Assembly (NCBI RefSeq): GCF_006345805.1
Contig: NW_021834476.1
Location: 1-48,123 of the forward strand
Direction of reading: 5' to 3'
DNA: 48,123 bases
DNA from: Octopus sinensis
Taxonomy: Eukaryota
This document shows positions 1-48,123 of this stretch, piece by piece. Positions within the stretch are counted from its first letter, which is position 1; every line of letters begins with the position of its first letter. Position numbers and translations under genes: made by a program. The notes beneath the pieces are model-generated. The model was not told where the DNA came from, made no database searches, and saw only the letters and a program-made list of their open reading frames with translations.

Positions 1-134
1 CCAAATCCACTCACAAGGCATTGGTCGGCCCCGGGCTATAGCAGAAGACACTTGCCCAAGATGCCACGCAGTGGGACTGAACCTGGAACCATGTGGCTGG
101 TTAGCAAGCTACTTACCACACAGCCACTCCTGCG
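1..134 (-). mobile_element. tRNA-derived SINE, 5' part (cut by window edge)
   Basis: Reverse complement matches 208-341 with about 5 mismatches; A-box-like TGGCTGTGTGG and B-box-like GGTTCAGTCCC in the head. Confidence 0.85.
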
Positions 135-204
135 TTTAAATATTTTTTGTGCAAGATTTTTTATGTGAAGTCGTGTGTTGAAACAGATATTGTTATATAT
201 ATAT

Positions 205-610
205 AGGCGCAGGAGTGGCTGTTTGGTAAGTAGCTTGCTAACCAACCACATGGTTCCGGGTTCTGTCCCACTGCGTGGCATCTTGGGCAAGTGTCTTCTG
301 CTATAGCCCCGGGCCGACCAATGCCTTGTGAGTGGATTTGGTAGACGGAAACTGAAAGAAGCCTGTCGTATATATGTATATATATATAAGTGTGTGTGAA
401 TATGTTTGTGTGTCTGTGTTTGTTCCCCTAGCATTGCTTGACAACCGATGCTGGTGTGTTTATGTCCCTGTCACTTAGCGGTTCGGCAAAAGAGACCGAT
501 AGAATAAGTACTGGGCTTACAAAGAATAAGTCCCGGGGTCGATTTGCTCGACTAAAGGCGGTGCTCCAGCATGGCCGCAGTCAAATGACTGAAACAAGTA
601 AAAAGAGAGA

Positions 611-612
<2 letters not shown>
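205..612 (+). mobile_element. Full-length tRNA-derived SINE with CR1-like 3' tail
   Basis: tRNA-like head at ~208-280, body, then tail GGCGGTGCTCCAGCATGGCCGCAG...CTGAAAC followed by (TA)n; the tail recurs at 18340 and 25638. Confidence 0.85.
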
Positions 613-655
<43 letters not shown>

Positions 656-1022
656 GACATATATGTGTATATATGTGCACGTGTGCATGTGTGTATATAA
701 ATCTAAATATAGATTAGTGGTACAATAAGGCACCAATATTCACTGGAAATAGCAATCAATACAATTACAACACTATAGTAAAGCTTCACTGCGTATTTAC
801 TGCATAAGACATGTGAGTGCAACAAACTTGAAAAATTTGTCTTACCTTTAGGAAGAACATTTGATAAACAGACAACGTAGAATCGAATAATGCATGTTTC
901 TGAATTGGATAATGCAGGACTGCTTTCTGACCCTTCAAATATGTTCGTCAACATAAATTTGATCAGTCTTCATCAGCTGCATTTACCTAGATAACATTTC
1001 AATTGTTGCTGCATCAATGCCA

Positions 1023-1060
<38 letters not shown>

Positions 1061-1062
<2 letters not shown>

Positions 1063-3330
1063 TCACCATCATCATCATTTAGCGTCCGCTTTCCATGCTA
1101 GCATGGGTTGGACGGTTCAACTGCGGTCTGCACCAGGCCCAGTCTGATCTGGCAATGTTTCTATGGCTGGATGCCCTTCCTAACCCCAACCACTCCGTGA
1201 GGGTAGTGGGTGCTTTTTATTTTCCACCAGCACAGGTGCCAGACGGGGCTGGCAAACGGCCATGGTCAGATGGTGCTTTTTACGTGCCACCGGCACGGGG
1301 GCCAGGTGAGGCTGGCAACGGCCACGATAGGATGGTGCTTTTTATGTGCCACTGACACGGGGGCCCGGCGAGGCTGGCAACGGCCACGGTCAGATGGTTC
1401 TTTTTACGTGCCACCGGAACGGAGGCCAGGCGAGGCTGGCAACGGCCACAATCGAATGGTGCTTTTTACGTGCCACCAGCACGGAGGCCCGTCGGGGTGG
1501 GGCTAGCAATGGCCACGTTCGGATGGTTCGCTTTCATGCCACCGGCACTGTTATCACAGCTACAATTTCCATTGATGTTCATCGATTTTGATTTTGATTC
1601 TGATTCTCACTTGCCTCAACAGGTCTTCACAAGTAGAGTTTTGTGTCCCAAGAAGGAAAGGTATGCATAAGTGGACTGGCTGCATCCCAGGTATAGGTCA
1701 TGGGTTATGGTCTCACTTGTCCTGCCGGGTCTTCTCACACACAGCATACTTCCATAGGTCTCAGTCTCTAGTCATTTCCTTGGTGAGACCTAAGTTTGAA
1801 GGTCGTGCTTCACCACCTCGTCCCAGGTTTTCCTGGGTCTACCTCTTCCACAGGTTCCCTCAACCGCTAGGGTGTGGCACTTTTTCACACACCTATCTTC
1901 CTCCATTCTCATCACATGACCATACCAGCGCAAACGTCTCTCTTGCACACCACAACTGATGCTTCTTAGGTCCAACTTTTCTCTCAAGGTACTTACACTC
2001 TGTCGAGTATGAACACTGACATTACACATCCATTATACACATGCATCATACAATCTGCCTTTTACTTTGAGCGAGAGGCCTTTTGTCACCAGCAGGGGTA
2101 AGAGCTCTCTGAACTTTGCCCAGGCTATTCTTACTCTAGCAGTTACACTTTCAGCACACCCACCCCTGCTACTGACTTGGTCACCTAGGTAACAGAAGCT
2201 ATCAAATATTTCTAGTTTTTCTCCCTGGAATGTGATGGAAGTTGTTCTCTGCACATTTTCAGTGTTTATTGCTCCTGAGCAATTGTCACATACAAAAACT
2301 ATCTTCCCAGTAAGCCTTCCTTTGATATTGCTGCACCTCTTATGTGTTCATAGCTTACATCAAGTGCATCTTATAGAGTTTCTACCTATGCCTTTTCTAC
2401 AGATCAAGCAGGGCCATCTACCAGAAGGTGTTTGTTATTTGTCTACCTTCCTACTTATTCGGACTTCGGTTTTAGCTAGGTTGACTCTAGCTAGGCCCTT
2501 CAATTCTAATCCTTGCTTCTACACCTGAAACTTCTCCTCCAGTTCTGATAGTGACTCAGAAATTAGAGCAAGGTCATCAGCATAGAGGAGCTCCCAGGGG
2601 CATCCTGTCTTGAATTCCTCCATTATTGCCTGGAGGACTATGATAAATAGGAGGGGGCTGAGGACTGAGCCTTGGTGGACCCCAAACTCTACCCGGAATT
2701 TTTCACTGTACTCGTTGCCAAACCTCACCTTACTAGCAGCGTCCCTGTACATGGCTCACACAGCTCTAACTAACCATTCATCTATCCCTAGTTGCCTCAT
2801 TGACCACCAGATAAGGGATCGGGGGACCCTGTCGGAGGCTTTCTCCATGTCAACAAAAGCCAGGTACAGGGGCTTACCTTTGGCTAGGTATTTCTCCTGC
2901 AGCTGTCTTACCAGGAATATAGCATCAGTAGTACTTTTCCCTGGCACGAACCCAAACTGCATCTCATCTAAACTAACTCTCTCTCCAATTAGTTGGGCTA
3001 TGACCCTCTCTGTAACCTTCATTACCTGATCCAACAGCTTGATACCCCTGTAGTTATTTGTATCTAGGGCGTCACCTTTACCTTTGTAGCAGTTGACTAT
3101 TATGCTGCTACACCAGTCATTAGGAATGACTCCTTCGTGTATCACCTGGTTAACTATACGAGTGACTAGGCTATAGCCGACACTACCAGATATTTTGAGC
3201 ATCTCTGCAGTAATTCCTGATGGGCCTGGGGCTTTCCCTGTCTTCATGCTTCTAATTGCCTTAACTACCAAGGAACTGTCAACTTGGATAGCTGGTCCCT
3301 CTGTTGGGTCGACATTCGGCAGACTCTCTT
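1061..3330 (-). mobile_element. 5'-truncated RTE LINE (RT, PHD insert, C-terminus, 3' UTR, (TGA)n tail); disrupted
   Basis: ORFs 2756-3271, 2519-2752, 2033-2254 and 1790-2029 encode RT motifs (NYRGIKLL, QFGF, VDMEKA, QGSVLSP, YADD); colinear with the + copy from ~41560 onward. Confidence 0.95.
1211..1545 (-). repeat. ~62-bp minisatellite (~5.5 units) in the RTE 3' UTR
   Basis: Unit resembles GCTTTTTACGTGCCACCGGCACGGGGGCCAGGTGAGGCTGGCAACGGCCACGATAGGATGGT, repeated with divergence. Confidence 0.85.
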
Positions 3331-3351
3331 TTATATATACACATACATATG

Positions 3352-4194
3352 TATAAATAAATATAGAGATGGTATTATTAAAATACTGTCACGAATGGCA
3401 AGTGAATAATCAGCCGTACAGGCAAATAAATAAAATTTATACATACAATATTAGATATGCACATATATACACAAGAGCACTACATGAGCACCAACATTGC
3501 TAAAATAGAAGTCAAAAATACTTCTGTGCCGCCAAATAGTCACAAATCTACTACAGACATAATAGGAAAAAATTTCAGTGAACAATAATAACATCTTACC
3601 TCTGCTAGGTCAGAACAAATAATGCTGGTCAACTTGGTACTGGTTTTGAAATTTAGCGCCAAATTTCAAAAAATCAGGTGCCTGATTTCTCATCCGCCAA
3701 AGTCTGCCAGCTAATTACTACTAAAATTTTCCCCCACCATGCCTGCAAAATTTCATTTGAAGTGATCAAGCACTATAGGAACAAACGGAATGTGTGAAAT
3801 TATTTATAAATAAATATAGGGATGGTATTATTAAAATACCATCATGAGTGGCAAGCGAATTATCAGCTGTACAGGCAAATTAATAAAATACATTCATACA
3901 ATATTAGATATGTACATATATACACAAGGGCACTACATGAGCACCTACATTGCTTAAATAGAAATCAAAAATAACTTCTGTGCCACTAAATTTTGAAACC
4001 AATACCAAGTTGACCAGCATTATTTGTTCTGACCTAGCAGAGGAAAGACGTTATTATTGTTCACTGAAATTTTTTCCTATCATGTCTGTAGTAGATTTGT
4101 GACTATTCGGTGGCACAGAAGTATTTTTGACTTCCATTTTAGCAATGTAGTGCTCTTGTGTATATATGTACATATCTAATATTGCATATGTATA
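3352..4194. repeat. Composite direct plus inverted repeat (MITE/fold-back-like)
   Basis: 3352-3530 is directly repeated at 3805-3984; 3438-3659 is inverted at 3982-4194. Confidence 0.8.
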
Positions 4195-4204
4195 TTTTAC
4201 ATAT

Positions 4205-4420
4205 ATATATAGTTAATCCAAACATGAAAACACAAAGAGAAAACACAACAACGCGAGGACGTGGAATAAGTATAGTGTTATTGGACGCTCAGGAAAGGAA
4301 AGAAAGAAGGAGGATTTAACGTTTCGAACGGAGTTCTTCGTCAGAAACATAGAAAAAGGAAAAGTCCAAGGAAGGGAAGACGGAGAAAGAAAATCGCCCA
4401 ACGATACACATGTGGTCACA
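4205..4420 (-). mobile_element. Probable Penelope-like element terminal fragment with hammerhead-like motif
   Basis: Minus strand reads GTTT-CTGACGA-A-GAAC-TCC-GTTC-GAAACGTT-AAAT (4314-4348) and ends next to (TA)n; no protein evidence. Confidence 0.45.
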
Positions 4421-4436
4421 TATTGTGTGTGTGTGT

Positions 4437-4485
<49 letters not shown>

Positions 4486-5333
4486 AGAATGTTTACAATT
4501 ATGAACAAGTCACAGTTATAACTAAGAGGGTTTCAAAACCCTTACATGTTTAGAAATAGCAGTCAAAACTGCTATAAAGCCAGTTTTATCACTCATATTA
4601 TATTTCTCTTCACGATAACATGATAACATGTTTGGCCATTGATATATTAATAAATAATTATTAATTGTTTATAATATATCATCCATAATGTATTGTTATA
4701 TTACTTTCTAATTATTTAATTTTCCCAACTCATATCCGGTGACTTTGCAGTGGCTTGAATTTACCAGTCTTTCTCATAAACGCTGTGCATGGCATTTGAA
4801 TTCAAAACTTGAATGTGTAGATAGAAGTTGACATATCTCTCTTGCCAGTCGGGATACACTAAAGTAAGGTCTTCTATCTATAGGAATATTCCCAAGAAAC
4901 GAATGGGTTCCTTAAAAGGTCCCTAACATCGAAACTTGTAATAGGGAATTAACCAGTTATTTTTAAGTTGTGGATTCTATTTGTCATGTTGCCCGCAGAC
5001 AGCTTTTATTATGAAGAGAAATAATATGAGTGATAAAACTGGCTTTATAGCAGTTTTGCCTGCTATATCACACACACATACAAGCACGTGCACAAACATA
5101 AGTGCACATATACCTTCCACACGCACAACACACATACATACACACACATATAGACATGCACAAACACAGACACATGCACACACACAGGAATGCACATATA
5201 CCTCCACAGGTACCTTTCTACCTTTAAAAGCAAGGAGTTACAACCTCTTGTGTGATTTTTTGCTACACTGGTAACTATTTATCTATTTTTTCCGTGTTAA
5301 TTGCTAACAAGGGAAAAATACACTCATCTATTT

Positions 5334-5380
<47 letters not shown>

Positions 5381-5494
5381 CTAGCAGCTAAGGCCGGTTT
5401 CATTGATGATTAAATTTCAATTAAATATAACATTTGATCACTTGTTTTCTTTATTCAAAATTCGGACAGCATTTATGGGATGACCTGATAACTC

Positions 5495-5805
5495 ATATGT
5501 TAAACACTTTGGTCAAACAGTTAATAGTTCAAATGTTCATTATTGTTATCCAGTTGTATCACAGCAAGCACTCCAGATGTGTGATTGTTTTCATTTGTGA
5601 TGGTGTTGTAGTTCTCCAGCAGTTTGCAGTCCAACATCACAATTCCATCAATGTTGTTTTAGCATGTGCATTTGTTTCTCGTTTGTTGTTGTGGTTGTCA
5701 TTGTCATCTCATCCATTTCAATTTGTTGCTGAAGTGTTTGTTACAGGCTCGGTTTATGTCGTTGTACTCTTGTTGGATGATCTCTTCAAGTCTTGATTCC
5801 TCATA
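5495..5805 (+). repeat. 311-bp segment, probable donor of the copy at 7710-8020
   Basis: 3 substitutions versus 7710-8020; bounded by a 9-bp direct repeat CTCATATGT (5492-5500 and 5800-5808). Confidence 0.9.
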
Positions 5806-6019
5806 TGTGTGATCATGTTCTTGAGTTTCCAAGCTATACACCACTGAGTCATCAACTCAGCTGTAGGATGACTCAGGCTCAGAGAGAGTTAAGCTGGAAG
5901 ACCTAGGTGCATGCTACTGATCAACATCAAAAAGAGATAACCAAAATGTGTGCCCTAGGATTACCACCAAAGTATGCTGTGTATAACAAAGAAATTAATC
6001 AAATATGCATGCCAACCAA

Positions 6020-6310
6020 AACCCTTGTGAGTGGATTTGGTAGATGTAGACAGAAAAGTCTATTGTACAAGTGTATGTATATGCCCTCTTGTTTTAATAT
6101 GAGATAGTTAAAACAAGCATCACTGCCATACAAGCAGAGTTCCTCATTTCCAGTCGTCTGTGAAAACATGACTGGCCATGAGCAAATATTGCTTGTAAAC
6201 AGGAAGGGGTTGTGATAGGAAAGGCATCTGGCCATAGAAAATCTTCCTCAACAAATTCCATCTGACACATACAGGCATATAAAAGTGGACATTAAAACAA
6301 TGATAATGAG
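6020..6310 (+). mobile_element. Degenerate SINE-like relic with RTE-type tail
   Basis: CCTTGTGAGTGGATTTGGTAGA matches the SINE body; downstream GGAAAGGCATCTGGCC...GGACATTAAAACAATGATAATGA resembles the RTE 3' end. Confidence 0.5.
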
Positions 6311-7636
6311 GAATGTACAAGCAAGTATTTATGTCTCTTTGGTTTGACATTGAATGATAGTGGATGTTATTAGCTAAGTCAAAAGCAATTGAGTGTTGGT
6401 AACAGGAAGAAAATTTGCATCAACAAATTTCGTCTGGCCCATGGAAACAGAGAAAAGAGAATATTAAAAGGCTGAAGATGAGAATGATTATATAAGTAAT
6501 ACTATACTGTGTAATTTTGGTGCTTAGTTATTTTTTTGATTGTTTGTTATTCTGACATGCTGACAGCTAGCCAAAAAATATGAATAGTAAGAAAGTAACA
6601 ATGTGTGTGTGTGTGTGTGTTAGGGTGAGACAGAAAGAGAGAGTGGCTGTGAGTGGGTGTGTACACATATGTGTGACACCCATTATATTTAACATTTACA
6701 TTGGCAGTAGCAATTATTGTAGTAGAATATTAAATATGTCAACAGAGTGATATTGAATACTAGAGAAGTTATGATTGAAAGATGACTGGTGAGATTCTGC
6801 AACATTGTAAACCAATAGAGTCTCTAAACATTTTTTCTCCTCACCAGAATCTTTGTAACATTCCAAAGATATGAGAAGTTTCGAGCCATTAAAATTAGTT
6901 TGACAAGAAGTTGTGAAGAACGTCAGCAAATATGAAGAAATAACAGTATGATTAATTAATATGCTTTTATTATTAGGGCATGTTCAAATTCTATTATTTA
7001 TTTAGCATTCTCATATCATTTATTTTACTCTAGAATATATTTTGGGGAACTGTCAAAGCATATCTTATAAGGAACCTAATTCAGATTGTAATTTATGAGT
7101 GTGGTTCTTTTCACTTGGGTAACTGAAACAAGCAATGCTTTCCAATGCATTTTGTGTGCTCTGTGGCAGCATTTCCAGTCAATTCCATTACAATAATAAA
7201 AATAAGATTGTAACAGTGATTGATAAAAGTATTTCTGACAAATAATTATCCTCTACCCTTGTGTAATGAAACTTATTTCTGCAAATGTGCTAAGCACCGA
7301 TCTGATCATAGTTTAATCAATAAGTGTAGGAGCAAGGTAAATGCAGTAAAAATAGCAGGATCAGGGGGCCTCATTTAAGTGGCCTTCAGAAATTGAACCT
7401 CCTTTACTCCCTGGGAGTTCATGGTATGAAATTCATTGTCATTGCTCTGATTTGGCTGCCAATGCCATGTATTTAGTTTAAAATGCAGTAAAAATAAGGT
7501 TGGTCAGTGGGGCCTCAATTAGGAGGCCCTTAAAAAAATAGACCCCCTTAAGACATTCCTTGGGAGTAGGGGAGTTGCTGAATTGAGTTTCATTGTCCTT
7601 GCACCAAACGTAATGGACAAAGAAACATCACTCAAA

Positions 7637-8535
7637 TTAAGAAAATGACAGGGTGTTAGAACACCTACAATGCTAGAAGTATGAGCTAAAGTGCTCATAC
7701 TGCAGCATTATATGTTAAACACTTTGGTCAAACAGTTAATAGTTCAAATGTTCATTATTGTTATCCAGTTGTATCACAGCAAGCACTCCAGATGTGTGAT
7801 TGTTTTCATTTGTGATGGTGTTGTAGTTCTCTAGCAGTTTGCAGTCCAACATCACAATTCCATCAATGTTGTTTTAGCATGTGCATTTGTTTCTCGTTTG
7901 TTGTTGTGGTTGTCATTGTTGTCTCATCCATTTCAATTTGTTGCTGAAGTGTTTGTTACAGGCTCGGTTTATGTCGTTGTACTCTTGTTGGATGATCTCT
8001 TCAAGTCTTGATTCCTCATAATGCTGCAGTCACCACACATAATTGTCTACATACATACTGACAACGACCTTAAATGGCCAAAATCAGCAGTTGTGATATC
8101 CCTATACTATCAGCAGTTTTGACTTTAAGACTGAAGCCTCTGCAGTAGGGTCAGCACCACTTGCCAGATTCCAAATAAGATCACCACCAGTATATAAATC
8201 TACTCCATAAAAAATCTATGGATAATTTAGCAAATTTATGTGTATACACATTAGCGATTCGCTATATCATCCATAGATTTTTATGGAGTAGACATATATA
8301 ATGGTGATGATCTTATCTGGAATATGGCAAGTGGTGCCTACTGAAGAGGCTTTGGTCTTAAAGCCAAAACCGTTGATGGTATAGGGATATCATAACTGCT
8401 GATTTCAGCCGTTTACAGTCACTGACAGTATGTATGTATGTATGTATACAATTATGTGTGTTGATTGCAGTATCAGAGCACTTTAGCTCTTATTTCTAGC
8501 ATTGTAGGTGTTCTAACATCCTCTGTCATATTTAA
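7637..8535. repeat. Fold-back element (arms ~275 bp, ~45-nt loop) interrupted by the 311-bp insertion
   Basis: 7637-7709 plus 8021-8223 pair with 8269-8535. Confidence 0.8.
7710..8020 (+). repeat. Recent 311-bp copy of 5495-5805
   Basis: Direct base-by-base comparison; flanked by a 12-bp inverted repeat ACTGCAGCATTA / TAATGCTGCAGT. Confidence 0.9.
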
Positions 8536-8624
8536 TGACTATTATAATTTTCGTTTTTGGTGTTACATTGCTAAACTGATACCTAATTTAATTTATATAT
8601 ACACACACACACACACATATATAT

Positions 8625-8770
8625 ATAGTAGGCATCTGGCAGTCTTGAGAGGCCATGAATCTGCACCCAAAGAAATCATGTCAGCTGCTGATGGTGGTGC
8701 CGCATCTGTTGTGGCTATACAGGCCCACATGGGAGTGGCAGTCACACATACAGCAACTGCATTTAAAGGA
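8625..8770 (-). mobile_element. 3'-terminal relic of a BovB-type RTE (C-terminal zinc finger)
   Basis: Minus-strand translation SCCMCDCHSHVGLYSHNRC resembles the RTE C-terminal CxxC..CxSxxGLxSHxxxC motif. Confidence 0.45.
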
Positions 8771-9657
8771 AAGAGCTCTACTATGAACAGTCAGAATATG
8801 CTACAGCTAACATTTTTAATACCTTTTCCTCCATGTTGAAAGATTTCATATTAGGATCTTATTACGATGTCATATATTAGATTATTCTTTTTTGTAACTT
8901 ATGCAAAGTGTTCTTCCAATTAGAATGAGGTCATAGACATGTTATTGTCAAGCAGACTAGCATTATGATTAGTGGTAATTGAGTATTAAGGAAACAGACA
9001 GATCTATAACAGGATGTTCTAGAAACAAAACTTTATTCAAGGCTTTGCAACTTCCCTTGGCTAGTCATTGTTAAGTCTACTTTTAAGGATAATAGTTATT
9101 AAATCTCTGTCAAAGGATATGTTTATAATCAATTATAAATAAACTTGATAATCTAGTTCTTATCCTGCCAAAACCCCAAATAAAATAGTACCTTACTTTT
9201 CTAACTATTTTTACCCTGATTCTATTTTCTTGGACAGTTTTCACAAAATTCTAAAACAATAGAAAATACTTAAGTTTCTAAAATTACTGTATAGAAACAT
9301 CAATACCAATATGTGAGTATCTAATTTCAAAGCTTTTACATTATTCATTTTTCATTATGGCTACTTCAGGTTACAGAAATTGTAAAGTATGACCGCTAAT
9401 TTTGAAATATGGTCTGTAATTTCCCCCTTACGTAAACTTGGATGAATTTAAAAGATTTAAGAACTCATTGTCCTTAACCAAAACACTGCTTTTGGGTGAT
9501 TTAGTTTAATTCAAAGTATAGTTAATATTCTGAAAAACAATAATCATGATGTGTGTGTGTGTGTGTGTGCGCATGTATCACTATAAGTACTTATAGAATG
9601 TGGGATGGAATTTTTCAGTGAATATTTGTGTATATTTCCTTGGGTCACAATGAATAT

Positions 9658-9940
9658 TTCATCATCATTTAACATCTGTGTTCCATGCTCAGATGGATGG
9701 GATGGTACCACAAGAGCTGGCCAGGCTGAAGCCTGCACAGGACTCCTGTGGCTTTTGGCAGGATTTTTACAGCTGGATGCCTTTCCTAACACCAACCACT
9801 CAGCAGAGTGAACTTAGTGCTTTTTACATGGCAGAAGTATAGGCAAGGTGAGTAGTGCTTTTTATGTGGCACAAGCACAGGCGGGGTCAGTTTTGGCAAG
9901 GTTTTTACAGCTGGATGCCCTTCCGAACACCAACCAGTTA
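9658..9940 (-). mobile_element. Degenerate RTE-type 3' tail
   Basis: ATCATCATTTAAC start and two copies of CAGCTGGATGCC(C/T)TTCC(T/G)AACACCAACCA, matching the RTE tail at 1061-1200. Confidence 0.7.
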
Positions 9941-10062
9941 GTTCGAGGAAATCATATCCTCATTAGGGATTATATAATCCAAGGTGTTCCACTGCTTTAA
10001 CCCATATCATATAATGCAAAAGTCATTGGTATATGTTCAGGATTATTGAAATTATCAATACT

Positions 10063-10617
10063 GGGGAAAAAACAAGAAGAAAATGGAGAATAAATGGATG
10101 TAATTACTAATTTATTTGTATGTTAGAAAAAGATGACATTAAAACAAAAAAATAACAGTACAAGTAAATTGATTAGAAGTTGAAAGCTCAAAGAAAAATA
10201 ACGATAAAAATGTTGATGAGAATTTCAAAGCATTTTGCTTAATGCTAAGAAAGTTGACACATTCCAACTATATGGTGGTAGGACTTTGTCAGGGTTAATA
10301 TAGATTATTTCATTTTATGATTACCTAAGTTGCATGAGCTATATATGAACCCTGATGAAGTCCTACCACCATATAGTTGGAATGTGGCAACTTTCTTAGC
10401 ATTAAACAAAATGCTTTGAAATTCCTATCAACTAGATGATAGGACATATGTGTAGGTTCTTTTTTTCTTTTTTATCTTGATTTATTTTTCTATGAGCTTT
10501 CAGCTTCTAATGAATTTATTTGTACTGTAATTTTTTGTAAAAAATGTCATCTTGTGTAACATACAAATAAATTGGTAATTACATGCATTTATTCTCCATT
10601 TTCTTCTTGTTTTTCCC

Positions 10618-10620
<3 letters not shown>
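10063..10620. repeat. Fold-back inverted repeat (arms ~235 bp, ~40-nt spacer)
   Basis: 10063-10300 pairs with 10342-10620; the right arm carries an extra ~55-nt insert. Confidence 0.85.
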
Positions 10621-10659
<39 letters not shown>

Positions 10660-10720
10660 GGTCCCGGGTTGAGTCGGGGTTAACCACAGTAAATAAGGTA
10701 CTCAATACATAGCAAAGTAA

Positions 10721-10829
10721 ATTAATTTATTTTATAGAAGGAGCTTCTACAGGACTAGAACTGTTTCATTCAAAAGAACTTTTGAATGAAACAGTTCTAG
10801 TCCTGTAGAAGCTCCTTCTATAAAATAAA

Positions 10830-10834
<5 letters not shown>
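10721..10834. repeat. Perfect palindrome, 56-bp arms with a 2-nt (AA) spacer
   Basis: 10721-10776 is the exact reverse complement of 10779-10834. Confidence 0.95.
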
Positions 10835-10867
<33 letters not shown>

Positions 10868-10870
<3 letters not shown>

Positions 10871-11177
10871 GAGGCGCAATGGCCCAGTGGTTAGGGCAGC
10901 GGACTCGCGGTCGTAGGATCGTGGTTTTGATTCCCAGACTGGGCATTGTGAGTGTTTATTGACCAAAAACACCAAAATGCTCCACGAGGCTCCGGCAGGG
11001 GGTGGTGATCCCTGCTGTACTCTTTCACCACTCTTTCTCTCAATCTTTCGTCTGTTGGCCTGCTCGTTTAGCCAGCGGGGTGGCGTCATTTGAAGGCTAA
11101 AACAATGTCAAGCGTATTGTGACCAGCGATGTGTAGCAACATCTGATAGCCTGGTCGGTCACGGTGATCACGGTGAT
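10868..11177 (+). mobile_element. tRNA-derived SINE, second family
   Basis: A-box TGGCCCAGTGG, B-box-like GGTTTTGATTCCC, 3' CACGGTGAT repeats, flanked by (TA)n. Confidence 0.85.
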
Positions 11178-11352
11178 ATATATATATATATATGCCGGCT
11201 TGCATATGAAAAGACTTGTTTTATTTCCATTCCTGAGCGCCATACTAATACAATTGTTTGTTTGTACTCCACCTGCCTTCATCTTTTGTTTATTTTCGTA
11301 AAGCTTCCCGTTATATACACATATATATATATATGTATGTATGTATGGATGT

Positions 11353-11383
<31 letters not shown>
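11353..11383. repeat. (ATAG)n array at the Tx1 3' junction
   Basis: Directly visible. Confidence 0.95.
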
Positions 11384-11384
<1 letters not shown>

Positions 11385-11683
11385 CTTTCTTTTATTAGCC
11401 ACACAGGGCTGAATACAGAGGGGACAAATACAAATGCAGAGCTTTTCTTTTCGAGGGTGGAAAAAAAAGAAAATAAATGTAAGATTGCGATCAAAAGGGA
11501 TCGAGAGGAGGAAAAAAAAAGAAAAGAAATTGTGTATCACAGAAGTAATGATAAAAACATTGATATAACAAGATTGGGTTCATCCATGGGAAGAAAAGCA
11601 TACAGAAAAGACCATGGGAACCTCAGTCAGGGAGGAAATAACCACATGAGATCAAAATGCTCTCTTTCTTTCTTTTTTACGAT

Positions 11684-14600
11684 CTACAGGATCATGCTCA
11701 AAATGGTTTCGTCACTAGTACACACCATCTTTGCAACATTCCCCCATCTTTTTTTGAATCTTTCGCGAGACAAAACTTTCCTCTCCATTCTCACCTTCCT
11801 TTTCAAGTGATACTTGAAAAAGTTGATGAGCGATTGGCCAGAGAGGTAAGTGTTTGTCTCTAATCCTTTCACTCGGGTCCACCACACACATTCTTTCACC
11901 ATGGCCACCAGTACGATGAAAACTGCCTTGCCTTCCCGGTTGAGGGAAGGGGGCGGAGCAATTCTCAACATAGACTCGGCCGATAGGCGGATTCGTCCCA
12001 CACGTGACAGCAGCCGTTCGGCATGAGCCCACAGGTCTGAAATGGTTGGACATTGCATGAGTGCGTGCAGAATGGTTTCATCACTCTGACCGCATCTCGG
12101 GCAAGTCGGTCCAGTGTGTCTGGAACCGTGTCTGTAGAGCTTATCCTGAACAGGTAATGCTTCTCGATAGCACTGCCAGGCCAGGGATCTTTGGTGATTG
12201 TTCATAGGTCCCGGCCCGAAAGTTGTCCTGAACAAGCGGGTCAGGTGTTCCTCGTCGACGCCCAGACTCTGCCCGAGTTCGTCGTCGCACCTCCCCTCCA
12301 CTAATCCTCTATAGAATGCCTTTGTTGTGATGGAGTCGCACAAGTTTGATCCCGGACGGCAGAGTTGCTTGAGAGCAACGCGACACTCGCGGTGCCATTC
12401 GCCTAGCCTCGGTCTCTGCTTGATCCATGACTAGTTTGTCCAAGGAGACGAGCTGCGGGAAAGCGCGCCGCACAAAAGGCGACCACACCTGTTCACCGTT
12501 GTCTATGAAGCGCCGGAGATGTCGCAGTCTCAGCGCATATCTGCGCATCATCAACCACGGCATGCCCAGCCCTCCATTTAGCGGGTGTTGACAGCAAATG
12601 GATCACCTAACCATCGGAACGTTTCCCTTCCACAAGAAGTGGAAGAGTATACGTTCAAGTTTGGTGATGGTAGGGTTGGGACAAGGCACGACGGTCAGAC
12701 GATACTCGATGACGGATGCGATGTACGCGTTCGCCACCTCCGCACGACCTTTTAGGGATAGCTTTCTCTCAGCCTATTTCTGGTTGAGAGTAGCCACCCT
12801 AGTCGTTATCTCGCCATTTGGAGGTCCGGACCGAGCCAGACCCCGAGCAATTTAACCGGTCCGTCCGTCCAGCGTCCCACGATGGAGACGCTGTTGGACG
12901 GCATGGGCCTGCTTCTCCAGGTGCCGAGCCGCAAGCCCACTGACTTTTCCCAGTTAATTTTTGCTCCCGTTACTGCTTCGTATTCTTTTAGTGTCTCGCC
13001 GACCAGCTCGATGTGCTCGTAGCTCGACACTATGACAGTGACGTCATCCGCGTAAGCAGACACGCTCCTCCCGCATCCCAGCTCTCGTGGGATGCCCCTC
13101 AGCATCGCCAGTTTCCGCAGTAGTGGCTCAAGAGTCAATACATACAGCAGCGATGAGAGAGGGCATCCCTGACGAACCGAACGCATGATGTTAAAAGGTC
13201 TGAATAGATGACCATTTAATCGAACTACTGAGCGGATACCGTTGTATAAGGCAGTGATCCAACCGCGGAAAACTGGACCGAAACCAGCCGCTTTAAGGAC
13301 AGCCTCCAAGTAGTGATGGTCTACCCTATCGAAGGCTTTTGATTGATCCAAATTGATCAGCGCCCCACCCATGCCAAGATTCTTAACTACCCTGTCTATG
13401 ATGTAGCGCATCAGATGGAGGTTGTCATGAATACTTCTACCCGGCACGGCGCATGTTTGCGCCTTGTCGATTAGTTTCTTGATGACAAGCGCCAACCTCT
13501 CGGCTAACACCTTGGCCAAAATTTTCAAATCTGCGTTGAGCAGAGTGATGGGCCTGAAATTATCTATGACATCCCCCTTGTTTGGGTCTTTCTTAATCAG
13601 TGCCACTGCTCCTCGCTTTACAAAAGCAGGAATACTCCCGTTTTGCTGCCAGTTGCAGTAGACAGCTGCCAAGACGCCTCCAAACAAGTCTGGCATATGA
13701 AAATAAAGTTCGTAGGGCAGACCATCCAAGCCTGGTGACTTGTCTCTCGCGCATCTTACCATCGCATCCTGTACGTCCGCAGCTGTGATAGGCCTTTCAC
13801 AAGACTCCACCTCTCTTGCTGAGAGTCGTGGCAAGGCATGCAGGTAGGCACTAAAGTCCACTCTGCGTTCTGACCCACCACTTGTCCCAAACAGTTGGGT
13901 GAAGTGTTGTTGAAAAGCCCCACACATCCTTTTAGGGTCGAGCAATTCGCGCCCCTGTTCATCTATAAGAGACTTGATGGTGGCTCTGTTGCCTTGTTGC
14001 GTCTCCACCACTCAGGCCTCTTGGGCGGCTCCAACTCCTTCATTCCTCAGAGCACGCATTCTAGCTCTGACAACGCATCCCTCGTGTGTTGGCGTTGAGG
14101 TGTTGGTCGAGGGCCAATCTCGCCGCCAGCACGTTGGACGCGATGCCAGTTCTAAGTGCCTCTTCTAAAACCTTAACTAATTCTCCCTCTATTCTATTTC
14201 GGTCTAATGCTAGGGCTCTACTGTATCTGACTGATTCTGCTTTAATTGCTTTTTTTAGGGCATACCACCATCTGTTGTTGATGATGGTACCCGTCAAAGC
14301 TCTCTTAACTAATGTGCTGATCCGGTCCCTGTAAACCTGTCGTGCTGTAAAAGACACGTTCAGTTTCCAGTAACCAGGACCCTGCCTATGTGTCTTATCT
14401 AAGTCAAGTGTACAAGTCACAAACTTGTGATCTGTGTAACTGACTATATGAAATTGTGGACAACCTACACTATTTTTATCTATTGTCCTACAGAATACTC
14501 TATCTAAGTATGATCTGGACGACCCGATGCGGTTACTCCATGTCCACATTGGCACATTCGGGTGGTCCAGTCGGTACCTGTCAGACAGTTGGAAACGTCT

Positions 14601-15107
14601 GAGCAGGTCTTTGAGGCATTTGCATCCCCTTCTATTGCTATCTCTGCCCACGTAGTCTAGATGCGTGTCCAGGGTGGCATTCCAATCCCCCACTAAAAGT
14701 AAAGGACGAGACGTTCCCATGAAAGACTCTAGACGTCGAAAGAAATCTGGTCGGCCTGTTAAGGACGGAGCATAAACTGCTATCAGTCAAAAAGCACACT
14801 CATTGCTGCCATCGACATCCAAAACGACCAGCCTACCCTCCGGGTCTAGGAAATTTGCTCTTACTTTGAGATCCAGGCTCTTCCGGATAAGCATCGCGGT
14901 GCCACCTCCGCCCATTCTCGGTAGACACGGAGAAAAATAAATGTTGAAATGTGTACCGAAAATGTGCTGGAGTGCCCGCAAGCTGTGGAGTCTGGTCTCA
15001 CTGATGGCTATGATATTCAGATTTAGTGACTTGATGTCATTTAACAGGTAGCCTTGTTTCCAAGGCGACCCCAAGCCACGTACATTTATACTGCCTATTC
15101 TGAGCAT
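11684..15107 (-). pseudogene. Tx1 ORF2 (AP endonuclease, RT, C-terminal zinc finger); about 3 frameshifts and 3 TGA stops
   Basis: Motifs SINVRGL, ISETRL, GDWN, YLDRVF, TDHK; KSPGLDG, DQSKAFD, QGCPLS, YADD; CPRCGQSDETILHALMQC. Confidence 0.92.
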
Positions 15108-15173
15108 GTTCCGATAAAATTGTGTTTTACACACGAAAAGAAAGTGCAAAAAAGGAAAGAGAGAGAGAAAAGG

Positions 15174-17263
15174 TTACTTGTTGTTCGAAAGTCCTTTGTC
15201 TTTCACCTCACGGTCTTCTTCTATGAGGCTTTTGTACAGTTTTTTTGATGAATACTTTTGAAATCTCCCTACTGCATCAGGGTAAAGAGATTTCAGGGTG
15301 CTGTATGTGTTCTGTGTTACGTGTATTATTTTAATGTGTTGTGGTGGTGTTGTGCGTGGGTGGTTACTTGTTTTTATGTCGTTTTCAGTTATGTTGGTGT
15401 TTGACCTAATGTGTTCCATTAAGTCGTGGTTGTTTGTATTTATGGCTGTCAACATTGTTGGGGGGTTTGATGATGGTGTGTTTGTGTTGATGTGTTTGTT
15501 TTCTGTGGATGTTTTTGTTTCGGGAGTGGTGTATCTTCCTGCTTTGTTTGTTATCTTTTCTTTTCTTTTTTTTCCCCTTTTTTTTCTCCCCCCTGTGGCT
15601 ATTTGCCAATCTTCTGTGTCTTCTTCGTCTAATGACAAATCAGAAGAATCAGAGCTTGGAAGAGGGAAAATATTGGGGTCTATTGTAGACTGTGTTGATT
15701 TTGTTCTTGGTGTTGGTTGGTGAGCGTTTGGTTGTGGTGTATGCGGTTTTGGAGGTGGGATGTGGGTATTTTGTGTTTGAGTGATTGTAGGTATTGTTGT
15801 GTTGTTCGGGGTCTCAATTTTGTGGGGATTTGGACTAGTAATTGTTTCTTCATTTTCGCTGAGTGTCTTTTTGGCAGATGTCCTTGGTTTGGGAGTTGGT
15901 TTATTCTTGGTTGTTGTTGTTGGTGATGTTGCTTCTGTTCCTGGTGCAGTTGGTGTGGTTGTTTGGTTGGTGAGGTTTGTTTTTTGTTGGTTTTCTGTGA
16001 TTAGTCCTGTTCGTGCAAAACGTGGTGTGGGTAGTAAACCTGGTTTATTTGTTTTTTCCGGCTGCTGTTGTTGTTGTTGTTGTTTTCTTGTGGCAGATTT
16101 GCAGTCTTTTTTTAGGTGTTGCTCACTGCCGCAAATGTAGCAACGTGGTCTTCTGCCATCGACGACCACATACAACTTGTGGTCTTCTGATACACATATC
16201 TGGGTGGGTATTTTTTTTATGTCTTCTTGATTTATATGTAGTAGAAATTCTACTTTTTTTCCCACCCAGTTTTTGTGCTCCGTGACCGTGGTTTCTAAAA
16301 TAGTGAAATTTTTCATTTTTACATATAAGGCCTTTACTAGCCATAGATTATTAGCTATTTTTGGGACATTGTTTAAAGTGATCTTAGTCACTTTCTGTCC
16401 CCGATAACTTGGTGTTAATGTAAGTTCATCTGAATGAAGAGTTAGCGTTGAGAAACGTCTTGCTAACTCTTCAGTGTGGAAAACTACTTGTATGTGTGCG
16501 AACTTGTTCCACCAGGTCACATAGTCTTTGTAGTTCCAGATGGGTTTCAAGCATTTTTCTATTTTGCTTGTGTTAGCCTTCTCTGGGCTTTTTGTTTTCT
16601 TATTAATTATTTTATAAATAATTGTTCTTTTTTTTCATCTTCTAATATTTCTTCTGGTATGTTTATTTTTACTACACCATCTATTTCTGTTATTGTAATG
16701 TTCGTGTCTTTTATTTGTTGAGCAGTAAAATATACTGTTGTCTTTTTTTCTTTAATCGCCTCGGCGAAATTTGTTGTTGTTTTGTCATTGTTGTTGCTGG
16801 TGGTGATGTTGTTGTTGGCTGCAGTTGGTAAAATTGGTGTGTTTGGTTTGATTGTGCAAGTAGGAAGGGGTGGAAAATTATTTTCATAATTTAACCCTGT
16901 ATTCGAGCAGCTTTTGTCAATTTGTTTGGTGGTTACAGTCTTTTGTTTATTCACTTCAGTTCTTGTTGTTGGAGTAAAACAGGTCTGAACGGAATTGTTG
17001 TTGTTGTTATTGTTGTTTTTGTTGTTGGTGGTGGTGTCAGTGGCAGAAGAGACAGCCGTGGCAGCAGATGTCGAAATGGTGGTGCAATTTTTATTTTTGT
17101 TGTCATTGTTATTGTTGTTGTTGTTGGTAGTTGAGGTAGTGAATGAGGTGGTGGTGGTGGTGGTGGTGAAGGCGGTGGTGGTAACAGTAGTAGTCTCTAT
17201 GTTGTTCTTGCTAGTGGCGGTGTTGGTGACAGGGCTGTTACTACAAGTAGTTGTAGCGTTCAT
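15174..17263 (-). pseudogene. Tx1 ORF1 (gag-like, ~696 aa if one A is restored in the A8 run at 16628-16635)
   Basis: ORFs 16607-17263 and 15174-16550 are joined by a single 1-nt frameshift; zinc knuckle CYICGSEQHLKKDC; Asn/Thr/Gln low-complexity ends. Confidence 0.8.
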
Positions 17264-17596
17264 TGCAAAGTCATTGATGATTTTACTTTGCGCGCATAAA
17301 TTCTTTTTTTCTCCTAGCGTTTCCAGTCTAGGAGAAAGCTGGTCGATAAAGGAACGCGACCATCATTCTACAATACAATTTCTTGACATTTTGAAAATGT
17401 CGAGAAAGAAATTACAAAAATTTAATAGGGTTGAAACTGCCCCTAGGGGCGAATTCCTCCCTTGGAAAAGCACTCAAACGAAAGTTGGGTGCCTTACACA
17501 ACTTATTTACAAAAATGTACACAAAAATTGGGCTATAAATAGTCAAAATAAACGATTACCTTCGGAGTCGAAGTGACAGCACGTCCATAGACAGAG

Positions 17597-17738
<142 letters not shown>

Positions 17739-18339
17739 ACTAATCAACCTTCATCACCACTACTATCTAGCATTAACACCAACACAGCCACCATTAACAT
17801 AAAAACCAGTGCAATTACTACTATTAACCCACCACCAACAACACCAACAAATGCATGAACAAGAAAAAGCAACTATCCAAAATACAAGACAATGATATGA
17901 GATAATGCAGTACTCTAGTGCATTTTAAAAGTTGAATGAAATATCTTTGACTTGAACCTAAACAACAATAATAGTACACAAGAACACTATGACCACCATC
18001 ATCACCAAAACCAATACAATTAAAACCATCATCACCAAAACCAATACAATTAAAACTCCCCAACATCACTACCAACTCACAGACTTTTGAATAATCAACT
18101 GGCAACAATAAAAGTATCAGCATAATAGTAATGTCTGTAGCTACATATGTTGTTTGTCAATACAACAGAGTGTATATGTATGTGTGTGAGTAAAGCATGG
18201 AGTTTTTATGGCTTAAGGCTTAAGTATGAGATGCAAGAGGCAAAATACCCATGACCTGGTAACCCGTCAGCTAACTGTAATCATACAGTACTTCCTTCCA
18301 TCTCACTTTTCACCCTTTCATTTTTCAGTCTCCATTTTT

Positions 18340-18472
18340 ACTTAGCGGTTCGGCAAAAGAGACCGATAGAATAAGTACTAGGCTTACAAAGTCCTGGGGT
18401 CGATTTGTTCGACTAAAGGCGGTGCTCCAGCATGGCCTCAGTCAAACGACTGAAACAAGTAAGAGAATAAGA
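18340..18472 (+). mobile_element. SINE 3' tail fragment (same family as 205-612)
   Basis: Near-identical to 475-610. Confidence 0.85.
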
Positions 18473-18592
18473 GAGAAAAAAAGACAATTTTTTGCTCTCA
18501 CACAATTCTTTACTTGTGCTATTTTTTTTTACAAAATATTTATCGTTGATAACTGCTGAACACAACCACTGATAGATCTATCTAAAGTTAAG

Positions 18593-19690
18593 ATGTCTGA
18601 AAAGAAACAATCAAGTGGGACTGAAGGTAATTGTGCATAAAAGAATTGTAAAAGGATTATGCTGCATATTAAACGTGGAGAAAAAATTATCCATACTGCT
18701 AAAACATAACATTAAAAACAATATATGATAACAGAGTGAAAATTAAATGCTCAAGAATCTACTCCATTAACTGCTCAAACATTATTTTATCACATAACTA
18801 ATGTGATGCTTGAAATGGAATGCCTTTTGTGTAAACCACAGATCACACTTGACATAATATGCAAAGTAATTCAATGCAAAGCCAAAAGTTTGCATGACAA
18901 TCTGCATAAAAGGGAAGGTGGAACTTCTAATGAAAACCCTTTCCTGACAAAATCTGGTTCGAAAGGTTCAAGAAGAGCTTAAAATTGTACAACATAAAAA
19001 TGGCTGGTGAAGCTGCCATTGTTGATATAGAGGCTGCTACTAATTATCCCAAGCATTGCTGAAGGAGGCAATATTAAAGAAACAATATAATGTACTTTTC
19101 TTGAAGTACATAAAAGCTAGAACTGTTATTTCTCATGAACAAAAATCAAAACCAAGGATTTACAAATTTAAAAATTGTAAAAGAATTTACAGCTTTAAAA
19201 ACTGCCTGATGCTCTTGTACCACTCCAAAATTTGAAGGCCTTTCAAGAACTTTGCAAAGTTTAATCTACCACTGAGTTGGCATTCAAACAAGGCATGAAT
19301 AACTAAGAACCTTTTCAAAGAGTGGTTTAGAAACATCTTTTGTTCAACTGTTGTCAGGTAAGTGCCAGACATAATATTTTCAATAAAACATTGCTCCTTT
19401 TAAACAATACACCAATTCACCCAATGTGCTTTCTGATAATGTGAGAACAGAATATATCCTCAGGAATACAACTTCCTTGCTCCAGCCAATGGAACAAAGT
19501 GTGATAGCTCACTTCCAGGCATACTATTTGAAAAGAACCTCCAAACAATTTATAAAGCAATCAACAGGGAAAATAAATTATGTGACTGAACTGCTAGTGC
19601 ACATTGTGCCTAGATTGGCTAATTCAGGAAAAAAATCATATCACATGTGGTGAAAAATGATTATCTGGTAGGGGCTTTTAAGGGTTCTTC
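18593..19690 (+). mobile_element. Tigger/pogo transposase fossil, N-terminal and DDE part
   Basis: Translated fragments WFERFKK, IKMAGEAAIVD, AWITKNLFKEWF, LLLLNNTPIHP, NTTSLLQPMEQSVIAHFQAYY, FKGF. Confidence 0.85.
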
Positions 19691-19719
19691 ATTTACTCTG
19701 TTTCTCCGCCCCCCCCTTC

Positions 19720-21968
19720 CTTTTGAGGGTTTGATTTGACTTGCATTTACATCACCCTGCAATGATTTTGTACTCTCTGCAAATTAATTTGAAAATCAAA
19801 ATTGAAATTCAGCACTTTGTTGTGCCCATTTTGTCCAACTGCCCAACTTGTGTTGAAGAATGAGATGTTCTTGCTGTTGAACTTGAACCACCTTTTGAAG
19901 GATGTCTATCAGTCAAATGTTCTTCTTGGTGACAAAACTATCATTGTACATTGCAAAACAGAGTGCTCAATAGTTGATTGAAAAATGGTCTCCCTGCTTC
20001 AAGTGGAGCATTCTATTATCTGTGTTATACATCATGAACTACTGTGAACAACATTGGAGTGAAATCTGAAGGTTATGATATTACCAAGGACTATGCTTCT
20101 TGCAATACAGCATAGGAGAAGCTGTCAGCTGGGGACATTGCCTAGACAAGGACAATGTCATGAGAACATCATCAAAGCTGATCTCTTTTGTTTTTCTGTT
20201 CTTCACTTTAAGCTGCAATCATTGGATTTTGCACAGAAAATTCTCTACCACCTTGTTGACGGTCAGAAGATCTGGAGTGAGACAGCAAACCTTAATGTGA
20301 TGTAATTTGTAGGTCAAGCCAAAAAAGAATGCGTTGATGCTATCCATTCCAGTACTGGAATCTTAATGGATTCACCATGTGCTTCAGTGGGGTGGGGAAC
20401 ACCAATACTGGTCCCCTGGCTGATCGGTTCTTCAGTCCAGTTCACCATGATATAATTTGTTCATTGATTCTCAATAAAGAAGATTAACAAAACTACTGGA
20501 TTTTTTTGTCATTGATGAACATCATGCTCACTGTTATGCAATCAGTTAATGCAACAAAGAAGGTGCAAGTTGATGTGTTGAAGTCACTGGGCATAGAGCT
20601 GATGATGCACATGAAGAAAGTGTTCTTCAATGAGAAGGGGCAGCCTTGGGTGATGATCATTCCATCTTTCCACCAAATATGTGCATAGCTGGCAGGTCTT
20701 TGAGTTAAATGGTGGTCAATCAATTGCTAAATGGAGTGAGAGTCCAGTGGAGAGTTGGAATAACATGAAAGGTCGTTTCCAAGTGGTCCTTCTGCAAGAT
20801 CTTGCCAGCTTTCAATCAAAGATAACATCCATGACATCTTCAGAAGAATGTCCATTATGTCACATCCAACAATTGCTTCAAAACAAGTTGTTCTGTCTGT
20901 GGTGAAGTTGGTCACACAGTTTGTTCTTCAAAACATAAGAAGGTGTCTGCTTTGACAGAAGAACAATCAAGAATCGAATCACTATATTACTAACTGGCCC
21001 ATATTACGCATATTTATTGTTTGGCATTGTTGTTTCAATATTTGCTGTGAATAATAAGTGATCGCTTTTCACAATCCAGTGCAAATTATTCTGATTTTCT
21101 TTGTGAATCATGGGGAGTAGATTCATTGTATTTCCCTTGCAGGAGTGGGTGGGGGTGGGGTTAGACTATGGTAAAGATTCAATCCAGGGATTCGTTGGGA
21201 ATATTTTCCTTTTGTTATCTCATGTTTTGGACCTTCTTCAATTTCGGTGAAACCAAAGCAAAATCCTCCAAGCCAGAATCTGACCTTCCTAAACAAATTT
21301 TTACCCCATAATAGAGGCTAAATGCCAAAAAAAAAAAGTACATTTAAGATTATTTCAAAACATTTATTGGGTTTTGAATCCATTTTATGTTTCCTGTTTT
21401 TATACTTGTTTAATCACTTTGGAGGTCGATAAGTACCAATTTTACCCAATTTTGGTTGGTTTTGATGTTTGGTACCCCTTTGAACTGATTTTTTTCCACA
21501 GTTCACATAAAATGTTGAGGATGTCAAATGTGGTAGCCCTTAATATGTCAAAATTTGTCATTTAAAAAAAAAATTATCAAGTTTGATGGGATTTTACCAA
21601 AAATTTGGATGTTTCTATCAAAGACTTATATTTTTCATGCATCTCCTATCTTCTCAAATTTCTCAAATTTATGTTGGCCTATGCTGTAGCTTGACTGAAA
21701 GACAATAAAAAATGCTTCTAAATAAGTTCAAACAGAGGTTAAAAATCTTTTTTGTAAAAGAAAATATGTTCAATCTTATTGATACTCAATTAAAAAAAAA
21801 ACATAAATTTCGTTAAATTGGCTCGACTTTAAAGAGCTATAAAAATTTAACCATACATTATTTTAAACTCAGGTATTTTGTTTTGTAATCTCCTGAGTTT
21901 AGAGAACCAGAAAATATGCATTTCAAACATCTGGGGGAAACTTCAAAAGATGATAAATTCCCACTCTG
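19720..21968 (+). mobile_element. Transib / RAG1-core-like transposon fossil, 5'-truncated; coding ~19850-20993, putative right TIR CCCACTCTG at ~21960
   Basis: Ordered fragments SIVD*KM, FYYLC, SVLHFKL, GNTNTGPLADRFF, PSFHQICA/HSW, SIAKWSESPVESWN, KDNIHDIFRRM..SHP, CSVCGEVGH. Confidence 0.75.
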
Positions 21969-21974
21969 GGCACA

Positions 21975-22340
21975 ATATGCAGTGTCTCACTGAGACTGTT
22001 TATCTAACAAAGAGTTGATGCTGTTAGAACAAGAACTGAGAATACAAATAAGAATATAGAAACTCTATCAACTTCACTTAAATTGACAGAAAGAATATTG
22101 TTAAACGGTTGGCATTTATAGACAAAGGTCTGCAAAGTTTTTGATGATAACACCCTTAATCATGAACATAACAAAAATTACAATGAACTCAGTTCCTACA
22201 CTGAGCTGTACAAAGAGATGATGCACTATAAACATCAAACAACTTTGGATAAGTGTTTCATATCTGAAGTAGAAGTTGATGACGATGATGATGAGACAGA
22301 AGACTGTGTTCCTCATCATCCCAGTAATGCTCATTCCACC
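21975..22340 (+). mobile_element. C-terminal continuation of the Tigger transposase
   Basis: Fragments SH..LSNKELMLLEQE and YTELYKEMMHYKHQTTLDKCF resemble the Tigger C-terminus. Confidence 0.65.
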
Positions 22341-22719
22341 ACTACCCCTCCCACAGTAGTCAACATCTTTTGTGGTAAGAACACACCCTGTTACAATATT
22401 ACGATTCTTATTTATTCCTTTATGTATTTGTTTTCAAATGTTCTTATGCATACATGATGTACTGTGTATGTTTAAAAATTATTAAGTTCATTCATAAAAG
22501 TGGTCATCTAGGTCCCCAACCCCACTGCCCCACAAAAAAATTGTTAGAACACATCTCACTTTATAACATGAAAATCAATGGGAAAAGTAATTTTAGATAT
22601 TTAGGAACAAGTTACTTCTATAAAATGAGGAATAGCTGTAGTTTCAGAGTTCATAATCATGAACATAAGTGGAGCCTTTTGGTAACACATCTATTGTAAT
22701 GAAAATCTTCATTTAATTT

Positions 22720-24910
22720 GGTAACAGGAGGAATTTCAACCGTGTTTCATGGTCTGCTGCCACAACAGCTCCTTTATAGGATCCAGTTAGCTCAAGACAT
22801 CATAAGGAGGAACCACGTCCAGTTTCGGCCCCTACTCCTGTACCGTTTTGACGTGGTGGGGGTGTCTTCAGCTCTGGTGTTGGGTGCATGTCTTCTTTCT
22901 TCTTCTGTTCCCTGGCCTCTTCAATGTAGTGTCAACGAGTGTCAGCGGGTGACTGACAGTCTTTTCAAATTTTTTCCCTTTAAATACCTGCTTCTAGGCT
23001 CCAGCAGGCAGCCCCAACAAGTTGTTACGTGACACTGTCTCAACTTTAACTGACCAATGAAGGCGTGTAGTCTTAGCCCACGTATTCTCTAAACGACCTT
23101 TACCTGTCAGTCAGCGAAGCTAATTCAGTGTCAGCTTGTCTCACCTAGTCATGTTATTTTCCGCCGGTATGTTATGACTTTCAAGCCATTTTTGGTCTTC
23201 CTGCTTCAGCCATATATAGAAGCTGGCTTTTTCGACCGCCTCCTGTACTCTCATTAGTTTTCTCAGCTCCGAGCTAGAAAAAACAAATCTTCTTTTGAAC
23301 AGCATTGTCATTTTTCTTTCCATGAAGCCCCTAGCCCCATTGCCAGGTGGTGATACTCGACATTCCATCCCTGTTCTCTGCACTCTTCAATTAGTTCTTC
23401 GTACCTCTTCTCCTTTCATACCTCTGCCGATGTTCTCTTCCCATGGTACTGTCAGTTCTAGCAAAATTCCTATTCTCCGTTCAATGTTCCATAGGACTAA
23501 ATCTGGTCTTTTTGTCATTTTTATTAGTGGAAATATTACTTGTCTTTCCAAATCCATGGCCACCTCCCAGTATCCCTTCCATCTTTCGTCTATCTCGTAT
23601 ATTTTATTTGTAGGCCTGGTTTCATATCCTTTTCCCTCCTTCTGGAAGTATACTTTCCTGCGCTATTCCACTTTTGGGTACTCTCCCCTATTGTGCCTCT
23701 CGATCTTCTCCTTGAGTGCTGTGCTTATGATGCCGAGGATTTGATTATGGCGCCATGTATACCTTTCTAGTGCTAGTCTGCAGTTTGACAGAACATGTTT
23801 AACCGTCGCTTTTTCTCCGCATCTACACTCATCAGTTGTTTTTATGTTTCACCGGACTAAGTTCGCCAGTGAGGGTAGAACATCGAAGGCAGACTTGATA
23901 TTCTGTGGCTGATCACATATTCCTCCCATCTCAGGCACTGTCCCTGTTGACTACATTGCACCAAATGTACATTTTGCCTTTCTTCTTCCTCCTTTCTCAC
24001 TTCGTATACCACTGCTTCTTTCATCTCTTTTATACTGCTCTTGCAAAATGGCCTGAAATTGTGCGACCCTAGGCCGGCTCTTGCTTCTTGTGTCACTCCG
24101 ACTATATCTGCTTGCCTTAGTTTTCTGATTGCCCTGTTTACTGCCTCTTCCGCCTTCCATTTCCTCTCTGTTCATACCTTTGGAGGGTTTTCCCGGATGA
24201 TCTGATCTTTTGAATACTTTAGCATCATTACTGTCCTTGCCTTTCCTGCCTTATATTCTTCGGCGATTGATGTTATTGGTAGTTGCAGCACGGGTTTTCC
24301 ATATAGTACAGTTGTATTCAGTGGTTTTGGCAGACCAAGCCATTTTCTGATAAACACACTGCATCTTTGTTCCATTCTTTCTACTCTACTCTAGGCTATT
24401 TCGTACAATTGCAATGGCCACATTATCCTTGGGTACAGCCAAAATTGCAGTATCCAACATTTGAATTTTCTCGGCAGTGTTGTTCTGTCATTTGCCTTTA
24501 ATCCTTGTTCTACTAACTTGTGTGTTTCTTTCCCTTGCTTCTTATCATTTAATGAATCTCTATACCATCTGCCAAGACTCTTTACTGGCTATTCTTTCAC
24601 TGTTGGTATGTCTTCACCTCCTATCCCAAATTTCACTTCTTCTTGCACTCCTTTCACGAAAGCCATGCTTCGAGATTTTTTGGCCTTGAATTTCATCCTT
24701 GCCCATCCTTATCAGTTCGTCCAACCGCTCTAACAGTCCCTCTGCTGCTTCTCTACTTTCCGATATTACAGTAACGTCATCCATAAAAGCCCTTAATGGT
24801 GTCTTTGTAACAGCTTTCTCACAGTTTGTAGATCTGAGTAACATTTCCATGACTAGCACGAATAAGCTGACTGATATCGTGCATCCAGCTGCAATACCTA
24901 TTTCAAGCCT
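22720..24910 (-). mobile_element. 5'-truncated Hero-like non-LTR retrotransposon with restriction-like endonuclease; decayed
   Basis: Motifs AFMDDVTV, RKWLGLP, CRCGEKATVKHVLSNC..RYTWRHNQIL, RPDLVLW..ELTVPWEE, GARGF, EKASFYIWLK. Confidence 0.85.
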
Positions 24911-25637
24911 ATACTTATATTCAAGGAAATGAACAATTTTCATACAAAGACTAAATAAATTAAAAACTAAATTGTTCCACTGCCTTAATGTAATGTTAAA
25001 TCTCTTTCTCATTGAGTATACTCTTCTTTTAATGATATATATCAAGAAAAAAAAACAAAGAAAAAAACTTAAAAACCACTTGTTACCTTATTGTGCTTTT
25101 TTTGCAATGGATAATGATCCAACTTCGTGGACAAAAGAACCATATCAGGAGGAAAGCTGAAGAAGATATTTTGGCATGAGCTTGTAGATATTGTAAGAAC
25201 ATATGCTTTATCAGTAGATGTTGTGTCAGCTGTGAAAAATATTGCATATAAAGTGTTGCAATACATTTTTGCCCAGAAGAATACACTATAGCAATCCACA
25301 CTGAAGAACCTTCTACTTCTGCTGTTTCTTTCTCAGTAAGAGATGTAGATGATTTTCTTGCAGTAGAAATAGTTCTCAAAAAAAAAAAAAAGGAGAAAAA
25401 CGTAGAAGAGATTACTGTTCTTCTTTCTCCCATTAGATTGCTGTTCATGTTGAATAAACAACCTGTCAAACACAAACAAAAAAAATTGTGATTTTTCAAC
25501 TGCTAATTTTTAATTTTTCATTTAAATCTTTCATTTGCTTATTTGGATACGTAAATGTCATGTTGATTATTTCAATTGTTCACATATCATATAGACTGAA
25601 ATTTACCAAGAGTTTTAATTAGATTCTTTTTCTTTTA

Positions 25638-25793
25638 TTCTTTTACTTGTTTCAGTAATTTGACTGTGGCCATGCTGGAGCACCACCTTGAAGGGTTTTA
25701 GTTGAATAAATCAACCCCAGGACTTATTTCTTAAACCTAGTATTTATTCTATCAGTCTCTTTTGCCAAACTGCTAAGTTACAGGGACAAACAC
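25638..25793 (-). mobile_element. SINE 3' tail fragment (family of 205-612), diverged
   Basis: Reverse complement resembles 455-610. Confidence 0.8.
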
Positions 25794-25893
25794 ACTCACA
25801 CACAGACATATATATATATATATATACATACATACATATGAAGTAAAAGCAGTTCTAGTGAAATAAATATTATTAAATACATATACTTATGTA

Positions 25894-27151
25894 CAGGGTG
25901 CAGTGAATAAACTTTCATTTAAATTACACAAAAGTGAAAATAACACTGATATCTCACTTTAATAGATGTACTTACCAAAATTACATGAAAAAAAAACATC
26001 TTGAAATACTAAAGAGTAAATTTATTCAATAAAATCACCCTTGGATTCAATCATGGCCTCGAGATGACTTCAGAATCTCCTACAACTCTTCTGGATAGCC
26101 TCCTTGTTTAAGCTGGTGACTGCTGCTGTAATCCTTGCCTTCAGTTCAGCTTTGGTTACAAGGAGTTTTGTTGGTCTCTCGTTCAACTATGCCCCACACA
26201 TAATAATCAAAGAGGTTGCAGTCTGAGGAGTTAGGTGGTCACATGTTTGGGGTGAGATGGTTGCAGAAATTGTCTGACAGCCATTACTAGGTTCTCCTAC
26301 TTGTGTGGCATGGTGCAGAGTTCTGTTATTAGACATACCATCTTGACCCATGACAGCACTACTTGATGTAGGCCTCTGTGTTGAGCTTGAGGCCATGTGG
26401 GAAGATGAATGGAGGTATAAAATCACCATCACTAGTGATCACGCCGAACACCAGGATGTTGACTGGATGTTTGATTCTTATCACTCTTGGTATATGTTTT
26501 GGGGACACAGCAAACCAATGGTTTTCTGTGTGCTCACCATCTAATCCTGCCAGAAATCTTTCTCATCTGAGAAAAACCAAAGCATATTCGGTTGGAGGGG
26601 ATTCCTGAGTTTGTTCAAAAGCTTTGTAGCATGGTCCTTCTTCTTGTCCTTGGTGGCTTGGGATAAAAAATTAGCCCTTTTTTATCTTGTATGAGGAATA
26701 CTGAATGTCATCCTACACTACCTACCCAAAACTCAAACACTCTCATGTCCCTGGCAATGGACTTGATTGACTAGGAGGGATCGTTGTCAATTATGGCCCA
26801 GATCTCACCAACAAATTCATGAGTTTTTTCTTATCAGAATGATCAGAGTGAGTTTTCTGAACTGCCATACCTTCATAATCACCATTAGACTGATCCAACT
26901 CTTTCTGAATCCTCTGCACTGTCCTCAGATTGACACCTAAACACTCTGAAATGTTTGTATTGGAGCTTTTGGCACAAAGCGGTACAGCATGTCGTTTCCA
27001 AATTTCTGGCAGTGAATTACATCATGGTGCTGTTTTTCTCACAGACAGTGCCCAACTGACTCTACTGTCAAGTCAACAAAATCAAAAACAAATAATGCAC
27101 ATGTGCGAAATTAGAAACATAAAATGGCAACAATTTACCTATTGCACACTG
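25894..27151 (-). mobile_element. Tc1/mariner-superfamily element, maT/DD37D-like; decayed
   Basis: Motifs WFFSDEKDF and PPNSSDCNLFDYYVW..LEAMIESKGDFIE*; degenerate TIRs (CAGGGTGCA../CAGTGTGCA..) each flanked by TA; ~1.26 kb. Confidence 0.8.
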
Positions 27152-27542
27152 TATATGCTTTGTATATTTTTCAATGGCTGCAATGGCATGTCCAATTATA
27201 TAAACTTTTGTTGTCACCAGTGTTAAAACACCTTAGTCATGGACAGGTGAGATAACTCACCCTCAGTCCCTTTTGGGAGTGATGGACATTGATGTTTCCC
27301 CATTTTGGTGGCTTGTTAGCATGACGTACCCACCTGGGGTTGAAGTTGAATTGCCTAGCTAGTCCATGATATGCTCATAGCTTGTAAAATCATGAGCTGG
27401 TATGCTCAGAAATTGCATACCTAATGATATTGAGGGTGAGTTATCTCATCTGTCCATAACTAAGGTGTTTTAACACCAGCAACATTGAGAGTTTATATAC
27501 TCTGATACACCATTGCAGCCACCAGAAAACACACAAAGCACA
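27152..27542. repeat. Fold-back inverted repeat (arms ~115 bp, ~165-nt spacer)
   Basis: 27152-27266 pairs with 27430-27542. Confidence 0.8.
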
Positions 27543-28174
27543 AACATTAGTATGTGTATTTAATAATATTTATTACACTAGAGTTGCTTTTACTTCATAT
27601 ATAGATTTTCTCTTCATTTTTCCTTCTTTTTCTCTCTTTTATTGATTTACCTCCTCTTCTCCCACTATTCTATCCTATTATTCTGTCACTCTCTCTCTCT
27701 CACTCCTCCTCCCTTGCTCACGTGGCACCCACGTGACCATCGGCCATCTTTCTTTCTCTCCTTTGTAGCTGGAACAAGGAAGACGAGTCCTTGTTTGTCT
27801 CTTGTCCTAGCTTGATTTACATGTTCGACACTACAACCTTGTTTAGGTTTAGCAGCTCTTCCTATTTGTTTTCACTGTCCTGTTTGTGTTACCAATTTTG
27901 ACACTCCACAAAATCCTAAATTTGATTTAATTTGCTTTGCAGGAACAACCATTTTATCGATAGCATATATTGTTGTTAAATGCTTGAAATACGAGACTAG
28001 AAAAGCAGCCAACAACTGATGAAAGACTGTTCTTTATGTTGTTTGTTTTGTTTTCCATTTGTGACTTTCGTTGTTTGAAAGAATAGTTCATGTTCCATGT
28101 ACTCATGCTTCATACTTTATTGTTGTACACGTTTTGTGATGCCCTGTGCCTACATATGCATATATATATACATA

Positions 28175-28248
<74 letters not shown>

Positions 28249-28344
28249 TATAGATGTAAATATGTACATATATGTATGTATATATGCATATATATAAATA
28301 TTTCAACAGAAAAACACATTTGTAGAAACACATTTCTCTGCCAA

Positions 28345-28840
28345 AAATAAATTACACAAACACAGTGCTCTAGCAGATATTTCTCCTTCAGTCTTGATGT
28401 CAACAGTTCTGCTTTATCTTTTGAGAGGGATAGGTCTCTGACAATGTCATTCAGTTCAGCTTGGGAAAATTTCAGCCGTGTAATCTTCCTCAGCAGCACT
28501 AACATGACAGTCAGCATCATCATCTGATTTTTCAATACCATCATCTGGTAGAACTGGAATTGGTAGACTTCCATTGTGAGGTACAGGTTTCATGGCAGAA
28601 TCCAAATTGGGATACACAATTTTGTGTTTATTATTCAGAAAAAATCCTGTGACATTTACTTTGCAAAAATAAGTCATTTAAATGGTATTTTGGCTCCCTC
28701 TATATCATTGGAATGGCAAAAGGCATGGACTTCTTATTGAACCAATCAGGTAAGCCATTTGGGCAAGCTGAGCAGATAAAATGTGGTGCCCTTCTTGATT
28801 TCTGGTGATTGTCCACAGATATAGCAAAACACTGTAAAAC
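28345..28840 (-). mobile_element. Chapaev3-like transposase N-terminal fragment
   Basis: Motifs FCYICG, YFC..GF..KHKIVYPNLDSAMKPVPH..LPIP, FSQAELNDIVRDLSLSKDKAELLTSRLKEK. Confidence 0.75.
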
Positions 28841-29471
28841 AAGTAAGGAAATAGATACAAATGGTTATACTTATATTGAATTTAAGATAATGAAATATTT
28901 CATCAGACTGATTTGACTTGTCAATTTGAGATGTTGAAATACCTATTTCATTAGACAAAACTTGATTGGTTAATTTAAGATGATGAAATATTGCATCTCA
29001 ACTATGCAGCAATGAACAATGTAGTTTATTTTAAAGGTATGTTTCCATGATATAAATCAAATCCATGCATACATGTCATTGATTGGAACTTCTATATAAT
29101 GCTTGAGCTAAAACCCCAAAAAACTCATCTTCAAAACTGTATGTGATGTCAAAAAACTAACTGTATATTTGAAAACAGCATTAAAAACTACACTACGTAC
29201 ACCTTGACAGATGCTTGATGAAAAATATTTGTTGACCAGTGTTATTGAAAAAAATCAATTGCAATAATTGAAACATGCTACTCAAGCTGTATGGCAACCT
29301 CAATAGTGCAGGTGGCAAGAAAAAGTAACCAGTACATGATTTAAAGTGGTTGGAATTAGGCCGAGAATCTATCCATAGAAACAATGACAAAGTAGACATC
29401 ATGGCACATTGTAGTCCTTGAAGTCATCAGCTCCAGTCAGACCATTCAAAGTATGCCAGCATGGAACATAC

Positions 29472-29919
29472 TGTCTATGTAAACAAAGCAATCAAAGATA
29501 GAAAAATAGGTAATGGGTGTACATGCATATTTCAAGAGTTTTTAGTACCATATCCAACCCATTAACTATCTTCAAATACAATGATTAAATAGCCACTAAG
29601 TTTAGCGGTGTAACACAATTGGATGTACCAATTTTATATAATAAGCACATTCCTGACAGCTGATATGTACATATTCATTGCTGGGAGGGACACTGTATCC
29701 CTACCAGCAATTAATATGGACATGAAGTTGCCAGGAATGTGTTTAATATGTAAATTGGTCTATCCAATTCTGTTACACTGCTATATTTGGTGGCTAATTA
29801 AACAATGTGTTCGTGGATGGTTAGTGTGTTGAATGTGGAGCTGAAGGAGGAAGAACTGAAATATGCACATACACCCATTACCTATTTTTCTATCTTTGAT
29901 TGCATTGCTTACATAGACA
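29472..29919. repeat. Fold-back hairpin, ~220-bp arms, 7-nt loop (CACTGTA)
   Basis: 29472-29692 pairs with 29700-29919 along its whole length. Confidence 0.85.
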
Positions 29920-30104
29920 TATTCATATACAAAATGTCATAACAAATTAGTGTTGGCTCAAATTTCTACAGAAAATCTGTAGAGATAACTTTAAAAAGTG
30001 ATTTAATAACACAGGTGGGGCACAGTATTGACTAATAAATCTTTAATATATTTGATAGTATATTATGTTTCTATTACAAAATACAGCACCCCTGGAAGCA
30101 ATTG

Positions 30105-30135
<31 letters not shown>

Positions 30136-30496
30136 TGCTTGCATATATGTGTTTATCAGCTCACTGTTAGCTCCTTTGTTACCCATGCTTTAAGCCAACT
30201 TCTTCCTCTTCCAGTCATTTCAACATACCTTAACTACCTAACTCAAGCATGTTTTTTTTTGTCTCCACATCTATCCTTTCTGTTGAAAAGTATAGACTTA
30301 CTTCTTCCATTTTCTGTGAACATTAAACTAATACACCCTGATTGTTGTTCTTTCACTCTGTCTTATATATATATATAAACTCATTATGTATTCTACTTGT
30401 CCTGTGTGTATCAATATGATATTTTAGTGACTTTCATCCTTCTACTATATACCTATATGCATGCATCTATTTGAGAGCTGTATGCATCTAAGCATA

Positions 30497-31781
30497 TCGG
30501 GTCATTAAGGATGAAATGTCCGATCTGGAACTGAAAGTTTATTTTACTTTATCTCAGCAAAAAGCAATGCAGTTAATCGAGGTATGCACCTAAATTATCA
30601 ACACAATTTTGCCATCTTATCAGTAGCTTATTTATGCCGGCAGTGAAGAATTCTGGAGAGCAAGGGGTGATGAAATCAGGAAAAGCTGTTTTTGCATCTT
30701 CTTCAGATTTGAAGTTTTTTCCTCGCAAAAAGTTGTCTAATGCCTGAAAAATATGATAGTCAGTTGGTTCAAGGTTTGGTGAATATGGTGGATGACAGAG
30801 TACTTCCAAGTTCAGTTCTTGTAACTTGAGTAGTGTCCTTTGTGCAATATGTGGTCGAGCATTGTCTTGCAAGAGAATTGACCTGTCTCTATTGACCAAT
30901 CTCAATTGTTTATTTGCAAGTTCACTCATCATTTCATCCAAATGGTTGATGTATACATCTGCTGTAATTGACTTGCCAGGTCTCATGAAGATGTAGTGGA
31001 AGACACTTGAGCTGGATCACCAAACAGACACCATTAGCTTCTTTTGGTGAATATTCATTTTTGGATTGTGTTTTGGCACTTTGTCTCTGTCTAACCACCA
31101 TGCAGAACACTTGCTATTATTGAAAAGAATCCATTTTACAACACATGTAGCAATACAATGCAAAAATAGTTCTCTTTTATACCGTGACACCGAAGAAGAG
31201 CAAGTTTCAAGACAACATGTCATTAGATGCTTATTCAGTTTGTGTGGTATCCATTTGGCCAGCTCCTTTACCATGCCAATTTGTTCCAGATGGTCCAATA
31301 TAGCTGGAATCGAAACAGCAAACCTTGCTGTTAACTCATGCGTAGTTTGAGATGTATCTGCTTCCAATAAAGTTTCCAGCGCATCATTATGCACCTTGGT
31401 CTCATGTCTACCACAGGGCTGGTTTTCAAGAGTAAAGTCACAAGACTGGAACTTCTCAAACCATCGACGTACAGTGCGCTCATTTGCCACATCTTCACCA
31501 AACATCTCACTGATGTTTTGAGCTGTCTGGGATGCATTGGTTCCATGACAGAATTCATACTCATAAACAACACGAATTTTTTTATCTATCTATGGGTTCA
31601 CAAAAATTGATTTAAAAGAGAAAACACACAATATAATCAGACTCCATGAACTGCATTTTGAAAAGTGATGATGTAATTCTTCAATGTTATAAAACAAAGA
31701 ATTGTAGGATAAAACATTAGAGTTAACAACTGTTAGACTTGGTGCATAAGAAAATCAAATATTTCATTCTTAATGACCTGA
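30497..31781 (-). mobile_element. Full-length mariner (DD34D) element, 1285 bp; transposase 30573-31589 inactivated
   Basis: ~28-bp TIRs with TA on both sides; HTH, WIPHKL, QDNARPH, YSPNLEPTDY; probable start ATG>ATA, one in-frame TGA, first catalytic D lost (TCVVKW). Confidence 0.92.
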
Positions 31782-32079
31782 TATGTGTGTGTAGCATGTA
31801 ATATACCTGGACTACTTATATAAATATTTAAACCTTGCTATGTAGCCATCCTGTCCTCACTCCTGATCAACCTGAAGTCTTAGCCCCATACCCCCTTCCT
31901 CTCTCTCTTTCTTGGCACTCACTCAAGATGTTGTATAAGATTGAGGAAACTGAACTTTATTGAATAAATTAACTATGTACCAAAACCCTCTGCCAGCTGG
32001 CAAGTGTTTGTGCAAATCTTTTCAGGTGTAGACAAAAGTTCTACAATGACTGTCTTCCCACTATTTCTCCAAAGTCCAC

Positions 32080-34220
32080 AATTTTAGGGCTGTTACCAAC
32101 AATGTAGGCACAATGAAAGGAAGAATTGGTAAGATTATTGAAATGCTGGAGCAATGGCATGTAGACATGTGTAATGTGCAAGAAGATGGAGGGGAGCCTC
32201 CACTAGATTCCTCATGAGTAGGAAACAGAGGTTCAAATTCTTCTGAGTAGGCAGAAATGATGGAATAGGTGGAGGAGGCATACTTTTGGTTGAAAATGAG
32301 TACATAGGGTAATTGAGGTAGTCAGAGTATGTGATAGGGTCATTAAGCTGAGATTAATCTTAGATAAATTAACAGTATCTACCTATGCTCCACAGTCTGG
32401 GCTGGTTGATGATCAGAAGGACCAATTTTAGGAGCTCTTTTGCAGACTAACTCAACAATAAATGACAGAGACTTGGTTATTGTGGCTTGTGACTTCAATG
32501 GACATTTTGGGCAGTACGGCTTTGGTTCTTGCAATGAGGAGGGAACAAGGTTACTGGAATACTGTGATACAAATGATCTGATGATCTGCAACACTAACTT
32601 CAGAAAACCAGTCAACTACCTGATTGTCTATGAGTCTGGTGGGTACATAAGCCAGATTGATTACATTTTCACCAGGCAGCGAGATAAGCAGATGATTGAA
32701 AATGCAAAGTTTTCCCCAGGTGAAGAATGAACAACTCAACATAGGTTACTATAGTTAGTGATTTCAGAATTAGAGCTAGGACTTGGAAGCATAAACCAGG
32801 GAAAGGAGGTTATGGCAGCTCAAAGACCCAGCAAAGCAACAGAAATTTAGGGATATTCTAATGGAAGCTTCTGATGACAAGGAGGAGTTGGAAACATAGT
32901 ATAGAGGACAACTGGAAGTTCTTTGTAACAACCTACTGAAGATTACAGACCAAATCTGTGACCGGTGCAAAGTCCTAGCCAGGCCTTGAATGATATGGTG
33001 GTGGGACAAGGAGGTAGACAGTGCCACAAAAGCAAAGAGACAGGCCTGGAAAAACTAGGAAAATGGTGGAAGCAGTGATATAAGGCAACAGGTTTACATG
33101 GTGAAAGGAAAAGCAGGAAGAGATTTGCCAATGTTCTATAGCATGAGGATCAGAGGCATGAGATGTTCTGGATGGCAAAGCAATGTATGAGAGAGAATAG
33201 GGATATGGATGAGAAATTTGTGTGAATGTATAAAGGTATGCTTGTACATAGCAATTCAGAAAAGAACAATTCATTGAAGTACCATTATGAGAAATTACTA
33301 AATATGGAGATTTCATGGGAGGACAGTCTGCCAAATATAGAACCAACTTGAGTCACCAGCTATCAGAGTTGACAGCAGTATAATAAGGCAAATTAAGGGA
33401 ATCACTGCTGAGATACTTAAAATACCTGGTGGAGTAGGACATGGCCTAGTCACTTGTATAGTTAATCAGGTTATCCAGGAAGACACCATCCCCAATGACT
33501 GGCATAGTATTATTATAGCTAGCTGCTACAAGGGTAAAAGTGATGCCTTGGATAGAACAAATTACTAAAATATCAAAATACTGGACCAAATCATGAAAGT
33601 TATAGAAAGTTATAGCTCAATCAATTAGGAATAGAATTAAACTAGATGAGATACAGTTTGGTTTTGTGCCCGAGAAGAGCATCACAGATGTCATCTTCCC
33701 AGGAGACAGCTGCAGGAGAAGTATGTTGCCAAAAGTAAACCCTTGTACATGGCTTTTATCAACCTGGAGAACACTTTTGACTGTTAACTGGTGGTCTCTA
33801 AGGAAATGAGGCGCAGAGGAGTGGCTTGTTAGAGTTGTACAAGCCATGTATAGTAGTGCTGTCAGCAAGGTGGCCATAAGTACAGTGATGAATTTAGTGT
33901 ACAAGTAAGGGTTCACAAGAACTCAGTTCTCAGTCCACTCTTATTCATCATAGTTCTCCAGGCCATAACATACACATTTAAAACTGGATGTCTGTTGAGA
34001 CTACTATATGCTGATGACCTTACTCTTTTAGCAGAACTGGAGAAGAAATTCCAAGTATGGAAGCAAAACCTAGAATCAAATAGCCTTAAAGTTAATCTAG
34101 CAAAGAACAAAGTTGTTGTTAGCAAGAAAGTAGATAAAACCTTCTTTCCATCAGGCAAATGGCTCTGCTCAATATGTAGGAAAAGTGTTGGAAGAAATTC
34201 CATTCATTCCACCCAGTGCT
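32080..34220 (+). mobile_element. Old, heavily decayed RTE (endonuclease to PHD insert)
   Basis: Colinear with ~40230-42520; fragments CDFNGH, SQIDYI, LYADDL, WLCSICRKSVGRNSI. Confidence 0.88.
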
Positions 34221-35749
34221 ACAGATCTCTCTGTATTTCAGTTTCCAAAACTCATTTCCACTACTGCTTGTAGTTGATGCAAACTCACAAATTCTTCAAC
34301 ATTGAGTAGGAATTGAATGCAATTAACTTTATGATATTCAGTGTTGCATTCTTACTATTGCTTCTATGGTTATTTTGAAATTTACTAGTTAGTGCATAGT
34401 AGTAAACTGTTGACATGGTCAATATTTGTACTGTGAAAATTAGCACAAAGATTGAACTATAAGGTTTTTATGGCAAAGTGATTATATTTAACAATTAATT
34501 TGTGTGCTCCCTCCCTCTTCCCTGAAATGTCTGTGACACTCAAATGTTCCATTTTCTTTCACTTGGCTCTCTAAAAATGCAGTAAAATCTTCTGGAAAGA
34601 ACATATGGCTTCAGGCTGAGAATCACTAATTTCATGTATCATCCAGCCATTTCACATCAACTCTGTGTACATCAAATATCTTAGCAGGTTCTTTTCAACA
34701 GATAAATCTTAAGTTCAGCTGGTATACAATAACCCTGATACAAACAGATTTTGACATTGCCTCTAAATTCTTTTTCAAGATGGTGAAGCTAAGGGAATTA
34801 TGCTTAAAATAGCTGTAATGATATGTAATACAATCAACAAGAACTAGTCTTATTGAATTAGCTATGCAGACAGCATGATGGCGATGATACTGCTACTGGT
34901 TACAACAGTTGTAGATGAGAAAGTATTGGATAAGGACTGTCACAGCCAATAAGAATTCTAAGCTGATAAAAAAGAAAAGAAATAGGAGCAGCACAAGCAA
35001 TAAGTTGCTCCTCTTATGTGACTAGTAATTGTGAGATTAAACAAAGATAAAAATGTGAAGAAGATAAGTTAAATATATAGGGGAAAGATTAAAGAAAACA
35101 AGTAGAAGAAAAGACAAGATAAAAAAAAATTGGAGATGAGAAACAAAAATGAAGTTTTAGGGGTGGAAGATAGATAATATAAAATAAAGGAAGTTAGAGA
35201 AAGATGGAGGGTATGAGAAGCAATACTATACAGCTTTAGCTTGCAGCAACAGTGGTAGCACAGTCAGAAAGGCTGCTAGTTTAGATGTGTAAGAAGTACT
35301 TGTTCACTCAGTGTGACAAATTTCTGAAACTTCTCCATATCATAAAGAAAAATAGAAAACAACTTTCTCCTTTAAGATCACTGAGATACAGAGGAGGAAG
35401 AAAATAGATGAAAAATAAAGCGAGAGAAAGAAGAAATAGTGCTTCTTGTCTAAAATAATTAATCTCAGAGAAGAGTAACTTGTGTCTGCTTCAAAGGTTC
35501 AACTGTCTTATTTCAGCTACAAGCTTCTACCAATGAAACAAACTGATATTAAACCATTTGTAGAACATTTTATTTTTATTAAGGGAGAAATAAATTATCG
35601 CTAATTTGAATCTGCAAAATTGCAAAAATGAAAAGAGACAGGAAACTGAAATTATTCACTTACACATAACTTTACTGCTTAAAAACTGTGTTGTTAAAGT
35701 TCAATTATTTCAATTAACAGGAACGAAAAGTAGTTAGGATGTGTGTCTG

Positions 35750-36186
35750 TGCACATGCAAACAAAAACATTAAATCATAAATATGTAACTTCCATTCAAT
35801 GAATGACAATTAGTTCTTCACTATCTACCTAAGATTAACATTATATTTTAAATCATTCAATGCAATTATGAACAATATCCTTCTGATATATTATCATGAT
35901 CATCATCATCATTATTTAACGTCTGTTTTGGCATGGGTTGGACAGTTTGACTGAGGTTTAGAAAGCCAGTGGCTGAACCAGTCAAACCATCCAACCCATG
36001 CCAGCATGGAAAACAGATGTTACACGATGAAGATGATGATGATATATCAGAAGGATATTGTTCATAATTGCATTGAATGATTTAAAATATAAAGATAATC
36101 CTAAGTAGATAGTGAAGAACTAATTTTCATTCATTGAATGGAAGTTACATATTTATGATTAAATTTTTTTCGTGTTTGCATGTGCA
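35750..36186. repeat. Fold-back hairpin (~205-bp arms, 25-nt loop) containing an RTE 3' tail in each arm
   Basis: 35750-35953 pairs with 35979-36186. Confidence 0.9.
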
Positions 36187-36289
36187 TGCACACATGTACC
36201 TGTGCACATCTCCCAAAAATACTAGGTACTAAACCAGTATTTCCTTGGATGCAACCATCCCTTCACGAAGTTAACATCCTCTAATTAAT

Positions 36290-36340
<51 letters not shown>

Positions 36341-36414
36341 AATATTAGGGAATAAATCCAAATTTACAGGGAAAAATCAGATTTAGGATTAAATCCAATT
36401 TTATAGTAAAATAT

Positions 36415-36584
36415 TATATAATATTATTAGAGACAAAACCACTATTTTGCAAAACAACAAGGAAAGACTTAATCAATACATAAAATTTTAATAAAAAGTC
36501 AAAAAATTAAAATTTTATGTATTGATTAAGTCTTTCCTTGTTTGTTTTGCAAAATAGTGGTTTTGTCTCTAATAATATTATATA
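36415..36584. repeat. Near-perfect palindrome (78/79-bp arms, 13-nt spacer, one 1-nt indel)
   Basis: 36415-36492 versus 36506-36584. Confidence 0.92.
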
Positions 36585-36931
36585 TATATATATAATATAT
36601 ATATATATACAAATTGAGATAGGGGTTGTAAATGCAACCCTCCATGGGATAATATATATCCAATATACTGCTAGTGAAGTACCCAACATGGTTAATACAT
36701 AAATGTTAAGGATTGCGATGCAATCAATTCATTTACTGTATTATATGGGCAAAGGTAAAATGATTTACCACAAATTACTAATACAAGATAAGAAAATGGA
36801 GAAATACATCTAAATCAAATATCAATTACCAGATAATACTCAATCACATATGTATATATATATATATGTATATACATGTATATATATGTATATGTATATA
36901 TATATGTATATATACATATGTATATATACAT

Positions 36932-37042
36932 GCTAAAAAGCATCTGTGAGGTAAACCCGTGTAGCAAACCAAATGGCGGTGCCCCAGCATGGCCACAGCT
37001 CATTAGCTGAAACTGGAAAAATCAAAATCAAAAATCAAAATC
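36932..37042 (+). mobile_element. Very short 3' terminus of the CR1 family, with (AAAATC)n tail
   Basis: Matches the reverse complement of ~45890-45995. Confidence 0.85.
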
Positions 37043-38257
<1,215 letters not shown>

Positions 38258-39110
38258 TCATCATCATCATCATCATCGTTTAACGTCCGTTTTCCGCGCT
38301 AGCACGGGTTGGACGGTTCGACTGGGGTCTGGGAAGCCAGGGCCCGCTCCAGGCTCCAGTCTGATCTGGCAGAGTTTCTACGGCTGGATGCCCTTCCTAA
38401 CGCCAACCACTCCGTGAGTGGAGTGGGTGCTTTTTAGGTGCCACCTGCACAGGGGCCGGGGGGGTCCGGCATCGGTCGCGATCGGTTCGAGCTTTTAACG
38501 TGCCATGGCACGGGGGCAACGGGATCCGGGGTACTTTGAATGGGTAGGGGTGGGGAAGGTTGGGGGTAAGGAGGAACGATGGCAGGAAGGGTTGGTGCAG
38601 GTTCGTAAGAAATAAAAACGTAGGATATTACAAGGCATGGAGGGGACTGGAAGGAGATAGTAGGATTGAGGCAGTGTCAGATTCAAAACAGGAGGAAGCG
38701 TAAGATCAGTGGGCGGTTGATGAGCTGTGATGCTAGCAGCTTGTCTTTTCACAGTGAAAGCATATGAGGAGAAGGGGTAGGAAGGGGTGGTGGAGGAGGA
38801 GGGGGGAGTATCCGGTGTAGATGGTGAGAACAGTGTTCACCGGTATTGGTGGTGGGGGTGGGAGGGCGGGCGCACGGCGCACTGGGAGAAGATGAGATTT
38901 TGGCGGCAGAAAGAAAGACAGGATTTGAGATGGAATGCTTTGCGATCGTGTGCATAAGTTTCTATGAGTGGAAGTTGGAAAAAGATGGGTTAGAGAATTA
39001 AGCGACAGAAAGAAAGACCAGATTTGAGACGAGATGTTTTTGCGGTCGTGTGAATAAGTTTTTGTGAGTGAAAGTTTATATGCTTCAGCTAGCATTTGAG
39101 ACGAAAGACA
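38258..39110 (-). mobile_element. ORF-less element with an RTE 3' tail (probable non-autonomous RTE derivative)
   Basis: (TGA)n tail plus ~200 bp matching the RTE 3' end; C-rich body with an internal tandem duplication at ~38900-39065. Confidence 0.6.
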
Positions 39111-39221
39111 ACGATAACGCTAATATATGGGGAAACAATAATAATAAGAAGGCTTGATGGTGATGATGATACTTGCAAAAACAATGAAAAGAGGAACAGG
39201 ACTTAGCTATATATATATATA

Positions 39222-39909
39222 TACCATAGATCAGGCAAAATTTAGGTATTTATACCAATAACTATTTCTCAATAACTATTTCTCTCCTAAGAAAGGAATG
39301 GCTGCTGGCTTTCGCGGGCCACGCCCCCCCCCCCCATCTCGTTCCTCTTCTTCAATTGTCTTCTATCTATTTCGATCGCCATTCGACTCCCCTTCTCCAC
39401 TGCCCTATATGCATATAAACCAGCGACTGTTTATTAACGGCCCCACTTGAATTCAAACCTTTGCCTTCGCCGACTCCTACGAAAAATGAATCCAAGCTAA
39501 GCAATCTATATTTAATTTCATTCTGTACCTGCTATTCTATCTGCAATTGATCTGATCTTTTAGTTAACCCTGTTTTATCTTTACTATTATTGTTATGACT
39601 TGTATAAGTCAACCTCCTCACGCCTAGTATTCTTTTTATATGTACATATAATTCTAAGTTCATCTTAATTATTTATCGTGTCCCATGTCTTGTGTTAAAT
39701 ATATATTTAATCTTATAGCTTGCCCCTAAATTTTATTGATCAGTCTCACGCCTCGTAGATATAGAATAAATGTATTTATAATTTATAGCTCTTTATCGCT
39801 CACGCTTCTACCATAGATTAGGCAAAATTTAGGTATTTATACCAATAACTATTTCTCAATAACTATTTCTCTCCTAAGAAAGGAATGGCTGCCGGCTTTC
39901 GCGGGCCAC
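39222..39909 (+). repeat. 101-bp direct repeats (39222-39322 and 39809-39909; 2 mismatches) upstream of the RTE ORF
   Basis: Direct comparison; each copy contains AATAACTATTTCTC twice. Confidence 0.9.
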
Positions 39910-40153
39910 CTGCCCTCCCACCCCCTCCACCGGTACAGGAAGTCCTAAATTTTCTCATCCTTGTCTCCCTTGTACACTTCAAAGTCTTACGCCACCCTCA
40001 CCCCCTACCATAAAAGGTAGTAGTCATTCATTGCAAGATACACTTCAAGTCTTACGCCACCCCCACCTCCTTCCATAAAAGGTAGTGGTCATTCATTGCA
40101 AGATATGTTTAGTGTTGTGTACGCGGTTTGAACTTAAGTTCTATTCTCTGTCT

Positions 40154-43100
40154 ATGAATCCTGCCAAACGCGAGTTTTCTTTTCAGGTCCATGACGCTAC
40201 TAGGCCCAATACCACCACCACCCACACCCTCAGGGTTGGCACCCTCAACGTTGGCACACTGAAAGGCAGATCTGGCGAGATCGTTGAATTGCTTGAACGG
40301 AGGTGTGTGGATATATGCTGCATTCAAGAAGTGAGGTGGAGAGGAGGTTCTGCTAGGTTCCTCACAGGCAAAGGACAGAGGTACAAGATTTTCTGGGCTG
40401 GGAATACTGACGGGGTCGGGGGAGTGGGCATGCTTATCGCCGAAAAATGGGTAGATAAGGTAATCGAGGTAGTCAGAGTATGTGACAGAATAATTAAGAT
40501 TAGATTAGTGCTCCATCATAGTTTAGCAAATATTATATCGGCCTATGCCCCTCAGCCAGGGCTACCTGATGGACAGAAAGACTGTTTCTATGACACCCTA
40601 CTGCAGACCACATCATTGACGAACGACAGGGACCTTCTCTTTGTGGCTGGTGACTTCAATGGGCATGTTGGACGATGTGCTGGGGGCTTCCATGGCGTGC
40701 ATGGAGGCTACGGTTATGGTTCCCGCAACGAGGAGGGAACCAGGCTGCTGGAGTTCTGCGATGCGAATAGTCTTATGGTTTGCAACACTAACGTCAGGAA
40801 ACCGACAAGCCACCTGGTCACCTACCGATCGGGCTGGCATACTAGCCAAATCGACTACATCCTTGCCAGAAAAAGGGAAAGATGGCTGCTTATAAATGCC
40901 AAAACCTTCCCAGGCGAAGAATGCACCCCACAACATAGACTGGTAGTTAGTGACTTTAGGATCAGGACTAAGAGGGCGACTAGAAGACGACCAACATGGA
41001 GAAGAAGGGTCTGGAAGCTTAAAGACCCTGCGAATGGACAGAGATTTAGAGATATGTTATTTGAAGCCTTAGACGAAATGGAAGGGAGTATAGCTACGCA
41101 TGGGGTAGAAGACAACTGGACGCTTCTGAGGGACAACCTGCTGAAAGCCGCTGACCGATCTGTGGCTGGTGTGCAAAGTCCCCTTAAGACCCAAAATAAC
41201 GTGGTGGTGGAACAATATTGTTGACAGGGCTATTAGACAAAAGAAACAGGCTTGGAAGGCCTGGAAGAACGGTGGTAGCAGGGAAGTGTATCAGACTGCC
41301 AGAAGGGAAGCCAGGAGACAGGTCTATCTAGCCAGAAGGGAGGCAGATAAGGAAAAATTTGCCAATGTCCTGCGCCGTGAGGATGAAAGACTTGAGGTAT
41401 TTCGTGTTGCAAGACAGTGTGTGAGAGAGAACCGTGACGTGGTAGGAGAGAAGTGTGTTCGCAAGGATGACGGTTCACTTGCGCTAAATGAGGATGCAAA
41501 GAGAGAGGCTTGGAGACGCCACTATGAAAGGTTGCTGAATGAAGAAAATGAATGGGATAAAGAGAGTCTGCCGAATGTCGACCCAACAGAGGGACCAGCA
41601 ATCCGAGTTAACAGTTCCTTAGTAGATAAGGCAATTAGAAGCATGAAAACAGGGAAAGCCCCAGGCCCATCAGGAATTACTGAAGAGATGCTCAAAATAT
41701 CTTGTGGTGTCGGCTATAGCTTAGTCACCCGTATAGTTAACCAGGTGATACACGAGGGAGTCATACCCAATGACTGGTGTAGCAGCATAATAGTCAACTG
41801 CTACAAAGGTAAAGGCGACGCCCTAGATACAAATAACTACAGAGGCATCAAGCTGCTGGATCAGGTAATGAAGGTTACGGAGAGGGTTATAGCCCAACTA
41901 AATAGAGAGAGTGTTAGCTTAGATGATATGCAGTTTGGGTTCGTGCCAGGGAAAAGTACTACTGATGCTATATTCCTGGTAAGACAGCTGCAGGAGAAAT
42001 ATCTAGCCAAAGACAAGCCCTTGTACCTGGCTTTTGTTGACTTGGAGAAAGCCTTTGACAGGGTCCCCCGATCCCTTATCTGGTGGTCAATGAGGAAACT
42101 AGGGATAGATGAATGGTTAGTGAGAGCTGTGCAAGCCATGTACAGAGACGCTGCTAGTAAGGTGAGGGTTGGCAACGAGTACAGTGAAGAATTCCGGGTA
42201 GAGGTTGGGGTCCACCAAGGTTCAGTCCTCAGTCCCCTCCTATTTATCATAGTCCTCCAGGCAATAACGGAGGAATTCAAGACAGGATGCCCCTGGGAGC
42301 TCCTCTATGCTGACGACCTTGCTCTAATTGCTGAGTCACTATCAGAACTGGAGGAGAAGTTTCAGGTGTGGAAACAAGGATTAGAATCGAAGGGCCTTAG
42401 AATCAACCTAGCCAAAACCAAAGTCCTAATAAGTAGGAAGGTGGACCATCACAAACGACTTCAGGTAGATGGCCCTGCTCGATCTGTAAAAAAGGTGTAG
42501 GTAGAAACTCTATAAGGTGCACCAAGTGTAAGCTATGGACACATAAGAGGTGCAGCAATGTCAAAGGAAGGCTAACTAGGAAAATAGTTTTTGTCTGTGG
42601 CAGATGCTCAGGAGCAATAAACACTGGAAATGTGCAGAGACCAACTTCTACCACGTTCCAGGGAGACAAACTAGAAGTAGTTGATAGCTTCCGCTACCTA
42701 GGAGACCAAGTCAGTAGCGGGGGTGGGTGTGCTGAAAGTGTAACTGCTAGAGTAAGAATAGCTGGGCAAAGTTTAGAGAGCTCTTACCCCTGCTGGTGAC
42801 AAAAGGCCTCTCGCTCAGAGTAAAAGGCAGACTGTATGATGCATGTGTACGTACAGCCATGCTACATGGTAGTGAAACATGGGCCGTGACTGCTGAGGAT
42901 ATGCGTAAGCTTGCAAGAAATGAAGCCAGTATGCTCCGATGGATGTGTAATGTCAGTGTTCATAATCGTCAGAGTGTAAGTACCTTGAGAGAAAAGTTGA
43001 ACCTAAGAAGCGTCAATTGTGGTGTGCAAGAGAGACGGCTGCGCTGCAATGGTCATGTGACGAGAATGGCTGTAGATAGTTGTGTGCAAAAGTGCTACAC

Positions 43101-43200
43101 CCTAGCAGTTGAGGGAACCTGTGGAAGAGGTAGACCCAGGAAAACCTGGGACGAGGTGGTGAAGCACGACCTTCGAACTTTAGTCTCACCAAGGAAATGA
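40154..43200 (+). pseudogene. RTE ORF2: AP endonuclease, RT and PHD insert; about 3 frameshifts
   Basis: Motifs TLNVGTL, IQEVRW, AYAPQ, GDFNGH, SQIDY, QHRL; RGIKLL, DLEKAFD, QGSVLSP, YADD; PHD at 42476-42607; GRGRPRKTW. Confidence 0.93.
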
Positions 43201-43237
43201 CTAGAGACCGAGACCTATGGAAGTATGCTGTGCATGA

Positions 43238-45245
43238 GAAGACCCGGCAAGAGTAGTCAGGCCATAACCCGTGGCCCCTACCTGGGACGTAGTCAGTCCA
43301 CCTGTGCATACCTTCCTTCTTGTGACACTTGTGAAGACCTGTTGAGGCAAGTGAAAGTGAAAATCAAAATAAAATAGATGATCATCAATGGAATTTGTAT
43401 CTTTGTTATCAGTGCCGGTGGCACACAAGAAAACCATCCGAACGTGGCCGTAGCCAGTACCGCATCGACTGGCCTCCGTGCTGTGGGCACATAGCAAACA
43501 CCATCCGATCGTGGCCGTTCGCCAGCCTCATCTGGCACCTGTGTCGGTGGCACATAAAGACACCATCCGAAGACCCGGCAAGACTAGTCAGGCCATAACC
43601 CGTGGGCCCTAACTGGGACGTAGTCAGTTCACCTGTGCATACCTCCCTTCTTGTGACACTTGTGAAGACCTGTTGAGGCAAGTGAAAATCAAAATAAAAA
43701 AAAAATGAAAAAATGAAAACAAATCGAAATAGATGAATATCAATGGAATTTGTATCTTTGTGGTACCAGTGCCGGTGGCACACAAGATAACCATCCGAAC
43801 GTGGCCGTAGCCAGTACTGCATCGACTGGCCTCCGTGCTGTGGGCACGTAACAAACACCATCCGATCATGTCCGTTCGCCAGCCTCATCAGGTACCTGTG
43901 TCGGTGGCACATAAAAACACCATCCGAAGACCCGGCAAGACTAGTCAGGCCATAATCCGTGGCCCCAACCTGGGACGTAGTCAGTCCACCTGTGCATACC
44001 TTCCTTCTTGTGACACTTGTGAAGACCTTTTGAGGCAAGTGAAAGTGAAAATCAAAATAAAATAGATGAACATCAATGGAATTTGTATCTTTATGGTACC
44101 AGTGCCGGTGGCACACAAGAGAACCATCCGAACGTGGCCGTAGCCAGTACCGCATCGACTGGCCTCCGTGCTGTGGGCACGTAACAAACACCATCCGATC
44201 ATGTCCGTTCGCCAGCCTCATCAGGCACCTGTGTCGGTGGCACATAAAAACACCATCTGAAGACCCGGCAAGACTAGTCAGGCCATAACCCGTGGCCCCT
44301 ACCTGGGACGTAGTCAGTCCGCCTGTGCATACCTTCCTTCTTGTGACACTTGTGAAGACCTGATGAGGCAAGTGATCAAATCAAAACAAATTAAAATAGA
44401 TGAACATCAATGGAATTTGTATCTTTGTGGTACCAGGGCCGGTGGCACACAAGATAACCATCCGAACATGGCCGTAGCCTGTACCGGATCGACTGGCCTC
44501 TGTGCTGTGGGCTCATAACAAACACCATCCGATCGTGGCCGTTCGCCAGCCTCATCTGGCACCTGTGTCGGTGGCACATAAAAACACCATCCGAAGACCC
44601 GGCAAGACTAGTCAGGCCATAACCCATGGCCTCTACCTGGGACGTAGTCAGTCCACCTGTGCATACCTTCCTTCTTGTGACACTTGTGAAGACCTGATGA
44701 GACAAGTGATCAAATCAAATCAAATCAAATCAAATCAAAATAGATGAACATCAATGGAATTTGTATCTTTGTGGTACCAGTGCCGGTGGCACACAAGAAA
44801 ACCATCCGAACGTGGCCGTAGCCAGTACCGCATCGACTGGCCTCCGTGCTGTGGCACGTAACAAACACCATCCATCTGGCACCTGTGTCGGAGACACATA
44901 AAAACATCATCCAAGACCCGGCAAGACTAGTCAGGCCATAACCCGTGGCCCCTACCTGGGACGTTGTCAGTTCACTGTGCATACCTTCCTTCCTTCTTGT
45001 GACACTTGTGAAGACCTTTGAGCAAGTGAAAATCAAATCAAATCAAATCAAAATAGATGAACATCAACGGAATTTGTATCTTTGTGGTACCAGTGCCGGT
45101 GGCACACAAAAAACCATCCGAACGTGGCCGTAGCCAGTACCGCATCGACTGGCCTCCGTGCTGTGGGCACGTAAGAAACACCATCCGATCGTGGCCGTTC
45201 GTCAGCCTCGTCTGGCACCTGTGTCGGTGGCACATAAAAACACCA
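43238..45245 (+). repeat. Six tandem ~320-360-bp copies of the RTE 3' UTR
   Basis: (G/C)AAGACCCGGCAAGA starts at 43238, 43569, 43926, 44259, 44593 and 44912. Confidence 0.93.
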
Positions 45246-45533
45246 TCCGAGCGTGGCCATTCGCCAGCCTCGTCTGGCACCTGTGTAGGTGGCACATAAA
45301 AACACCATCCGAGCGTGGCCGTTCGCCAGCCTCGTCTGGCACCTGAGTCGGTGGCACATAAGATCACCCACTACACTCTCGGAGTGGTTGGCATTAGGAA
45401 GGGCATCCAGCTGTAGAAACACTGCCAGATCTGACTGGCCTGGTGCAGCCTTCGGGCTCCCCAGACCCCAGTTGAACCGTCCAACCCATGCTAGCATGGA
45501 AAGCGGACGTTAAATGATGATGATGATGATGAT

Positions 45534-45551
45534 ATTATATATATGTATATG

Positions 45552-45598
<47 letters not shown>

Positions 45599-45601
45599 TA
45601 T

Positions 45602-45640
<39 letters not shown>

Positions 45641-45889
45641 TATATATTATATATGTATATATATATATATGTATATATGTATTATATGTATATATATATA
45701 TATATATGTATATATAATATATGTATATATATATATGTTATATATAATATATGTACATATATATATATATGTATAATATATTATATTGTATATATATATA
45801 TATGTATATATATATGTATATATATATATATGTACATATATATATATGTATATATATATATAATATATATATATAATATATATATATAT
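45534..45889. repeat. Complex (TA)n microsatellite between the RTE and CR1 tails
   Basis: Directly visible. Confidence 0.95.
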
Positions 45890-48123
45890 TTTGATTTTGA
45901 TTTTTCCAGTTTCAGCTTATGAGCTGTGGCCAGTGTGGGGCACCGCCATTTGGTGTTGCTACTTGGTTTCACTTCATGAAGGCTTTCTAGCAACTGCTAT
46001 TTGGTGCATGAGAGAGTTCGATGCAGCTGCCCTCATCTGCACATCCTGCCGTGAAGTTGGTTCATCTGGGACACCTGACAGGAAGAGATCCAGCTTCATT
46101 TTAAAGACATCTGTATCCACCCCATGCGGGTCTCTCAGGTTCTTCGGGAGGATATTGAAGAGCTGTGGGCCTCGGAAGCCCAGGCTATCACAGAATCTTG
46201 TCCTACATCTTGATGGCAAGTTTGGAGTCCTAGGCACCACGCAGTGGCGCCCAGTTCTGGCATTTGCGTAACTCTCTATGCCAAAGTTCAGGACACTTCC
46301 CTCCAGGATCTTCCAGATGTATATTATGGCATATCTTTCCCGCCTACGCTCCAGGGAATATAATTTTAATTTCTTGAGTCTTTCCCAGTAGCTTACATTC
46401 TGCATAGAGGCTATCTTCTTCATGTAGCTACGTTGGATCGCCTCGAGCTCTGTGATCAACTTGACACGGGATGGTGACCATAACTGAGAGCAGTAGTCAA
46501 AGTGGCTTAGGACAAGTGTCCTCCAGAGGACCATCATGGTTTCTTGTTCTCTTGTTCTAAAGGTTCTGAGGATCCATCCGGCAGTCGTCTACATTTCATT
46601 GCCAATTTAACAACATGTACACGAAAGGTCGCGTCATCACTCATGTAAATACCTAGGTCACGCACCTGATTGTGCCTCGGGATTGCTATTCCTCTGGGTC
46701 CAGTGTATTCATGGGTATTGCATTTAGTTTTGCATGCTGATAGTATAGAGCTTGAACTTTTCAGCATTGAACTGCATGCTATTCTTTTCGGCCACTTGTA
46801 TATTTTGTCTAGCTCACATTGCAGGTGTTTTGTGTCCTCAGGGTTCTGTATTGCCTGTGAAACTTTTGTATCATCTGCATAACTTGTGATCGTGGCTCTC
46901 TGCGTGCTGAGGGCATGTCTGAGAGGGCCATTATGAACAGTAGTGGTCCCAGAACAGTGCCCTGCGGAACACCGCTCACTATTGCGTGTAATGGAAGTGG
47001 CCCCATTGGCCACTACCACCTGACTTCTATCTTTCAGAAAGTCATGAAGCCATTCTCCCAGTTTTCCAACTATGTTGAGATCACGCAGTTTGTGACATAT
47101 CATTCCATGATCGACTTTAGCAAAGGCCTTTGCAAAGTCGAGATATATCACTTCCACATTTGAGTGGTTGAGCAGCCGTTTCAGCACCCAGTCATAGTGT
47201 TGTAGGAGCTGAGTTAAACAGCTTCTCCCTGGTCGGAAACCATGTTGGGTGTCGGGCAGCAAGTCATTTTCTTCAAGAAAGGTGATCAGCTTCCTTCTGA
47301 CTATTCGTTCCATGACCTTGCTGATGTGTGAGGTCAGAGAGATAATTCTTGGCTTCCGCTCTGCTACCTCCTTTATGAATGGGGCATATTTTACCTTCCT
47401 TCAGTTTTCTTGGAAGTTTGCCAGCTGCAAGGAAGCTCTGAAAGAGGAACTGCAGTGGTCTTGCTAGGACTCTCTTACATGCTTTTAGGAGGATTGCCGG
47501 GAATCCATCGGGGCCAGTAGCTGAGTCTGTTTTCATTCCAATCATAGCCTTGATTACATCGTCTTCCTTTATATCGATGTAATCTATCGTCGCCGCCTCT
47601 GATTTTATATCTGCAGTGGTAAAAAAAGTCAGTTGGATTGGTGATTTGGAGATGCCCAAGGGGTGGAGTGAAAACACTCTTGAATTGCTCATTCAGTATT
47701 TCACTTACCCTCATTGGTTTCCCTGTAAGTGTGCCATCCTTTTCGAGGAGTGGCCCTATTCTACAGTGCACCGTAGCTGTTTCTTTGGCATACCTGTAGA
47801 AAGCTCTGGGGTTAGATTTTATGTTGTCTATAGCCCAGGCTTCTTTGTCTGCTCTTTCCTTTTCATGGGAGAGTTTCAGACATTTTTCGATTTCCAACAG
47901 TTTTAATTTTAGGACTTTTCACTGCTTTCAATCTGTTTGTTTAGGCGATTTCAAGATTTTGTACGCCGTTCGTTTCAGAATTTTCTCGCTGGGGATTTTG
48001 TTCTTGTGTACAGTGGCCTTCTCTCTGGGACATATTTGTGGCATATGGCTTGCATTACAGACATGAATTGTTGAAGTTTCACGTCGATGTCTGGCGAGGA
48101 GAGACATTTAGGCCAGTTTTGTT
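45890..48123 (-). mobile_element. CR1-clade LINE (ORF2 RT and C-terminus, frameshifted), continues beyond the window
   Basis: Motifs SATGPDGFP, QHGFRPGRSCLTQL, YLDFAKAF, YADDTK, YSLERRRERY, VPDEP..RAAASNSL; tail (AAAATC)n. Confidence 0.92.

What the first reader, a model, noticed from the sequence alone, without database searches (positions are those of the whole stretch)
19720..21968. Fossil Transib/RAG1-core-like transposase with a C-terminal CX2CX3GH tail and an RSS-heptamer-like end
The ORF track shows only short pieces here. Stitched across frames, the + strand gives the RAG1/Transib core motifs in the correct order. SIVD*KM (D at 19976) matches Transib TMxDGK and RAG1 D708. FYYLC matches the CxxC zinc pair. 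SVLHF matches RAG1 ALHC (H795). GNTNTGPLADRFF matches Transib GxTNDGNTARRFF. PSFHQICA/HSW (one frameshift) matches RAG1 FHKTLAH. SIAKWSESPVESWN (E at 20750) matches RAG1 SIGAWASEGNESGN (E962). DNIHDIFRRM..SHP follows. A tentative first-Asp motif (*GFD) lies at 19724-19735. Just before the stop at 20991-20993 is CSVCGEVGHTVC, resembling the CX2CX3GHX4C tail motif described for invertebrate RAG1-like transposases and absent from jawed-vertebrate RAG1. The element ends about 1 kb downstream in CCCACTCTG, one mismatch from the CACTGTG heptamer-like TIR, just before Tigger sequence resumes. No RAG2-like ORF is visible. The motifs are seen in the sequence; the family assignment is established-knowledge motif matching; an intermediate position between Transib and RAGL is inference.
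Basis: partly seen in the sequence, partly recalled or inferred. Interest (0 to 1): 0.8.

Follow-up and report, generated by a model that had tools for sequence, protein, structure and literature searches.

The report
Dead Transib transposon inside a Tigger
This is a broken, 5'-deleted copy of a Transib DNA transposon, the family related to the RAG1 recombinase of vertebrate immunity. It sits inside an older Tigger transposon, so it is an ordinary genomic fossil, though its lineage keeps several RAG1-like ancestral features.

Summary
A stitched 400-aa translation hits uncharacterised proteins at E=2.6e-136. Profiles of those proteins hit the HzTransib transposase (2.3e-38), amphioxus RAG1L (7e-15) and RAG1 (1e-10).

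The element spans window 19600-21979 (2,380 bp). It has decayed CACAGTGTGCCCAG-type inverted ends and a 4/5-matching 5-bp target duplication (TAGTG/CAGTG), and it is nested in a Tigger copy. Three relatives from other assemblies have perfect CACAGTG ends and perfect 5-bp duplications. They also have RSS-like 13/22 spacer asymmetry, one transposase gene and no RAG2-like gene.

The window copy keeps only the C-terminal ~55% of the transposase (19855-20993), with 7 frameshifts and 5 stops. About 1.5 kb, including the first catalytic Asp, is missing.

Two details in the finding fail. "*GFD" is not the first Asp motif. The true 3' end is 12 bp beyond "CCCACTCTG".

The CX2CX3GH tail is genuine, and wider relatives carry the full CX2CX3GHX4C. 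Such tails, a RAG1-length zinc-domain insert and asymmetric ends are already described for "Subgroup I" Transibs (Tao 2022). A neighbour-joining tree excludes placement inside RAG1/RAG1L.

Verdict: a new member of a known kind, of low to moderate interest.

The parts
18934..19594 (+). Upstream half of the host Tigger/pogo copy (decayed), interrupted by the Transib insertion
   Evidence: Pfam DDE_1 hits in two frames. tblastn with lobster 'tigger transposable element-derived protein 1-like' proteins P0176-P0178 runs up to 19572.
19595..19599 (.). Left copy of the candidate 5-bp target-site duplication (TAGTG)
   Evidence: Lies directly outside the 5' terminal repeat and matches CAGTG at 21980-21984 in 4 of 5 positions. 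Relatives L001, L003 and L005 have perfect 5-bp duplications at the same position.
19600..19637 (+). 5' terminal inverted repeat, RSS23-like. Heptamer CACATTG (19600-19606; family consensus CACAGTG), conserved 14-mer to 19613, 22-nt spacer, A-rich nonamer AAAAAAATC (19629-19637).
   Evidence: Inverted repeat I6. The family 14-mer CACAGTGTGCCCAG has only two window matches at <=2 mismatches, here and at 21966-21979 on the - strand; 0.25 are expected by chance. Relatives have the same layout. The Transib consensus in PMC1131882 is heptamer + 23-bp spacer + AAAAAAATC.
19638..19854 (+). 5' subterminal remnant with no detectable coding or nucleotide homology. It contains the junction of an internal deletion of about 1.5 kb.
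   Evidence: Neither blastn/tblastx against three relatives nor the family profile aligns here. In relatives the equivalent of window 19855 lies about 1.75-1.8 kb from the 5' end, against 255 bp here.
19855..20993 (+). Transposase pseudogene, equivalent to aa 313-698 of the 702-aa relative P0021. Frameshifts at about 19900, 20003, 20134, 20393, 20683, 20768 and 20887. In-frame stops at 19979, 20035, 20113, 20303 and 20485. Retains the second Asp (19976-19978), the Glu (20750-20752), a ZnC2 pair with its first Cys changed to Tyr (20005-20025), the ZnH2 histidines (20662-20701) and GNTNTGPLADRFF (20395-20433).
   Evidence: Frameshift-aware alignment gives 67% identity to P0001 aa 151-537 over 370 codons. 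Also tblastn, profile search and coordinates.
20889..20936 (+). C-terminal zinc-knuckle tail CSVCGEVGHTVCSSKH (CX2CX3GH...H)
   Evidence: Close relatives have CS(V/I)CGEVGHTARSx(R/K)H. Of 69 tails found among the family proteins read, 30 carry the full CX2CX3GHX4C and 4 more the CX2CX4HX4C form. Pfam zinc-knuckle hits are weak and below threshold.
20994..21950 (+). 3' non-coding part of the element (32% GC)
   Evidence: No stop-free stretch longer than 90 aa on either strand. Only the terminal ~137 bp is conserved with a relative. Relatives have equally non-coding 1.0-2.1 kb 3' parts.
21951..21979 (-). 3' terminal inverted repeat, RSS12-like. Read on the - strand: heptamer CATATTG (21973-21979), 14-mer CATATTGTGCCCAG, 13-nt spacer, A/T-rich nonamer AATTTATCA (21951-21959).
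   Evidence: The same 13-nt spacing occurs at the 3' ends of L001, L003, L005 and L006.
21980..21984 (.). Right copy of the candidate 5-bp target-site duplication (CAGTG)
21985..22262 (+). Downstream continuation of the host Tigger copy
   Evidence: tblastn with P0176/P0177/P0178 resumes at 22017-22262. The flanks joined in silico align colinearly to P0176 aa 152-252 straight through the junction.

Best explanation
Window 19600-21979 is an old, immobile copy of a cut-and-paste DNA transposon of the Transib superfamily, the sister group of RAG1/RAG1L. It inserted into a Tigger (pogo-type) element.

Shown here:
- The remnant ORF is homologous to Transib/RAG1-core transposases.
- The element is bounded by decayed copies of the family's CACAGTGTGCCCAG termini and by a 5-bp duplication matching at 4 of 5 positions.
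- Intact-ended relatives are 4-5 kb single-gene elements with perfect 5-bp duplications.
- Their ends are built like a 23-RSS at the 5' end (heptamer, 22-nt spacer, A-rich nonamer) and a 12-RSS at the 3' end (13-nt spacer).

Inferred from established work on HzTransib, ProtoRAG and RAG: active family members excise by nicking next to the CAC of the heptamer. They form a hairpin on the flanking DNA through the DDE RNase-H-like site, then reinsert with a 5-bp stagger. The N-terminal GRP(K) motif and the C-terminal zinc knuckle would help read the spacer and nonamer part of the ends.

The window copy cannot do any of this:
- It lacks about 1.5 kb, including the N-terminal 45% of the transposase and the first catalytic Asp.
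- It carries 7 frameshifts and 5 stops.
- One zinc-binding Cys is changed to Tyr.
- Position 3 of its 3' heptamer, which is essential in RSSs, is mutated (CAC to CAT).
For: Homology:
- The stitched translation gives E=2.6e-136 and 59% identity to P0001.
- The frameshift-aware alignment gives 67% identity over 370 codons.
- Family profiles against the PDB give HzTransib 6e-29 and 2.3e-38, BbRAG1L 7e-15 and RAG1 1e-10.
- A low-confidence AlphaFold model (pLDDT 55) still finds only RAG1, HzTransib and BbRAG1L among its 46 significant Foldseek hits; the next hit has E=0.24.

Ends:
- Inverted repeat I6.
- The family 14-mer matches the window only at 19600 (+) and 21979 (-) at <=2 mismatches, against 0.25 expected.
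- TSD TAGTG/CAGTG.
- Relatives L001 (5,007 bp, TSD CATTT), L003 (3,956 bp, TAATG) and L005 (4,325 bp, CGATG) all have CACAGTGTGCCCAG ends and the same 22/13 spacing.

Single gene: there is no long or conserved ORF in the 3' parts, and no RING/RAG1 N-terminal domains in relatives.

Nested insertion: the Tigger flanks are colinear across the joined site.

Tree: RAG1/RAG1L form a clade with 100% bootstrap that is separate from this family, which itself has 98% support.
Against: - The TSD is imperfect (4/5) and both heptamers are mutated, so the boundaries rest partly on relatives from other, unidentified organisms.
- The first Asp motif is absent from this copy, so the full DDE triad is shown only in relatives.
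- 217 bp (19638-19854) and most of the 3' ~950 bp have no detectable relative.
- The tree is neighbour-joining on 551 columns. Some anchor sequences were copied from a PDF supplement and have OCR errors, and deep nodes are weak (12-65%).
- The nick-hairpin mechanism and the DNA-binding roles of the tail and the GRP(K) motif are inferred from HzTransib/BbRAGL/RAG work, not tested for this family.
Confidence: 0.93

Rival explanations
1. It is the RAG1L half of a RAGL (RAG1L-RAG2L, ProtoRAG-type) transposon whose RAG2L gene has decayed beyond recognition in the ~1 kb 3' region.
For: It has a CX2CX3GH tail like CTT* of invertebrate RAG1L. The CxxC-to-LH spacing is RAG1-like: 61-64 aa in the family, against 67-72 in the two RAG1L anchors. 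A profile hit to BbRAG1L reaches 7e-15. There is about 1 kb of unexplained 3' sequence.
Against: Three relatives with perfect ends have only 1.0-2.1 kb of 3' sequence, with no ORF above 131 aa and no conserved coding signal. A kelch + PHD RAG2L needs about 1.2-1.5 kb. Full-length relatives (~700 aa) lack the RING/ZDD N-terminal region. RAG1/RAG1L form a 100% clade excluding the family. HzTransib scores far higher than BbRAG1L. CCGHC tails and the long zinc-domain segment are already known in Transibs (PMC9435367, PMC10462144).
Confidence: 0.03
2. The element was already a short, non-autonomous deletion derivative when it inserted, mobilised in trans by a full-length copy. On this reading it did not lose ~1.5 kb after insertion.
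For: Both ends and a TSD-like duplication are retained while an internal 5' block is missing. That is the usual product of abortive gap repair in cut-and-paste families.
Against: Nothing discriminates the two histories here. No other copy with the same deletion junction was available, and the heavy later decay (7 frameshifts, 5 stops) shows that indels accumulated in situ as well.
Confidence: 0.4
3. The motif matches are chance, or belong to an unrelated DDE transposase family.
For: Pfam finds nothing in the region. A single-sequence search of the PDB finds no RAG1 or Transib.
Against: E=2.6e-136 to real proteins. Profile hits to HzTransib, BbRAG1L and RAG1 cover the whole core. Foldseek hits are exclusive to this fold family. 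Pfam simply has no Transib model; the RAG1 model gives 21 bits to P0011 (below its 25-bit cut-off) and 32 bits to P0065 (above it).
Confidence: 0.005
4. It is a domesticated, host-functional RAG1-like gene.
For: None beyond homology.
Against: It has 7 frameshifts and 5 in-frame stops, and has lost the N-terminal 45% including one catalytic Asp. It lies inside another transposon and keeps transposon ends.
Confidence: 0.01

Closest known systems
Subgroup I Transib transposons sensu Tao et al. 2022 (PMC9435367), e.g. Pleurobrachia PbaTransib_0868, Mnemiopsis MleTransib, Hydra Transib-9_HM
   Same: Single transposase gene and 5-bp TSD. CAC-heptamer TIRs with asymmetric spacers. A long segment between the ZnC2 CxxC pair and the LH histidine (61-64 aa here, 77 in Pba, 30 in HzTransib). 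A C-terminal zinc-knuckle tail (CTT1). A GRP-type N-terminal motif. All 96 of the top-150 family representatives that cover the region have the long segment (57-84 aa in 94 of them, with outliers at 45 and 128); none has the ~30 aa of HzTransib.
   Different: The NJ tree does not group the family with the Pba anchor; the node has 17% support, and an alternative grouping with HzTransib/Jli has 65%. The window's immediate subfamily has replaced the fourth Cys of CX2CX3GHX4C by Ser and uses a His 6-7 residues after the first His. The best relatives of the host Tigger are from a lobster, hinting at a bilaterian host, whereas the Subgroup I examples named in the paper's main text are ctenophores, Hydra and a bacterium.
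HzTransib (Helicoverpa zea Transib transposase; PDB 6pqn and related entries)
   Same: It is the best solved-structure match (E=2.3e-38 across the core). Same DDE positions, ZnC2/ZnH2 ligands, G(N/T)TN(D)G...A(R)RFF motif, single-gene element and 5-bp TSD.
   Different: HzTransib lacks about 34 aa after the CxxC pair. It ends right after the SS(D/H)P(L/x)I motif and has no zinc-knuckle tail.
ProtoRAG / invertebrate RAGL transposons (BbeRAG1L + BbeRAG2L; PDB 6b40)
   Same: Homologous core (E=7e-15). CX2CX3GH(X4C) tail family (PMC7204232). CAC-type heptamer ends and 5-bp TSD.
   Different: No RAG2L gene, no RING/ZDD N-terminal region, and a position outside the RAG1/RAG1L clade.
Jawed-vertebrate RAG1 and its 12/23 recombination signal sequences
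   Same: Core homology (E=1e-10). Relatives carry the exact RSS heptamer CACAGTG and a 13/22 spacer asymmetry with A-rich nonamers. The CxxC-to-LH spacing (62 in the RAG1 fragment) is almost the same.
   Different: It is a mobile element, not a recombinase locus. It has no RAG2 partner, and a zinc-knuckle tail where RAG1 has an acidic tail (PMC10462144).

Membership tests
Transib superfamily DNA transposon | Transposase homologous to Transib/RAG1 core with the DDE triad in conserved motifs | tested here: met
   Profile hits: HzTransib 2.3e-38, RAG1 1e-10. The second Asp and the Glu are present in the window. The first Asp is present only in relatives, in GKFGxDGSG; it is deleted in this copy.
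Transib superfamily DNA transposon | Terminal inverted repeats starting with a CAC heptamer resembling the RSS heptamer, plus a second A-rich block | tested here: met
   Window ends are CACATTG... and CATATTG... (decayed). Three relatives have CACAGTGTGCCCAG, then a 22- or 13-nt spacer, then an A/T-rich nonamer. This was compared with the published consensus CACAATG-N23-AAAAAAATC.
Transib superfamily DNA transposon | 5-bp target-site duplication | tested here: met
   Window TAGTG/CAGTG matches at 4 of 5. L001 CATTT, L003 TAATG and L005 CGATG are perfect.
Transib superfamily DNA transposon | Single gene; no RAG2-like partner | tested here: met
   No long or conserved ORF lies in the 3' parts of the window copy or of four relatives.
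Transib Subgroup I (Tao et al. 2022) | Retains the segment equivalent to RAG1 alpha11-alpha12 in the zinc-binding domain | tested here: met
   There are 61-64 residues between the second Cys of CxxC and the LH histidine. Compare 30 in HzTransib and Jli, 62 in the RAG1 fragment, 67-72 in the two RAG1L anchors and 77 in Pba. That this segment is alpha11-alpha12 is inferred from the paper's description.
Transib Subgroup I (Tao et al. 2022) | CTT1-type (CX2CX3GHX4C) C-terminal tail | tested here: inconclusive
   CX2CX3GH is conserved. The fourth Cys is kept in P0027, P0086, P0097 and 27 other representatives, but is replaced (Ser, with a later His) in the window's own subfamily. Homology of the tail to CTT1 is likely but was not shown by alignment to BbRAG1L.
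Transib Subgroup I (Tao et al. 2022) | Asymmetric TIR pair | tested here: met
   A 22-nt spacer at the 5' end against a 13-nt spacer at the 3' end, in the window and in L001, L003 and L005.
Transib Subgroup I (Tao et al. 2022) | Phylogenetic grouping with Subgroup I members | tested here: inconclusive
   In the NJ tree the family is 98% monophyletic, but its deep attachment is unresolved: 65% with HzTransib/Jli, and 17% for the clade containing Pba. Profile scores favour the long-insert lineages (P0065, 211 bits) over HzTransib (104-135 bits), although the two scores come from different searches.
RAGL transposon (RAG1L-RAG2L) | Convergent RAG2L gene (kelch propeller, usually + PHD) between the TIRs | tested here: not met
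   Absent in the window and in three complete relatives.
RAGL transposon (RAG1L-RAG2L) | RAG1L N-terminal non-core region (RING/ZDD and C1-C3 zinc motifs) | tested here: not met
   Pfam finds no RING or zf-RAG1 domain in seven full-length relatives. Their N-termini are 170-250 aa with only a GRP(K) motif.
RAGL transposon (RAG1L-RAG2L) | Placement within the RAG1/RAG1L clade | tested here: not met
   FcoRAG1L + AanRAG1L + the RAG1 fragment form a 100% clade that excludes the family.

The most novel reading that the evidence does not exclude
The family behind this fossil may be an uncatalogued bilaterian (possibly crustacean) Transib lineage. It would branch between Tao's Subgroups I and II while keeping the whole ancestral RAG1-like kit:
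- a GRP(K) nonamer-binding-type motif
- the RAG2-contact-sized zinc-domain segment
- a zinc-knuckle tail remodelled from CCHC to CCHH
- ends with the exact RSS heptamer CACAGTG and 13/22 spacers

Some members would be recently active: L003/L004 have perfect ends, a perfect TSD and an open 574-aa ORF. Such a lineage would date the loss of these features in classical Transibs. It would also offer a tractable single-protein model of the pre-RAG2 transposase.
Probability: 0.3. Interest if true: 0.45.

Novelty: new member of a known kind. Interest (0 to 1): 0.3.

Why it matters
The window copy is one more dead transposon and matters only for repeat annotation. It shows a nested insertion and gives exact boundaries.

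The family it reveals is of modest interest for RAG evolution. It is a single-gene Transib lineage with the exact RSS heptamer, 12/23-like spacer asymmetry, a RAG1-length zinc-binding segment and a variant zinc-knuckle tail. All of its members found here come from unannotated public assemblies (ENA, JGI, Logan); the only name any source gives is 'hypothetical protein', and none has an above-threshold Pfam domain.

Martin et al. 2023 (PMC10462144) ask for biochemical analysis of further Transib transposases to infer the properties of the first RAGL transposase. The apparently intact relatives could serve that purpose.

Tried and rejected
- Pfam on the three raw frames found only the flanking Tigger DDE_1.
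- Single-sequence phmmer against the PDB found no relative; profiles were needed.
- I looked for the first Asp motif upstream of 19855 with tblastn, a family HMM at maximum sensitivity, blastn and tblastx. Nothing was found, so '*GFD' is rejected.
- Pfam on the in-silico joined Tigger flanks did not extend the DDE_1 hit across the junction. A search for Tigger proteins was then used instead.
- The structure prediction from the 10-sequence alignment was poor (pLDDT 55). It was used only as a fold-family check, not for structural detail.
- Cluster look-up gave only one name ('hypothetical protein') and no accessions or organisms for family members. An Rfam scan of the window gave no hit. The host organism is therefore unresolved, apart from the lobster-Tigger hint.
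- A literature search for Transib in molluscs and cephalopods was unproductive. Zhang et al. 2019 is not held.
- The bacterial CthTransib sequence was read but left out of the tree because it is very divergent and OCR-damaged.
Full report
**What is in the sequence.** The window is AT-rich eukaryotic DNA (about 36% GC) packed with transposon remains. The only exception is the proposed first-Asp motif. None of them has a Pfam domain on record. A frameshift-aware protein-to-DNA alignment puts P0001 residues 151-537 on 19864-20987 at 67% identity. It needs seven frameshifts (about 19900, 20003, 20134, 20393, 20683, 20768, 20887) and passes five in-frame stops (19979, 20035, 20113, 20303, 20485).

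**Which family.** Pfam sees nothing here, and a single-sequence search of the PDB finds nothing. Profiles of the intact relatives do find matches. A 10-sequence profile gives HzTransib transposase (6pqn) at E=6e-29 and RAG1 at about 1e-4. A profile including full-length members gives HzTransib 2.3e-38, amphioxus RAG1L (6b40) 7.1e-15 and RAG1 1.3e-10. An AlphaFold model of P0011 was poor (pLDDT 55). Even so, all 46 of its significant Foldseek matches are RAG1, HzTransib or BbRAG1L, and the next hit has E=0.24. An exhaustive profile search finds 2,586 representative clusters at E<=1e-3 and 222 at E<=1e-30. Full-length members are 700-790 aa.

**Element boundaries.**
- A 21-nt, 86% inverted repeat links 19598-19618 to 21961-21981.
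- Relatives fetched with their flanks gave three complete elements, all starting and ending with CACAGTGTGCCCAG and flanked by perfect 5-bp duplications:
  - L001 8518-13524 (5,007 bp, TSD CATTT)
  - L003 2018-5973 (3,956 bp, TSD TAATG)
  - L005 4127-8451 (4,325 bp, TSD CGATG)
- In the window this 14-mer matches at <=2 mismatches only at 19600-19613 (+) and 21966-21979 (-), against 0.25 matches expected by chance.
- The element is therefore 19600-21979 (2,380 bp), with flanks TAGTG and CAGTG.

**Architecture of the ends.** All copies share a bipartite, asymmetric layout. The 5' end has the heptamer, a 22-nt spacer and an A-rich nonamer; in the window this nonamer is AAAAAAATC at 19629-19637. 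The 3' end has the heptamer, a 13-nt spacer and an A/T-rich nonamer. This is the RSS23/RSS12-like design described for Transibs in 2005 (consensus CACAATG-N23-AAAAAAATC; PMC1131882).

**Nested insertion.** Sequence on both sides belongs to one decayed Tigger. Pfam DDE_1 hits lie upstream. The nearest proteins are 'tigger transposable element-derived protein 1-like' of Homarus americanus. Their tblastn matches stop at 19572 and resume at 22017. The flanks joined in silico align colinearly to P0176 residues 152-252 through the junction. A Pfam scan of the joined flanks was not informative.

**State of this copy.** Only profile positions 144-535 of 535 are detectable. This corresponds to residues 313-698 of the 702-aa relative P0021. 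In relatives that point lies about 1.75-1.8 kb from the 5' end; here it lies at 255 bp. So about 1.5 kb is missing, including the 5' leader and the N-terminal region with the GRP(K) motif. The first catalytic Asp (GKFGxDGSGSHK) is lost with it.
- The '*GFD' at 19724-19735 aligns to nothing and is rejected.
- The second Asp (19976-19978) and the Glu (20750-20752) survive.
- The first Cys of the CxxC pair is now Tyr (GAFYYLC).
- The Gly after the Asp is now a stop.
- The third base of the 3' heptamer is mutated.
The copy is dead. Whether the deletion preceded or followed insertion cannot be told from one copy.

**No RAG2L.** The 3' parts of the window copy (986 bp) and of L001, L003, L005 and L006 (1.0-2.1 kb) contain no stop-free stretch above 145 aa. 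Between them only the terminal ~40-140 bp is conserved. Pfam finds no RING or RAG1 N-terminal zinc domains in seven full-length relatives.

**The tail.** CSVCGEVGH is conserved. In the window's own subfamily it continues TARSx(R/K)H, a CCHH-like arrangement. The Cys in the window's 'GHTVC' is a private substitution at the Arg position. Of 69 tails found among the family proteins read, 30 have the full CX2CX3GHX4C and 4 more have CX2CX4HX4C. The motif defines CTT* of invertebrate RAG1L (PMC7204232). It has also been reported in Transibs (PMC10462144) and is called CTT1 in Subgroup I Transibs by Tao et al. 2022 (PMC9435367).

**Position relative to RAGL.** Tao et al. define Subgroup I Transibs by three traits: retention of the RAG1 alpha11-alpha12-equivalent segment, CTT1 and asymmetric TIRs.
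- The family has 61-64 residues between the CxxC pair and the LH histidine. Compare 30 in HzTransib and a plant Transib, 62 in the RAG1 fragment, 67-72 in the two RAG1L anchors and 77 in a ctenophore Subgroup I Transib.
- All 96 top representatives that cover this region have the long form (57-84 aa in 94 of them); none has the ~30 aa of HzTransib.
- I built a neighbour-joining tree of 551 columns with 100 bootstraps. Its anchors came from the PDB alignments and from Tao's supplement. RAG1 + RAG1L form a 100% clade that excludes the family, which itself has 98% support. The family's deeper attachment is unresolved (65% with HzTransib/Jli).
It is not a new link to RAGL.

**Mechanism.** Shown here are homology of the catalytic core, RSS-like 13/22 ends with a CAC heptamer, and 5-bp duplications. 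Inferred from HzTransib, ProtoRAG and RAG biochemistry is the reaction itself. A paired-end complex would nick 5' of each heptamer and form a hairpin on the flanking DNA. The blunt-ended element would then integrate with a 5-bp stagger. The GRP(K) motif and the zinc-knuckle tail would contact the spacer/nonamer part of the ends. None of this can occur with the window copy.

**Verdict.** This is a decayed, 5'-deleted Transib-superfamily transposon nested in a Tigger (confidence 0.93). It is a new member of a known kind. The host organism is unidentified; the Tigger relatives hint at a decapod crustacean. Family members occur only in unannotated assemblies.

Noticed in passing
window 18934-19599 and 21985-22262: The host element is a decayed Tigger/pogo copy. 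Its closest proteins are 'tigger transposable element-derived protein 1-like' of the lobster Homarus americanus (37-46% identity). This hints that the window comes from a decapod crustacean. Compared with the 423-aa lobster protein, the copy also lacks about 60-70 residues downstream of the insertion.
   Followed up: partly
L003 2018-5973 and L004 (same element in a second sample): An apparently recently active relative. It has perfect CACAGTGTGCCCAG ends, a perfect TAATG duplication and an open 574-aa transposase ORF. A 101-aa upstream ORF probably forms the N-terminal exon; an intron or a frameshift separates the two. Two independent ENA assemblies hold it.
   Followed up: partly
window 11687-14720, - strand: A nearly open non-LTR retrotransposon: zf-RVT 11687-12343, RVT_1 12809-14011, endonuclease 14064-14720. 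Its GC content is about 53% against a 36% background.
   Followed up: partly
window 15177-17263, - strand: Two long ORFs (458 and 218 aa) with no Pfam hit. They are rich in T/N/Q/P low-complexity runs. The first contains a CX2CX4HX4C zinc knuckle, so it may be a Gag-like ORF1 of a retroelement.
   Followed up: no
window 30576-31505, - strand: A Mos1/mariner-type transposase remnant split into two ORFs (HTH_48 and Transposase_1; DDE_3).
   Followed up: partly
window 40085-43200 (+) and 2610-3271 (-): A second non-LTR retrotransposon with long open endonuclease (379 aa) and reverse-transcriptase (443 aa) ORFs. A partial copy of the same reverse transcriptase lies near the window start.
   Followed up: partly
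window 36000-38300: About 2.3 kb of microsatellite at 17% GC. It reads as (Y/I/C/M)n in all frames.
   Followed up: no
window 43412-45497, - strand: Tandem units of roughly 100 codons form long open frames (320 and 149 aa) with repeated 'CHRHRC..RLANGH.RMVF' blocks. There is no meaningful Pfam match and the nature is unknown.
   Followed up: no
window 18340-18481, 473-613, 25624-25778: A dispersed repeat of about 140 bp is present three times (89% and 80% identity, one copy inverted). It is probably a SINE or MITE.
   Followed up: no
L001, L005, L006 flanks: Relatives of the Transib sit among LTR retrotransposons, hAT/ZBED and Pao elements in their own contigs. The whole family is known only from unannotated ENA/JGI/Logan assemblies.
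   Followed up: no
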